From assembly GCA_039024555.1 (NCBI GenBank), contig JBCCQQ010000026.1, positions 12,239 to 76,238 on the forward strand: a stretch of 64,000 nucleotides of DNA. Reading direction: 5' to 3'. The notes beneath the pieces were generated by a model. It was not told the origin of the DNA. It did not search any database and worked only from the letters and a program-made list of their open reading frames with translations. This DNA is from Cyanobacteria bacterium P01_D01_bin.156 (lineage in GTDB: Bacteria; Cyanobacteriota; Cyanobacteriia; Phormidesmidales; Phormidesmidaceae). A program made the translations under genes and the position numbers. Positions 1 to 64,000 of this stretch are shown piece by piece; the first letter of the stretch is position 1, and the number at the start of each line of letters is the position of its first letter.

Positions 1-1
1 T

Positions 2-277
2 CCAGATATTTTGGTCAATGCCGGTGGGGTAACCGTCAGCTACTTTGAATGGGTCCAAAATCGTAGCGGTTTGTATTGGACATTAGAAGACGTTAACCAA
101 CGGCTAAAACAACAGATGGTTACAGCCGCCAACACCATTTGGCAGCTGGCCCAAAAACACCAGACATCCGTGCGGACTGCTGCCTACATTCATGCCCTCA
201 ATGGGTTAGGAGCGGCGATGGATGCCCGTGGTACCCGAGATTATTTTGCCAGGGGAGTGGGCAGTTCGCTTCGCTAG
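2..277 (+). CDS. gdhA: Glu/Leu/Phe/Val dehydrogenase, C-terminal part (truncated by window start)
   Basis: Frame open from position 2: PDILVNAGGVTVSYFEWVQN, the conserved C-terminal motif of glutamate dehydrogenases. Confidence 0.9.
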   Translation, partial: PDILVNAGGVTVSYFEWVQNRSGLYWTLEDVNQRLKQQMVTAANTIWQLAQKHQTSVRTAAYIHALNGLGAAMDARGTRDYFARGVGSSLR

Positions 278-592
278 ACGGAGGGGAGTAAGGGCATGGG
301 GATGGCAACGCTCAGGAGTTTCTAATCGTTTTAAGCCTAGATTCAAGAAAAATTAATCCCAACCTAAAAAGTGTTTTTTGCTTCCATGGAATGCTGGTAG
401 CGTGCCTGTAACTTAGCATTTGCCAATTTGAGAAACAGCTGTCGGTCAAGGCTAATTTTTGGCATGTATGCTCTTTGGAAGTCTTATCTATCAAAGATTT
501 CTAGGAATTTGCCCCAATTCTTAGTTGACTCAACAGTTGGTAACTCATGGCAGTTGAGTGAATGGCATCCTATCAATAAGAGACTCTAGAAT

Positions 593-1102
593 ATGGCACG
601 TTTTTCTAAGCTTATTTCGCAATGCTTAAAGGCCGCTGGTGTTGGGCTGACTAGTTTGTTAATTGCTTTCCCCGCAACAGCTCAGTCAGAACCATCCATT
701 TCTCAGATTGCTGGCTCCAGTGATTCCTTTGATGTCCTGACAGCTCTTTTAGAGCATGCCGGTTGGCTAGGTGCGTTCAACGGCACCAATGGGAAAGTAT
801 TTACCGTCTTCGCCCCTACAGATGATGCCTTTGGTCGTCTACCTGAGGGAACGATCGAAAGTCTCTACAAACCTGAAAATAGAGAGACCCTATATGATGT
901 TCTTGCCTATCATGTCATTGGTGGTAGCGTAACCTCCGATCAGCTTGCTTCAGGCGATGTGGGTTCTAAAAATGGACTACCGCTAGCGGTGAATGTGGGT
1001 CAGCAGGTAACTGTCAATGATGCCACTGTAGTTGCTGCTGATATTACTGCCAGCAATGGGGTAATTCACGTCATCGATACGGTATTGATTCCAAAACGCT
1101 AA
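593..1102 (+). CDS. Fasciclin (FAS1) domain protein, secreted
   Basis: Signal-peptide-like N-terminus; FTVFAPTDDAF, LAYHVI and NGVIHVIDTVL FAS1 motifs. Confidence 0.92.
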   Translation: MARFSKLISQCLKAAGVGLTSLLIAFPATAQSEPSISQIAGSSDSFDVLTALLEHAGWLGAFNGTNGKVFTVFAPTDDAFGRLPEGTIESLYKPENRETLYDVLAYHVIGGSVTSDQLASGDVGSKNGLPLAVNVGQQVTVNDATVVAADITASNGVIHVIDTVLIPKR

Positions 1103-1229
1103 TTGCCCTGCTACTAAAATGAATGGTAACTTCACCCGTGCAGCGAGCACGGGTGAAACAGCGGTCAAGATCACCCAACTGCATGCCCGCAAGGCTATAA
1201 AATTGCTAGGCACTATCGCTGGGGCTGGG

Positions 1230-1790
1230 ATGAATAAACCATCGACTGACGTATCGTCTTCACCTATTCAGACATTTATAAAATCCAATGCCAAGTTGGT
1301 TTCCATTGCCGTTGCGATCGCGGTGGTGGTTCGTCTGTTTATTGCAGAACCTCGGTTTATTCCATCCAATTCCATGGACCCCACCTTGCATATTGGCGAT
1401 CGCTTACTGATTGAAAAAGTATCCTATCGGTTTCATGGTCCCCACCATGGAGACATTGTCGTATTTGAGCCACCGCCACAGCTACAGGCCGTTGGCTATC
1501 GAGCCGATCAGGCCTTTATTAAACGGGTGATTGGGCTACCGGGGGATACGGTTAGCGTGCAACAGGGCCAGGTATACCGTAACAGTCGGCCCCTGGAGGA
1601 GCCCTATATTTTAGAAGAGCCCGCTTATGATATGCAGCCGTTGACAGTGCCCGAGAGCAGCTTATTTGTTATGGGCGACAATCGCAACGATAGTAATGAC
1701 GGTCACATTTGGGGATTTTTACCCATCGAAAATGTGATCGGCCATGCCACCCTTAGATTTTGGCCCTTAGAAGATGTTGGAACTGTATAG
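1230..1790 (+). CDS. lepB: Signal peptidase I
   Basis: IPSNSMDPTL (Ser), FIKRVIGLPGD (Lys), GDNRNDSND boxes; single N-terminal TM. ATG at 1230 chosen; ORF is open from 1119. Confidence 0.93.
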   Translation: MNKPSTDVSSSPIQTFIKSNAKLVSIAVAIAVVVRLFIAEPRFIPSNSMDPTLHIGDRLLIEKVSYRFHGPHHGDIVVFEPPPQLQAVGYRADQAFIKRVIGLPGDTVSVQQGQVYRNSRPLEEPYILEEPAYDMQPLTVPESSLFVMGDNRNDSNDGHIWGFLPIENVIGHATLRFWPLEDVGTV

Positions 1791-2026
1791 CTAAACATTA
1801 GATCGGCGGGGGGTCGGAGAGGAAAGCCCTGAGCATCCCTTTTCTCTATGGCCGATAATTCACCTTTCAAGTCCTGTTCAATATCAAAAATTATGCGTTA
1901 AATGCATTAATCCAGTTACATTAACCATAGACGGCGGAATACCGAACCTCCTACCTGGGTAAGCTTTGTTAGGCTAAGCAAAGGGAGATTGTCCTAATTT
2001 CGCGATCGCACTGAGGAGCTTCGGCT

Positions 2027-3001
2027 ATGGCAGCAACTGACTTCAAAGATTATTACCAAGTTCTCGGGGTCAGTAAATCTGCCAGTAACGACGATATTAA
2101 ACGGGCCTTTCGTAAGCTAGCTCGGAAGTATCACCCGGATGTCAATCCTGGGGATAAGGTGGCTGAAGCCAAGTTCAAAGAGATCAACGAAGCCAACGAA
2201 ATTTTATCGGACCCAGAAAAGCGCCGCAAATACGATCAGTTTGGTCGCTATTGGCAGCAAGCGGGCGGACGACCAGGCACTACGGGCGGTCCCACAGACT
2301 TTGGCGGCTTTGACTTTAGCAACTACGGTAGCTTTAATGAGCTCCTGAATGAACTGTTGGGAGGACTGGGCGGCGGCGGTGCCCGCACTAGCTACCGTCA
2401 ACCCAATGGCGCGCCTGGCGGGTTTGGTTTTGAGAGTCAACAACGCCCTAATGCGTCCGCCAATCAGTTTGATCAAGAGGCCAGTATTAGCCTAGCCATG
2501 GCTGATGCTTTTAAGGGTGCCCAAAGGAAGTTTCGCATTGGTGGCGATGCCATTACGGTGAAAATTCCCGCTGGTGTGAAACCCGGCAGCAAGATTCGTC
2601 TGCGGGGTAAGGGGCAAATGAATCCCTACACCCAGCAACGGGGCGATATTTATCTAACGGTGGAGATCCAGGATCATTCCTTCTTTAAGTTTGATGGGGA
2701 CAACCTGGTATGTGAGGTGGCCATCTCCCCCGATGAAGCGGTGCTAGGGGCTAAAGTGGATGTGCCCACCCCCGATGGCAGTGTGACAGTCAATGTTCCA
2801 GCGGGTATTCGTTCTGGGCAAACCCTACGATTACGGGGTAAAGGGTGGCCCAAACCCAAGGGTAATCGCACCGACCAGCTGGTTAAGGTGATGATTAAGG
2901 CTCCTAAAACAGTTAGCGACAAAGAGCGAGCCCTGTATGAACAGCTGCGTGATTTGCGGAGCTACAATCCGCGCCAGGATCTACAAAACGTAAAGCTATA
3001 G
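2027..3001 (+). CDS. DnaJ class II (CbpA-like) co-chaperone
   Basis: J domain with HPD, G/F-rich linker, C-terminal substrate-binding domains, no zinc finger; GAGGAG RBS. Confidence 0.92.
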   Translation: MAATDFKDYYQVLGVSKSASNDDIKRAFRKLARKYHPDVNPGDKVAEAKFKEINEANEILSDPEKRRKYDQFGRYWQQAGGRPGTTGGPTDFGGFDFSNYGSFNELLNELLGGLGGGGARTSYRQPNGAPGGFGFESQQRPNASANQFDQEASISLAMADAFKGAQRKFRIGGDAITVKIPAGVKPGSKIRLRGKGQMNPYTQQRGDIYLTVEIQDHSFFKFDGDNLVCEVAISPDEAVLGAKVDVPTPDGSVTVNVPAGIRSGQTLRLRGKGWPKPKGNRTDQLVKVMIKAPKTVSDKERALYEQLRDLRSYNPRQDLQNVKL

Positions 3002-3035
3002 ATTTTTGTTCCATAGAGCATATGGAGCGTGGGCT

Positions 3036-3335
3036 CTATAGCGATTCCACTTCGGTTAGTAAGTCTTGGACAAAAGCTTCAACATTATCTAGCAAATCCA
3101 TATTGCCGAGGGCTTGCCATTCGTCGGGGGTGTATTTTCCATCGTCACCGATGACGTCTTGCACCCAGTGGGCCAGGTTACTTGTATTTTGAAACAGTTC
3201 CTGGGCTTTAGCGTTAGTATTGCCTTCTACTTTGGCGGCAAGACACACGCTTAGTAATTGGCCCAGCCGGGTTTCTGGTGTGGTGGATAGGAGTACTGCG
3301 ATCGCAGTAGTGACGTCGGCTTGATTGGTGGACAT
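3036..3335 (-). CDS. Hypothetical protein (99 aa)
   Basis: ATG-start ORF filling the intergenic gap, protein-like composition. Confidence 0.7.
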   Translation of the reverse strand: MSTNQADVTTAIAVLLSTTPETRLGQLLSVCLAAKVEGNTNAKAQELFQNTSNLAHWVQDVIGDDGKYTPDEWQALGNMDLLDNVEAFVQDLLTEVESL

Positions 3336-3517
3336 GGCAGTGAATATCAGCAGTGGATTGCATGCCAGGAAATTTAACCGACTTTGGGAATCGGCATATT
3401 ATCTGCCTTAAAAAAAGACAGTTTATAAATACAAAAGTAAAGACTACATGAGCCCTAAGAGATTTTTCTGAAAAAGTCTTGGGGGTCAGCCAGGGATTGC
3501 GTTAATCGTCTATTGCC

Positions 3518-4444
3518 CTACATTGGCTCCCCCACAAGGGTTTGGGTAAGTCGTTGCGTCAAAAAATCAACAAACGTTTGAACTCTTAGAGAATGCCGAC
3601 GATTGGGTAGATAGAGAGCATAAATTCCTGTATCTAAATCCAAATGCGGATGAAACAGATATTCTTCTAATACAGCCTCTAATCGATTTGCACAAAGATC
3701 TGCACCGATTAACCAGGTTGGCATCAAAATTAAACCCACACCGTCTAAACAAGCTTGCCGCAATACTTCAGAGTTATTGGCAACAATTGAGCCATGCACC
3801 TTCACCTCACAGACTTCTTGCTCTCGCTTAAATCGCCAAATGTCTGCCCCGATGGAATAGCGGAAACACAGGCAGTTATGATTCGCTAATTCGTCTGGAT
3901 GGGTGGGTTTGCCATGCTGTTGAAAATAGTTGGGACTGCCACAGACTTTACGCTCATGAGATGCCAACTTGCGTACAATCCAAGCTGAGCCCGAACGGTC
4001 GAGGTTACCAATTCGAATCACAATGTCTAGACCTTCTTCAACTGGATTGGCTAGAGAGTCGCTAAAGGTCAAATGCAATTGCATCTCTGGATATTGGGCC
4101 AAAAATTCTCCTAGAAGTGATGCAACATGAAGGCGTCCAAAAGCAACAGGTAAACTAACTCGCAACACCCCTCGGGGAACCTCATCTTGTTCAGTGACCG
4201 AGAGATTAGCAGCCTCGACATCCTGAAGAATTTGCACCACTTTATCGTAATAGCGCTGCCCCTGGGGAGTCAGGGTGACCCGGCGTGTAGAGCGATTCAG
4301 TAACTGAGTATGCAGCATCGCTTCTAGAGAATTAACCTGACGGGTGACAGAAGAAACAGCCACTCCCAGTTGGCGTGCAGCTTCTGAAAACCCACGGGTT
4401 TCTACTACTTTGGCAAACGACCGCATGGCCGAGAACTGATCCAT
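3518..4444 (-). CDS. LysR-family transcriptional regulator (CrgA-like)
   Basis: N-terminal HTH (FSEAARQLGVAVSSVTRQVNSLE...LLNRSTRRVTLT) plus PBP2 substrate domain. Confidence 0.95.
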   Translation of the reverse strand: MDQFSAMRSFAKVVETRGFSEAARQLGVAVSSVTRQVNSLEAMLHTQLLNRSTRRVTLTPQGQRYYDKVVQILQDVEAANLSVTEQDEVPRGVLRVSLPVAFGRLHVASLLGEFLAQYPEMQLHLTFSDSLANPVEEGLDIVIRIGNLDRSGSAWIVRKLASHERKVCGSPNYFQQHGKPTHPDELANHNCLCFRYSIGADIWRFKREQEVCEVKVHGSIVANNSEVLRQACLDGVGLILMPTWLIGADLCANRLEAVLEEYLFHPHLDLDTGIYALYLPNRRHSLRVQTFVDFLTQRLTQTLVGEPM

Positions 4445-4457
4445 GACTGCCTCATTT

Positions 4458-4472
4458 TTGCAAAAAACGCAA
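4458..4472. promoter_or_regulatory. Putative LysR T-N11-A recognition box
   Basis: TTGC-AAAAAAC-GCAA dyad just upstream of the LysR start, in the divergent promoter. Confidence 0.6.
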
Positions 4473-4583
4473 AGATATTTACTCTAAAAGTCATATTAAC
4501 ATCTATATCGAATGAGGTTAGAGTGAGATTGTCGTCACAGAAATGGCACTAACAACGTATTCACAACAACTCAGGAGAAAAAT

Positions 4584-5327
4584 ATGCAGACTCTACAAGG
4601 TAAGGCAGCCATTGTTACAGGTTCTTCCAAGGGTATTGGGGCAGCGATCGCAAAACAATTAGCCGCTGAAGGTGCCCATGTCATCATTAACTATGGACGC
4701 TCAGCAGCAGCAGCCCAAGACGTGTTAGAAGACATTCAAGCTCAGGGTGGACAGGCAACGATAGTTCAAGCAGACATGTCCACCGTTGAAGGTGTGGAAA
4801 CCCTCTTTGCCGAAGCGGACCGAGTGTTCGGTGGTCGGCTCGATATTCTAGTCAACAATGCTGGATTTTTTCCATTGAGCACCCTAGACGAATCTACAAC
4901 AGAAGATTTTGAGAAGATTGTCAATTTGAATATTCGCGGAGTGTTTCTGGCTGCTCGTGAAGCCGTCAAGCGGATGGGTGAAGGGAGCAGAATTATCAAT
5001 ATCGGCAGTATCTTTGGTGAACGTATGCCCCTGCCAGGCATTGGACTATATACCATGAGTAAGTTTGCGATCGCTGGCTTTACTCGCGCCTGGTCAAGAG
5101 ACTTAGGGCCTCGAAAAATCACCGTGAACACTGTCCAGCCTGGTCCTATCGATACAGACCTCAATCCGGCTGAAGGTGAATTTGCAGAGCAGATTCTGCC
5201 GTACACCGCCCTAGGGCGCTACGGACACCCTAAGGAAGTTTCTGCCCTGGTCGCATTTCTCGCTTCAGAAGCCGCAGCCTACATTACTGGTGCAGCGTTA
5301 ACAGTTGATGGCGGCACGAATGCTTAG
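4584..5327 (+). CDS. Short-chain dehydrogenase/reductase (FabG-like)
   Basis: TGSSKGIG, NNAG and YTMSK motifs. Confidence 0.95.
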   Translation: MQTLQGKAAIVTGSSKGIGAAIAKQLAAEGAHVIINYGRSAAAAQDVLEDIQAQGGQATIVQADMSTVEGVETLFAEADRVFGGRLDILVNNAGFFPLSTLDESTTEDFEKIVNLNIRGVFLAAREAVKRMGEGSRIINIGSIFGERMPLPGIGLYTMSKFAIAGFTRAWSRDLGPRKITVNTVQPGPIDTDLNPAEGEFAEQILPYTALGRYGHPKEVSALVAFLASEAAAYITGAALTVDGGTNA

Positions 5328-5452
5328 AACTGAACTGCGTAATCTATACAGGTTGACGTTAACAGTACCGTTGACCTGATGATAAGAGTAGTAAAAAAAT
5401 CTCACAGGTTAATAATATTCAATTCGCGATCTCATACCCCAAGGAGAACGTT

Positions 5453-6094
5453 ATGAATCTCACCATCACCATCACGTCTGACTTTATCTGTCCCTGGTGT
5501 TATGTTGTAGAAACTCGTCTGAAACAAGCTCTGACTCAGCTACGATCTGACGTGAAAGTTGAATGGATCTGGCACCCTTTCGAACTGAATCCCACCATGC
5601 CCACTGCAGGGATAGATCGTAAAACTTACCGTGCTAACAAATTTGGCAGTTGGAAATATTCGCAGCTGCTTGATACTAAAACAATTCAGGCAACTCAGAA
5701 TGACGGCATCGAGTTTCGTTACGACCTGATAAAGATTACCCCTAACACGCTAAAGGCCCATCGCCTCACTTGGTTTGCGGCCCAGCAAAACAGTGCCACA
5801 GCAATGGCAGAACGCATCTTTAAAGCTTATTTCACGGAAGGACAGGATATTACTAATCGTACCATCCTCACTCAACTCGCTGTAGAAGCTGGCCTAGAGC
5901 AAGATGCTGTCTACTCTTTTCTAATCTCCAATACAGGCATTCAGGAGATTCGAGAGCTAGAACACCAAGCCATTGCTGATGGTATCCAAGGGGTTCCTCA
6001 TGTTCGTATCCATGAGCAGGTGTTATCTGAAGCCCAGCCATCGGAAGCCTACTTAAAGGCATTGCAAAATGCACTACAAACTGCCGCAGTGTAA
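5453..6094 (+). CDS. DsbA family FrnE-like oxidoreductase
   Basis: SDFICPWCY, PFELNP and GIQGVP motifs. Confidence 0.92.
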   Translation: MNLTITITSDFICPWCYVVETRLKQALTQLRSDVKVEWIWHPFELNPTMPTAGIDRKTYRANKFGSWKYSQLLDTKTIQATQNDGIEFRYDLIKITPNTLKAHRLTWFAAQQNSATAMAERIFKAYFTEGQDITNRTILTQLAVEAGLEQDAVYSFLISNTGIQEIRELEHQAIADGIQGVPHVRIHEQVLSEAQPSEAYLKALQNALQTAAV

Positions 6095-6113
6095 CACTTA
6101 ACAAGAGGAGATT

Positions 6114-7316
6114 ATGATTCAGACAAAGGAATCTTTCCATCAGGCCAAGGCTATCGTCATTGGGGGGTCTCTGGCCGGGCTCTTTACCGGTATTCTACTG
6201 CGCTCGATTGGCTGGAAGGTAGACATTTACGAGCGCTCATCCCATGACTTTAGCAGTCGGGGTGGGGGAATTGTACTCCAACCAGAAATTTTGGCAGCGT
6301 TTCATCAGGCCAATGTCACCTATGAAGAGCCTCTGGGTGTGGTTGCTAATGAGCGCCTTTACCTGAAGCCTGACGGTAGCATCGCTCAGCGGATGACGAT
6401 GAGACAAACTCTGACGTCGTGGAATCTACTGTACGGCACCATGCGGCGGCACTTTCCAAATCATCACTATCACGTCGGTAAAACGCTGACAGAGATTCAA
6501 CAAACCGATGACCAGGTTACAGCCACCTTTGCCGATGGAACACAGGCCACTGCTGCTCTCTTGATCGGTGCAGATGGGGCGGATTCCACGGTACGGCAAC
6601 AGCTTTTACCAAGCTATCAACCTAGCTATGCAGGCTATATTGCCTATCGCGGATTAGTCAATGAATCTGACCTCTCTGAGAAGACCGCAGCACTCTTGAC
6701 TGAACGATTTGTGTTTCAACAGTTGCCCAATTCTCACATTTTGCAATATGTGATTCCTGGGGAAAATGAGTCCTTGGTACCGGGCAAGCGGCGCTTTAAC
6801 TGGGTCTGGTATGTTAACTACGATGAGGTAACAGAGCTGCCTAAGATTCTGACTGATAAAACAGGACAACAGCGCGATGCCTCAGTACCCCCAGGGCTTA
6901 TGGCTCCAGCCATTGAACAACAGATGCAAGACTATGCCAGTCAGGTGCTAGCGCCTCCGTTTCAGACGCTGGTGAAAGCCACTCAAGAACCCTTTGTGCA
7001 GGCTATTCGAGATCTGGGCATACCACAAATGGCCTTTGGCCGGGTAGCACTGGTCGGGGATGCGGCATTTATTCCTCGGCCCCATACAGCAGCAGGCGTT
7101 TCTAAAGGAGCAGCAAATGCACTCTCTCTTGCAGAGGCATTAGTCAGTCACAACCATAATGTGAAACAAGTTCTAGAAATGTGGGAAACCGATCAATTAT
7201 GGTTAGGCATGAACTTATGGCGCAGGGGACAGGAGTTAGGAAATCGTTCTCAATTTACCCACGGTAAAGAACGTTTTGGGCCTAAAAACAAAGTTTCAAA
7301 CCTAGTACGACATTAG
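6114..7316 (+). CDS. FAD-dependent monooxygenase (2,6-dihydroxypyridine hydroxylase-like)
   Basis: GGSLAG, GADG and LVGDAAFIPRPHTAAG motifs. Confidence 0.88.
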   Translation: MIQTKESFHQAKAIVIGGSLAGLFTGILLRSIGWKVDIYERSSHDFSSRGGGIVLQPEILAAFHQANVTYEEPLGVVANERLYLKPDGSIAQRMTMRQTLTSWNLLYGTMRRHFPNHHYHVGKTLTEIQQTDDQVTATFADGTQATAALLIGADGADSTVRQQLLPSYQPSYAGYIAYRGLVNESDLSEKTAALLTERFVFQQLPNSHILQYVIPGENESLVPGKRRFNWVWYVNYDEVTELPKILTDKTGQQRDASVPPGLMAPAIEQQMQDYASQVLAPPFQTLVKATQEPFVQAIRDLGIPQMAFGRVALVGDAAFIPRPHTAAGVSKGAANALSLAEALVSHNHNVKQVLEMWETDQLWLGMNLWRRGQELGNRSQFTHGKERFGPKNKVSNLVRH

Positions 7317-7375
7317 CGCTAAGTAAAAACCGCTCTAATGTTCAATCTGGGTGACATTGGAGGTACTTTTTAATT

Positions 7376-8722
7376 CTAAGGACGATTAGCTAGGTCAGTA
7401 ACATAGCGTTCTCCATTAAACACTAGACTAGGTTCTGTTGATTCTGCAGCATCCGTCTCAGTAGTTTCTTTATAAGCAGCGGCTGTATCAGGGGCTGTTT
7501 GAGGTTCCGCAGAGTTAGTATCTAAAGCATTTTCGAGTTCTGAAACTCTTTCTAGTTGTTCATCAAGCTGTTGGGCAATGTCTGTTTGGTTTTCCAACTC
7601 ACCGGTATAAGAAACTAAGTCCGATAGGCCCGTGAGTAAACTTCGTACCTGGTCCCGCAGTGTGGGATCGCCCGTGAGCGTATCCACATCCGCCATAATC
7701 TTTTGGGCACTTTGAAATACATCTCTAGCTGATTCGATAGTTTGCTGTAGCAGCACAAGATTTTCACTCGTACTCAAAGTAGAGGAAATATCTCGCAAAT
7801 CCTGAGAGGCAACGGCAGCATTGTTGGCCAATAGCTCCAGGTTCTCGACCAGGGTACCTTCTTGAATAACTGGAGACAGCGTATCCATCGCCAGTCGCAG
7901 CTGCCCGGTACTAGCGCTAATGTTGTCTAAAGTAATGGTTAGATTGTCCTGGTTAGCCGCTAGGATGCCATTTACCTGGGTAAGGGTTTGTTCTAGCTGC
8001 TCGGCAGTGCGCACAGTAGTAGCCTCCAACTGCTCAGCAGCCTCTGAAACAGATATCAAGGTTTGCTGGGCGGAAGCAGACACTGGCTGAATCTGGGTGC
8101 GTACATCTTTGGCAATCAAGGTGACTTCATCCGTAAGCCCCACCATGTTGCTAGAAATCTCTCGGGTATTGGCTAAAATCTCCCGCAAATCATCTAACGT
8201 CTGAGTGTCATCGAGGGCTGTGGATAGGGCATCAGAAATTTGTTGTGAGGACTCCAGCAAGTCTTCGTAGTTAACCCCCACTACGCCCTCAATGCGATCG
8301 CCATTGCACAAAATTAAATTGCTATCGCAGCCCTGGGTCGTAGGAGCAAGCACTGAATCATCCATCAAACTGGTGGGCGATGGTGGCTGAATAGAAATGG
8401 TGGTTTCACCAATCAGACCCGACTGACTGGTTTTAACAACGGATTCAGCGGGAATTCGTAAATCGCTTCGATTAATTTCAACTTCCACGGTCACCGTGTT
8501 AGACCCCGGTGCAATCCGGACAATTTGCCCCACCGGCACCCCTCGATAGCTGACGGAAGACCCTTCTTGGATACCGCTGGCACTTTCAAAATCCACTAGC
8601 AGACGATAACTACGTTGGCCGAAGGTAACACCACGTAGCCACATTGCCAGTCCGCCAAACAGGGCCACTCCCGCCAGTATTAGCAGCCCTACAGAGCCTT
8701 CACGAATGGTTCTTGCACGCAT
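7376..8722 (-). CDS. mlaD: MlaD/MCE family lipid transport protein (Ycf22/TGD2-like)
   Basis: REGSVGLLIL N-terminal TM, MCE domain (GSSVSYRGVPVG, SGLIGET), helical C-terminus. Confidence 0.9.
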   Translation of the reverse strand: MRARTIREGSVGLLILAGVALFGGLAMWLRGVTFGQRSYRLLVDFESASGIQEGSSVSYRGVPVGQIVRIAPGSNTVTVEVEINRSDLRIPAESVVKTSQSGLIGETTISIQPPSPTSLMDDSVLAPTTQGCDSNLILCNGDRIEGVVGVNYEDLLESSQQISDALSTALDDTQTLDDLREILANTREISSNMVGLTDEVTLIAKDVRTQIQPVSASAQQTLISVSEAAEQLEATTVRTAEQLEQTLTQVNGILAANQDNLTITLDNISASTGQLRLAMDTLSPVIQEGTLVENLELLANNAAVASQDLRDISSTLSTSENLVLLQQTIESARDVFQSAQKIMADVDTLTGDPTLRDQVRSLLTGLSDLVSYTGELENQTDIAQQLDEQLERVSELENALDTNSAEPQTAPDTAAAYKETTETDAAESTEPSLVFNGERYVTDLANRP

Positions 8723-8882
8723 GTTTTCCTATGGGTTAGTGGGTAGACAGTACAGCCAGTCGTACACCCTTGGAAAATTATACGGGCCTTGGCTGATCTG
8801 CAGAATGATTTTAGTTTTCAACCCTGACTGAGTGAAAGAGCTCTTAAGACATTTCACATTCTCTAAATCAGCAGTGCTGCTA

Positions 8883-9710
8883 TCAATTAGCAACCCGAAT
8901 GGGGCCATCAATTGCAGCATTAAAAAACTGTCGCACATAGGGATTAGGTGTGGAATCAATTTCTTCCACTGGCCCCATCCATTGAATTGAGCCCTGATGC
9001 AGCATGACCACTCGATCGGCAGTTCGGCGGATGGTGCTGTCCTGGTGGGTGACGATTAGATAAGTGCTGCAGCCTCGATTTCCGTGAATATTGCGAATCA
9101 GGTCTTCGATCACGGTGGAGGCGATGGGGTCTAGACCCGCGGTCGGTTCGTCATAGAGCAGTACGGTGGGTTTTTGGGTGGATTCTTGGGGGTTGCTAAT
9201 GACGGCTCTGGCAAAGCTGACGCGTTTACGCATACCGCCAGAGAGCTCGGCGGGGTAGCGATCGCAAATATTGGGCAACCCGACCATGGCCAGCGCGTTC
9301 TTAGTTAGCTCCCCAATATCACGGTCCGATAGGTTTGAATTTTGATACAGGGAAAACCCTACATTTTCCTGCACCGTTAAGGAGTCGAATAGGGCCGCCT
9401 GCTGAAACACCATGCCAATATTCACCGGATCTTTAGCATCCTCAATCAGGCCACGGCGCTGCTGCCCTGCTACAAAAATGTCGCCGCTGTCGGGGGCCAG
9501 CAGTCCGGCAATGATGCGCAAAATCGTAGACTTACCGGTCCCTGACGGGCCGATCAGCGCCACCGCCTCCCCTGGCATCACCGTTAGGTCTACATTATCC
9601 AGTACTTGATTATTGCCAAATCGTTTGGAAATACCCTTGAGTTCCAAAATTGGATCATCCCCGTCGCAGGGTGAGGGGGGAACAATGTCGTTGACTTGGG
9701 AGACAGACAT
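8883..9710 (-). CDS. mlaF: ABC transporter ATP-binding protein MlaF/TGD3-like
   Basis: GPSGTGKS, LSGGMRKRV, LLYDEPTAGLDP; upstream of mlaD. Confidence 0.92.
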   Translation of the reverse strand: MSVSQVNDIVPPSPCDGDDPILELKGISKRFGNNQVLDNVDLTVMPGEAVALIGPSGTGKSTILRIIAGLLAPDSGDIFVAGQQRRGLIEDAKDPVNIGMVFQQAALFDSLTVQENVGFSLYQNSNLSDRDIGELTKNALAMVGLPNICDRYPAELSGGMRKRVSFARAVISNPQESTQKPTVLLYDEPTAGLDPIASTVIEDLIRNIHGNRGCSTYLIVTHQDSTIRRTADRVVMLHQGSIQWMGPVEEIDSTPNPYVRQFFNAAIDGPIRVAN

Positions 9711-9792
9711 GGCGGTGGTTGCTATAACTCGTTAACGAGCTGGGGACAGCTTATGACAAGATAGCCCATGAAAAGGGCGTGAGAGAAAGCCA

Positions 9793-11169
9793 ATGCTCTT
9801 ATGGATTAGTTTAATTAGAAAATTTTTAAAGCGAAATATTCGATTTGTCTGGCAGGAGACTAAGGATTTAACGCCAGTCCACAATCGCTGGGTGCGCTGG
9901 CTATTGCCGGGGCTTTTAGTAAAACGCTGGCTATTTTTAAGTACGGTGGGCGTGGTGATGGTGGGTCTGGGGGCGATGATTTGGCTCCGATTAACCCCGG
10001 TATTTTTTACCGTCCGGTTTGTGGAAACGGTGCTACGTACTATTACCCAGTTGATTCCTCGCTATGTCAGCGGCCCCCTAGCGGTCATCTTTGGGCTGTC
10101 GTTGATTGTTTGGGGGCAGAGTCGCACCCTGGGGGCAATTACGGAGGTGCTGCTACCCGGCAGTCAGGAAAATAGCCTATGGGATGCCATAGCCGCTCAC
10201 CGCAAACTCAACCGCGGTCCTCGCATTGTGGTAGTCGGTGGTGGTACCGGGCTTTCTACAATGCTGCGGGGGCTTAAACGCTATAGCGCAAATATTACGG
10301 CCATTGTTACCGTAGCCGATGACGGGGGCTCTTCAGGACGGCTGCGCCGGGAGATGGGGGGACTGCCGCCGGGGGATATTCGCAACTGTTTGGCAGCCCT
10401 GGCAGACCAGGAAAAATTGGTTACCGAGCTGTTTCAATATCGATTTAGCAGCGGCAGTGGTCTCAGCGGACACAGTTTTGGCAACTTGTTTTTGGCGGCC
10501 ATGAATGAAGTGACCGGCGATTGGGAGAAGGCGATTGCCGCTAGCTCCCAGGTCTTGGCAGTCCGGGGGGAGGTGCTGCCGTCCACTCTCAGCGATGTTA
10601 AGCTCTGGGCTGAACTGGACGATGGGCGTCGCATCGATGGAGAGTCGAACATTACCAAGGCGCGAGGCCGCATCGTCAATATTGGTTGCACACCAGCGGC
10701 TCCACCGGCCTTGCCTAAAGCCCTAGAAGCCATTCGGGAAGCGGACTACATCATTATGGGACCGGGTAGTCTCTATACCAGCATTGTGCCTAATCTGCTG
10801 GTGCCAGAGATCGCCGATGCGATCGCATCGGCTCAGGTGCCCAGAGTCTACGTGTGCAACATCATGACAGAGCCAGGGGAGACCGACGGCTACAGCGTTT
10901 CTGAACACATTCGTGCCATTGATCGAGCTTGTGGCAAGCGATTATTTGATGCCGTTTTAGTACAAAAGCGTTCACCCACACCGGCTGCTTTAGAACGATA
11001 TCGAAAAGAAGGGGCTGAGCGAGTGGTCTTTGATCGCGATGCGGTGATTGCCTCTGGCAGACGTATCGTGATTGCCAATGTGATGAACGAAAGCCCTGAG
11101 GGGATGATCCGTCACGATCCGCCTCGCTTGGCAAAAGTACTGATGCGCTGGCATTCCAGGGTTTATTGA
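9793..11169 (+). CDS. yvcK: YvcK/UPF0052 (CofD-like) gluconeogenesis factor with N-terminal TM segments
   Basis: [32 protein letters not shown] motifs; start uncertain. Confidence 0.9.
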
Positions 11170-11197
11170 TGTTGCATCTTGGGAGATTTAAATGTCC

Positions 11198-11440
11198 CTA
11201 AGATGCAAAAAAACGTCGCGACACCCAGCTAGCTATGCCGCTGATGATAGCTCCTGCCATCAAAATGCCAATGGACGGCATAAACAAAGGGTCCCAGAGG
11301 CTATACCAAAGATCGAACCCAAGATTAATTTGGGTCGCGCGCCCCGCTACGGCAATGACAAACCAACCAAAACTGAAAAGTACAAAGAAAAGATTGATTG
11401 TTAAGGCGGTATTCAGCCAATTCATCAAACGCTCTTTCAT
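11198..11440 (-). CDS. Small membrane protein (80 aa)
   Basis: Two hydrophobic segments (MKERLMNWLNTAL...LWDPLFMPSIGILMAGA); start chosen at ATG 11440. Confidence 0.75.
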   Translation of the reverse strand: MKERLMNWLNTALTINLFFVLFSFGWFVIAVAGRATQINLGFDLWYSLWDPLFMPSIGILMAGAIISGIASWVSRRFFAS

Positions 11441-11744
11441 AGAGGTAACGAAAATTGGGTTAAAAAATTGGGCCACATGATTATCTCCAACCCGATGCCA
11501 TTTAATCAATGACAATATCGTTTTGTATCGGTTTGTAACGACTTCCTCAGGTATCCATGCTGCTACCATAAATCAGGAATTGCATCTAACCGATATGACT
11601 AAATAGTTAGTATTGGCATTGGGTTGATTCGTTAACCTAGCCGGGGTAAGCCATCAGAATCCACATCGTAAACTACGGGCTTATCTATTCTTAAATCACT
11701 CAATTTGCCCATTCATTTAGGCTCCACATTTGTTTATTAAAACT

Positions 11745-11778
11745 AAAAAAATGTGACTGCACATTTAAGGACAGCCAC
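11745..11778 (-). terminator. Rho-independent terminator
   Basis: Minus strand GTGGCTG...CAGTCAC stem followed by a T run, downstream of 11835-12029. Confidence 0.55.
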
Positions 11779-11834
11779 ACTGTAGAAGTTGAGTTTTACC
11801 GATTGATAGTGATTGGTTCCTAGCAGGAGAGCCC

Positions 11835-12029
11835 TTATACAGCCTCAATATCCAGCCCTTGGGATGCTTGCAAATTATCGGGATCCACGTAATGGCAAAC
11901 GGCTTCGTCAATACAAATTAATGCCCAGCCGGACTTTTCAATTCCCATCAAATGATAGGACCCATCCTGAACAAAAAATCCCTTGTGATTTCTAGTTTCA
12001 GGCTTTACCTCTACAGCATGCTTGTCCAT
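11835..12029 (-). CDS. Small hypothetical protein (64 aa)
   Basis: AGGAG RBS before ATG 12029; terminator downstream. Confidence 0.65.
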   Translation of the reverse strand: MDKHAVEVKPETRNHKGFFVQDGSYHLMGIEKSGWALICIDEAVCHYVDPDNLQASQGLDIEAV

Positions 12030-12243
12030 TTTGAAGCTCCTTGCAACGGGGGTGAGTTCCAATAAAAAGGAAAACTTATTGGAACCTTTTCTTAAGCTTA
12101 TCAGTTCCGTTTTCATCTGAGCGTTAAGTTATCTTGACCATAAAGAATGGTTAAAAATCGCGGGGATCATTACCCCGCAACCCTTACAGAAAGGCAAAGA
12201 ACCCGTTGTTACATCACCCGAAGCAGGGGCTAACTATGAAAGC

Positions 12244-12277
12244 GGCTTAACAGAAGTTAGTTAACTTCTGTTAAGCC
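12244..12277. repeat. Perfect 16-bp inverted repeat
   Basis: GGCTTAACAGAAGTTA-GT-TAACTTCTGTTAAGCC. Confidence 0.9.
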
Positions 12278-12333
12278 TGAGCTTGGGACTTCTTGTTAAG
12301 AAAAAATCAAAAAAGCCTTTTCCGGTAAAGGAT

Positions 12334-12774
12334 TCAGCTATCGAATATCCATTTTTCTACCCGTTTAAGGCTGTCCCAATCGGGTTTTCGATTTAATCCT
12401 TCTTTAAAGTTCTGGCGAATATCGTCCTGAACTTCTTCTACGGAACTCACCAATTGGGCCGCTAACTCAACATGTTCGCGGACTCCTTTACGGCCACTGT
12501 CTAGAATAGCGATCGCAATATTAATGTGGGCCTGGGGGTCCTGGGGGGTGATCTTAATTGCTTTTTGAGCTGCTTTGTAGGCGGCGTTGGGCTTTTCAGC
12601 CAGTAGATAAAGCCACGATAAACAGGTGTAGAGAGCACTGTTTTTTGGGGCCTGGGTGCATAAATCTTTGAATGTAGGAATCAGCGTATCAACGCTTTCG
12701 CCTGATTGATAGCGATTGAGGCCGTCTTCAAACAGCTCGTCAATGGTTTGGGTCATGGGGAGATGTCTAGTCAA
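12334..12774 (-). CDS. TPR-repeat protein
   Basis: TPR-like helices (ALYTCLSWLYLLAEKPNAAYKAAQKAIKITPQDPQAHINIA); follows iscA. Confidence 0.82.
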   Translation of the reverse strand: MTRHLPMTQTIDELFEDGLNRYQSGESVDTLIPTFKDLCTQAPKNSALYTCLSWLYLLAEKPNAAYKAAQKAIKITPQDPQAHINIAIAILDSGRKGVREHVELAAQLVSSVEEVQDDIRQNFKEGLNRKPDWDSLKRVEKWIFDS

Positions 12775-12868
12775 AAAACCTCCCCATTTTAAGCTGCTTG
12801 AGGAGCCAGGAATCTATAACTTCCCAAAAGCAGGGTTCTTTAATTCTCGATGCTTAAATTTTCAATGC

Positions 12869-13222
12869 CTAGGCACTAAAAGACTTGCCGCAACCGCAGG
12901 TCTGGTCAGCATTGGGATTGGTAAACTGAAAGCCACCGCCAATCAGGGCGTTGCTGTAGTCAAGCATGAGCCCGTAAAGGTAGAGCATGCTTTTTTTGTC
13001 GCAGATTACCTTAAACCCTTCGTAGTCAAATACTTCATCGTGCTCGGTAATATTGCCCAGGGATTCAAAGTCCATCATGTAGGACATCCCAGAGCAGCCG
13101 CCCTGGCGTACACCCACCCGTAGACATAGGTCATCACCCTGCTGTTCTTTGAGGGCCAGCACGTGGGTTAGGGCCGCTTCGGTCATCAGGATGCCCCGTT
13201 TTGGTTGAGTCGCTTGGGTCAT
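12869..13222 (-). CDS. iscA: A-type Fe-S cluster assembly protein IscA/HesB
   Basis: GGCSGMSY and TCGCGKSF motifs. Confidence 0.95.
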
Positions 13223-13503
13223 GGGTCGTCCGATTAGTTACTACATCAACAAATAATTTAGTCTAGTTTAGCTCAGCCATTCGCGGACGTTGTTCATTGC
13301 TTTAATGATTGTCATTGACTAGGGCCATGTCTCAGGCTGCAATAGTTGAACAAATCTTTAGGCCCGTGGCTGATAGGACCATTCTTTTTCACAATAGAGG
13401 CTGTTGCTCAAGTCTGCTGGCATTTGTTGGAGTATCCGCTGGCCAGCTGTGAAATACTGGTGCAAAGTTACAGTCTCCAAACTGCTACCGCTTATTTAAA
13501 TTC

Positions 13504-15105
13504 ATGCCTCCCTTAAGCCCATTTACCCGTCGTCGTATTCAAAAACTGCCAAAGACTAACAGCATTTGGGAGGGGGGTATGTATTCAGTACCCGATGACG
13601 CCCAAGAAGATGGGCAGGCCTATGTGCTGTGGATTGATGGGCATCAGGGCCATGTGCGTAGTTTGGATATTGTGGCTCCTGAAAGTGGCTACGAGGCCGT
13701 GGCCCGTAGTTTGATCCAAGCGATTGAACATCCTCAAAGTCCGGCAGAACCTAGTCGCCCCCAAAGTGTGGTGGTGAGTGATCGAGAACTGCAGTTTTTT
13801 TTACGGGGGGTGCTACAGGATTTAGAGGTGGATGTAACCTACCGATCTAAGCTGCATTGGTTGGATGAGATTTTTGATCATTTACTGTCTCAAACGGCTC
13901 CCGTTTCTTCGTTGCCGACCGTGTACCATGAGCAGCTCTGTGAAAAGGCATTGGCGCTGTGGCAGCAGGCTCCTTGGTATCGCCTCAGTGAACAGGAACT
14001 GCTGGCGATTGAGGTAAACCGCTGGGACATTGAGACACTGTATGTGTCGATTTTGGGGATGGCAGATGTGGACTATGGGTTGCTGTTCTATCGCAGTCTA
14101 GAGTCACTGCTGCAATTTCGTGAACGGGTATTGGATTGCGATCGCACGGGTTCTGATCCAATGGCATCCATGTCGCCCCAGGTATTGCAACAGATTTTTT
14201 TAACCCAGGATTGTTTTTTCCTAAACTACGAGGTGGAGCGTCCCCGACAGCCAGACCCCGACGACTATGAGTTTGGCAGCATCCACCCGTTAGAAGGAAT
14301 GCGTCATGATTTAGATGAAGCTGAAGCCGCCACCTTGATTGTTGCCCTAGAAGCACTCAATCGATTTTTTCAAAAAGCGCCCGACGAGTTGGATGTTCTC
14401 GAAACCATTGAGAAAACATTTCGTATCCCCAATCCAATGGTGGATGATGGGCCAAAACAATGTTCGATCAAGGTAAAGTCCTTACCCGATGTATCCGCCA
14501 ATCTGCTAGACGAAACCGACATCAGCTTAGAAGACGATGTCTTTGAATATAATATGCCCGTCCTCAATGATGATTTGGTTCCTGAGGGGGCGCTGATCTT
14601 ACTAACCCAATTGGCTACCGATCAACGCGAACAGCTACGCAATCCCAAAACCCACTATCAACCGCTCATAGGTAAGGCTCCTGCGAACTCTTCGAAAGCT
14701 TCTTGGCCCGTTGTCATTATTCAAACCTCACGACCTAAAGCAACAGCACTGGCAAAGCGTATTCAAGCCTTGGGTGGCATTCGGTCCATGTGTTTTAATC
14801 CGGGACACGATCCGTTTAATCAGCTGACGTTTCAACTGGGTATTTGGCAGGCTGCTGACGACAGTCTGCATTTATGTCATGAATACGATGTGGACAATTC
14901 GCAGCATAGCCAGGCGTTAGATAAGTGGAACAAACAACAACTTAAAAGTCAGGGGCGCTGCGGCATTATGATTGCGGCTGGGGTAACGGGGCGTAATCGG
15001 GGTAATCCTCAGCCTAAGGATGTTGTTGCTTTTTTGGAAGTGAATTTTTGCGATCCTGCTGAATTGAATCTGGCACCGTTAGTGCTGAGCTATGCCATTG
15101 AATAG
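13504..15105 (+). CDS. Conserved cyanobacterial hypothetical protein (DUF6930-like)
   Basis: 533-aa ORF; family recalled from SILGM..YGLLFYRS and GSIHPLEG motifs. Confidence 0.7.
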   Translation: MPPLSPFTRRRIQKLPKTNSIWEGGMYSVPDDAQEDGQAYVLWIDGHQGHVRSLDIVAPESGYEAVARSLIQAIEHPQSPAEPSRPQSVVVSDRELQFFLRGVLQDLEVDVTYRSKLHWLDEIFDHLLSQTAPVSSLPTVYHEQLCEKALALWQQAPWYRLSEQELLAIEVNRWDIETLYVSILGMADVDYGLLFYRSLESLLQFRERVLDCDRTGSDPMASMSPQVLQQIFLTQDCFFLNYEVERPRQPDPDDYEFGSIHPLEGMRHDLDEAEAATLIVALEALNRFFQKAPDELDVLETIEKTFRIPNPMVDDGPKQCSIKVKSLPDVSANLLDETDISLEDDVFEYNMPVLNDDLVPEGALILLTQLATDQREQLRNPKTHYQPLIGKAPANSSKASWPVVIIQTSRPKATALAKRIQALGGIRSMCFNPGHDPFNQLTFQLGIWQAADDSLHLCHEYDVDNSQHSQALDKWNKQQLKSQGRCGIMIAAGVTGRNRGNPQPKDVVAFLEVNFCDPAELNLAPLVLSYAIE

Positions 15106-15174
15106 GGTAGAACTCTCCTAAGGATGCTTTATCGATTTTCAGAGGATTTCTCTGGTCTATTTTTTTATCCTTTC

Positions 15175-18100
15175 CTAAAGGGGACTACCCAACTTTACCC
15201 AGCCGATAAGACCGCGATAATTCACCCATCGCCATCCGTCTATCTCTTTTTTGATATCAGCCTTTTCTAAAGAGGAAAGGGTGGCAAGCACCGCTGAACC
15301 ATCCATTGGCTTTTGCAGAATTTTAACGCCTATTTCAGCCGCAGACTTCGTTGGTTGTTCGTATGAGACAACCAACGCTTCAGCGACTAGGGCCATAGGC
15401 GTCTTTTGTTCTTCCTCACCGGGTTTTCGATAGGTATAGTGGGGGAGTGAGTCTATAGAGTCAACAAATTCTGAAACTGGCTCCCAGCTATATTCCAAAT
15501 CGATGTGATGGTTAACGTTAAACGTGATTTCATGACTTTTTAAGGCGTTGTCATCTAACTTCTGAATGCCACGCCTTAGTGCTGGATTCGCATTCCATTC
15601 TTCAGATTCTGCCGCCTTAGACTCTTTTGGAACACTGATCGTTATGGTCTTACCTGCTGAGTAAATGCGAAACCCATCTGACAAAAAGCCTCTTCGATCT
15701 GCTAAGTCTGGGGAACAATTAATGACCGTTCCCGAGATACCGTCTGACGGACTTATCTTAATAACTTTTTGATAATCTGATGCGTCTGTCACATCAAAGC
15801 TCAACGCTAACTTAATTGTCTCAATCTTGAGATTCTCCATATCAGGATTGAGTTGCTTGGCTTCAGAGTATTCTTTCAGTTCTAACTCCATATCTGACCA
15901 TGCTGGAGGCAAAGCAAACTTCTGCTTGATGTCGCTTCCGCCATCACCAATAATCAGATTGGCATTGTCTTGGTTGCTAACGCTTCTGTCGTTTTCCCGC
16001 CACTGAATATCAGCGGAATCACCAATATATGACCAGCTCCAAGACAAAGGCTGCTCACTGTAGACAGCGTAGAGATGCTCTTCACGTCTGACAATACCGT
16101 TTCTTGAAAGTCTGATAGTGATAGTTTCAAAGTTATGCAGTGTGGGCGATCCTTCGCCGAGAGTTAAACTTAAGATCTCAATATCGCTGAGCCGCATTAG
16201 CTGATAGTCAGAAAGCGTCTGAAAAAGGATATCCATGGGATTGAAACTCGCTTTTCCAGTTCGGTTTATGGTATTGATAATGCCTGGCGTTTGAGACGGC
16301 GTAAACTCAACTTCAAATACTTGAGTCCTCCGGTTAATATTGAAATCCTCGCGTAACTTTGAACGTATATCTTGCAAAATTTCATCAAATATAGGCTCTA
16401 GCGCTTGAGTATGCGCCTCAAAATCTTCAGGATTAAATTCCGACTGTCCTTGTAGTAAACGGCTAATCTCTTCAGTCACGTCAGTAAGTTTCCAGTCAAC
16501 CCGCGTTAGCGGTTGGAAAACTGTTGTCTCATAGGCTTTAACCATTGTGTAAAGACGGTTAACTAATGCCATACGAGATCGCTGCCCCATCTGTTGGATA
16601 CGGCCCAGCATTTCCGGGGAGACATAATCTAGCTGATCGGTGCGGCCTTTCTGCATGCTCAGTACAGCAGTCGCATTAGTTGAAATCTGAGCATAGCTGT
16701 CGCTTAGAGCACTACAGGTCTTGGCTAAATCTTCGGCGAATTTAGTTTTATGCTCATTCAGAGTACGAATGTCCTGCACAAGTGTCTGCCAAGCTTCGCT
16801 CTCAGCGATTAATTTTTGCAGTTCAGCCTCAACTTCAGACTGCGGCACCTGCAGCGCTTGTAGTCCTTCCGAAACACCTAGCAAAGCTGGCCCCATACCT
16901 GCTCCAATTTGGGAAAGAACTTGAGGATCTGAGTCATCCTCGGTGGTTTCTTGGGCAGCAGATCTGACTTCGTCAACAGTCTCGAACACTGCGCCAATCG
17001 CTGCAAGGGTGTCGGGTGCTGCCAAGCTATCGTTCTCAGCCAAGTTACTAGCAACTCCACCCAAAGAGCCGACGATGCTACCCAATGCAGGTTGGCCAAC
17101 GGGAAACACTTGACAGATAGTTGTGGCGATATTGATGCCGAACTGGATTTTACGCTGTCGCTCAAGGTTGTCTCGGGCTTCTTCCATCAACTGCTTTTGC
17201 AGAGATGCTAGCCTATGGCTTAGGACTTCGAGCTGGCTTTTTAGGAAGCTGATGCGCGAATTGAGTTCTGCAATTTTTCTGCGCGCATCAACCACGTTAT
17301 CGGCGGCGCGTTCGATATCCTCGTTTGCCGTCTCTATGGCTTTTTCAAATGCTTCGGCAGCTTTTGTAGCTCGGGTTTGCTGATCTTCAATCCAGCGAAC
17401 CAACAGCAGCATTCGCAAAGATCGTGAGATCTCATTTTTATATTGAGTTGCTTCTGCCGCCAGCGAAAACTGGGGCATAAACCCACCCGGATTGCCGAAA
17501 TAATCCAGATTTAAACGCAGTCGTTGCAACATGCCTGTCATTTCTTGACGGACGGCGTTCCATTGACCTTTGGCCGCATCATCTGTCCAGACATCACCGA
17601 CATTGGGCATCTCTGCGATCAAAGCTGTGGCATAAATATTCAAAAGACCTGCCAGGGTTTCGCGGTTTTCCGCCAGATACAGATCTCTGGCATAATCCAA
17701 AATCTTTTGAAGACTTAAAGGGTGCAGCCAAGGATTTGAAACCGAAATAATGCTGGGCGTTGAGAAATGCCCATCGCCACGAGTTGCTGCGGGAGCCGGA
17801 GCGTCGTTTCCTTTATATGTCCTGTGTTCTTGGCGTAAGTCCACAGATCTAGGCTCGACGGGTGAAAGGTACCTATATTTCACTTCGATGTGATAAATCC
17901 CGCAGTGAGATGGCTGACCGGCTGAACCTCCGATGTAGGTTCTCTCTTGGATTCCTGCCCTGCCTCCAGCATTCTGTAAACTTCCGATCAAGGAATAGAG
18001 ATTAGTTGTCAACTTACCGGCATTGCCACCGTTACCGGGTCTGCCAGGGGGGGATGCAGGATGACCGTCTTCAGGAAATCGTCCCTCTCCCCACGCTTGA

Positions 18101-19881
18101 TGCCCATCTTTCGCGAATTTGACATCCCACTTAACTGTATAGCGCACTGCTGGGAGATCAAAGTTTCCAGTAGAAGTTGAGGGCCCAGGATCCCCCCAAG
18201 ATTTATGACTGGTATCAAATGACGTTTTAGAGTCTACGTCCTCACCCTTTTCTCCGTCCTTGCCTGCACCAGGGTCTTGCCCTCGTCCACCGTTAGCGAT
18301 CAGCCGTTTCCGTAAATTTCTAGGATTACTCGGCTCTGCTACTTCTGAGACATAAATTGCCAGATTCCCGGCATGGCGACCGTCTACACCGTCTGCGCCA
18401 CTACGGTCTTGTCCAGGCTCGCCCGCACCTTTGGCCTTTGAAATGCTCCATCTGAGCGGCATGGTGTTGATGGCAGCATCGTCCGTTGCCCAAACAAGCC
18501 GTCGAGCATAGATGGTGACATCGGCTTCTGGCAAACAAAACTCACCCCCAATCTCAAGGGTGTCACAGCAAATTGTTAGAGATTTGGTCGTCGGTCTGTA
18601 GCTGCCATTATTAGGGTCAGCAGTATTGCTTTGGCGATCGATGTGTAGCTTTCCCCACAGTTGATTGGGATGCTGTGGAGACAGGGTGATATGTACACCA
18701 GTAATGATGTGATTTTCTGTTTTATCGTCGTTTTCAGTGTGGAATTCGCTAATGTACAGCCCACTATCGGCTGGTGTCGCTTCCGTTTTTGACTGCACAA
18801 AGGTTTGCTGAAGACTGACAACCGTAGCCGTTTTCGCTTCACGCGATGGAGATGAGTCGTCAGCATTGCCAGGCTGTTCAGCGAGAAACTCAGAGGGGGC
18901 AATTGTCGCAAATCGGATGCTACGGATTACCTTAATGCTCTCTCCTTCTTGACCTGCTAATGCAGCAAGGGCGTTACCCTGCAAATAGGCGCGAAACGGA
19001 CTGCCACCATTGCCACCACAGGGGCCTAGAACATTACCCTTGTTCGTCACAAAGCTAAGTTGGTCAATGGCCCAACCGCTCCTGCCAGAAACTTGAACAA
19101 CAAACTCATCTGTAGCTAAGTCAAGACGGTGAGCAGTCCCTTTTTCCTGACCATGGGTAATGACTGGCCCACTTGAATATGCTATGCGAACACCGTAAAT
19201 GCCCTCATGAACGTCGTCTCCAGCGATAAAGACGTCTTCACCTGAAAACACGGTAATTTGCTTAATCTTTCCCTGGACTGAGGGACTGTATTCTGCGTAG
19301 TTGTCAAAAACCTCACCGCGATCAGAGCCACCTTTGCCGTATGTTCTTGAATATAGATAGGGCCGAAGGTTAGATGCGGCCATGGAGATAAACCGAATGC
19401 TACGGATATCGTTTACGCTTTGGCTTTTGCGCCCAGCAAATGCTACCAGCACCTTCCCCTCAATGTCGTAGGTGAATGGCTCTCCACCGCCGCCACCATA
19501 AGGGCCAAAGACCCTACCTTGATTAGTTGTAAAACTAAGCTGATCGATTATCCAGCCGCTAGTGCCAGCGATTTGAGAGATATACTCGTCTTCTTCTAGC
19601 AATACATAATCTGTTTTGCCTGTCTGGGTACCGTGGACGACAGAGTGACCATTCTCATAGAGTACTTTGATCCCTATAATGCCCTGGACGATTAAGTCTT
19701 TTGAGGGAAAATGATTTTCTCCTGAATAGACAATGATCTGCTGAATCATGCCCCAGTTGGAAAGGTCGTATTGAGGAGAGTCGTCAAAGACAATACCCGG
19801 ATCTACGCTCCCCTCGCCGTAGGTGAGACTTGAAGAAAAAGAAATAGCTGGCATAATGCGACCCCATTGATGACTAATCAC
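15175..19881 (-). CDS. Large multidomain toxin-like protein: 2x jacalin lectin, Gly-rich region, coiled coil with hydrophobic segment, C-terminal SH3b-like domain
   Basis: Two repeats SGW.IDQLSF.TN.G...GP.GG.GG (jacalin); GxxG runs; long heptad region; C-terminal GWRWVNYRGLIGWVK. Start may be ATG 19854. Confidence 0.7.
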   Translation of the reverse strand: MISHQWGRIMPAISFSSSLTYGEGSVDPGIVFDDSPQYDLSNWGMIQQIIVYSGENHFPSKDLIVQGIIGIKVLYENGHSVVHGTQTGKTDYVLLEEDEYISQIAGTSGWIIDQLSFTTNQGRVFGPYGGGGGEPFTYDIEGKVLVAFAGRKSQSVNDIRSIRFISMAASNLRPYLYSRTYGKGGSDRGEVFDNYAEYSPSVQGKIKQITVFSGEDVFIAGDDVHEGIYGVRIAYSSGPVITHGQEKGTAHRLDLATDEFVVQVSGRSGWAIDQLSFVTNKGNVLGPCGGNGGSPFRAYLQGNALAALAGQEGESIKVIRSIRFATIAPSEFLAEQPGNADDSSPSREAKTATVVSLQQTFVQSKTEATPADSGLYISEFHTENDDKTENHIITGVHITLSPQHPNQLWGKLHIDRQSNTADPNNGSYRPTTKSLTICCDTLEIGGEFCLPEADVTIYARRLVWATDDAAINTMPLRWSISKAKGAGEPGQDRSGADGVDGRHAGNLAIYVSEVAEPSNPRNLRKRLIANGGRGQDPGAGKDGEKGEDVDSKTSFDTSHKSWGDPGPSTSTGNFDLPAVRYTVKWDVKFAKDGHQAWGEGRFPEDGHPASPPGRPGNGGNAGKLTTNLYSLIGSLQNAGGRAGIQERTYIGGSAGQPSHCGIYHIEVKYRYLSPVEPRSVDLRQEHRTYKGNDAPAPAATRGDGHFSTPSIISVSNPWLHPLSLQKILDYARDLYLAENRETLAGLLNIYATALIAEMPNVGDVWTDDAAKGQWNAVRQEMTGMLQRLRLNLDYFGNPGGFMPQFSLAAEATQYKNEISRSLRMLLLVRWIEDQQTRATKAAEAFEKAIETANEDIERAADNVVDARRKIAELNSRISFLKSQLEVLSHRLASLQKQLMEEARDNLERQRKIQFGINIATTICQVFPVGQPALGSIVGSLGGVASNLAENDSLAAPDTLAAIGAVFETVDEVRSAAQETTEDDSDPQVLSQIGAGMGPALLGVSEGLQALQVPQSEVEAELQKLIAESEAWQTLVQDIRTLNEHKTKFAEDLAKTCSALSDSYAQISTNATAVLSMQKGRTDQLDYVSPEMLGRIQQMGQRSRMALVNRLYTMVKAYETTVFQPLTRVDWKLTDVTEEISRLLQGQSEFNPEDFEAHTQALEPIFDEILQDIRSKLREDFNINRRTQVFEVEFTPSQTPGIINTINRTGKASFNPMDILFQTLSDYQLMRLSDIEILSLTLGEGSPTLHNFETITIRLSRNGIVRREEHLYAVYSEQPLSWSWSYIGDSADIQWRENDRSVSNQDNANLIIGDGGSDIKQKFALPPAWSDMELELKEYSEAKQLNPDMENLKIETIKLALSFDVTDASDYQKVIKISPSDGISGTVINCSPDLADRRGFLSDGFRIYSAGKTITISVPKESKAAESEEWNANPALRRGIQKLDDNALKSHEITFNVNHHIDLEYSWEPVSEFVDSIDSLPHYTYRKPGEEEQKTPMALVAEALVVSYEQPTKSAAEIGVKILQKPMDGSAVLATLSSLEKADIKKEIDGWRWVNYRGLIGWVKLGSPL

Positions 19882-20261
19882 TTACATACTTGCAAGCAGT
19901 GTCAGACTTGATAAACCTAAATTTGCGATGAGATAGCGCTCTCTAACTTGTCGAGTGTTATCGTGACTTCAAAGCTTACTTATTTAGTCAATTTTGAGTA
20001 GATATTTTTTGCCTTTTCTTTATGAACTGCTCCTTATCCGACTTTATCTATTAAGCCGCGTAGCAAAGTAAGTCAGACTATGTATTGAAGAGTTCTATTG
20101 GGACTTTTAACCATCTCAGGTTGGAGTATGGCCTCGACTATTGCAAAATCCAACCATAAAGCTGAAAGCTTTACTCTAATTAAGTTTCTATTCACCACTA
20201 CAACGAACAAATACATCGCAAACAAGAACATCAAGCTCCTTTTTCTCCATCCTTGCCTTAA

Positions 20262-21575
20262 TTACCCCGGCCAACGCAACACAACAACCTCTTCCCGCAG
20301 ATCCACCTCAGTTTTAGACGCCCGTCGTGTCCTAAACAAATCCACATTCACCAGCTGATAGCCCAGATCCTCAGCCATCATCGCCAACAACGACCCCGTG
20401 GGAATATGCACCTGCAAATAGGACGCCTGTTCCCCCACCACATAGGCCAGCTGTGCCCCCGGACGTAGTACGGATCGTAAATTCGCTAAATGGCGAGCCA
20501 TGCCGCCAAAGTACAACGTCGTAGCCCGAGCATAGAGCCGAGAGAAACCGCTGGTTTTCCCTAACTCTTCCCGGCGTTGATTAATGGTGTGGGCCAGCTC
20601 TAAAATTTGTGGATAGGCCTGAATCCATTGGTCGTCCGTGTCGTCGCTATACACCCCCCGACTGTTGGAGCGCAACAGCTCATGCTTAACCGCTTTTAAC
20701 CCCGCTTTGTTTTCTAAGAAGCCTAGCAGCACCGACTCTAAACGAGTGGTGCGGGTATAGTCCTTTTCATTCGGATATGGGGGCGACGTAATCACCACAT
20801 CGACAGAATTGGCCGCTAAATAACAGTGGGGTTGTCGTGCATCGCCCAGGTGCACTTGGCCAGTGGAGCGCAACGACTGTTCTGCAAGCAGTTCCAAGTC
20901 CTGGGCCATGGTCTCAACCCGCTCTAGCCACAGCTCCACCACCGGAGCATCGGCCTTATGTTTACGAGAAACTCCCACCTCCGGGGCAAACCGTAGATTG
21001 CTAGCTAGAATTGCCGCATTGGCCAGGGCCAGCCGATGACAATGAACAGTGCTGGCAGAAGATGAATCTCGATCGATGTATCCCAGCAGTGTGAGCACCT
21101 TTTGCAAGGGGCGGGGACTGATGGCATTTTTCAGCAGCAGATCAGCCGCATCCTTGGGTAAGGTGGGCGCTAAATCAGGCAACAATGCCAGCTCATCTTG
21201 CACCGCTGTGGCAATGCGCTGCGCCGATGCTCTTAAGACTTTGGGTGAGACAGACCAGTCTAACTTTACACTGGACGCAAAGTGGGCCATGGGGTTTGCT
21301 TCAATACCCTGGGCCGGAATCCCTAATTTTTGGGCTTCCACTAGGGTCGTTGCCGTGCCCGCAAACGGATCTAGTACCACGGTTTGGTTGGTTGCCGAGA
21401 ACTGTTGCAAATAGTGCCTGACCAAATGGGGCGGAAACGACAGTACAAACCGATACCAATGATGTACTGCCCGATCCTGATCGCTCAGTTGATTACGTGC
21501 CTTGCAGCCCAGCTCAAGCCCGAGCAGTTCTGAATCAGATTCTTTAGTGGCGGATAGCTTAAGCGATGACATCAA
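20262..21575 (-). CDS. Orphan amino-DNA methyltransferase (probable m4C, alpha order)
   Basis: VLDPFAGTATT (motif I) precedes VITSPPY (motif IV). Confidence 0.88.
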   Translation of the reverse strand: MMSSLKLSATKESDSELLGLELGCKARNQLSDQDRAVHHWYRFVLSFPPHLVRHYLQQFSATNQTVVLDPFAGTATTLVEAQKLGIPAQGIEANPMAHFASSVKLDWSVSPKVLRASAQRIATAVQDELALLPDLAPTLPKDAADLLLKNAISPRPLQKVLTLLGYIDRDSSSASTVHCHRLALANAAILASNLRFAPEVGVSRKHKADAPVVELWLERVETMAQDLELLAEQSLRSTGQVHLGDARQPHCYLAANSVDVVITSPPYPNEKDYTRTTRLESVLLGFLENKAGLKAVKHELLRSNSRGVYSDDTDDQWIQAYPQILELAHTINQRREELGKTSGFSRLYARATTLYFGGMARHLANLRSVLRPGAQLAYVVGEQASYLQVHIPTGSLLAMMAEDLGYQLVNVDLFRTRRASKTEVDLREEVVVLRWPG

Positions 21576-21769
21576 TGGCTACTGTATCCCTAGCTAGCTG
21601 TGATCATAGCGGGGGTGAATTGTATCGAACTGAGAGCTAAGGATACACCAAGAGTTTGATACTTTAGTCAAAGGGTGAATCAGGGGCAGTATAGCCGATG
21701 TCTCCTTTCTATATGGATGAATTATTTTAACAAGCAGAACCAGGGTCTTCACCCGGTTAGTCAACCCAG

Positions 21770-22453
21770 GTGAGACAGCTAAAGCAAAACACCCATGAAT
21801 TAGTTCTACGCTTTTCCTATTGGGGGCACTCGCACATCGCTGGTGGAGTGACAAATTTGGCACGGCTGGGAGCCTTAAGTTTAGGGCTGATGGCTTGGTT
21901 GGGCTATCAACAGGCTCCAATCGTGTGGATTGTTTTAATGGCGGTGGGGATTTTGCTGATCTTGATGGAGCCATTTGTGCCGGCCTTGTATCCAGAAATT
22001 GCTACCTGCATTTTTAATAAGTCATCAAATCTATTGACGATTATTCACGAGATTCCTAGGGGACGAAAGCGACAGCGGCGGTTAACCCAATATCGATTGA
22101 GCCAGATCGATAAAGTTCATGTCTATCGACAGCGAATTGGCCTGTGGCGCTGGAACTATGTATTAATCATCGGCATCTCTTCTCCGGCTGATACCTTAAT
22201 CCATGTCAACGGGCTATCTGATCAGGTACTTATCCAAACAGGGACTAACCCCATTCAGCTCTTGTCTAAAACAGTGCGATATCACCTGGGGAAGCGTACC
22301 TTGGTTGATTGGTCGTTTATCACTGTTCCCCAGGGACTAGAAACCACCGATATCGGTCGTCGAATTGTAGCTCGCAATTCTATGGAACGTTTAGATAAAC
22401 ATGATTTGCGCCGGTTTGCTCAAATTATTGAACAGTTTATTTGGGCTCCCTGA
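21770..22453 (+). CDS. Hypothetical membrane protein
   Basis: 227-aa ORF with two N-terminal hydrophobic segments. Confidence 0.6.
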   Translation: MRQLKQNTHELVLRFSYWGHSHIAGGVTNLARLGALSLGLMAWLGYQQAPIVWIVLMAVGILLILMEPFVPALYPEIATCIFNKSSNLLTIIHEIPRGRKRQRRLTQYRLSQIDKVHVYRQRIGLWRWNYVLIIGISSPADTLIHVNGLSDQVLIQTGTNPIQLLSKTVRYHLGKRTLVDWSFITVPQGLETTDIGRRIVARNSMERLDKHDLRRFAQIIEQFIWAP

Positions 22454-23285
22454 GGGGATGTACGAGTCCCAGTCCTAGGGTGGTCTTTTGACCAATGCCA
22501 CAATAGCGACTAAAGCTGACCAGGGCATTGATGCGCTTAATGGTCAGCGGATCGGCAGTAGGTGAAATTTGAAAGGCGATGGCACCTAAACACCCCACCG
22601 TGGTTTCATTGTTGCCCACGGCCATGGGTACGGTTTTGAGGTCAAAGGTTTTGGCACTTATTGGGGCAATCGTATTCGGGGCAAAGACCAATCCACTGTA
22701 GCGATTCCAGCATTTTCGTAGACCGTGAAAAATAGCATCCCGTGTGGGTAGCGGAGACTCTTGATTTCCCTGACAGAATACGGCGGGGGTCAGTAACTTG
22801 AGGGTCATTTCTAAATGCCGGTCAGATGCCTGCTGATACAGCTGGGAGTAGCTGGCGTGGTTGGTCCACTCGGGAATATTGGTCGGTAGGAAATTGGTGA
22901 TGTGTAATCGACTTGGCCCTAAATACCAGGGTTGACGAGCCGCTACCTTTGCTAACCGCGGACTGATGTGGGCAAACAGGGTGTCATCCAGCAGAGAAAT
23001 ACGCCACCAGCAGTGAGCCCCCGCTGGAATTGAGGTGTTGGTAAAGGAGACTGTCCCCTGCTGCTGGGGCATCAAAAATTTGAGGTTGTTGGTAATAGCC
23101 GGTGACTGTGGGGATATCTGTAGCGGGCTCAGGGTAAAGGCTGGTTTGGTTTGTAGGGTTTGACTAAGATTGCTATCAACGGCACTGACTAGAGCTAGAA
23201 ACAACCGATATAAGTAATGGCCTCTAAGGTATTGATGCGGAATGGTTGATTCTGAAACTAGGCTAATGACTAGGCTTTCTGGCAT
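22437..23285 (-). CDS. cas6: CRISPR-associated endoribonuclease Cas6 (stand-alone)
   Basis: N-terminal MP.SLVISL, FTLSPL, WWRISLLDDTLF, C-terminal G-loop YCGIGQKTTLGLG. Confidence 0.9.
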   Translation of the reverse strand: MPESLVISLVSESTIPHQYLRGHYLYRLFLALVSAVDSNLSQTLQTKPAFTLSPLQISPQSPAITNNLKFLMPQQQGTVSFTNTSIPAGAHCWWRISLLDDTLFAHISPRLAKVAARQPWYLGPSRLHITNFLPTNIPEWTNHASYSQLYQQASDRHLEMTLKLLTPAVFCQGNQESPLPTRDAIFHGLRKCWNRYSGLVFAPNTIAPISAKTFDLKTVPMAVGNNETTVGCLGAIAFQISPTADPLTIKRINALVSFSRYCGIGQKTTLGLGLVHPLREPK

Positions 23286-23740
23286 ACCGTTGGACTGATA
23301 ACCCCAATAGCCATAGCCGCCGCCAGCTCTGCTAGGACTGCGACGCCATTTTGTAAGACGGCTATATTTCCCTTTTCCAAAGATTGGGCTCGATGTCCGG
23401 GGAAGTCAATTGATTGTAGGGTCATCCTGACAATTAGCCGCAGCAAAACCCCCGAATTAGTGGATGACTAACCGGGGGAACAGCAAACTGTGCAGACTGT
23501 AACGGGATGTTTGGTCGATGGTTTTAGGGGTACAGTTCAGACAATAGCTATCTGTAGCATTGTGCAGTCTACAGCCTAGAAGATTGGTAGAAACCTCTAA
23601 CAGCTATGGACTACAGGCGTGGGCACCAAAATTGTCGTTATAAATTTAAGAAGGATATGACAATCTGTAACCCTGTTTGATGGATAAAAGTTGACAAACT
23701 ACCTTGAGGAGTAGTGACAGTACAAAATTTAGAGGGATTA

Positions 23741-23938
23741 CTATTTGAGAAGACGAGTGATGCGGATATCGTATTCAGTTGCACTGGGGTATTCTTGGCC
23801 AGCTTTAGATAGGGCTGTATCGTGGGCATCGGTGCGGCCGTTGGCATTGATTTCGTAGCGGGTGGCCATAATGCGACTGGTGGCATTATTTTTGCCAGCG
23901 CATTCTTTAATGTCAACAAACACTTCAAATGTGTGCAT
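23741..23938 (-). CDS. Small hypothetical protein (65 aa)
   Basis: AAGGAG RBS before ATG (MHTFEVFVDIKE...DIRITRLLK). Confidence 0.7.
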   Translation of the reverse strand: MHTFEVFVDIKECAGKNNATSRIMATRYEINANGRTDAHDTALSKAGQEYPSATEYDIRITRLLK

Positions 23939-24220
23939 GGTAGGCTCTCCTTTTTCACCAGATAGCAATAAAAGTTTGGTGAATACCCCAAGTATGTTGC
24001 GTAGATCTGGGATCACTGGTGAGCAAGCTGAAAAGACTTGATTAATCTTGGAAAATCGACACAACTTCTTTGAGAAAGATAAAGCAAGCTATTGGTAGAC
24101 CGATAGGTGCAAGGCTATAAATTTGGTAGGGCGATCGCACCAGGGCAAAAGTTGGTGCGGTATGATATCACCCGAATAAGCTGCCAGTACGCAGCTGGGA
24201 ACCACCACGGGAGAATAACT

Positions 24221-24514
24221 GTGACTATTTACATCGGCAATCTATCATTTCAAGCCACCGAAGACGACATTAGGGATGTATTTGTCGAATATGGTGAAGT
24301 GGCTCGAATTACGTTGCCTGTAGACCGAGAAACTGGAAAACGTAGGGGATTTGCCTTTATCAATATGGTGAATGATGAGGAAGAAGACCTCGCCATTGCC
24401 GAACTGGATGGAGCTGAATGGTTAGGCCGTGAGTTGCGAGTCAACAAAGCCAAACCCAAGGGCGACGACAATCGTCGTTCCAACCGGAACAATTTTTCTA
24501 GAAACCCTTTGTAG
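24221..24514 (+). CDS. RRM RNA-binding protein (cyanobacterial Rbp family)
   Basis: RNP2 IYIGNL, RNP1 RGFAFI; GGAG RBS before GTG 24221. Confidence 0.93.
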   Translation: MTIYIGNLSFQATEDDIRDVFVEYGEVARITLPVDRETGKRRGFAFINMVNDEEEDLAIAELDGAEWLGRELRVNKAKPKGDDNRRSNRNNFSRNPL

Positions 24515-24521
24515 ATCAAAC

Positions 24522-25406
24522 CTAGGATAGGGCGATCGTCATGCCCTCACGGGCCAACGATACCGTCGGTTCAAGGTCTTGCAGCTTGGTTGCCAAGACC
24601 TCTAGAACCTCATCGGTTTGGCGAGGACCGTAGTGCACCATGGCCAGCTGCTTTACCTGAGCCGTTTGTGCGAGCTCTATGGCCGCTTGCCACGGTGGCG
24701 CAGACGAAGAGATTTTAATTTGATCGCACATATCAATGTAGGTGCCATCGTAAATCAGCAAATCTGCCTCCTGAGCATAAAACACCAGACTTTCGTCCAA
24801 CTGCTCATGGTTAGTATCGGTGGCATACACCACGCACTTGTCAGCGCAGCGTATGCAGTAACCCAGGGCACTATTACTACCGCTGAGGCTAATCGGTTCA
24901 ATTTCTACATTTCCCAGCCGGATAGTTTCACCGGGAATAATTTCATGGAACATCAACTTGGCCTGCATCTTTTGAAGCGGTACCGTAAACCCCGGCTGCA
25001 GCATTTGTGTAGATAAGCGCTGCTTAATGGAAGCACCGTTTGCCGCAGTTCCTCCATAAATATGAAACTGATTGCCAGGTTCAAACGCAGGCAAAAAAAA
25101 TGGAAATCCTTGAATTCGGTCCCACTGGGTATGGGTAAAAAATAAATGCCCTTCAATGGGTTGAGCGTCTTGGCTCAGCATTTCCCCCAAGCTTCGGAGG
25201 CCCGTCCCAGCATCAAAAATCAACCGTTGTTGGTCAGCTACAATTTCAACGCAGACCGTGTTACCGCCATAGGATGCAGTGGCAGGTCCTGGTGTTGGAA
25301 CACTGCCGCGGACACCCCAAAATTTAACCGCAAGGCATGGTGGAGACTTTTGGATAGTTTCGTTGCCCAACATATAGGCAGATACAGTCACAGCGTGTAG
25401 GTCCAA
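24522..25406 (-). CDS. MBL-fold metallo-hydrolase (degenerate metal motif)
   Basis: FWGVRGSVPTPG, YGGNT, DAGTG; HxHxDH reads HTQWDR. Confidence 0.85.
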   Translation of the reverse strand: MDLHAVTVSAYMLGNETIQKSPPCLAVKFWGVRGSVPTPGPATASYGGNTVCVEIVADQQRLIFDAGTGLRSLGEMLSQDAQPIEGHLFFTHTQWDRIQGFPFFLPAFEPGNQFHIYGGTAANGASIKQRLSTQMLQPGFTVPLQKMQAKLMFHEIIPGETIRLGNVEIEPISLSGSNSALGYCIRCADKCVVYATDTNHEQLDESLVFYAQEADLLIYDGTYIDMCDQIKISSSAPPWQAAIELAQTAQVKQLAMVHYGPRQTDEVLEVLATKLQDLEPTVSLAREGMTIALS

Positions 25407-25668
25407 ATTTCACGCATACTCAACATAGGTGATTCGTCAGACAGTCAGTTGATTGCAGTCCAACTAAAACTCACTATGTTTTGTATGCCCAAATTAGCAA
25501 ATGAGATAGATGCCGATGGCTCACAATCAGTTGAGCTTTAATTTTTCAATTGATTGTAAAGCCATTGGGACACATTTTATACGCTGATGCACCCGTGGAA
25601 TACCGATGGTTGTGCACCCATTTTATCCGGACGATTATTCAACCTCTTGCTGAAAAGAGCCATACGAT

Positions 25669-25698
25669 ACAAGCTGCTGAGTATATCCAGCAGCTTGT
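25669..25698 (-). terminator. Hairpin downstream of ppa
   Basis: ACAAGCTGCTG-N8-CAGCAGCTTGT. Confidence 0.55.
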
Positions 25699-25736
25699 CA
25701 TAGGTATCTATTCGTAAAAAGGCATTAAAGACTGGA

Positions 25737-26246
25737 CTATTTAGCCGCTGCAATGCACTGTTCGATCAGGGGCTGAACGTCATCTAACCCTTTCCAACCC
25801 AGAATTTCAGTTACTTTCTTTTCAAGGTTCTTGTAAGTCTTAAAGAATTCTGCAATTTCATCTAGGCGATGAGATGCAATATCATCTAGGGTCTTTACAT
25901 CCGCATAACGTGGATCTTCGTCAGGAACACATAGAATTTTTTCATCGCGATCGCCACCGTCGATCATTTCAAGCATACCGATGGGACGAGCTGCAATTAC
26001 ACATCCGGGAAATGTAGGCTCATCCATCAATACCATGCCGTCTAGAGGATCACCATCATCCGCCAAGGTATTGGGAACAAAGCCATAATCATAGGGATAC
26101 TGGACCGAAGAAAATAAAACTCGGTCTAGGGCAAAGGCATTTAAGTCCTTATCAAATTCGTATTTATTCTTGCTACCACCAGGAATTTCAATCAGGACGC
26201 TGATCAATCCTGGCTTTGGTTGAGCAGGAATACGAGATAAATCCAC
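25737..26246 (-). CDS. ppa: Inorganic pyrophosphatase (family I)
   Basis: [31 protein letters not shown]. Confidence 0.97.
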
Positions 26247-26353
26247 GATACTTCTCCAACTACTTGTAATTAATCAGGATTAATCCCATAAACGGTTTAA
26301 CCCGATAGCATTTTAGGAGAAAAGTGAGCCAGCACCCATGGTGGGCTCATATC

Positions 26354-26539
26354 TTATTCGTTTGTTTGTATTGATGAATAGGGTACCCCGGTCAGATTAT
26401 CCACGTTGGGTAAGGAAAAATAGGCAACCGTAAACAGAGGCAAGGTCAACGTAGCCAGGGCAATCACAGTACCGATAAACTGCGCTAGGGGACTATGGTG
26501 GGGCTCGGAGTTAGACTCTAACTGACTGGCAGATTCCAT
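26354..26539 (-). CDS. Small single-TM hypothetical protein
   Basis: MESASQ...IGTVIALATLTLPLFTVAYFS. Confidence 0.6.
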   Translation of the reverse strand: MESASQLESNSEPHHSPLAQFIGTVIALATLTLPLFTVAYFSLPNVDNLTGVPYSSIQTNE

Positions 26540-26881
26540 GCTAGGAAATGTACAGAACAAGTAAAAAACAGATAACGCCACTGAATGTTTTGTTGGGCGT
26601 CTATGGGTAAGAGAGACGTTTTTAATCCCACCTAGGGCGGTCTGTTCATAAGAAAAGGTGTATTAACGGGTATAGGACATCCACTAGAGTAAACACCAAG
26701 TAACCTGCACAAAATCCGGACCAGCGAACAAAACTGTCTATGGCCTGCTTGATTCAAGGTTAACATTGGTTTGAAAATATGACCCAGCCAAACTTGCTGC
26801 AACCGACATCGGAATACCTTGACTTTCTGACGTTAGAATTCGGAAATCAGAATTTTTCTAGCTTAAGTGTCACCCATTTAC

Positions 26882-27271
26882 CTAACGATCTTGCTCTAGC
26901 AAATCTCGAATTACTTTAAGTTCGTCTAGCACCTGGCGTAGGAGCTGATGGGTCAACGTTTCTGTGGGCTGACTTACTTCAATGGTGACCTGTTTAATGC
27001 CGAGAACATCCTGGGCAAATCGGGCCACTTCATTGGGATGAAACATCAGCGGATCGTCTTTATGCTGCCTGCTTTCAGGGTTGAGTCGCTTATGGTCAAA
27101 GGCCGGATTTAGCTTGAGAGGCTCCGTATTGGCATAGCGATAAACCGACGCCCGCGAGCGGTTGAGTACTTTTTGGACAGCCTCAACGGTCATCAGATTC
27201 TGGGTTGTAGCATCCACGGTACTAATGGCGGCAGTAACTCCATCCAGGGCGTTGGCTAAATCAGAAGACAT
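26882..27271 (-). CDS. Conserved cyanobacterial HTH protein (excisionase/AlpA-like, often labelled 'resolvase')
   Basis: LMTVEAVQKVLNRSRASVYRY HTH; C-terminal coiled coil. Confidence 0.8.
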   Translation of the reverse strand: MSSDLANALDGVTAAISTVDATTQNLMTVEAVQKVLNRSRASVYRYANTEPLKLNPAFDHKRLNPESRQHKDDPLMFHPNEVARFAQDVLGIKQVTIEVSQPTETLTHQLLRQVLDELKVIRDLLEQDR

Positions 27272-27397
27272 GGAGGCTTTATATCGTGGTTATGGTTAGA
27301 CACACTTTACTGATATTGAGCCTCACGTCAATACTTGGTTGTCTATTGTTAAGACGTTGATGGAGTGAAACAGAATGCTAGATCGCGTAATTTATTT

Positions 27398-27682
27398 GTC
27401 TCAAGATAAGATTATCTGTATTGCAATAAGTCTAAAGTTAATTTTTTAAATCTCATTTTGAGATAAATAATCGATAGTCGACACTAAGAAATAGCGCCCT
27501 TTTTCCAAATTTGGAACGCGATTGTTTAATTTCTTCTGGTTGAGACTTCTACGTCAATAAGAGTTTTTGAGATAGCACTCATTTTGTTGAGACCATGACT
27601 GCTAAGAATGTCTCTGTCTCATTTTAAGACTTATGTTATCTACTTAAGTCTATTTATGACTCTATAAATCTTAAAATGAGAC
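27398..27682. promoter_or_regulatory. Cluster of RTCTYA-N3-TRAGAY palindromes
   Basis: ATCTCA-TTT-TGAGAT 27450, GTCTCA-TTT-TAAGAC 27616, ATCTTA-AAA-TGAGAC 27668, plus half sites at 27398, 27541, 27568, 27588. Confidence 0.65.
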
Positions 27683-27809
27683 TTATTTGTTTTATTAGCT
27701 GCGTAGCGATCGCAACTCCGAGATAACTCATCTCTTTGCCTTGACGCGACTAACCAACTTTGAACTAAACGTCACAGGGCAGATTCGTTTGTTCTTATGA
27801 ATTAGCTGA

Positions 27810-28223
27810 CTATGCTTTTGCCTGAAATTGTTCGCGAATGGTTTCCATTCGTTTGCGGTTTACGCCTAGGTCTGACTTGCCGAGTCGAGCTGCTGCACGT
27901 ACTTGGATAACACCTGAATTGGGTGCGGCATAAAATTCAACGTCGTCGACAAAACCCATTAGTTTGCTAGAAAACTCGGCGTAGAGATAGGTGTCGGTAG
28001 CTTCATTGATGGTGGACCGCTCCATGCCTTCGATGATGCTTTTGAGGAGTGCGATCGCATCCGCTGGAGATTTATCTGTGGCAATGGGGGCAATGTAGTG
28101 TTCGTTATCGCTGGTCTCTGCCTGGGTGCTGACACAGTTGGGGGTGCCTGGGCAGGCGAGGAGCTGTCCTTGGGTTACTCCTAAATTGTCGGGACGCTTG
28201 CCGGAAAATGAAAAGAGAGACAT
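27810..28223 (-). CDS. DUF1499 family protein
   Basis: LLACPGTPNCVST, GFVDDVEF, RLGKSDLGVNRKR. Confidence 0.9.
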   Translation of the reverse strand: MSLFSFSGKRPDNLGVTQGQLLACPGTPNCVSTQAETSDNEHYIAPIATDKSPADAIALLKSIIEGMERSTINEATDTYLYAEFSSKLMGFVDDVEFYAAPNSGVIQVRAAARLGKSDLGVNRKRMETIREQFQAKA

Positions 28224-29364
28224 AACAACACCCTTTGCGTACAGTAGACGGCAGTGACTCTGGGCTATGGAAAACCAGGACAGACGGAATTAGCCCAACG
28301 GCTCTAAGGCTCATTAAAACGGATAACTGTCAGGCGGTTGAATTCCTTATTCTTTCTTTATTGTACGCTTGAGGTGTTTCGATATTTAAGGAGTGAACCT
28401 ACGTTGGTTAATCTCTCTCGATTTGGCTCTTCTTTGTAAACAACAATTTTTAGGAAGTCCTTCGTTTGAATGCACTTGGACCGCGAGGGGCAGTCACTTC
28501 GTCCTTGGGAAAGGGCCGTTGCTGGTTGGCAACTGGATTTACTGAATGTGGATATGGCGTGGAAGTGAATCTTAAAGTGAGATCGATGGCCTCTTTTTGA
28601 GTCCTGTTGTGGACTACTTAGTCTTTATTTGAGAATAAGCCTGAGCTGCGTTTTTGGTTAAGCGAGTGGCTTGGCTAAAAACCGATAGAGGCGATTTCCG
28701 TTGATTTTGCTGCGGAGTGGCAATGGAATGAATGGATCGTGGTCCACAGTAAAGATTTGTGGTTTTTAAAAGGCTGGATGCTTTGTGGGGTATGGTTTAG
28801 CTGCTGCTTAAAAGGTGGCTAAACACTTCAGAAAAATATGGCTTATTTTTAGTCCATTTTTAGTCCACTGGACTTACAGACTCTTATAAAACCCTTGACA
28901 TTATTGGGATTTTATTTTTTGAATATTTGCTTAGTACGCAACTAGTCAATCGCGTTTTCTGAGCCTATGCAGGTATTCGATATTCAATCACTGCTGGGAG
29001 GGAGTCCCCCCTTGTCAGATACGTGAAGAAGGGGCGGGCCAAACAACAAGGCGATATCCTGATTAATCGACCTCGCCGTAACTCCTAATTAATGCCATTA
29101 AGGACAACCTAGTAGGCTGGGTTGTAGGGCGGCCTCCCGGCCCTGCCCAGAGGGTTTGGGGAACTCGGCGGGACCCCAAGCAACCGGTTTTGGCTCCCAT
29201 TCGAGCCGATGATTCAGTATCAACAAACCCACAAGCCTTACAGATTTTCTATGGTAAACACGAAATAACCCTGCTCTCGAGAGGGGATTTGGTCGGTAGT
29301 CTGCTGGATGGTTCTTGCCTACAATGATGTAGTCGATACCCTGCGTATCTGGTAAATCACCCCT

Positions 29365-29691
29365 ATGACGCTCCAGTAACTTCAACCTCAGCTATTGGCA
29401 CTATCTCCAGAAGAAAAAGCTCAGGCTATAAATCTATTGGTGGCCAGTCTTACTGATAGCTGGCCGAGAATACAAAAAACGGCGGGTGTGATGGGTGGTG
29501 ATGCCTGTATCCGTCAAACACGAATTCCGGTTTGGTTGTTGGTAAGTTTGCGTCATCAGGGGGCAACTGAAGCTTATTTGCTTGAGGATTATCCAGATTT
29601 GACGGCAGCGGATTTAGCAAATGCATGGCTCTATGCAGATGCCCATGCAGATGAGATTGATGCTGCTATTCAGCGACAGGCAGCGGCATAA
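29365..29691 (+). pseudogene. DUF433 antitoxin with in-frame TAA at codon 5 (possible restart at TTG 29395)
   Basis: ATG ACG CTC CAG TAA CTT CAA CCT CAG CTA TTG...; downstream GVMGGDACIRQTRIPVW...YPDLT DUF433 motif. Confidence 0.7.
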
Positions 29692-29693
29692 CC

Positions 29694-30038
29694 ATGGCTC
29701 GACTTTATTCAGATGAGGGGTTTCCTAAAAAGGTTAGTGAAAAACTCAAGCAGCTGGACCATGATGTTTTGACTGTGCAAGAAGCGGGGCAGGCTAATCA
29801 AGGTATTCTAGATGATCAGGTGCTGGCCTATGCGACAGACAAAAATCGGGCTGTATTGATCATAAATCGGGCAGATTTTATTCGTTTACATCGGCAGAGT
29901 TCTGATCATGCTGGTATTGTTGTTTGTACAGAAGATTTGAACAGAGAGAGATTAGCGAATCGAGTTCATGCAGCCATTTCGAAGGAAGATACGCTGTCAG
30001 GAAAACTTATTCGCGTGAATCGACCTGACAAGGATTGA
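29694..30038 (+). CDS. DUF5615 PIN-like toxin
   Basis: LYSDEGFP, HDVLTV, DDQVLAYA, NRADF, HAGIVV; coupled to DUF433. Confidence 0.85.
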   Translation: MARLYSDEGFPKKVSEKLKQLDHDVLTVQEAGQANQGILDDQVLAYATDKNRAVLIINRADFIRLHRQSSDHAGIVVCTEDLNRERLANRVHAAISKEDTLSGKLIRVNRPDKD

Positions 30039-30074
30039 AAGTAGATATTCAGACTATTCATGATACAAGAATCT

Positions 30075-30314
30075 TTATTGATATTTTTGGATTAGATAAT
30101 CGGTGTAATTATTCGTTAGTGATTCGTCTGTCAGCGCAGCGCCAGGTTGTTTGGCAATTCCTCTAAGACTGGTCAAAGTCCCTGCTGGGATGAATCGTTG
30201 CCCAGTAGGTGTCTGTGTTTTTTGCTGGATAAACTGGGCAAATAGCCAGACTAATTTAGCCTGTTCTTCTGGTAGTTGGTTGACTAACTCGTATATCGTT
30301 TCGGCTATAGTCAT
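30075..30314 (-). CDS. Small DUF2281-like protein
   Basis: IYELVNQLPEEQAKLVWLFAQFI...YLIQKYQ. Confidence 0.65.
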   Translation of the reverse strand: MTIAETIYELVNQLPEEQAKLVWLFAQFIQQKTQTPTGQRFIPAGTLTSLRGIAKQPGAALTDESLTNNYTDYLIQKYQ

Positions 30315-30399
30315 TGCGCTAAAAAAACCGAGGTGCTAACGCGCCAAAGAGGGAAAAGAGAAGAAAGAACAAAGGGCAAGAAGGAACCAGGGCAAAGGG

Positions 30400-32547
30400 C
30401 TACGAAGAAGTCCACGAGGAGACGCAGACAACTCGAAAACCGATGTTATCGTTCCTGTCACCGCGCGCGCGCCTGCCGCGATTGGCCGAGCGGCAGTAAG
30501 CTGGAGCGTAGAGCCAGGAACCGCCCCGCAGCAGCCGTCTGGACGCATCACCGCCACTAACCCAGGTACTACCATCTGTAGGTGCTCCCTGATAATTTTC
30601 ATGCCAGCGGTCTAAACACCATTCCCATACATTGCCGTGCATATCATACAGACCAAATGCATTGGCCGGAAAACTACCCACCTCCGTAGTTTGTTGCCGG
30701 TATTCACCTTCCGGTCCCTCACCATAGGCATGGTTGCCATCATAGTTGGCAATATCCGTCGTCAGTGTCTCCCCAAAGTGAAACGGGGTGTTTGTCTCTG
30801 CTCGACAGGCATACTCCCACTCGGCTTCGTTGGGCAGACGATACGCCCGACCTGTATGTTTTAAGAGACGCTTACAAAACTCAACCGCATCTTCCCAAGA
30901 AACTCTCTCAACTGGCCGGTTTTCACCTTTGAAATTAGATGGGTCAGACTCTAGAGCACGTTCAATCGTAGGCATATCGGCTACCACTTTCCACTGAGCC
31001 TGCGTTACCTCATATCGACCCATCAAAAATGGCTGGACTGTCACCTTATGCTGAGGCTTTTCATCATCAGCCCCTTCTCCCTCAGGCGACCCCATCTGAA
31101 ATAAGCCACCCTCAATTGGCACCAGCTCCAGGGTAATCTCTCCAACATTCTCTTCAAATACAGAAGATATTTCTTCTTGATCACTGACGATTTCACCTGT
31201 TTCATTGACCGTAACGACTCGAATACCTGTTTGTTTAAAATCTATGGCTGTAAGTGGTGGTGCATTTAGAAAAGTCTCTGGTATTGAGGTGTCAGGCTCT
31301 GGCTTATATAAAGCTCTGCCCAAGAAAATAGTCCCAACACTACCCCCCGTAAAGCCTAGAATTTGTATCAGTTTTCGACGACTAAGCCGATCTAGAGAAT
31401 ACGACAAAGTTGTTTTAGTAGTATTTGGGAAATCCTGACGCTGAGACTGACGAGAGGGTATAGTAGCCGGTTTAGGTTTAACTACATCTGGTCGTACACT
31501 GGCCTTTGGCGTAGTTGGTGTAGGAACAGCCTTTGGTTTAGGTGGCTTAGCGGGTAGTGGCAATGGTTTAGCAGCACGGGCCGTAGCTGTAATGGTTGGA
31601 GGTTGCTTGAGCGGAGGCTCTGAGGCACTCGGTTGAGCAGTCCCCCGAGCTAAACGCTCAATGCCAGCGATCGCATCAGGATCACCCGGCGACACCACCG
31701 AAACTCGAATCCAAAGCTGCCGAGCAGTTTGACTATCCTGCTCTACCTCCGCCATCAGTGCATCATTTTTGAGCGCTACCACATCCGTCAGCGTCGCCTG
31801 AGCTGGCAACAAAATTAAATGACTTTTACTCGGTGGTTCAATCACCCCATAGGGCGTTTGGGCCACTCGCTTATACTGCCGCGTCAGCTGGGGCACATAG
31901 TAGCGTAACCGCTGATATAGTCGCTCCACTGTGGCACAGTTACCCTCTCCCTGCAGCCGCAGACTATCGATCAACACATGGGTAAACGCTCCATGCTGCA
32001 ATTCCTGAATTTCATAGGACGACTCTTCAGGACTACAGGAAAACAGAGTAATTACCCCCTGCTGTTTTTCCTCACCAATACCCACCGCACCTCGACGTCC
32101 TTCATAACTACGACAGGCATCGATCAGCAAAATAATATTGTCTGCGCCACTGCGTCGTAGGCGCTCGCTAAGGTAATGAATTGGAATCGCAGATTGCTCT
32201 AGGTCGCCGAGATCTCCATCAATGGGCATTAAATAATCACGATCTTGCTTACGAATGCCATGCCCTGCAAAAAAGCACCACAGATTATCACCTTCCCGCA
32301 AAAAGGGCTTTTCAAAACGTGTCCTAAAAAATCGCCGCAGTGTAGTACAGGTGGGTACCGCATCCAACTCGGGGCCACGATCCTGGGGAATCGGCGCGGC
32401 ATCTTCAGCGAAGTGATAAACCTTCTCAAACTTAAGTTCATCAATAAAAAACTGACGCACCGATTCAGCGTCCTGCTTTGCATAGTTCAGCCGTCGCAGG
32501 TAGCTATAGTCATTGATGCCAATAGTAATTGCCCAGTTTCTGGCCAT
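30400..32547 (-). CDS. Caspase-family (C14) peptidase fused to FGE-sulfatase/CLec domain, paralogue A
   Basis: FAGHG and LIDACR dyad; RLPNEAEWEYACRA, NAFGLYDMHGNVWEW, RGGSW, GFRVV; internal RR + hydrophobic segment. Confidence 0.92.
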   Translation of the reverse strand: MARNWAITIGINDYSYLRRLNYAKQDAESVRQFFIDELKFEKVYHFAEDAAPIPQDRGPELDAVPTCTTLRRFFRTRFEKPFLREGDNLWCFFAGHGIRKQDRDYLMPIDGDLGDLEQSAIPIHYLSERLRRSGADNIILLIDACRSYEGRRGAVGIGEEKQQGVITLFSCSPEESSYEIQELQHGAFTHVLIDSLRLQGEGNCATVERLYQRLRYYVPQLTRQYKRVAQTPYGVIEPPSKSHLILLPAQATLTDVVALKNDALMAEVEQDSQTARQLWIRVSVVSPGDPDAIAGIERLARGTAQPSASEPPLKQPPTITATARAAKPLPLPAKPPKPKAVPTPTTPKASVRPDVVKPKPATIPSRQSQRQDFPNTTKTTLSYSLDRLSRRKLIQILGFTGGSVGTIFLGRALYKPEPDTSIPETFLNAPPLTAIDFKQTGIRVVTVNETGEIVSDQEEISSVFEENVGEITLELVPIEGGLFQMGSPEGEGADDEKPQHKVTVQPFLMGRYEVTQAQWKVVADMPTIERALESDPSNFKGENRPVERVSWEDAVEFCKRLLKHTGRAYRLPNEAEWEYACRAETNTPFHFGETLTTDIANYDGNHAYGEGPEGEYRQQTTEVGSFPANAFGLYDMHGNVWEWCLDRWHENYQGAPTDGSTWVSGGDASRRLLRGGSWLYAPAYCRSANRGRRARGDRNDNIGFRVVCVSSWTSS
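30409..30534 (-). repeat. Putative DGR variable repeat VR-A
   Basis: 126 nt, 109/126 identical to 33352-33477; mismatches mainly at codon positions 1-2. Confidence 0.8.
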
Positions 32548-32622
32548 AACCAGCAGTCAGACGTCAGGAGTTAGTTTAAAGATACGATATCCGAGTTTTG
32601 GATTCCTCAAACAGCTTTACGG

Positions 32623-33018
32623 CTAGCCACCTTTTCCATCTGGACGCGTGAACTTTAGGGTAATGCCGCCTGAATTAGCCAACTTGCCACCATTGCCGAC
32701 TAAACTAAGCTGACCTTCAGCATTGATTTCCACCGATAGTTCTACTTCGTTAAGCTGCAATCCTGTCTCTGTGGTCGCCTCATCAAACAGTTCATTAACC
32801 ACCGCCAGCATTCCCTGCATCTGAGTCTTCAAAGCCTGTGCATCTAGGGGAACACGTTTACGGTTTAAGCGTTGCCTAATGACTTCAATCGGCCCTTGAG
32901 ATGGCTCTGCTCCCCAGCCACCACCGGTATCGGCACTGTTGCGTTCACCGTCGATGGCGGTAATTTCTTCCGTTTCTTCAACGTCAGCAATGATGTAAAG
33001 CTGGGGGCTATCAGACAT
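32623..33018 (-). CDS. Pepco-like (peptidase co-occurring) protein
   Basis: LQLNEVELSVEINAEGQLSLVGNGGK...GITLKF; immediately upstream of the caspase gene. Confidence 0.7.
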   Translation of the reverse strand: MSDSPQLYIIADVEETEEITAIDGERNSADTGGGWGAEPSQGPIEVIRQRLNRKRVPLDAQALKTQMQGMLAVVNELFDEATTETGLQLNEVELSVEINAEGQLSLVGNGGKLANSGGITLKFTRPDGKGG

Positions 33019-33044
33019 GGGACAGGCTCCTTATAAGGAATTAA

Positions 33045-33250
33045 GGGGGAGTGCAGCTAACCGTTCAGCCAGGCTTACCAGGCTATCTGCACCGTTGTAT
33101 TTTTGGATACCTCGATGGATATCGCTGGAGCAGGTCTGGACTCTTCTGATGGTACGCCCGACAGATTCCCACCTGTCAGTTCTGACCGGCCAGTTCCAGG
33201 AGACTCCTAAAACCAGACCTATAAGAGTGCACCAGGAGCCGCAGACAACT
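33045..33250 (-). ncRNA. Putative remnant of DGR RNA: template-repeat 3' end plus structured spacer
   Basis: 33223-33250 (minus AGTTGTCTGCGGCTCCTGGTGCACTCTT) matches the VR-B 3' end at 24/28; followed by several hairpins. Confidence 0.6.
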
Positions 33251-33345
33251 TCTTAAAAATAAATCGATCGCGCCAAGCGCGAAAAGAAATAAGGAATATT
33301 TTTATTTCTTCAGAGCAAAGTGCAAAAACAAACCAGGGCAAAGAG

Positions 33346-35283
33346 CTACAGAGTCCACGAGGAGCCGCACACAACTCGAAAACCGATGTCGTGGTCCCTG
33401 CCGTCGCGCGCGTACCTGCCGCGATTGGCCGAGCGGCAGACATCTGGATAGTAGCGCCAGGAACCGCCCCGCAGCAGCCTCCTTGCATTGTCGTTAATAG
33501 ATAACCAAGCACTGCCATCCGTAGGAGCCTTTCTAAATAAGCCTCCATAGCTATCATGCCAATGGTCTAAACACCATTCCCACACATTGCCATACATGTC
33601 ATACAGGCCAAAGGTATTCGCAGGAAAACTACCGACATTTGTGGTCTGTTTTCGATACGCTCCTTTAGGGCCAGAACCATAGCTATAGTTGCCGTCATAG
33701 TTGGCCAGTTCAGGCGTAACGGTTTCCCCAAAATAAAATGGTGTCGTCGTTCCTGCTCGACAGGCATATTCCCATTCCGCTTCACTGGGTAGACGATAGT
33801 CTCGACCTGTCTTTTTCGACAAGCGCTGACAAAACTCAACTGCATCGTCCCAAGAAACTTGCTCAACAGGACGATTATTACCTTTGAAATTAGCAGGATC
33901 GGCCTTTAGTTCACGCGCCACCCTAGGCAAGGCCGCAACCACTTTCCACTGGGTCTGCGTTACCGGATACTTCCCCATCAGAAACCGCTTAACTGTCACC
34001 TGATGCTGGGGCCTTTCATCGTTATCCCCCTGGCCCTTTGGTGAGCCCATTTGAAATGTGCCACCGGGTATGACGACCAAATCTAAACTGAAACCCTGGT
34101 CCAAGGATTCTTGTCGGTACTCTGCCCTCTTTTGCTCACGCTTAACGATATTCCCCTTGGCATCAACCTTGACTACGTCAAACTCAAAGGTAGGAGCTTT
34201 TTTAGAGGGAGCCTTACTAAGTACCTTAGGTATCTCCACCTGCTCCATAGTGTTCTTTGGTGGCACGGATAACGGCACTTGAGACGGAGACTTTGGTTCT
34301 TCTACTAAAGAGCTACGTTCTCCCTGAGGTCTCTCTGAAGGGAACGTTAATGGTTTTACCTTAGACGGTTGCTGACTACACCGCAGGGCAATCCGTTGCA
34401 ACGCTTTCACCGCTTGTCGATCTCCAGGAGAAGCGACCAAGACGCGGATCCAAAGTTGTTCTGCTAAATCCCAAGCAGTCTCTGCTTCTGCCTCTAGAGC
34501 ATCCACCTTTAACGCTTGCACATCCTGTAATGTCGCCTGAGCAGGCAACAGAATTAAGTGCAGCTTGGTGGCAGGTTCAACAATGGCATAGGGTGTTTGC
34601 GGTTGCTTTCTATAGCGTCGATTCAGGTCCGGCACCTGATAGCGCAAATGCTGATACAGCCGCTCTAACGTGGCACAGTTACCTTCTCCCTGGATGCGCA
34701 ACCCTTGCAATAGGGCATAGGTAAAGGCCCCTTGCTGGAGTTCATCAATCTCGTAGGACAGTTCACTGGGACTACAGGCAAACAGCGTGATTACCCCTTG
34801 CTGTTGTTCAACGCCTATGCCTTCTCCCCCATCGCGGTCATCCTCATCCCGGCAGGCATCCAGCATGAGCACAATATTGTCAGCACCGCAGCGCCGCAGC
34901 CGATCCGAAATATCTCGAATCGCCAGACCCGTGCGTCCTACATTGCCAGGATCTCCATCTACGGGCATTAAATAATCTCTTCCTTGAAACCGCTTGCCAT
35001 GGCCCGCAAAGAAAAACCAAAGATTATCCCCCGCTTCTAGAAAACCACGCTCAAAGCGCACCCTAAAAAATCGTTCCAGATTGCCAATGGTCGGTTCAGA
35101 TCGTAGCGGTGGTCCATAATTCTGACGAATAGGGTCTGCATCTTCAGCAAAAAAGTAAACCTGCTCAAACCCAGCGGACAGGCAAAAATCGCGCATGGCT
35201 GCTGCATCTTTTCTGGCATATTTCAGCGGTTTGAGATTGTAATAGCCATTAATACCAATGCAAATAGCCCAGTTTTTGCTCAT
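33346..35283 (-). CDS. Caspase-family (C14) peptidase fused to FGE-sulfatase/CLec domain, paralogue B
   Basis: FAGHG and MLDACR dyad; RLPSEAEWEYACRA, NTFGLYDMYGNVWEW, RGGSW, GFRVV. Confidence 0.92.
   Translation of the reverse strand: MSKNWAICIGINGYYNLKPLKYARKDAAAMRDFCLSAGFEQVYFFAEDADPIRQNYGPPLRSEPTIGNLERFFRVRFERGFLEAGDNLWFFFAGHGKRFQGRDYLMPVDGDPGNVGRTGLAIRDISDRLRRCGADNIVLMLDACRDEDDRDGGEGIGVEQQQGVITLFACSPSELSYEIDELQQGAFTYALLQGLRIQGEGNCATLERLYQHLRYQVPDLNRRYRKQPQTPYAIVEPATKLHLILLPAQATLQDVQALKVDALEAEAETAWDLAEQLWIRVLVASPGDRQAVKALQRIALRCSQQPSKVKPLTFPSERPQGERSSLVEEPKSPSQVPLSVPPKNTMEQVEIPKVLSKAPSKKAPTFEFDVVKVDAKGNIVKREQKRAEYRQESLDQGFSLDLVVIPGGTFQMGSPKGQGDNDERPQHQVTVKRFLMGKYPVTQTQWKVVAALPRVARELKADPANFKGNNRPVEQVSWDDAVEFCQRLSKKTGRDYRLPSEAEWEYACRAGTTTPFYFGETVTPELANYDGNYSYGSGPKGAYRKQTTNVGSFPANTFGLYDMYGNVWEWCLDHWHDSYGGLFRKAPTDGSAWLSINDNARRLLRGGSWRYYPDVCRSANRGRYARDGRDHDIGFRVVCGSSWTL
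33352..33477 (-). repeat. Putative DGR variable repeat VR-B
   Basis: Near-identical to VR-A; followed by a pyrimidine-rich tail and CGCGC-TTG-GCGCG hairpin. Confidence 0.8.
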
Positions 35284-35472
35284 GGTTAGCGATTTTCAAG
35301 AGGCGCATCTAGCTTAAACCAAAAAACTATGCCAGATCAGGAGCTAGATCATCAACCACAGTTTAGTCAAATTTCCCTCAAAACAGGCCCATTGATAAAA
35401 AATCACCCCAACGGGTGCCACCCGCCAAAAACACCAGGCTTTGCTCCACCAGCTGCCAGACCAAAAACGCAA

Positions 35473-35700
35473 GACTCAAAATGAGACTAGTGCTCTTAAA
35501 ATGAGTCTCGATATTGAAGTCATCAATCTTGAATTGAGACTGATAATTTTTACCCGCAGAGAGTCTTGCCTTAGCCCTACCAATTCTCAAAGTGGCTTCA
35601 GCTTTCAAAAGCCACCACTTGATATCAGTCATTCAAATCAGCAGCACCAGCACAAAACATCTGTCTCAAAATAAAATTAATCGTCTTAAATTAAGTCTTA
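35473..35700. promoter_or_regulatory. Second cluster of RTCTYA-N3-TRAGAY-like palindromes
   Basis: GACTCA-AAA-TGAGAC 35473, CTCTTA-AAA-TGAGTC 35493, ATCTTG-AAT-TGAGAC 35526, GTCTTA-AAT-TAAGTC 35683. Confidence 0.6.
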
Positions 35701-35834
35701 AAATAGTTATTTTAATCTCTTCTTAAGACTGGCTTTTCAGTCAAAGAAAGCTACTCATCTAGTAAAGAAACAACCGGTTAGGAATGCGCGGAAAAATAAT
35801 GGACCCATTGAGAGGCTTGGCGATAACTGGTTCG

Positions 35835-35925
35835 CCTTACGAAGGGGAACCGTCAGGGAGGGGTTTTCGACACTGGCGCTATCAATCGAAACCCCTCCGC
35901 CTACGGGCACCTCCCCTTCGTAAGG
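35835..35925. repeat. REP/MITE-like imperfect palindrome
   Basis: CCTTACGAAGGGGA (35835) pairs with TCCCCTTCGTAAGG (35912); inner GAGGGGTTTTCGA/TCGAAACCCCTC. Confidence 0.65.
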
Positions 35926-36003
35926 GGAGGAAATCTCATAGCGTAATTCCAAACCGGTATTCTATTTATTCGCAATTCTCTTATCTACTCCCAAAAACTT
36001 TTC

Positions 36004-36585
36004 CTATGCCAAGGTCCAGTCAAATTCCATCTGCCTGGCCGTCTTCTTCGCCAAATCCAGACTATGCAACTTACTAACCAAATACAAACTCATATCAATA
36101 CCTGCAGAAATCCCCCCCGACGTCACCACATTGCCCGCATCAACCCAGCGAATATTTTCTTGTACATCCAACCCTGGATACTGCTGACGTAGGTCCGGAA
36201 TATCTTCCCAGTGGGTTGTCACCGATTCTGTAGTAATCACCTGAGCAGCTGCCAGCAAAAAAGCCCCCGTACAGACAGATGCCGTCACCTTAGCCGTTTT
36301 CGCCTGTTGCCCAACCCAACTAATCACCTCAGGCTTAACCATTTCCGCCGTATGCACACCTCCCACAATTATCGGCACATTAATCTCCAAATGATCATCA
36401 AACCCATAGGTGGGCACAACTTGATAACCACCCCGAGCAGTTACCATCTCCCCAGTTTGGCTAATCAAAAATGTTGTAAAGGGAGCACCATCAGAACAAA
36501 CTCTAGAGGCCGTAGAGAATACTTCAAACGGACCCGAAAAGTCCAAAACCTCCGCCTGGTCGTAGATATAAATACCGATGTTCAC
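36004..36585 (-). CDS. DJ-1/PfpI family protein
   Basis: EVLDFSGPFEVF, SVCTGAFLLA, TSGGISAGID; GGAGG RBS before GTG 36585. Confidence 0.92.
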   Translation of the reverse strand: MNIGIYIYDQAEVLDFSGPFEVFSTASRVCSDGAPFTTFLISQTGEMVTARGGYQVVPTYGFDDHLEINVPIIVGGVHTAEMVKPEVISWVGQQAKTAKVTASVCTGAFLLAAAQVITTESVTTHWEDIPDLRQQYPGLDVQENIRWVDAGNVVTSGGISAGIDMSLYLVSKLHSLDLAKKTARQMEFDWTLA

Positions 36586-37591
36586 CCTAACCTCCAGAGT
36601 TTGACCTAACAACATCTGATTTGCCACATCAATATTAATTAAAGTGTTCCATCCTTGCTAATTACGCCATTTATGGCCTGTATGCACGCCATCGATAGGC
36701 CAGTAGTGGAATTAGGTGAAGTGCATAGCTGTGGTTCGTGTAAGGGAGACTAGTCTCAAAGCCCCCAGGATTGAAGGTTTGGGGCCAGAAAACGTTTAGC
36801 TATTTTGACGATCGCTTGCCCTTAGAAATTCCTTTAATAGACACATTAGGCATACCGGAATTTGGGAAGCCCCAGTATGCCTAATTGGAAAAACACGGAT
36901 GCGTCCGTAAAGGGCACTAATACCGCATTTTTAGTCTGAGATATGTGTACACGGTAAGTCCTAAGTTGAGATCAATAGAGTTTAATTGAGACTTGACTTA
37001 AGCCTATCTGTATTGAATTGAGACTCACCCTCCCATGGCAGCGATACCTACCAATAACAAGAAAATCAACGTAAATCTGCTACCTTGTCAGACTTCCTAA
37101 AACTCTGCATTACCGCAGGATGTAGTAAACAGCACGCTACATAAGAAAAATCTCCTTAAACCACCCAAGGCGATAAGAAAAACCTGTTCGTTTTCCAGTA
37201 AGAAAAATTGAAAAAGATTATTTTATGTGTTTTTAACGAGAGAATAATCCAACATTTTATACCGTAGATATAATTACCTTGTTTCAGTCAAAAAAGGGTG
37301 TTAAACCGACTATTCCTGGAAAAATCGTTTCCTTTATGCATTTTCCCTAGGGAGTTTTGCGGCTAAATTTCATTGTTTCTTTGATGAGAGTAAATTAACG
37401 TAGCGATTTATCTACGCAATTTGCCTTAAGTAAATAGCTGGTTTGGCTAAATGTATTTGACGACTGTTTTGCGACAGTGGTCTCGTTTTAGGTGCAAAAC
37501 CATGTAGCACAGCTGCAGGGTTGCATTGTCTTCGAAGGTCGTGACCATAGGTCACTTTTGAGGTTGCTGACGTTCTTTTAAAGAAGAAAAT

Positions 37592-38224
37592 ATGGCTACC
37601 ACCGACGCATTAGATGCCGTTTGCGATGCCATTGCGCATATCCTGCGCACATCAATGACAGAGCAATCAGCAGAACTGGGGCTGGGAGGAATCAACCCTA
37701 GGTTTTCTGTTTACCAGTCAGGGGATTTTTCTAATCCTGATCCCACTCGTGCTGTGTCTTCGGGGGCTTCTGTCTTTCTCTATAGAGCCCTGCCCAATCT
37801 CTCCCATCGCACTCCCAGTGGAGCTATTTTGCCGGATGGGCGACAGCGGCACAGTAAGCTGCCGTTGGATTTATATATATTGATCACCATTTGGGGAGAA
37901 AGCCCCAGTACCCAAAATCGGCTGGTGGGCTGGGTAATGCGTACCCTAGAAGACTATCCCCTAATTCCAGCGTCTGTGCTCAATATTGGCAATAGTGAAA
38001 CACCTATTTTTGAAGAACACGAAACCGTAGAGCTTTTGTTAAGTGAAATGAATGGGGATGAGCTGTTGCAACTGTGGGACATGTTGGGGGGAGATGGGGT
38101 ATTTCCCTACCAGGTAACCATTCCCTATTTAGTACGGAACTTGTTTTTGGAGTCTCGTCGTACGATGCCGGTGGCAGAACCGGTGCAGGTGCGAACCGCC
38201 GATATGCGTCGCTTGGTGAGGTAA
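37592..38224 (+). CDS. eCIS DUF4255 / Pvc16-Afp16-like cap/terminator protein
   Basis: SVFLYR, LPLDLYILITIW, QNRLVGWVMRTLEDYP, QLW..L, IPYLVR; first gene of the CIS operon. Confidence 0.85.
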   Translation: MATTDALDAVCDAIAHILRTSMTEQSAELGLGGINPRFSVYQSGDFSNPDPTRAVSSGASVFLYRALPNLSHRTPSGAILPDGRQRHSKLPLDLYILITIWGESPSTQNRLVGWVMRTLEDYPLIPASVLNIGNSETPIFEEHETVELLLSEMNGDELLQLWDMLGGDGVFPYQVTIPYLVRNLFLESRRTMPVAEPVQVRTADMRRLVR

Positions 38225-38228
38225 AGCT

Positions 38229-39131
38229 ATGAACCTAGTCTCCTTAGAACGCCATACCACCCAAACGCTGTTGGGAATCTGTTTTTGGGACCGGATTACC
38301 AATCGAGTGATTGTCGATGGTCTGCGGGTAACGGCGCAACGGCTCAGTGATGACCGGACCCAGCGTTTAGGTCGATTGGTGGTTGGCAGAGGGACGTCCA
38401 GCGGTGCGATCGCATTTTTTGGCCTTTCATCAGCAGAGATTCCTGCCGACCCGGATCAGCTGCTGTGGGACACCGTGCCGCCAGAACAGCTGGTGGTCAT
38501 TGACATGGTAGATAGCTTAAATCGCTTTTTACCCCTATCGTTTGTGGCGCGGTTACCCTTTCGGGGAGTGTTTCGCGGTCAGGGAGACTGGTTAGTAAAT
38601 TCTCTCCTGCGGCCTGAGGTAGATCCAGATCAGGCCATGGGGGTGCAGCTGTGGTCTAGCCCAACTCGACCGGTACCGCCAGGTGCAGCGGTTATCCGCA
38701 GTCAGCTGGTGGTGGGTGATGGAATAAATGCGCCCCCTGCCGCCTATGCCCTAGTGCACGTGCAGGACTCAGAATCACCGGAGGACTTTAACTACTACGG
38801 CCTCACGGATGCCCAGGGCAGTTTGCTCTTGCCCATGCCCTATCCCGATATCCCCGATCCAGTCCCTCCAGTAACAGACTATCCCCCCCTGGATCAACAA
38901 ACCTATGGTCTCACCATCACTGTACGGCACAGCACCCAAACCACTCTGCCCGGCAGCGATGTCCCTGATCTCGGAGCGTTGTTAAATCAGCCAGTGGCCG
39001 ATGTTGCTACCGAGCGAGCGGCTGATGACACGCTGCAGTTTGAGTCGAATCTATCCGTCAGTCTTCAGTTTGGGCGGTCCTTGATTTTAGGAACCGCCGC
39101 TGACCCCGTATTTCGGATTCAATCCGTCTGA
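38229..39131 (+). CDS. eCIS-associated hypothetical protein (possible cap-associated)
   Basis: Position between DUF4255 and sheath; beta-rich. Confidence 0.6.
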   Translation: MNLVSLERHTTQTLLGICFWDRITNRVIVDGLRVTAQRLSDDRTQRLGRLVVGRGTSSGAIAFFGLSSAEIPADPDQLLWDTVPPEQLVVIDMVDSLNRFLPLSFVARLPFRGVFRGQGDWLVNSLLRPEVDPDQAMGVQLWSSPTRPVPPGAAVIRSQLVVGDGINAPPAAYALVHVQDSESPEDFNYYGLTDAQGSLLLPMPYPDIPDPVPPVTDYPPLDQQTYGLTITVRHSTQTTLPGSDVPDLGALLNQPVADVATERAADDTLQFESNLSVSLQFGRSLILGTAADPVFRIQSV

Positions 39132-39170
39132 CCCCCTGCCCCCGCTATGTTGTTCTAAGGAGAGTGTCCC

Positions 39171-41756
39171 ATGCCGGAATATCTTGCCCCCGGTGTCTAC
39201 ATTGAAGAAGTTAGCTTTCGTTCCAAATCCATTGAGGGTGTGGGCACCAGCACCACCGGGTTTGTGGGAGCCACCCGCTACGGCCCCGTAGATGGTGAAC
39301 CGGAACTGATGACCAGCTTTAGTCAGTTTGAGCGGATTTATGGAGGGCTTGACCCGCTGGAGTATGAGGGAACAGCAATTCCTAACTATTTGGCCCAATC
39401 GGTTCGTAACTTCTTTGACAACGGCGGCTCACGTCTTTACATTGCCCGAGCCTATGAGCCCCCAGCGCTGCCGCTAGGACCACCGGGAGAATCACCAGAA
39501 GACCTACTAGCAAGAGAGGCTTTGTTAGGACGTGCGATCTCACCAATCCATGCTCCAGATCCCTTAGTCGATAGTCTAGATGCAACAACAATTCTGGCAG
39601 CTGATGGGATATTAACGGCTCTCAACAATGCCATTGTTAATTTGCAACAAACCCGAGCAGCAACCATTACCATTTTGCAATTTGCAGTTGACCAAGCTCT
39701 CAGTGTGGTTGACCCACCGCCGTTTGTGCAACTAGACTTTGACTATGGCACCAGTGAGGATGACATCGGTACCCAGCTCAGCAATTTTGTTGCGGGCTTA
39801 CCAGCTGGGCAGGAGCAAACAGATATACAGGCTGCCTTAGATGATCCTTGGCAAGCGGTTATTGATGCTGCTGATGAGCAACTACAGCGGGCCAATGCGG
39901 CTCTAGAAACAGCCGAAGCAGAGCAGACTGCCATTAGTGCGGCTTACGAGGTAGGGGTAACAGGTGGAGAAGATGTAGATATAACGAACCAAACTCCGGC
40001 GGATGCTGCCACTCTGAATGATGCTACGACATTGGTAACAGGGGCTGTTAATGCCGTAGAGACCGCAGCTGCAGCAGTTGCAACTGCTGTTACAGACTTG
40101 GGTACTGCTCTTACTGAAGTCACTAATGACAGTGAAGCAAATATTGCCATTGCTGCAGTCACCGAAGTGATTACTCGGATTAACGATGTTTTGACGGCAT
40201 CTGAAAATCCCACGAATGCCGATGACGCTATTAACGATGCGGCTAACACAGTAACCCAGGAGCGGCGATTGGCGGCAGCCAATGCAGCGGCAGCCGCTGC
40301 CGTTGACTGGCTGGCTCGGTTCCCAGGTGCAGCCGGTAACAGCACCATTCAAGTAACGGGACGACTGGGAGCGAATGTGTTGATGGCAGGCCCCGCTGTC
40401 GGTCAAATTCGCAATGGTGACCTTGTGGTGATTGTTCAGGGTGGGTCAGCGTTGATCCACAGTGTGACCAGACAGGATGGTGATTGGAGTTTTGTCCCTG
40501 AGACAGGGGCTCCCCTATCAACTGACGATCTTGATGCCGCTAGCGATCGCGTTATTCCCCTAACGCTAACGGTGGAGATTTTCCCCCCAGGACGATTTGC
40601 CCAACCCTTTTTAAGGGACGGTCTGACGGTTTCTGAGTTGTCCGAGCGTCGTCAAGACAGTGTTACCCAGGTATTTGGTGCAGCTATTGCAAATCGCGTG
40701 CAGGCCATGGAAACCCCCGTTATCCTACAGCCTAGGAATACGACCATCCCAGCGGCTCAGCTGGCTGCGGACTTGTTGGGTTTGGCAGATTGGTCTGCAT
40801 TATTAAACCAAAATGTTCTTTCCCATACGCGGAGTTACACCCTAGCTGGTGGCAATGATGGATTAGAGCCCACACCCATTCGCTATGAAGGTATGGGAGA
40901 TGATAGTTCTCCCACTAAAAGTGGTTTGCGTTCCCTAGAAGATCTTGAAGAGATTTCAATTGTTGCCGCCCCTGGCTATTCCTACGACTGGGGAGGCCGC
41001 CAGTCTGAAATTCTTACCATTAGTCAGGCCCTGATCAACCACTGTGAGCGCATGCGCTATCGGGTGGCGGTGCTGGATAGCCCTGACAATCAGCCCCTTT
41101 CTGGGGTGCGAGACTATCGAGCCCTGTTAGATACCACACGGGCCGCTGTTTACTATCCCTGGGTGGTGATCAACGACCCGATAACCAATCAGGATTTGAG
41201 TCTGCCGCCCAGTGGCTTTATGGCGGGAATTTATGCCCGTAATGATGTGGAGATTGGGGTGCACAAGGCTCCGGCCAATGAGGTGGTGCGCAATGCCATT
41301 GGTCTAGAAGTCTTGATTAACAAGGCTCAACAGGATGTGCTCAACCCGTTAGGCATTAACTGTATTCGCTTTTTTGAAGGACGGGGCATTCGGGTGTGGG
41401 GAGCTCGCACCATTAGCTCCGACCCCGAGTGGAAGTATCTCAACATTCGTCGCTTCTTTGCCTACCTAGAAGCCTCCATCGATCGGTCCACCCAGTGGGC
41501 GGTGTTTGAACCCAACGGCGAGCGGCTGTGGGCCAACATTCGTCGCACCGTGGAGAGTTTTTTGGAAAACGAATGGAAAGAAGGACGGTTGGCGGGCACC
41601 AAATTGGAAGAAGCCTTCTTTGTTCGGTGCGATCGCAGCACCATGACCCAAAACGATTTAGACAATGGTCGGCTGATCTGTCTAATCGGTGTGGCACCGC
41701 TATATCCCGCAGAGTATGTCATCTTCCGCATTGGTCAAAAGACCCTCGATAGTTAA
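39171..41756 (+). CDS. Contractile tail sheath protein 1 (Afp2/3/4-like) with a large insertion
   Basis: MPEYLAPGVYIEE, YYPW, PPSG, KAPANE, VWGART, WAVFEPN, DNGRLICLIGVAP. Confidence 0.95.
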   Translation: MPEYLAPGVYIEEVSFRSKSIEGVGTSTTGFVGATRYGPVDGEPELMTSFSQFERIYGGLDPLEYEGTAIPNYLAQSVRNFFDNGGSRLYIARAYEPPALPLGPPGESPEDLLAREALLGRAISPIHAPDPLVDSLDATTILAADGILTALNNAIVNLQQTRAATITILQFAVDQALSVVDPPPFVQLDFDYGTSEDDIGTQLSNFVAGLPAGQEQTDIQAALDDPWQAVIDAADEQLQRANAALETAEAEQTAISAAYEVGVTGGEDVDITNQTPADAATLNDATTLVTGAVNAVETAAAAVATAVTDLGTALTEVTNDSEANIAIAAVTEVITRINDVLTASENPTNADDAINDAANTVTQERRLAAANAAAAAAVDWLARFPGAAGNSTIQVTGRLGANVLMAGPAVGQIRNGDLVVIVQGGSALIHSVTRQDGDWSFVPETGAPLSTDDLDAASDRVIPLTLTVEIFPPGRFAQPFLRDGLTVSELSERRQDSVTQVFGAAIANRVQAMETPVILQPRNTTIPAAQLAADLLGLADWSALLNQNVLSHTRSYTLAGGNDGLEPTPIRYEGMGDDSSPTKSGLRSLEDLEEISIVAAPGYSYDWGGRQSEILTISQALINHCERMRYRVAVLDSPDNQPLSGVRDYRALLDTTRAAVYYPWVVINDPITNQDLSLPPSGFMAGIYARNDVEIGVHKAPANEVVRNAIGLEVLINKAQQDVLNPLGINCIRFFEGRGIRVWGARTISSDPEWKYLNIRRFFAYLEASIDRSTQWAVFEPNGERLWANIRRTVESFLENEWKEGRLAGTKLEEAFFVRCDRSTMTQNDLDNGRLICLIGVAPLYPAEYVIFRIGQKTLDS

Positions 41757-41867
41757 GGGCAATGGACACCGCCGCCCTTTTCCCTTTTCCGTTCTAATTC
41801 GCAGAGCCCCTAGTACTAGTCATCTGTTCTAAAACCCAACGCAATAAACCATTAAGGAGAGTGTTCA

Positions 41868-42314
41868 ATGGCTACTGAACGAGATCGTCCCTATAGTGCC
41901 TTTCGCTACCTGGTAGACCTGGGGGGTGGCACCGATGGCCCGAGAGCGGGTTTCCAGGAAGTGAGCGGGCTGGGGGTGGAAATTACCATGCAGGAATATC
42001 GAGCCGGTAACGACGTGCGAAATGCGCCTATCAAAATTCCGGGGATTTATAAAGTCACCGATGTTTCCCTCAAGCGTGGGGTGTTGGGAGCACTGGACTT
42101 GACCAACTGGTTAGACCAGGTACGCAATGGGGAAGATGCCCGTCGCAACATTACCATCCAGCTCCAAAGCGAAGATCTAAGCACCATCGCCATGACCTGG
42201 AGACTTGAGGGCGCCCAGCCCATGAAGTACACCGGTCCTTCCCTTAACGGTAAGGGCACGGATGTAGCCATTGAGGAACTGGGGCTATGCATAGAAAACC
42301 TCACATTTGAGTAG
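41868..42314 (+). CDS. Tail tube protein (T4 gp19/Afp1-like)
   Basis: GFQEVSGL, EYRAGN, VSLKRG, VAIEEL. Confidence 0.93.
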   Translation: MATERDRPYSAFRYLVDLGGGTDGPRAGFQEVSGLGVEITMQEYRAGNDVRNAPIKIPGIYKVTDVSLKRGVLGALDLTNWLDQVRNGEDARRNITIQLQSEDLSTIAMTWRLEGAQPMKYTGPSLNGKGTDVAIEELGLCIENLTFE

Positions 42315-42323
42315 GACCGGACC

Positions 42324-44843
42324 ATGCAGGTAACTCGTCCCTTCCCAGGTATCTCTTTTCGGGTAGAAACGCCGACCACAGTGGCGCTACCCCGAATGGA
42401 TGTGGCCGCTTTTGTAGGCTTTGCCCAGCAGGGACCGCTCCACAGACCGGTGGTGGTAGAAAGTTATCCTGAATTCGTCAACCTGTTTGGGGGGGTATAC
42501 CGCCTAGCCTGGGACGATGAAGAGAATCTTTGGCAAACGGCCTGTTTGACCCCTGCGGTAAAAGACTTTTTTGCCCAAGGGGGCCGTCGCTGCTGGATTG
42601 TGCGGGTTGCTAATCCGGCAACAGCACAATCCACATTGTTTCCCCTGGCTGGCCTGGTGCAAACCACCCTTACCGGCTATACGGAAGTAACAGCCACCGC
42701 CCGCTGCCCCGGCAGCTGGGCCGATGATTTGGAGACCAGGGTGGAGCTGTTGGTGACTCCCTTGGGGATTGCCACCGCTCCGGACATTGTACCGGGGGCT
42801 CCCCCGCAGGTAGAACTGCGCAGCAATCAACAGCTGCAGCCGGGGGATCTGGTCCAGCTCGATTTTAGCGATCGCAAACACCGGGCCTATGGCGTTGTTC
42901 CTAACAACAACGCCACTCTCTCTTTTGACCGCAGTTACTGGTTCCATCGGTTGTTAGTCAGCCAGCTGCCCTTGGCAGGCACAGTACAGGCCGGTGCTGA
43001 GAGTTCAATGGCGGGGACTCTGGCCACCACAGAGTCTTTTGATGGTCAGGCAGCGGATCCGTTAACCCCCAATAATATTCAGGACACTGTGCTGAACCTG
43101 ACGGGGTCTGGCACTCTGGTCGCTGTTCCTGGGCAATGGCTGCGCCTAGAAACCACTGATGCTGCCCTTTGGCTGTTGATCGGTGCATCTATTCGGGATA
43201 ACCAGCTGACCCTAGCCGACATCTGGGTAGAAGGGGCAGATCCGTTGGCAGGTCCGCTTTCCTTAGAGCGGGCACAGCAGGTGCAAATGGCGTTGCGGGC
43301 ACGCCGAGCGGAGGGAGAAAATGCCCTGGCAGCGATTGTATTAAACCTGGCGGGGGCTTCTCCCCATCCTCGTTTTATGGGTAATCTTCCGGGGGATGAT
43401 GAGCTTTTTCGCTTGGTGCTGGGTCCTGCCGCTAACCGCTCTTCTTCTGAATCGGAACTTTGGCAAGAGGTTAGGACCCCCCGGTTTCCCCTCAGCGTGA
43501 ATCTAGGGGATGACTCTGTTGTTTTACCCCTGGGGCTAGATCGTCCCATTCCCTGGCAAACGGGGCGAATTTCCACAGGTGAACCGCTGGTGAGAGATGG
43601 CATTATTCCTGATGCCAGCGACTATGTGGCCTTGACCGGGGAGAACTGGTCGGAGTTTTTACCTGAGTTATTTTTAGACCCGGTTTTACGGTACACCAGC
43701 GTGCGATCGCTCCCCAATGAGATCAGCGATCGGCTCTACATTCAGGAACAGAACCTTAGCGGTGTCCATGCCCTGTGGCCCATTGATGAAATCAGTCTGG
43801 TGGCTCTTCCCGATGCCGCCCACCGGGGCTGGCGACTGACCCAACAAATCAGCGTTGCCATTGAACCACCCCCGGCAGAGCCAGAAATCCCCGATCCCTG
43901 TGCCAAGGAAAGTCCCTTTGTTCCCTGCCCTCAGATCTCTTCTGAGGATGAAGACTCGTCGGGCAATGAGGAATCGTTGCAGCCTGTATCCCAACCCCAA
44001 TGGCAGCTGCTGTCATCCCTTGAATATCAAGAAAGGGGCCTGCTCACGATTCAACAGGCGGTAGCCAGGTTGGCGGCGGCCCGTAGCGATATGGTTGCGG
44101 TTTTAGGATTGCCCAAACATTACCGTAGTCCAGACGTGTTGGTCTACCAGCAACAGCTTTTAGAGGGGGTGCGTCGAGATGGGGATACGGTCGATAGCTA
44201 CCTGGCCCTCTATCATTCCTGGCTGGTTAGTCGCCACGAGCCCAACGGTTTGATCCACACCCATCCGGCTGGAGCCATGGTGGGGGTGATGGCCGCCCGC
44301 AGTTTAAACCGGGGCGCCTGGGTAGCCCCCGCCAATGAAGTAGTGCAGGGGGTGTTAGCCACGTTGCCCCCATTGTCATTGACGGAGCAACAGACGCTAT
44401 ATGCCGCTGGCATTAATCCGATTCGGCAGGCTCCCCAGGGCTTCGTTGCCTGGGGTAGCTACACCCAAAGCCTTGAACCAGAACTGGAAGATCTCAACGT
44501 GCGGCGGTTGATGATTTTGCTGCGGCGACTGGCCCTACAAGAAGGAGAAAAGTATGTGTTTGCTCCCCACAGTGCGGCATTTCGACGGCGCGTACAACAA
44601 CAGTTTGAGCAGGTATTAGCCCGGTTGTTTGACCTGGGGGCATTTGCTGGACGAGACCCGACAGAAGCTTACCAGGTGGTGATTGATGGCACCCTCAATA
44701 CCCAGACCACCGTGGAAAGGGGCCAGCTAATTATTGAGCTGCGGGTGGCACCGTCTCAGCCCATGACCTTTATTACGGTGCGATTGGTACAGCTGGATAA
44801 CAATCGGCTAACGGTACAGGAGGTATTGATCAATGGTGGCTAG
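42324..44843 (+). CDS. Contractile tail sheath protein 2
   Basis: PRMDVAAFVGFA, FFAQGGRRCWIVRV, APANE, LNVRRL, GQLIIELRVAPSQP. Confidence 0.9.
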   Translation: MQVTRPFPGISFRVETPTTVALPRMDVAAFVGFAQQGPLHRPVVVESYPEFVNLFGGVYRLAWDDEENLWQTACLTPAVKDFFAQGGRRCWIVRVANPATAQSTLFPLAGLVQTTLTGYTEVTATARCPGSWADDLETRVELLVTPLGIATAPDIVPGAPPQVELRSNQQLQPGDLVQLDFSDRKHRAYGVVPNNNATLSFDRSYWFHRLLVSQLPLAGTVQAGAESSMAGTLATTESFDGQAADPLTPNNIQDTVLNLTGSGTLVAVPGQWLRLETTDAALWLLIGASIRDNQLTLADIWVEGADPLAGPLSLERAQQVQMALRARRAEGENALAAIVLNLAGASPHPRFMGNLPGDDELFRLVLGPAANRSSSESELWQEVRTPRFPLSVNLGDDSVVLPLGLDRPIPWQTGRISTGEPLVRDGIIPDASDYVALTGENWSEFLPELFLDPVLRYTSVRSLPNEISDRLYIQEQNLSGVHALWPIDEISLVALPDAAHRGWRLTQQISVAIEPPPAEPEIPDPCAKESPFVPCPQISSEDEDSSGNEESLQPVSQPQWQLLSSLEYQERGLLTIQQAVARLAAARSDMVAVLGLPKHYRSPDVLVYQQQLLEGVRRDGDTVDSYLALYHSWLVSRHEPNGLIHTHPAGAMVGVMAARSLNRGAWVAPANEVVQGVLATLPPLSLTEQQTLYAAGINPIRQAPQGFVAWGSYTQSLEPELEDLNVRRLMILLRRLALQEGEKYVFAPHSAAFRRRVQQQFEQVLARLFDLGAFAGRDPTEAYQVVIDGTLNTQTTVERGQLIIELRVAPSQPMTFITVRLVQLDNNRLTVQEVLINGG

Positions 44844-45357
44844 TCGCATTTTTACCACCTTTAACTTTTTGGTGGAAATTCGCGTGGAGGGGATTTCGGA
44901 CCAAGTGTGTCAGGCCGCATTTGCTGAATGTGATGGTTTGGAGATGTCCATGGAACCTAAAACATTTCATCAGGGGGGCCAAAATAACGAGCAGATTCAT
45001 CTAGCAGGTCAGGTGTCCTATGGTCAGCTCACCCTAAAGCGGGGTATGAGCAAAGACTTTGGTCTCTGGCGGTGGTTTAACGAAGTAATGAAAACAGATC
45101 AGCGAGGGCTGCGGGGCCAGGGCATGGTGGTGCTGCTGGATGGGGCGCAACAAAAGCAGATCACCTTTAAGCTCAAGGATTGTCTGCCCATTAAATTACG
45201 GGCACCGGCTCTCAATGCTAAGGATGGTGGGTTAGCCATTGAAGAGATGCAGCTAGTCTATGCCGCCATGGAAGTGGACTTTGATAGTCCTCAGCTGGGC
45301 TTAAATGTGCAGGCCAGTGTGGGTGTGAACGCCCAAGCCAGCATCGGATTGTCGTAG
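44833..45357 (+). CDS. Second tail tube protein (Afp5-like)
   Basis: AFAECDGLEM, GQLTLKRGM, LAIEEMQLVY. Confidence 0.9.
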   Translation: MVASRIFTTFNFLVEIRVEGISDQVCQAAFAECDGLEMSMEPKTFHQGGQNNEQIHLAGQVSYGQLTLKRGMSKDFGLWRWFNEVMKTDQRGLRGQGMVVLLDGAQQKQITFKLKDCLPIKLRAPALNAKDGGLAIEEMQLVYAAMEVDFDSPQLGLNVQASVGVNAQASIGLS

Positions 45358-45371
45358 GAGGAGGAGAGACC

Positions 45372-46115
45372 ATGGCCCTGGAAAAAGCAAAGCTGATTGA
45401 AATCGAATGGTCCGATGGCCACAATGAAGCGACCCCCAAGGATGGTTTTGAGCCGGTGGAAGTGCAGTTTAATCCGGCATCTCTCAAGGTGTCTTATTCA
45501 AACCAGGTGCAAACCAACGATCAAAGTACCAGTTCCACCATGCAGTACGTGGGCAAAGGAGATTCTAAACTGGCTGTGGAGCTGCTGTTTGATGTCTCTG
45601 GAGCCGGGGCTACGGATGTTAAGGACGTGCGTCGTATGACCCAGCGAGTGGCCTACTTTATGAGCACGTCAGAAGATACCTCTGGCGAAGAGACCAAATA
45701 TACGGTGCCGGGACTGCGTTTTCAGTGGGGCAGCTTTTTCTTTGATGGCATCCTAGGGTCGATGGATGAAAACTTAGAGCTTTGGTCGGAAGACGGTAAT
45801 CCCCTCAGGGCGACAGTCTCCCTAAGCATGAGTCAGCCCGGCATCCAGTTTAAGTTTAGTGAAAATACCAAGGCTACGCCCCCGCCCCAAGCTGCCCCTG
45901 CCTCTGGCACCCAGCCCCTGACGGCGGCTCTTCAGGGGGGGACTCTCCAGGGCATGGTATCCGGTGCGGGCGGCGCTGATTGGAAAGCGGTTGCTGCATT
46001 AAATGGCATTGAGAATCCGCGTAATCTCCCTACGGGCACCTTGGTGAATTTGAATGCCCGAGCAACAGTGGGTTCCGGCGGCGTTAGCGCTAGTTTTCAA
46101 GCGGGGGGTGGATAA
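45372..46115 (+). CDS. Tube initiator protein with LysM-like C-terminus (Afp7-like)
   Basis: VQFNPASL, FQWG, GNPLRATVSLSM, WKAVAALNGIENPR. Confidence 0.88.
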   Translation: MALEKAKLIEIEWSDGHNEATPKDGFEPVEVQFNPASLKVSYSNQVQTNDQSTSSTMQYVGKGDSKLAVELLFDVSGAGATDVKDVRRMTQRVAYFMSTSEDTSGEETKYTVPGLRFQWGSFFFDGILGSMDENLELWSEDGNPLRATVSLSMSQPGIQFKFSENTKATPPPQAAPASGTQPLTAALQGGTLQGMVSGAGGADWKAVAALNGIENPRNLPTGTLVNLNARATVGSGGVSASFQAGGG

Positions 46116-46163
46116 ATTCTAGAGTGTCTTGTTTTCTGTTGTTTGTTTATTTAATCCTGCCCC

Positions 46164-46331
46164 ATGGCCATCATTATCAACGATGTAGACGTGATTGCTC
46201 CGTCCCCTAGTAGAGAGGACGTGCGCCATGCTGCTCCGGCGAATGTTCCCCCAGCCGGTCCTACCCCGAGAGACATTTATTGGGTAACGCGTAAATTGAT
46301 GGCTCGACAGCTGCGATCGCAAGCTCGATAG
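46164..46331 (+). CDS. Small 55-aa CIS protein (Afp6-like), missing from the ORF track
   Basis: MAIIINDVDVIAPSPSREDVRHAAPANVPPAGPTPRDIYWVTRKLMARQLRSQAR*; fills the gap in the operon on the same strand. Confidence 0.65.
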   Translation: MAIIINDVDVIAPSPSREDVRHAAPANVPPAGPTPRDIYWVTRKLMARQLRSQAR

Positions 46332-46364
46332 CTCCCTGATATAGCCCCAAAGCCCCAAACCACC

Positions 46365-47462
46365 ATGATTGAACTGGGTATCCCCCCTGGAATTGTTACG
46401 TCCGAAGCCGCCATCACCATTGATGGTGACGCTCAGCTACGGCTAACGTCAGCATTGTTGTCGGTCACAGTCGTGGAGACCACAGAGGGCCTGTATCGCT
46501 GTGAAGCCCGCTTTGGCAACTGGGGTGATCAGGGCAATGGTCCTGATTATCTTTATTTTGACCGACAGCTATTGGACTTTGGTAAAGAGATGACCATTAC
46601 CCTGGGGGCAGGGGCCGACGCCGCTGAAGTCTTTAAAGGGAAAATTAGCGCCATTGAGGGCCAGTTTTTGGCAGGGGAGCCTCCCCAGATTGTTGTTCTC
46701 GCTGAAGATGCCGCCCAAAGCCTCCGGCAAACCCGCCGCACTCGCACCTTTGAGGATATGTCCGACGGGGAGGTGTTTGAACAAATTGCCAGTGACTACG
46801 GTCTACAGTCAGCCATTGATGTGGATGCCACCACCTGTCCGGTGATTGCCCAGCTCAATCAGAGCGACCTAGCCTTTGTGCGAGAACGGGCCAGACGGCT
46901 AGCTGCAGAAATCTGGATTGAAGATAACACTCTCCATGTTCAAAGCAGACAAAATCGTCAGCAGTCTGACGATCAGCTAACCCTGGCCTTTAATCGGGGG
47001 CTGTTGGAATTTAGCGTTACCGCCGACACCGCCAACCAATATACCCAGGTGGTGGTCAGTGGCTGGGATGTTCAAGCCAAGGAGCGATTTGACCATAAAG
47101 CCACGGACAGCATTATCGGCAGCGAACTGGAGGGAGATACTAGCGCCGCCCAAATTGTTCGCGAAATCGTAGGAGGCGATCGAACCGATCGAATTGCCCA
47201 GCAGCGTCCCCTCACCAGTGCTGAGACCCAGTCGGTGGCAGAGGCTAGCTTTCGAGCCCAGGCCCGACGGTTTGTCATGGGTACCGGTATTGCCCGAGGC
47301 GATGCCCGGATTCGGGTGGGGCGAACCATCGCGCTGCAGGGACTGGGACCTTTATTTAGCGGAGCCTACTACGTTAGCGAAGTACAGCACTGCTTTAGCC
47401 GCCGACCGGGGGGCGGCTACACCACCGAACTGGTGGTGGAACGCCCTGGTATTGGCACCTAG
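46365..47462 (+). CDS. Baseplate hub / phage late control D protein (VgrG gp27-like half of Afp8)
   Basis: FKGKISAIE, RRTRTF, QSDLAFVRERA, VSGWD, GAYYVSEVQH. Confidence 0.9.
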   Translation: MIELGIPPGIVTSEAAITIDGDAQLRLTSALLSVTVVETTEGLYRCEARFGNWGDQGNGPDYLYFDRQLLDFGKEMTITLGAGADAAEVFKGKISAIEGQFLAGEPPQIVVLAEDAAQSLRQTRRTRTFEDMSDGEVFEQIASDYGLQSAIDVDATTCPVIAQLNQSDLAFVRERARRLAAEIWIEDNTLHVQSRQNRQQSDDQLTLAFNRGLLEFSVTADTANQYTQVVVSGWDVQAKERFDHKATDSIIGSELEGDTSAAQIVREIVGGDRTDRIAQQRPLTSAETQSVAEASFRAQARRFVMGTGIARGDARIRVGRTIALQGLGPLFSGAYYVSEVQHCFSRRPGGGYTTELVVERPGIGT

Positions 47463-47510
47463 AGGTTTTTGTAAAACATTTGTAATAAGAAAGATTTATT
47501 AGGAGACCCC

Positions 47511-48224
47511 ATGACCGTTAGCCCTGCTCCCTGGCCCAGCATGATGCCGCCACCGCCTATTAGCGGTAATGGTGGTCCCTACTATGGCGTCTATGTTGGA
47601 CTGGTTACCGATGTCCAAGACCCCGATGGCCAGGGCCGGGTGCGGGTACGCTTACCCTGGACCACAGACCCTGAGGGCGATCCGTTTGAAATCTGGGCCA
47701 GGTTAGCCACTCTAATGGCCGGTAATAACCGTGGCAGCTGGTTTATTCCTGAACCCAATGACGAGGTGATTTTGGCCTTTGAGGGGGGCTGTCCCTGGTC
47801 TCCTATTGTGGTGGGTTCGGTGTGGAACGGCATGGATAAACCGCCGGAGTCCATGGATAACAATAACAACATCCGCGCCATTACCTCCCGCAGTGGTATT
47901 CGCGTCAGCTTTGATGACAAAGATGGCGGAGTGGAGTTCACCGTTGAAACACCGGGTGGGCAAAAAATTGTCTGTGGGGATACCCCAGCCACCATAGACA
48001 TGACCGACAGTAACGGCAATCAAGTCACCCTAGATGCCAGCGGCATTACCCTCAGCACCGGGGCTAAGGTCACTATCAATGCCACCACGTTAGATGTCTC
48101 CGCTAGCCTGGTCAATGTCAACGCTGGCATGAGTAAGTTTAGCGGCGTGGTGAAATCGGACACCAATATTACTAACACTACCGTCAGTGCCACCTATACC
48201 CCAGGAGCTGGAAACATATGGTAG
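47511..48224 (+). CDS. Spike, phage baseplate assembly protein V (gp5 OB-fold)
   Basis: DPDGQGRVRVRLPW, WARLA, PEPNDEVILAF, beta-helix tail. Confidence 0.92.
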   Translation: MTVSPAPWPSMMPPPPISGNGGPYYGVYVGLVTDVQDPDGQGRVRVRLPWTTDPEGDPFEIWARLATLMAGNNRGSWFIPEPNDEVILAFEGGCPWSPIVVGSVWNGMDKPPESMDNNNNIRAITSRSGIRVSFDDKDGGVEFTVETPGGQKIVCGDTPATIDMTDSNGNQVTLDASGITLSTGAKVTINATTLDVSASLVNVNAGMSKFSGVVKSDTNITNTTVSATYTPGAGNIW

Positions 48225-50101
48225 TTGTTCCTCGCCTTCGTCCCGGCCTAAATCTGGACCACCCCGTGCAGTGGCGCACCGCATCGCCTCTATGGCAACA
48301 GGCCGCCACCAATAATGAATCGTTGCTAAACCCGGCGATTTTGCGCTTTACTACCGACGATTTTATGGAGGATTTTTTGACGGTGGCCACCCGGTCTCCT
48401 GATCGGCTGGGGGAATGGCGGGTCCAAAAAGAAACCTGGCGTAAACCGGCTCCGATTCCGTCAGTTGTCTCATCCACATTAGCGCCCGCAGAAGACCTAG
48501 ACCCCGAGCTAGAAAGTCAGCCCTTAAAACTGTTTCAGCCCGCCCACCAGCGATATTATCTGGTGACGGCCAACCTAGTTTGCCGGATTCCGGGTTTTCC
48601 CGATCGCACCCTCAAAACCAATAATGACGAACAGGTCTCTTTTGTGGTGCGTCGATTTTTGCGCCCTGAGCCAGATGCTGAGCAGCAGGAACATGCTTTA
48701 GTCAATGGTGCGTGGCAGCCCTTAGACATCGGGGAAGAACAGCAGCTTCTCCCTGGAGAAGAGCAGAACCCGATGTTTCCCACGACCTATGTAGGGGGGA
48801 ATAGTTATCAGCGTCGGTTATTTGCAGGCTTAATTCCGGTTGGTAATCGAGAAGCCTACATGACCGCTGAGCGACAAACGGTTGCCTCAACGAGTAGCCT
48901 TGCCAGTGTTAGCGACAGAAATGAGGAACGGATTGAACAACTCTTAACTGTTTTAGGCATGGATGTCGCGGAGCCCTGGCGCGCGATTAATCGCTTAAAG
49001 GAGTTAGAAAACGATAAACTCCTAGAAGCAGCAATCGCTGGAGAGCTCAATCCAAGTACTGATCTAGACCCCCTAAATCAGGCTCGAGATAAATTGCAGC
49101 TGTCTTCCTGGTATGTACTGCTGGATTTTGCACGCTATCTACAGCGCTATTTACCTCAGGTTTGGACTCAGATTCAAACGAATCCTGATGGTTCAGTGCC
49201 GAGTAGTTTCCCTGGACGATCGCTGTTACTTGATTTGCAGGATGCAACATTTACACCACCACCCGATAATCTTCCAGTCACCCTAGAGAATGCACAATCT
49301 CAGCTTTTAGGTGACTCGGCAGAAACCGATGACACGGTAACCATGGCTGCAGCACTGGCAACAATTTTTGCCCAGGAAGACATGTTAGAAGGACAGTTTG
49401 CTTCCTACAAAAAAGGCGACACAAATTGGCCAACTACGCTATTTTTGCTCTGTGGTCGAGATGTGGAAAAAGTTGTCGATAGCCTGAGGGAGCTTATTAG
49501 AGAGGCCTTGATCGAAGATCCATCTGCCCTAAACCAGCGTATTCCCCTGGTGCCTCTCTCTCAAAAGATTTCAGCTACCTCACAAGATGACGACTATGAA
49601 GAGGATCAGTTTGTGATTCGCTGTGTATTCCAGCGTCCCCATTGCCCACCTAGTTTACGACCTACGGTGGTTAGTCAGCCTACGGTCTCGTTTCAGATGG
49701 CATCTTACTTTGACCCTGATGCTCCAGCGCGACCTATTCGTATTCCCATGCCCATAGATGCCTCTCCGGCAGGGTTGAGAAAGTTTGCCAAGAATACATC
49801 ATTTATTCTCTCCGATTCTCTCAGCTGCCAGATTGATAAAGCCCAGTCACTGACTTTTGGCGATTTAGTATTGTCTGTGTTGCCCTGGCCCTTTCGTAAG
49901 GGTCTAAATGTGAAAGCAGGCTGTAATGCAACCGGATTGGCGATTAGTAAAATCTGCACCCTCTCCATTCCCATCATCACGATTTGTGCCCTAATTCTAT
50001 TGTTCATTTTTGTGTTGCTATTGGACATTATTTTCAAGTGGGTGCCTTATCTGATTTTCTGTTTGCCATTACCCGGCCTCAAGGCAAAGGAGAGTGACTA
50101 A
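48218..50101 (+). CDS. CIS-associated protein with hydrophobic C-terminal segment
   Basis: Overlaps the spike stop codon; C-terminus ICTLSIPIITICALILLFIFVLLLDIIFKWVPYLIFCLPLP. Confidence 0.75.
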   Translation: MVVVPRLRPGLNLDHPVQWRTASPLWQQAATNNESLLNPAILRFTTDDFMEDFLTVATRSPDRLGEWRVQKETWRKPAPIPSVVSSTLAPAEDLDPELESQPLKLFQPAHQRYYLVTANLVCRIPGFPDRTLKTNNDEQVSFVVRRFLRPEPDAEQQEHALVNGAWQPLDIGEEQQLLPGEEQNPMFPTTYVGGNSYQRRLFAGLIPVGNREAYMTAERQTVASTSSLASVSDRNEERIEQLLTVLGMDVAEPWRAINRLKELENDKLLEAAIAGELNPSTDLDPLNQARDKLQLSSWYVLLDFARYLQRYLPQVWTQIQTNPDGSVPSSFPGRSLLLDLQDATFTPPPDNLPVTLENAQSQLLGDSAETDDTVTMAAALATIFAQEDMLEGQFASYKKGDTNWPTTLFLLCGRDVEKVVDSLRELIREALIEDPSALNQRIPLVPLSQKISATSQDDDYEEDQFVIRCVFQRPHCPPSLRPTVVSQPTVSFQMASYFDPDAPARPIRIPMPIDASPAGLRKFAKNTSFILSDSLSCQIDKAQSLTFGDLVLSVLPWPFRKGLNVKAGCNATGLAISKICTLSIPIITICALILLFIFVLLLDIIFKWVPYLIFCLPLPGLKAKESD

Positions 50102-50511
50102 TGGACAGTGCAAGAAACCCGGATATTGGACAACTCTTTGGTCGCAGTATTGCCTTTCCCCCTCGCATCGGTGCAGATGGTCGCATGGCCTGGTCCGAGG
50201 GGCCGCAAAATATTCGCGAATCGATTCAAATTATTCTCCAAACTGAGCTGGGAGAACGGCTGATGCTGCGGTCCTTTGGGGCTGGGTTGGGACGATTTTT
50301 GTTTGAGCCCAATACCACCGCCAACCGCCGTCTGATTCAAGAACGCATAGAGAATGCTCTACGGCTGTGGGAACCGCGTATTCGCCTACAGGATGTGCGG
50401 GTGGAGCCGGACCCTAACGATGGGCAACAGGTGATTATCACCCTTGAATACGGATTGGTAACAACGGGGGCGGCGGAACGTCTGGCCCTAACTATTAACT
50501 TGGGAGGTTAG
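50101..50511 (+). CDS. GPW/gp25 baseplate wedge protein (Afp9-like)
   Basis: IRESIQIILQTELGERLMLRSFG, LWEPRI. Confidence 0.93.
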   Translation: MDSARNPDIGQLFGRSIAFPPRIGADGRMAWSEGPQNIRESIQIILQTELGERLMLRSFGAGLGRFLFEPNTTANRRLIQERIENALRLWEPRIRLQDVRVEPDPNDGQQVIITLEYGLVTTGAAERLALTINLGG

Positions 50512-50521
50512 AGAAAGGACC

Positions 50522-52774
50522 ATGCCAATCAATGTTCCGCCTCTGGACGATCGTAACTATGCCGACATTTTGCAGGATGCCCTGGCTCGCATTCCTGTCC
50601 ATAACAAGGAGTGGACAAATTTTAATGACACTGACCCCGGTGTTACATTAATTCAACTCTTTGCCTTTATGACAGAGAGTATTCTCTATCGAGCCAATCA
50701 AATCCCAGAGCGAAATCGACTTAAGTTTTTGCAGCTGTTGGGGATTCCCCTGGTACCTGCAGCGGCAGCCCAAGGGTTTATCACCATCACCAATGACCGG
50801 GGGCCATTAAATACCCAAACCCTAGCCACAAACTTAGATGTCCGAGCCGGACAGGTGCGCTTTCGCACCACCCAGGGTCTAGATGTGCTGCCGATTACGG
50901 CCCAAATGTTTTACAAACGCCCCATAGAGAATACAGAAGAACAGGAGAATCTCTATCGACAGCTCTATGCCGATTTACTAGGAGAAGAGCAAGAACCGGC
51001 TTTTTATGAAACCGCGTCCATGGTGCAGCCCTTCCCCGATGGGTCACTGCCAACACTAGACCTAGCTGAAACCATCGATGGCTGTCTTTGGATTGCCCTG
51101 CTGGCCAGACCAGAAGAGGATCTAGACGTGACCAGGGCACAGCTGATGGGAAAAACGCTCACCCTAGGGATAATGCCGCGTCTGGATGAGGCGGGGGTGA
51201 GTGTTGCGGCGGGACAAAGCCAGCGGGCTGAGGCCCCCAACCCCCTTCGCTGGGAAATTGTCGATGCGGCAGATACTGTTGCGAACTATCGTCCCCTTGC
51301 CTCTCGCAGTGCCGGATCGGTGTTGGCAGCCCCCGGTTTGGTGGAGCTGGACTTACCGGGAACGGTGGCTCAGTTAACCTCCTGGAACTTTGCGGCACTG
51401 GAGCCCGGTTTGGAGGGCACCGGAGACTATCCGCCGTCTTTAATAGATACGGACGTGGGTGAACGTTTAATTACCTGGATTCGACTGCGGTTGGATAGGA
51501 CCACAGCTGCCACTGGCATTGTTAGTGGCACTGACAATGCCACTAACTCTCTCACGGCGCGTTTAAGCTGGATCGGTATCAATGCCACCCAGGTACAGCA
51601 GCGGGTACAGGTGGCTGGTGAATTGATGGGTACCGGAACGGGAGAACCGGATCAGGTGTTTCGTTTTGCCAATGTCCCGGTGATCCCCGAATCTGTCGTG
51701 TTGACCGTGGACAATGAACCTTGGCAACAGATTGATGATCTCCTCACGGCGGACCCGGAAGTCCCCATTGGCGATCCACGGTTGCCTGTGTATCGAGCTG
51801 AAGCTCCCGCTGCGGTTGCCTCACCCCGCACTCAAGTATTCACCTTAGATCCAGAATCCGGCATTGTTACCTTTGGTGATGGTGCCCACGGTGCTCGCCC
51901 CAGGGGACGAATTGTGGTGAGCTATGCCTTTGGGGGTGGGCTGCAGGGAAATGTGGGTATTGGTGCCATTAATCGTAGTCCCCAGCTGCCCGCTGGGTAT
52001 ACGGTGGCTAATCCGTTGCGTACCTGGGGCGGGGACAATGCCCAGGACACTAGCGGCGCAGAAAAGGGAATCTCTCGCTATGTGCAGCATCGCGATCGCT
52101 TAGTGGCGGTTCAAGATTTTGAAGATATTACCCGACAAACCCCCGGCATTGATTTAGGTCGTGTGGCGGTACTGCCCCTGTACGTCCCCACCAGTGACAC
52201 CGGCGGCACGATACCGGGGGCGGTTACCGTGATGGTGATTCCCGCTAGTACCAGCAATAACAATCCGCTACCGGATCAGTTCTTCTTAGAAGCGGTGTGC
52301 AATCATCTCCAACCCCGGCGTTTAGTCACCACGGAACTGCATGTGTACGGTCCCCAGTATGTAGATGTGTGGATATCTGTGGGGATTGAACTGTTGGGGG
52401 GCTATGGGGCTGGGCCGGTGCGAGAAGCGGTCAAACAAGAGCTGTATCGTTTCCTATCGCCTTTGTATGGAGGTCAACAGAATGGAGACCAACAGGGGAC
52501 AGGCTGGCCCCTTAATGTTTCTGTTTTACAGGCGGAACTAGAAGCTGTGGTGGCACGGGTTGATGGGGTGCGCCTGGTGAATGACCCGCTGCGGTTAGGT
52601 ACAGCAACCACCGATGATGTCACCACCATTGAGCTAACGGGGCTGATGCTACCGCGATTGGTAGGGGTATCGGTGGTCAGTGGTGCTGCCATTGCCCTGG
52701 ACCAGTTGCGAAATGCACCCTCTGTGGCCACTGCCCAATCAACACCGATTCCGGTGCTACCTGAGAGGTGTTAA
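50522..52774 (+). CDS. Baseplate J-like protein (Afp11-like)
   Basis: PPLDDRNY, WTNFNDTDPGVTLIQLF, FGDGAHG, RLVAVQDFE. Confidence 0.92.
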   Translation: MPINVPPLDDRNYADILQDALARIPVHNKEWTNFNDTDPGVTLIQLFAFMTESILYRANQIPERNRLKFLQLLGIPLVPAAAAQGFITITNDRGPLNTQTLATNLDVRAGQVRFRTTQGLDVLPITAQMFYKRPIENTEEQENLYRQLYADLLGEEQEPAFYETASMVQPFPDGSLPTLDLAETIDGCLWIALLARPEEDLDVTRAQLMGKTLTLGIMPRLDEAGVSVAAGQSQRAEAPNPLRWEIVDAADTVANYRPLASRSAGSVLAAPGLVELDLPGTVAQLTSWNFAALEPGLEGTGDYPPSLIDTDVGERLITWIRLRLDRTTAATGIVSGTDNATNSLTARLSWIGINATQVQQRVQVAGELMGTGTGEPDQVFRFANVPVIPESVVLTVDNEPWQQIDDLLTADPEVPIGDPRLPVYRAEAPAAVASPRTQVFTLDPESGIVTFGDGAHGARPRGRIVVSYAFGGGLQGNVGIGAINRSPQLPAGYTVANPLRTWGGDNAQDTSGAEKGISRYVQHRDRLVAVQDFEDITRQTPGIDLGRVAVLPLYVPTSDTGGTIPGAVTVMVIPASTSNNNPLPDQFFLEAVCNHLQPRRLVTTELHVYGPQYVDVWISVGIELLGGYGAGPVREAVKQELYRFLSPLYGGQQNGDQQGTGWPLNVSVLQAELEAVVARVDGVRLVNDPLRLGTATTDDVTTIELTGLMLPRLVGVSVVSGAAIALDQLRNAPSVATAQSTPIPVLPERC

Positions 52775-52777
52775 GCG

Positions 52778-55081
52778 ATGAGGGACGTTAACAACGGTCG
52801 ATATCATTTAGTGTTTGGTGAAGATGACTGGGATACCCTCAGCCATCAGGAGGGCCAGCCCAGAAAGTGGGAATACGACAGCCAGCGCCAGGGCATTCGT
52901 CTCCAGGCGGAGATTTTTCAGTTTGACCAGCTGGGAGCTTCACCGAACACCCTTTCCCCTGACCAACGGCGGGATAGCGATCGCGACTCCTACGGTCACT
53001 GGTATTGGATTGATCCAACCGGTACCCAGATCCAGGTACGCTGGGCCAATGCCAGCGGGGCTGAGATTCTGTTTCCCTCTAGCCCTGCCGACTGTCCAAC
53101 CGGGCCAACCCAGGATTTTCAACCGGTCACAGTGCCAGCAGAGGCCCCAGATGAACCCCTGGTGGGGCTGGCCATCGTGGCAGAAGGGTACCTGGTGGTG
53201 GGGTCTCCCACCACAGCTAGCTTGTTGGTGTTTGACCTCTACGCCTTAGATGGGGGCTATATTCGCCTACCGCTACCCGCCATAGATTCACAACCCATTG
53301 ACTTAGCGGCCCTGGCCGATGGCGGGCTGTTGGTACTGGATCAAAACCGGCGGGTGTGGCGATACGATCGTTATTTACGGCCAGAAGAGTCTTCTAACCC
53401 TGCAGAACTTACCCTGTTTCAACCCAAAACAGGTCAACCACGCCGTCAAGTTGCCCCAGCCACGGGCACTGCCACTCTCCTCTCGGAAACCACTAATCCC
53501 ATCGCCCTGAGTGTTCTCCCCAATGGCTCTTTTTGGGTGCTCGATCAGCCTGCGGTGGGAGCCTCTGTTCTCTGGCACTATGGAGCCAACGGTGTCCAAT
53601 CGGTTGAACTGGTAACCGCTAATTTAGTTGACACCGATGCCGATGATTTAGACCTGGGGCAAATTCGCGCTTATGACCTGGCCTACCTACCCGATGCCCA
53701 GGGAGCCACCGGTACATTGTTTGTGGTGGATGTCTCTGGCAATCAGGCCTATGGTCTCAGGGTGGTTTCCCTAGAGCCCCTGGTGCTCAGGGTTGAGCGA
53801 CGTTACTACCCCATGCGTAGCTTTGATGGTGTCACCCTGGTGCCGGGGTGGGCCGATGGCGAGGTTTATTACCACCAGTCAGGGGATCGCTGGCTGCCCA
53901 TTAAAGCCCTGCCCCGACAAAAATATGAGACCCAGGGGTCGCTAGTGCTCTCCCCTACTTTGGGACAGGCCTTTCTGGATGGACGGGAGCCCAACTGTTT
54001 ATGGCATCGCCTCTGTGTCGATGCTTGCTTACCCCCAGATACTCAACTACAGGTTGAATGTCGCGCCGCCGACAATATTGATCATTTAGGGTTGGAGTCT
54101 TGGCAGCTGCAGCCCTCTCCATACCAGCGTCCTAGTACCGAAATTCCCTATTCATCCATGTGGAGTGAGGCCGAGCTGACCAAGCCGGATACGGGCACTT
54201 GGGAGCTGTTGTTTCAAGATATTCAGGGACGCTATTTAGAATTGCGGCTCACCCTAGTGGGCAATGGTCGTAGTACGCCACTGGTGCGATCGCTACGGGT
54301 GCACTACCCCCGTTTTTCCTATCTGCGGGAATATCTCCCTAAGGTGTACCAACAGGATCCCGTTTCCGTGAGCTTTTTAGATCGGTTCCTGGCAAATCCA
54401 GAGGGCGTGTTTACCACCGTAGAGGGGTTAATTGCCCAGGTCCAAACCCTGTTTGATGTGCGCACGGTGCCCACGGATGCAGTGGACTGGCTCGCCAGCT
54501 GGATTGGGCTGGCCTTAGATCCCGGCTGGAGTGACTATCAGCGACGGTTGTTAATTGCCCAGGCCCCCTACTTTTTCCAGCGACGCGGTACCCAGATAGG
54601 TCTGTTACAGGCCATTTTGCTCACCATTTATCCCGAATTTGGTCCCCAAATTTTTCAAGACAATGTGGCAGAACTTTGCCCCACCGTGCGCATTGTGGAA
54701 CGATTTTTGACCCGCACCCAGCCCGGTATCGTGGCCGGGGACCCCACCGATCCAGAATTGACCCTGACGGGGGATATTATCAACGACGCCAAAGCCCGTG
54801 CCCACCGGTTCACCGTCATGGTGCCCACCACGCTTTCGGCCAATACCCAACAACTAGTGGAACGTATTGTCACCCTAGAAAAACCCGCCCACACCGCCTT
54901 TACCCTCAAACAATATTGGGCCTTGTTTCGGGTAGGGGAAGTACGTCTGGGTCTAGATACTGTCCTGGGCCAGGGAGGCCAGTTTGACACCTTCCGTCTG
55001 GGACAGTTCGCTCTCGCCGAAGCGTCCCTAGGCACTGCTTTTCCCTACAGTTTGACCAATCGAACCGTCATCGCTCACTAA
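52778..55081 (+). CDS. Baseplate/tail protein I-like with N-terminal beta-propeller (Afp12-like)
   Basis: YLPKVYQ, FLDRFLANPEG, WLASWIG, RRGT, EKPAHT. Confidence 0.85.
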   Translation: MRDVNNGRYHLVFGEDDWDTLSHQEGQPRKWEYDSQRQGIRLQAEIFQFDQLGASPNTLSPDQRRDSDRDSYGHWYWIDPTGTQIQVRWANASGAEILFPSSPADCPTGPTQDFQPVTVPAEAPDEPLVGLAIVAEGYLVVGSPTTASLLVFDLYALDGGYIRLPLPAIDSQPIDLAALADGGLLVLDQNRRVWRYDRYLRPEESSNPAELTLFQPKTGQPRRQVAPATGTATLLSETTNPIALSVLPNGSFWVLDQPAVGASVLWHYGANGVQSVELVTANLVDTDADDLDLGQIRAYDLAYLPDAQGATGTLFVVDVSGNQAYGLRVVSLEPLVLRVERRYYPMRSFDGVTLVPGWADGEVYYHQSGDRWLPIKALPRQKYETQGSLVLSPTLGQAFLDGREPNCLWHRLCVDACLPPDTQLQVECRAADNIDHLGLESWQLQPSPYQRPSTEIPYSSMWSEAELTKPDTGTWELLFQDIQGRYLELRLTLVGNGRSTPLVRSLRVHYPRFSYLREYLPKVYQQDPVSVSFLDRFLANPEGVFTTVEGLIAQVQTLFDVRTVPTDAVDWLASWIGLALDPGWSDYQRRLLIAQAPYFFQRRGTQIGLLQAILLTIYPEFGPQIFQDNVAELCPTVRIVERFLTRTQPGIVAGDPTDPELTLTGDIINDAKARAHRFTVMVPTTLSANTQQLVERIVTLEKPAHTAFTLKQYWALFRVGEVRLGLDTVLGQGGQFDTFRLGQFALAEASLGTAFPYSLTNRTVIAH

Positions 55082-55102
55082 CCCGCTCTCGAGGAATGCC
55101 CC

Positions 55103-57187
55103 ATGTCCAAACCGTTTCACCTCTGTCCCGATTTAAGTGAACTGCACCTCCATGAACGTTTGAACTATGTTCTGGGGCAGGTGCTGGGTGTAAAAGACTT
55201 CCAGCAAGAACAGGTTTACTTTCTCCACAAAGCGCGTCTCCATAATCGCAGTCTTCACGGCTATGGCACCGTGTGGGGTCTGGATGTCAGCACCGAGGTT
55301 ACTGATGAGGACATTGAGATTCGAGTGGCTCCTGGGTTTGCCCTAGATACCCAAGGCAGAGAAGTGTGGGTGGATGCCCTCCAGTGTGCCAAGCTCAACG
55401 CCTGGTTGACTGCAGCGGTGGAAGAAGGGGCTGAAACTTCGAATCTAGACACACTGACTCCCATTGGGGAAGACTCTTCCACTCTGGCTGTTTATGTCAC
55501 CCTGTGTTATCGCCCCTGCAAAACTAATGCCCAACCCATCCTAGGCAATCCCTGTCGCACCGACAGTGGTGAAGAGGGCGTCATTCAATACACCCGCATT
55601 CGGGACGATTTTGAACTTCAGCTGCGGTCCCAGCCGCCTCTACAGCATGAGGAGAATTGGGTACGAGCGATGGCCGATGTGTTGGCCCTAATTGAGATTG
55701 ATGCTGAGGCAGAAGAGCTTACTCCAGAAGAACAAACTACCCTAGAACAAACATTACGAAACAGCATTGACGATCCGGCGAGCATTGATGATTTAGAGCC
55801 TTTCACAGTTCCTGGAAATCAGGCAGAAGATATTCTCCGAGAGCTGTTTCGGTATTGGGTAACCAACACCCGCCCTACACTGGATTTACTGCACAATCCA
55901 GTGCTGCGAATTCTAGAAAAAATTGAGATTGATCCAGAGGCTGAGGCTTTAGAAGAAGACGCTTTAGCGGCCCAGCTGGCAGCTTTTACGGACGCTCTGG
56001 ATAGTTATATAGAAACTAAAAGCTTAGATGCCATTGATGCCCTGGAATCTGTGACCGTGGCCCCTGAAACATCAGCGGCATTGCGACGGGATATTTTGCA
56101 ATATTGGGCCAGTCAACCAGATTCTTGTAAGACCACTGAAGATGACTGCATATTGTTGGCAGCGGTACAGTTTGAGCTGACTCCAGACAACACAGCAGAT
56201 GAAACGACGCTCTTAGTCGAGAATCTACAGCGCCCCTACCTGTTGCACACTCGGCTACTGCAAGAGCTGATATTAAAGGGTGGGTTCCAGGGAGCGCAGG
56301 GAGCCCAAGGCCCGAGAGGTCCCCGGGGGCTGCGGGGACAGCAAGGAGAGCCTGGCAACGATGCGGACATTACCATTGGTACGGTAACCACAGGAGCACC
56401 AGGCAGCGATGCTAGCGTCACGAATTCTGGAACACCCACCAATGCCATATTAGATTTTGTCATTCCTAGGGGGAGTCCGGGAGAAGGGGGCACCGGCACC
56501 TCTACAGAAGTAACCGTAGGAGAAACAACAACCGGGGCTCCGGGTAGTGAAGCCAGTGTCACTAACTCGGGGACCGCCACCAATGTGGTGTTGGACTTCA
56601 CGATTCCCCAAGGGGAGCGGGGCACTCGCGGCACAAGAGGGTTACGTGGACCGGCTGGTATCGGACTGGATCAGCTGATTTTGCGCCCCGTTGACATGTT
56701 GGTAGTGGGCAGGAGTGGCCCTCCAGAAAATCTGTTAAACCCGGAACTCACTCCAGCTGAGTTTAGTCCCATTAACGGATATCCGGCCCTGGCGTTTAGT
56801 CAGAACCGTAACTTTACCTCCTTTTCCACCCTGCGTCCCACCAGCCTAGAACCCGGCCAGGTGCCATTGTTAGAGCTTTACTGTACAGCCCAAGAAACTC
56901 AAGTATTTTGGGAGATTCATTGGCGGTGGCTGCGTTCCCTGGCACCAGGTGAGCCTTTACGACAAGATGCCCGGTTAACAACCACTCAATTTCTCAACAA
57001 TTCTAATAATCTGTTACAGATGGAGCTACAGCGGTTTCATCTTCATCGTAGTGAACCCGTCAGGCTAGCCCTAACAGAAGACGTAGAGGAACCCGACTAT
57101 TTAGTTGTTCATCTGGTGCCTAGAACAGAACTCGGCAGGGAAGAACAACTGTATTTGTTAATGGCTCAACTACGGTGGGAGGTCTAA
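55103..57187 (+). CDS. Collagen-repeat tail-fibre-like protein
   Basis: RLNYVLGQVL..DFQQEQ.Y...HNRSLHGYGTVWGL N-terminus; GxY repeats; duplicated TTGAPGS.ASVTNSGT unit. Confidence 0.75.
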   Translation: MSKPFHLCPDLSELHLHERLNYVLGQVLGVKDFQQEQVYFLHKARLHNRSLHGYGTVWGLDVSTEVTDEDIEIRVAPGFALDTQGREVWVDALQCAKLNAWLTAAVEEGAETSNLDTLTPIGEDSSTLAVYVTLCYRPCKTNAQPILGNPCRTDSGEEGVIQYTRIRDDFELQLRSQPPLQHEENWVRAMADVLALIEIDAEAEELTPEEQTTLEQTLRNSIDDPASIDDLEPFTVPGNQAEDILRELFRYWVTNTRPTLDLLHNPVLRILEKIEIDPEAEALEEDALAAQLAAFTDALDSYIETKSLDAIDALESVTVAPETSAALRRDILQYWASQPDSCKTTEDDCILLAAVQFELTPDNTADETTLLVENLQRPYLLHTRLLQELILKGGFQGAQGAQGPRGPRGLRGQQGEPGNDADITIGTVTTGAPGSDASVTNSGTPTNAILDFVIPRGSPGEGGTGTSTEVTVGETTTGAPGSEASVTNSGTATNVVLDFTIPQGERGTRGTRGLRGPAGIGLDQLILRPVDMLVVGRSGPPENLLNPELTPAEFSPINGYPALAFSQNRNFTSFSTLRPTSLEPGQVPLLELYCTAQETQVFWEIHWRWLRSLAPGEPLRQDARLTTTQFLNNSNNLLQMELQRFHLHRSEPVRLALTEDVEEPDYLVVHLVPRTELGREEQLYLLMAQLRWEV

Positions 57188-60100
57188 ATGAACAGTCAAT
57201 TTTTAGACGCTGTTTTTACCGATGGGATTCAGCACCCCAACTTTTTTAATGGGCGCATTCTCACCGCCAGCGACCTGCGGGATGAACAGGCGGCCAATTT
57301 GCAGCGCTCTCGCTATCTGGGTCAGGCTGTTGGGTCCGGTGTTGCCTATGGCCTGCAGGTTACCGGTGGTCAAACCGCTCTGTCGATTACCGCAGGTCTC
57401 GCTATTAATCGTCGCGGCGATGGGCTGTGTTTGCCTGCTGTCACCACCGTTGAGCTGGTCTTAACCGAACCGTTGGGCAATCCCCAGTCTCCCTTTGTGC
57501 CCTGCGATGTGGCTGGAGCGACCACCCTAACGGGGCAAATTTCCACAGGATATTATCTTTTGGCCATTACCAGTGCTACCCGGTTGTCGATTACCATGGC
57601 CCCCAACTCGGGGTTAGATGGTGATAGTCCGGGCTGCACTAACCGCTATGAAGAGATGGGGGTGCAGTTTAAGCTCATATCCCTAATCAACGATGATTTT
57701 GTTAGCCCCATTCCAACCACGGCATTAGATCGCAGTCGTCTGGCCCACGAATGTTTTGGCACCAACCAGCTCAGGGTGATTGCGGCTGAACCGCAGCAGC
57801 AGCCCACCACCTATGGCCTGGTGGATAGACTGTACGAAAATAGCCGATTAACGGACTGCGATGTGCCCCTGGCGGTATTTCATTTTCAGGCATCGGTCTT
57901 ACAGTTTGTAGATATGTGGCCGGTACGACGTTTGGCCATAGCAAGCACCCACTGGGACGCTTACCTACAGGACCCCTTTAGCGGCTATATTACCCCCCGA
58001 CGGGAGGCGGAAGCTGCGGCATTTCTGCTACAGTTTCAAGCTCACTTAGAAGACTTGCGCACCACAGGCAGCCCAACAACGTTAGTGGCTGAAGACTATT
58101 TCGAATATTTGCCTGCTGCGGGTTATTTACCCATCCGGTCAACGTCAACAAACAGCCGCCGATTTCGAGTGGACGACTTTTTTAACACTCAGAATTTGCC
58201 AACCGAACCCTTGCTGCCGGAGCAACTCCGAGCGCTGTTCCAGGAGTCTTTTTATAGAGCGCCTATCCGTCCAGGCCTAGACGATGTAGATATTTACCAG
58301 GTGGTGGGTGCCCCCGACCTTGACCCCTATCGTATTTTTGTGCGCCGCACCCCCATTTTGTTGTCAGAGCCTGAGGATGAGCCTGGGGATGAGCCGCCGG
58401 CTGCTTCGGGAGACTTATACGTGGTTGTTCTGTCTAGAACAGGAGAAGAGATTGACGCTGATTATATTCAGTTTGTACGGGCTACTAACATACAGACGGG
58501 ACGAATTTACGTGGCTACCAAACGAGCTAAGCAGCCTCCCTTTGGTTCATTTAGTCAACGTACCTATGCAGCCTATGTAAAAGGAGCTCAAGAAGCAACG
58601 AGACTGAAGTATGCAGCCGTCAACACAGCTGTTACAGAAAATCGCCGTACTTTTCAGATCGAGAGCCGAAACCCTGGTCCTTACATCTTTAACGACTTGC
58701 CAGCGGGCACTTACACAGTCAATGTCGAACCCACCCTGTCTAATCTCTATGGCCCAGGGAAAGTGGTTACCGTTAGAGCTAAGGTAACTACCACTACTGA
58801 CATCATTGTTGGTGTCTACGGTAGCTCATTCCCCATTAACGTGGACATTGCTGATGACTATCTCAACCCCGAGGGCGTTATTGTAGAGGGGTATCGAGTC
58901 AATGTCCTTTGGCCAACCTATTACGTTGAGTGGGAGAAAGATTTGTTTGCCCCCAATGTAGGAGACCCGCCTGGCGAGGACTGGGTCCTACGCGATGATC
59001 CGTTAGTCGCGCTGCAGCTAGAAGAAGTCATGGAACGTCAGGGAATTAATGATCCGCGAGTGGCAACGGCAGATGCGGTGATCTATATCCGTCGAGATTA
59101 CAATCCCACCCAGACAAGTGAGACGGTTACTGCCTTTGTCCAAACCCGTGATGGCAGTCGGTTCCCAGCGGTGCCCTTGGCGGCTGATAATGCCCTGGAT
59201 AAACCGGCTACGGTGGATCGAACCGAAATTTCTGACTTTGATCGGGCGACGGTGGACCAGCTACAGAACGTGGGACTGGCTGGGGTGGATGCGATCGCAA
59301 GCGCCCCCACTAAACTCATCGCGGGTGTTCTGGGACAATCCGTTGAATACAGCACCAGCCTGATTAACGATGCCCAAACCACACTTCAGGAAGACTTTCG
59401 TAACGGGTATCTCGGATATCCCGGCATTACCAAAGCCCAAAGCGATGACCTAAAGGCATCCTTTGGCGACCGGGTAGAGTTGGCCAATGCCACTCCAGAG
59501 GACCTATCTGCCATCTTAGGAGACCGTGCCAGCAGTGGATTTGTGAATCGCTTTTTAGCCGATGTCAGCAATTCCGTGCCCACCTCGGCCATCGACCTAG
59601 CCTCTGTAGGGATTTCAGAGGCAGACCAGGCTAACCTGGCAGAAATTGGCGTCACCACTAACAAAACATTTCGTGATTTAGGGGCCACAGCAGCAGGCCG
59701 TGAGCAGCTGCAAGAAACCCTGAATGTTTCAGAAGCAACCGTCAATCGCTATCTAGAAACAGCGGCGGTTAACTATGCTCAAGGGCAGCTAATCACGGCC
59801 CCAGAGAAAAGTATTGGCACTCTGGTAGGAGTGCCTGCGGATGTCAAAGCCACCTTAGCCAATGCCGGCATTGGTTCGGCCAAGGAGCTAGCCAATGCAG
59901 ATCCAGATGAAATCGTTACCGTCACCGGCATCTCCCGTGAAGAGACAACAGGGATTATTGAGTCGGCTATTCCCTTTGGTTCCAGAGCCAATATTACCCT
60001 CGTACAGGGGGCACTAAAGTCCGACGTTGATGTAGAAACTATTGAAAGCGCAGGTTTAACCAGTGCTAGGGCAATCTCCCGTGCCGATACAGAAAGAGTC

Positions 60101-60193
60101 ACCGGTACCGGGTTAGATCAGGCCGCTGTTGCCAACCTCAGAAGTCTGGGTGAGCGGCTACTGGGGCAAGACCAGCTCTTTAGGAGGTTCTAA
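57188..60193 (+). CDS. CIS fibre/baseplate-associated protein with C-terminal helix-hairpin-helix repeats
   Basis: PNFFNGRILTASDLRDEQ...GVAYGL N-terminus; repeated G(I/V)...L...G...(E)LA.A.P motifs. Confidence 0.7.
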   Translation: MNSQFLDAVFTDGIQHPNFFNGRILTASDLRDEQAANLQRSRYLGQAVGSGVAYGLQVTGGQTALSITAGLAINRRGDGLCLPAVTTVELVLTEPLGNPQSPFVPCDVAGATTLTGQISTGYYLLAITSATRLSITMAPNSGLDGDSPGCTNRYEEMGVQFKLISLINDDFVSPIPTTALDRSRLAHECFGTNQLRVIAAEPQQQPTTYGLVDRLYENSRLTDCDVPLAVFHFQASVLQFVDMWPVRRLAIASTHWDAYLQDPFSGYITPRREAEAAAFLLQFQAHLEDLRTTGSPTTLVAEDYFEYLPAAGYLPIRSTSTNSRRFRVDDFFNTQNLPTEPLLPEQLRALFQESFYRAPIRPGLDDVDIYQVVGAPDLDPYRIFVRRTPILLSEPEDEPGDEPPAASGDLYVVVLSRTGEEIDADYIQFVRATNIQTGRIYVATKRAKQPPFGSFSQRTYAAYVKGAQEATRLKYAAVNTAVTENRRTFQIESRNPGPYIFNDLPAGTYTVNVEPTLSNLYGPGKVVTVRAKVTTTTDIIVGVYGSSFPINVDIADDYLNPEGVIVEGYRVNVLWPTYYVEWEKDLFAPNVGDPPGEDWVLRDDPLVALQLEEVMERQGINDPRVATADAVIYIRRDYNPTQTSETVTAFVQTRDGSRFPAVPLAADNALDKPATVDRTEISDFDRATVDQLQNVGLAGVDAIASAPTKLIAGVLGQSVEYSTSLINDAQTTLQEDFRNGYLGYPGITKAQSDDLKASFGDRVELANATPEDLSAILGDRASSGFVNRFLADVSNSVPTSAIDLASVGISEADQANLAEIGVTTNKTFRDLGATAAGREQLQETLNVSEATVNRYLETAAVNYAQGQLITAPEKSIGTLVGVPADVKATLANAGIGSAKELANADPDEIVTVTGISREETTGIIESAIPFGSRANITLVQGALKSDVDVETIESAGLTSARAISRADTERVTGTGLDQAAVANLRSLGERLLGQDQLFRRF

Positions 60194-61710
60194 TGAGCAC
60201 AGCTGTTTCCCAAGCCATCACCTTTCACCGCGTCGCCCTGTCAGTGCCGGACAGGGGGGACTTTCAGAAGCGGCAGCAGTGGATTCGGCAGGTAAAAAAC
60301 ACCCTAGAAAAAGTCTCCCTACAGACAGCGATGCCGCCCCAGGCTATTTTGGTGATTCGGCATTTAGAGGACCCTAAACCTGGGAAACTGTTGGTGGCCA
60401 ATCAGTGGCAGGGCATACGCGCTTGGGAACAGGCGGCCCAGCAAGCCCTTAATGATTGCTGGCGGACAGCGGTTCGACCGGCCCGATCGTCCGTACCCGC
60501 TAGCGCCAATAGTGTGTGGTTTGTCGATCGGGCCGAGTGGCTAGCCTGTCTATCGTGGAATGTGCAGCGGGGCCACGACCATTGGTGGTGGAAAACAGTG
60601 TTGCAAAAGCAGGCCCACCACAGTCGAGAAGAAACCTTGTTTCAGCTGTGGCAAGACCACGCCCAATGGCTACCTGCCACAGTGAGCTTATTGCTTCAAC
60701 AGCCGCCCGCCCAGGTAGTTCCCTTACTAGCAGCATTACAATCTCACCAGGCTGAACAGCTGTTGGAGCAGATCCTCCATATCTATCAATGTTCATTGCC
60801 GTCGCATCAACCCAAATATTCTCCTAGGATTCTCCTCCGGACTTATTTAGCAGACTCTGTTCAAGCTATTCTGCCTAGATTAGAGCCCGCTACCCAGTCT
60901 CTAGTGGCCGTTTGTTTAACCCTACCCAACACAGTTCAGCTAATTGAGCGGGAAATCAGTCAGGAGACTGCTGCTTCCACGGAAATAACTCCTCCTCCAT
61001 CCGCTCCTGAAACAACCGTCGTTTCTGAAACAGCAGCAGCTCGTCCAGGTAATGTTCAGCCTATTACGCGCCTCCAATCAAATCCCCAAAAACTACCGTC
61101 CAGAGTTCCTAGAATTGTTGCAATCGAAAGCACTCCGTTAACTTCCAAAGAGTTAAGCAGTAACGATAAACCTTTAGAAGATAGTCACCAGCCAGACGAG
61201 CAAATGGTGGCATCCCAAATAATCGACCCAGAAGTCCAAGAGCCAACGGAACATCAAGAATTTCCGTTAGAGCCCACGGAACAGGGAATTTCCACCGCTG
61301 TAGGTGGCTTGTGGTACCTGATCAACATTCTTAGCCCTTTGGCCTGGCCGGGGCAAATTACCCCATGGCATCAGCTTTCTACCCTGGCCCAGGCGCTGTT
61401 GCCTGAGCCCTTCCCAGATCCGGTTTGGGGCTATTTGGCAGAGATTGCCGGAGACCCTATCTCCCAAGAAATCCTGCAGCAGTGGTGCGACCAGATTCTT
61501 CCCCAGGTGCAGGACTATTTAGCCGGTCGATTAGAACATCCCATTGCCAACTATCTGTTGGAACCGGCCACCCTATATCTCACCCGTACCCATGTAGATG
61601 TGATATTTACATTGGATCAGATTCGCTTGGATGTGCGTATGGCGGGTCTGGATCAAGATCCTGGTTGGGTGCCAGCCTTGGCCCGTGTAGTTGCATTTCA
61701 TTATGAGTAG
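60193..61710 (+). CDS. CIS protein, possible tape-measure (Afp14-position) analogue
   Basis: Directly upstream of the ATPase; low-complexity middle; C-terminus RMAGLDQDPGWVPALARVVAFHY. Confidence 0.55.
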   Translation: MSTAVSQAITFHRVALSVPDRGDFQKRQQWIRQVKNTLEKVSLQTAMPPQAILVIRHLEDPKPGKLLVANQWQGIRAWEQAAQQALNDCWRTAVRPARSSVPASANSVWFVDRAEWLACLSWNVQRGHDHWWWKTVLQKQAHHSREETLFQLWQDHAQWLPATVSLLLQQPPAQVVPLLAALQSHQAEQLLEQILHIYQCSLPSHQPKYSPRILLRTYLADSVQAILPRLEPATQSLVAVCLTLPNTVQLIEREISQETAASTEITPPPSAPETTVVSETAAARPGNVQPITRLQSNPQKLPSRVPRIVAIESTPLTSKELSSNDKPLEDSHQPDEQMVASQIIDPEVQEPTEHQEFPLEPTEQGISTAVGGLWYLINILSPLAWPGQITPWHQLSTLAQALLPEPFPDPVWGYLAEIAGDPISQEILQQWCDQILPQVQDYLAGRLEHPIANYLLEPATLYLTRTHVDVIFTLDQIRLDVRMAGLDQDPGWVPALARVVAFHYE

Positions 61711-61728
61711 CTGGGAGGAGCCACTGTT

Positions 61729-63756
61729 ATGACTATTTTTGTCACACCCCAGGCCCACATGAACGGCTGGCTCCAGTGGGGGATTTTGCACGTTGCCGCC
61801 TGTCTGAGTACCATCGGTGGGGACAATGTCCTTGACAATTACAGCTTTTTTGACGGGTACCTTGCCCCCCTCAGGCAACAATTTCCTGAACTATCGTCCC
61901 TGGTGGAACTGGATCGGGTCCTGCAAACCCAGTTAAATCACAAAGCAGTTTCCCAGCAAGACCTTCCCTTGGCCCGATTGCAGCAGGCGGGTCTGACCAC
62001 CGCCCATGTGCAGACATTAATATTTGCCGGACTGGTGGAGGTAGACGCTCGCTTTGGCACCGTTTATGGCGTGCTCCATCCGTTTCCGGAAGAACAACGA
62101 TTAACCATTGGTCTATTAGAAGACTTTATTCGGTTTAACGCCGCTGCTGAAACACCTCCCGCTTGGCGACTAGTCCAAGAGTTAGAGCAATGGGGACTCG
62201 TCACCCGCCACCACGGCGATCGCCCCCGTGCAGCCCATGTTTTAACCGTGCCCAACATTGTGTGGGATGCCCTGTGCGGTGTGGTGATGTCCCAGGTGGC
62301 CAATTGTCTCAATTACCAGCCCCCTGACTCCTTAGAAAGTTTTGATGCCCTTTTGGGGGTGTTGCCCCATGATCTACTAGAGCGATTACAACGGGTACCC
62401 GATTTGGTATCTAGAGGTTTGGCGCGGGGAATTGTACTGCGCGGCATGCGCGGTACGGGGCGACTTAGGGCCATGGCGGCTGTGGCCAAGTCCTTAAATT
62501 GTGGCATCTTGCATCTAAAGCGACCTGATGGCAAAGCCCTACCGGATCTCTGTCGGATGTCGGGTGCCTTGGCAAAGCTTCAGCAGGCCGTGCCCATCAT
62601 CGATCTGGAACTTTCTCCAGGGGAGAACTTGGAGTTGCCCAAGTTAGCCGGCTATGAGGGGCTGCTCGGCATATTGCTCAATCGTGAGGGCAGCCTTAGG
62701 GGAGAACAAGTAGAAGGATGTATTACTTTTTGGGTGCCCGCACCGGATCAGGCCGCTCGACAACACCAGTGGAGCCAGGTATTGTCCCCTCAGGTGAATG
62801 GCACCCAAAAGGTAATCGACCAGGCCAGCCAGCAATACCATTTAACCCTGGGTACAGTTAAGCAGGTGGGTAAAACAGCCCATGCCTACGCCGCCCTCAA
62901 CAACCACGACCATGTGGAATTAACCGATGTGCAGGAAGCCTGCCGTTCCCTCAATCAGCAGACCCTGGAAAATCTGGCGGTGCGCATGTCCACGGAAGGC
63001 TCCTGGGATACTCTGATTGTTTCTGACAAAATTCGCCAAGAGTTGGATACCCTGATTCGGCGCTGTCGACATCGAGAGACCTTGCTAACCCATTTGGGCA
63101 GAGGTTTTACCGGCACCAGTCGCGGGGTACGGGCCTTGTTTGGGGGCAGTAGCGGCACCGGCAAAACCCTAGCAGCCCGAATTGTTGCCGCTGAGCTAGG
63201 GTTAGATCTGTACCGGGTGGATCTGTCGGCGGTGGTCAGTAAGTACATTGGTGAAACCGAGCGTAACTTAAGCCGTTTGTTTGCCCGAGCAGAAGAACAG
63301 GACATTATTCTGTTGTTAGATGAAGGGGATTCTCTCCTCACAGGCCGGACCGATGTGCGTAGCTCCAACGATCGCTATGCCAACATGGAGACTAACTATC
63401 TGCTCCAACGGCTCGAACATTACGAAGGCATTATCTTAATTACGTCAAATGCTGTTAATCGCATCGATACGGCATTTCAACGGCGGATTGATGTGGTGAT
63501 TGAGTTTAGCCCCCCCGATGTAGGACAGCGACAGCAGCTATGGCAGCTGCATTTACCCGAACATCATGAGATTAGCGATCGCATGTTGCGCCAAACCGCT
63601 CTAAGGTGTCAGCTAACGGGCGGCCAAATTCGCAATGCGGCACTCTACAGCACCCTGCTAGCGGTAGACGCGAATGTATCCATTTGCGATCGCTTTTTGA
63701 CAGAGGGCATCCAACGGGAGTACACAAAGATGGGGGCAGTATCACCGTTGAAATAA
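61729..63756 (+). CDS. AAA+ ATPase (Afp15/Pvc15-like)
   Basis: GSSGTGKT, VVSKYIGETERNL, LLLDEGD, DRYANMETNYLLQRLE. Confidence 0.93.
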   Translation: MTIFVTPQAHMNGWLQWGILHVAACLSTIGGDNVLDNYSFFDGYLAPLRQQFPELSSLVELDRVLQTQLNHKAVSQQDLPLARLQQAGLTTAHVQTLIFAGLVEVDARFGTVYGVLHPFPEEQRLTIGLLEDFIRFNAAAETPPAWRLVQELEQWGLVTRHHGDRPRAAHVLTVPNIVWDALCGVVMSQVANCLNYQPPDSLESFDALLGVLPHDLLERLQRVPDLVSRGLARGIVLRGMRGTGRLRAMAAVAKSLNCGILHLKRPDGKALPDLCRMSGALAKLQQAVPIIDLELSPGENLELPKLAGYEGLLGILLNREGSLRGEQVEGCITFWVPAPDQAARQHQWSQVLSPQVNGTQKVIDQASQQYHLTLGTVKQVGKTAHAYAALNNHDHVELTDVQEACRSLNQQTLENLAVRMSTEGSWDTLIVSDKIRQELDTLIRRCRHRETLLTHLGRGFTGTSRGVRALFGGSSGTGKTLAARIVAAELGLDLYRVDLSAVVSKYIGETERNLSRLFARAEEQDIILLLDEGDSLLTGRTDVRSSNDRYANMETNYLLQRLEHYEGIILITSNAVNRIDTAFQRRIDVVIEFSPPDVGQRQQLWQLHLPEHHEISDRMLRQTALRCQLTGGQIRNAALYSTLLAVDANVSICDRFLTEGIQREYTKMGAVSPLK

Positions 63757-63773
63757 TGAGGTCCAGGTAGCCC

Positions 63774-64000
63774 CAGGGCAAACGCATACTCCACGAAGCA
63801 TGGATACTGAATAAGTCGCGCTTTATTCGGTCTTGGCCATGAGTCAGTCAATGAACCCATCGGGTTCCCTGCTAACGCATTTTGAAACCCTCGAAGATCC
63901 TCGAACCGCTTACCTAGTGGAGCATCCAGTGTTGGATATTGTCGCGTTGACGATCTGCGCGGTGATCTGTGGAGCTGAGACCTGGGAAGAAATTGAAGCC
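63774..64000 (+). mobile_element. ISAs1-family IS, left end and transposase 5' part (from 63839/63851; truncated by window end)
   Basis: Terminal CAGGGCAAACGCAT; LLTHFETLEDPR...HPVLDIVALTICAVICGAETWEEIE. Confidence 0.88.

What the first reader, a model, noticed from the sequence alone, without database searches (positions are those of the whole stretch)
30400..35283. Two caspase-CLec paralogues carry DGR-type variable repeats: candidate hypermutable sensor-proteases
Seen: the 3'-terminal 126 nt of both genes (30409-30534, 33352-33477) differ at 17 positions. Of these, 14 are codon positions 1-2 of NNC/NNT codons (e.g. GCT/TAT, TAC/GTC, CGC/TAC, AAC/GAC) and only one codon change is synonymous, whereas just upstream the genes differ freely at third positions. 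Both stops are followed by a shared CTTTGCCCTGGTT pyrimidine-rich tail; VR-B also has a GC hairpin. Known: this is the footprint of DGR adenine mutagenesis from AAY template codons, and FGE-sulfatase/CLec domains are standard cyanobacterial DGR targets, including remote ones. Inference: ligand-binding surfaces are diversified and coupled to caspases with intact His/Cys dyads, i.e. an adaptive recognition-to-proteolysis (immunity or cell-death) module.
Basis: partly seen in the sequence, partly recalled or inferred. Interest (0 to 1): 0.88.

Follow-up and report, generated by a model that had tools for sequence, protein, structure and literature searches.

The report
Frozen hypermutation relic in suicide-defence module
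Two cyanobacterial sensor-protease genes really were rewritten by a targeted-mutation element, but its engine has been deleted from between them, leaving fixed sensors beside a probable pore-forming death protein, and relatives have lost the same engine repeatedly in different ways.

Summary
The two caspase-CLec genes end in true DGR variable repeats: 13 of 17 differences fall on adenines of a relative's template. But this 99%-complete assembly has no RT, no Avd and no full template. Relatives carry avd-RT-TR-spacer exactly between gene B and Pepco; here about 1.57 kb is deleted, leaving the last ~28 nt of TR and an almost intact structured spacer RNA (33050-33250). The repeats have begun to drift (4 of 90 non-adenine sites). 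It is a recently disarmed DGR. Among 76 related loci, 8 cassettes are complete and 23 are partial, with about a dozen distinct lesions. Caspase-CLec DGR targets and degraded DGRs are published; the frequency of engine loss and a predicted N-terminal Pepco cut at Arg26 were not found in print.

The parts
33346..35283 (-). Gene B, 645 aa: orthocaspase (H95/C144), helical region, disordered linker, CLec/FGE-sulfatase domain; former upstream DGR target
33352..33477 (-). VR-B, variable repeat at the 3' end of gene B
33268..33345 (-). Pyrimidine tract and GC hairpin (33268-33282) behind VR-B; in relatives avd starts 25-40 nt after this hairpin
33251..33267 (-). Deletion junction: 17 nt here against 1584 nt (avd, RT, 5' spacer, first ~100 nt of TR) in the complete cassette of L069
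   Evidence: spanned without a difference by one contig of run X1
33223..33250 (-). Relic of the template repeat: its last ~28 nt only, none of the AAC codons
33050..33222 (-). Relic 3' spacer (Sp) RNA of the DGR, structure intact: 9-bp GNRA stem-loop at 33158-33179, TR-end/AAGAG duplex, two further stems
32623..33018 (-). Pepco, 131 aa, putative protease-activated pore-forming effector; conserved G-x-R at Arg26
   Evidence: PMC12642450
30400..32547 (-). Gene A, 715 aa: orthocaspase (H96/C145), linker, CLec domain; former downstream DGR target
30409..30534 (-). VR-A, variable repeat at the 3' end of gene A
30332..30345 (-). GC hairpin behind VR-A with one stem mismatch; the orthologous hairpin in L072 is perfect

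Best explanation
A Pepco-caspase-CLec defence module whose DGR has recently been disarmed. SHOWN (sequence comparison): the ancestral order was caspase-CLec(B), avd, RT, TR, Sp, Pepco, caspase-CLec(A); one template rewrote the ligand-binding tails of both genes; a ~1.57-kb deletion removed avd, RT and the variable part of TR, so both sensors are fixed at their last draw and now change only by ordinary mutation (confidence ~0.88). INFERRED from family knowledge (confidence ~0.6): the CLec domain binds a foreign molecule, probably a phage product; clustering activates the Arg/Lys-specific orthocaspase; it cuts itself in the basic loop after the catalytic Cys and cuts Pepco, which opens a membrane pore and kills the infected cell, sparing the filament. 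PREDICTED (confidence ~0.4): Pepco is cut in its N-terminal extension after Arg26, not in a C-terminal tail as in the one tested homologue.
For: 13 of 29 template adenines vs 4 of 97 other sites differ between VR-A and VR-B (p=5e-7; a second relative's TR gives 13/28 vs 4/98). Complete cassette at the same position in G030 (two contigs overlapping within the RT) and on one contig in L069. Window 33250-33052 aligns to TR end + Sp (83% over 199 nt; 115 bits, only hit in the genome). No RVT_1, no bAvd, no tblastn hit to Avd or 5 RT queries other than weak noise, no template-like sequence in an exhaustive scan. Drift since loss: 4 of 90 non-A differences between the repeats, against 0 in 6 of 11 comparisons in complete cassettes and 1-2 edge mismatches in 3; broken hairpin behind A. 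Loss is recent: 1 of 59 conserved Sp columns altered. Contigs of run X1 span both repeats and the junction with 0 differences at depth ~21. Catalytic H 37/37, C 36/37, D26/D142/E178 37/37; fold matches MALT1, metacaspases and TvpA. Pepco: basic residue at the Arg26 column 28 of 31, Gly two before it 29 of 31, C-tail at most 7 residues in 30 of 30.
Against: The assembly is a draft of 149 contigs, none under 2.3 kb; a second DGR on a missing contig cannot be excluded. True trans targeting exists in relatives: VRs of L104 and L112 match a template elsewhere in their genomes at 0/68 and 0/70 non-A sites. Run X1 may be the source of the assembly and contigs drop rare variants. One complete cassette (L081) also shows 11/90 non-A mismatches and one (L069) has an indel, so the drift clock is rough. 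No ligand, proteolysis, toxicity or expression was tested. The only Pepco tested in print works with a serine protease and is cut near its C-terminus (PMC12642450, section 8). The Pepco model is low-confidence (pLDDT 65).
Confidence: 0.8

Rival explanations
1. The genes are still diversified in trans by a DGR on a contig missing from the assembly (closest to the first reader's view).
For: Draft assembly without small contigs; TR/VR repeats break assemblies (G030's cassette is split); trans templates found for L104 and L112; trans activity reported in PMC10907252 section 8.
Against: The two repeats disagree at 4 non-adenine sites inside the copied region, which a shared active template would erase; A's hairpin is broken; only one Sp copy and no RT or Avd in 6.6 Mb; X1 contigs run unbroken through both repeats.
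Confidence: 0.1
2. Same relic, but the proteins act in stress signalling or development rather than anti-phage cell death.
For: PMC7517822 (passages) favours regulatory roles for cyanobacterial DGR targets and notes non-death roles of orthocaspases; PADLOC matches only a generic caspase model and nothing for Pepco.
Against: Pepco is co-oriented between the two proteases and lies beside a caspase in many related loci; its tested homologue is a death effector (PMC12642450); the locus is patchy and decays in close relatives (L144), as defence loci do.
Confidence: 0.2
3. Gene conversion or a recent duplication made the two 3' ends alike; no DGR involved.
For: Tandem paralogues can convert each other.
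Against: Differences sit on template adenines (p=5e-7); a TR/Sp relic lies between the genes; orthologous loci hold the whole cassette.
Confidence: 0.02
4. The deletion is an assembly artefact and the cassette is intact in the organism.
For: Repeats can cause collapses.
Against: The junction does not join VR to TR at homologous positions: the tract and hairpin behind VR-B are kept; a separately assembled contig of run X1 (32522-33592) has the same junction with 0 differences; no RT sequence anywhere in the assembly.
Confidence: 0.03

Closest known systems
Cyanobacterial DGRs with orthocaspase-CLec variable proteins (Vallota-Eastman 2020, PMC7517822; passages read)
   Same: [quoted passage not shown]
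   Different: Here the deletion itself is visible with its junction, the genome has no RT at all, and Pepco is part of the locus.
DGR-diversified putative antigen sensors of multicellular bacteria (Dore 2024, PMC10907252, passages and section 8; Kaur 2020 PMC7159879 and 2021 PMC8195603, passages)
   Same: CLec/FGS sensor fused to or beside a peptidase effector, read as immunity; disrupted DGR loci described.
   Different: No MoxR/vWA ternary core here; no intact structural variant or trans template was found; loss is by clean deletion rather than transposon insertion.
Pepco-protease antiviral modules (Evans 2025 preprint, PMC12642450; abstract, passages, section 8; figures not seen)
   Same: Pepco (PF24393) directly upstream of a protease fused to a sensor; FGE-type sensors and cysteine proteases are named as partners.
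   Different: The tested pair uses a trypsin-like protease that removes a 2-kDa C-tail after Ile97; these Pepcos have at most 7 residues of C-tail and an N-terminal G-x-[RK] site, and the partner is a caspase.
Bordetella phage DGR RNA (Handa, bioRxiv 10.1101/2023.10.23.563531; abstract, sections 6, 10, 11)
   Same: 9-bp stem with a GNRA loop just downstream of TR, as reported for Cyanobacteriota, and a duplex between the TR 3' end and the spacer.
   Different: The relic lacks the template and everything upstream of it, so it cannot serve for cDNA synthesis.

Membership tests
Diversity-generating retroelement (functional) | DGR reverse transcriptase in the locus or genome | tested here: not met
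   0 matches in G000 (99.08% complete draft)
Diversity-generating retroelement (functional) | Accessory Avd | tested here: not met
Diversity-generating retroelement (functional) | Full template repeat differing from VR only at adenines | tested here: not met
   only the last ~28 nt remain
Diversity-generating retroelement (functional) | VR at the 3' end of a CLec gene with adenine-specific differences | tested here: met
   against templates of two relatives
Diversity-generating retroelement (functional) | Structured spacer RNA downstream of TR | tested here: met
   23 of 41 pairs with two-sided changes in 13 sequences, 0 of 500 shuffles as high; structure derived from the same alignment
Diversity-generating retroelement (functional) | GC hairpin downstream of VR | tested here: inconclusive
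   intact behind B, one mismatch behind A
Diversity-generating retroelement (functional) | Ongoing variation at target positions in the population | tested here: inconclusive
   contigs only, 0 differences; rare variants would be dropped
Orthocaspase (C14) | p20 fold with His-Cys dyad | tested here: met
Orthocaspase (C14) | Acidic S1 pocket, Arg/Lys specificity | tested here: inconclusive
   D26, D142, E178 invariant in 37 of 37; their match to the MALT1 pocket residues is recalled; Arg/Lys rule from PMC5756287 (passages), which also warns against inferring activity in silico
Orthocaspase (C14) | Proteolytic activity | not testable with these tools
   needs assay
CLec/FGE-sulfatase variable protein (TvpA type) | FGE-sulfatase CLec domain with variable C-terminal surface | tested here: met
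   (TvpA 2y3c, E 3e-24 by sequence); per-column entropy peaks at the template-adenine codons
Pepco-protease module | Pepco domain encoded next to a sensor-fused protease | tested here: met
Pepco-protease module | Cleavable ~2-kDa C-terminal tail as in SsPepco | tested here: not met
   1-7 residues after the last strand motif in 30 of 30
Pepco-protease module | Oligomeric barrel, toxicity after cleavage | not testable with these tools
   monomer model pLDDT 65

The most novel reading that the evidence does not exclude
Hit-and-run hypermutation: when a DGR target is wired to a suicide output, the mutator is short-lived. Lineages gain or keep avd-RT-TR, draw new sensors, then lose the engine (VR x TR recombination, REP-associated or plain deletion) while keeping the death module, either to lock in a useful specificity or because continued mutagenesis yields self-reactive, lethal sensors. 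Most caspase-CLec genes of filamentous cyanobacteria would then be fixed products of past DGR activity, invisible to RT-anchored surveys, and their Pepco partners a second activation class opened by an N-terminal cut after a basic residue.
Probability: 0.3. Interest if true: 0.75.

Novelty: new variant of a known kind. Interest (0 to 1): 0.5.

Why it matters
RT-anchored DGR surveys cannot see loci like this one, and VR-pair footprints alone over-call active hypermutation. In this sample partial cassettes outnumber complete ones about three to one, which turns the published guess that diversification parts are removed after selection into a countable question. The locus also offers two fixed, naturally selected sensors with a named candidate effector and a single predicted cleavage site, so ligand, protease specificity and output of a DGR-diversified bacterial sensor, none of them established for this class in the papers read, can be tested directly.

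Tried and rejected
Template search in the own genome by blastn, pattern, masked exhaustive scan including half-templates at contig ends: none. Rfam on 29000-37000: 1 sub-threshold chance match, no family for the spacer. Sequencing runs: no RNA holder listed, which says nothing on expression; X2-X4 hold only other organisms' relatives. Earlier findings: nothing returned. Caspase A + Pepco complex prediction was never run, so binding is untested. Pepco monomer model too weak for a fold search. HIP1-mediated deletion: one CGATCG core lies at 33264 next to the junction but the genome holds 2557 full HIP1 sites and none marks the right end; not supported. VR x TR homologous recombination as cause of this deletion: rejected, the tract and hairpin behind VR-B are kept (it does fit L070 and L098). 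REP-like word at this junction: absent. A Fisher test of non-adenine drift used only the zero-mismatch controls and is not relied on. The pattern missed two templates known (L096, L138), so its blanks are weak.
Full report
1. Observation. The two genes (B 33346-35283, A 30400-32547, minus strand) each encode Peptidase_C14 plus FGE-sulfatase/CLec. Their 126-nt ends differ at 17 sites, 14 at codon positions 1-2, with one synonymous codon change. Four-fold sites differ at 37 of 69 upstream and 1 of 21 in the repeat. Against the template of relative G030, 13 of 29 adenines but 4 of 97 other sites differ between the repeats (p=5e-7); a second relative's template gives the same. The footprint is real DGR mutagenesis.

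2. What is missing. The host is a cyanobacterium; the closest named records returned are Adonisia, Leptothoe, Phormidesmis and Leptolyngbya. Its assembly (6.6 Mb, 149 contigs, 99.08% complete) has no RVT_1 match, no bAvd match, nothing significant by tblastn with Avd and five RT queries, and no template in an exhaustive scan; the next-best sequence is a decayed repeat in a TIR-CLec gene on C136 (75 of 93 fixed sites).

3. What was there. In G030 the orthologue of B (84% identical caspase part) is followed by avd and RT, then on an overlapping contig by TR, spacer, Pepco and the start of an A-like caspase. L069 has B, avd, a 353-aa RT, TR and spacer on one contig. In the window, the hairpin behind B is followed after 17 nt by the last ~28 nt of TR and the spacer; the same distance is 1584 nt in L069. 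So about 1.57 kb holding avd, RT and all variable template codons is deleted. The relic is the only spacer hit in the genome (115 bits). Thirteen spacers share a covarying structure (23 of 41 pairs with two-sided changes, 0 of 500 shuffles as high; the structure was predicted from the same alignment) that includes the 9-bp GNRA stem-loop reported for cyanobacterial DGRs (bioRxiv 10.1101/2023.10.23.563531, section 10); it is not in Rfam. One contig of run X1 spans VR-B and the junction and another spans VR-A, both with 0 differences; X1 may be the source sample and contigs hide rare variants.

4. How long ago. The relic alters 1 of 59 conserved spacer columns (intact ones 0-9 in leave-one-out), so loss is recent. 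The two repeats differ at 4 of 90 non-adenine sites. In 11 VR-TR comparisons from cassettes with an RT, 6 had none, 3 had 1-2 at the repeat's edge, L081 had 11 of 90 and L069 was unusable (indel); 4 further pairs from RT-less loci failed to anchor. At two of the four sites the TR relic shows which repeat mutated. The hairpin behind A has one stem mismatch against a perfect one in L072. Both reading frames and catalytic residues remain intact.

5. The pattern in relatives. One search kept the best 80 of 598 confirmed stretches, giving 76 named loci, a set biased to close relatives; handle-derived loci were left out of the count because some duplicate them. By my reading: 8 of 76 have avd, RT, TR and spacer; 3 end at a contig edge within the RT; 23 hold a partial cassette (6 avd stubs, 8 VR joined to spacer, 6 TR plus spacer without avd and RT, 3 other); 42 show no trace (some are short contigs or were never targets). 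The tree limits this: 12 of the 23, all Nostocales-type, form one supported clade (99/95) and may be one or two events, possibly a non-autonomous form. Outside it the break points differ (avd ending near residues 21/41, 29, 33, 56, 95, 102, 103; L070; L098; L082; L101; L163; the window): about a dozen lesions. Of 15 of the 23 genomes searched with a full DGR RT, none had a full-length close match, one had a 201-aa piece at 79%, and two records titled complete or nearly complete had no match. Against this, L104 and L112 have a perfectly matching template elsewhere, so a missing local engine does not always mean inactivity. Tandem repeat pairs without a local template show a gradient of drift: 0, 4, 4, 5, 8, 12, 15 and 34 of 90. 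In L144 both flanking genes are already truncated, which fits plain decay as well as lock-in.

6. How it most likely works. The model of B has a confident caspase domain, a helical region, a disordered linker (306-361) and a CLec domain (mean pLDDT 76.5), matching MALT1, metacaspases, PvdO and TvpA. His is invariant in 37 of 37 and Cys in 36 of 37; D26, D142 and E178 are invariant, which I read as the acidic pocket of Arg/Lys-specific C14 proteases (specificity rule from PMC5756287; residue equivalence to MALT1 recalled). The middle gene is Pepco (E 1e-29). PMC12642450 shows a Streptomyces Pepco to be a pre-formed beta-barrel that kills after a serine protease removes its C-tail, and names FGE-fused and cysteine proteases as other partners. 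The 31 Pepcos aligned here have at most 7 tail residues (30 of 30 scored) but an N-terminal extension with Arg/Lys in 28 and Gly two residues before in 29; the caspases' own loop after the catalytic Cys has similar basic, Gly-rich words. I infer: ligand binding by CLec, caspase activation, cut of Pepco after Arg26, pore, death of the cell. Every step of this chain is inference; other basic sites (residues 49-55) are possible, and no binding prediction could be run.

7. Comparison and novelty. It works like a DGR-diversified sensor-peptidase defence module but is not a functional DGR: RT, Avd and template tests fail. Orthocaspase-CLec targets, remnant repeats and the lock-in idea are in PMC7517822; immune reading in PMC10907252, PMC7159879 and PMC8195603; PMC5758913 discarded over half of candidate DGRs as inactivated or incomplete. 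Searches found no paper that counts cassette deletions in these loci or proposes an N-terminal Pepco cut; the library lacks most subscription papers, and I read no supplements or figures (Fig. 5A of PMC12642450 and the tables of PMC7517822 may show such loci). What I saw: passages of PMC7517822, PMC7159879, PMC5758913, PMC5756287, PMC8195603, PMC8867640; passages and one section of PMC10907252; abstract, passages and one section of PMC12642450; abstract and three sections of the Handa preprint.

8. Verdict. Observation confirmed, interpretation partly supported. A recently disarmed DGR on a Pepco-caspase-CLec module: new variant of a known kind, interest 0.5.

Noticed in passing
window 37592-63753 (+): Large contractile injection system cluster (Pvc16_N, two sheaths, two gp19 tubes, CIS_tube, GPD, Phage_base_V, gp25, Baseplate_J, Tail_P2_I, AAA ATPase) with several genes without Pfam match (38229-39128, 48218-50098, 55103-57184, 60193-61707).
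   Followed up: partly
window 29395-30038 (+): DUF433 + DUF5615 pair, toxin-antitoxin-like (label recalled), convergent with gene A; in L144 the same pair abuts a caspase A cut off at residue 93.
   Followed up: partly
G000:C136, L065:788-1966 (-): TIR-CLec gene with an older, more decayed variable repeat of the same template family (75 of 93 fixed sites) and a 13-aa gap in the CLec domain; a second TIR-like ORF and a transposase fragment lie beside it.
   Followed up: partly
L080, L083, L088, L096, L124, L138 (about 7650-8600 or 1800-2400 in locus coordinates): Nostocales-type loci keep target, full TR and spacer but no avd or RT; where measurable VR and TR differ at 1-3 non-adenine sites, yet 4 of 5 genomes searched had no close DGR RT. 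Non-autonomous DGR or very recent loss; unexplained.
   Followed up: partly
L070:7750-7914, L098:6100-6256: VR joined directly to the spacer, the product expected from recombination between VR and TR; the target gains a few C-terminal residues.
   Followed up: partly
right-hand side of 13 cassette break points (L072, L145, L073, L086, L093, L103, L108, L167, L170, L162, L082, L121, L144): GTAG-type palindromic words (REP-like; label recalled) within 250 nt in 8 of 13, against 72 of 558 background tiles that include coding DNA; absent at the window's junction.
   Followed up: partly
L163:3556-5490: In the Acaryochloris marina record the RT of a caspase-CLec/Pepco DGR is split by about 1 kb of other sequence.
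   Followed up: no
window 33050-33250 and alignment A1: The cyanobacterial DGR spacer RNA is a strongly covarying ~200-nt structure without an Rfam family; a model of it finds DGR relics that RT searches miss.
   Followed up: partly
window 22440-23285 (-) and 20265-21572 (-): Cas6 gene without other cas genes among the window's long ORFs, near a DNA methyltransferase-like gene.
   Followed up: no
window 15178-19854 (-): 1559-aa protein with Jacalin-like lectin domains and a long coiled-coil-like part.
   Followed up: no
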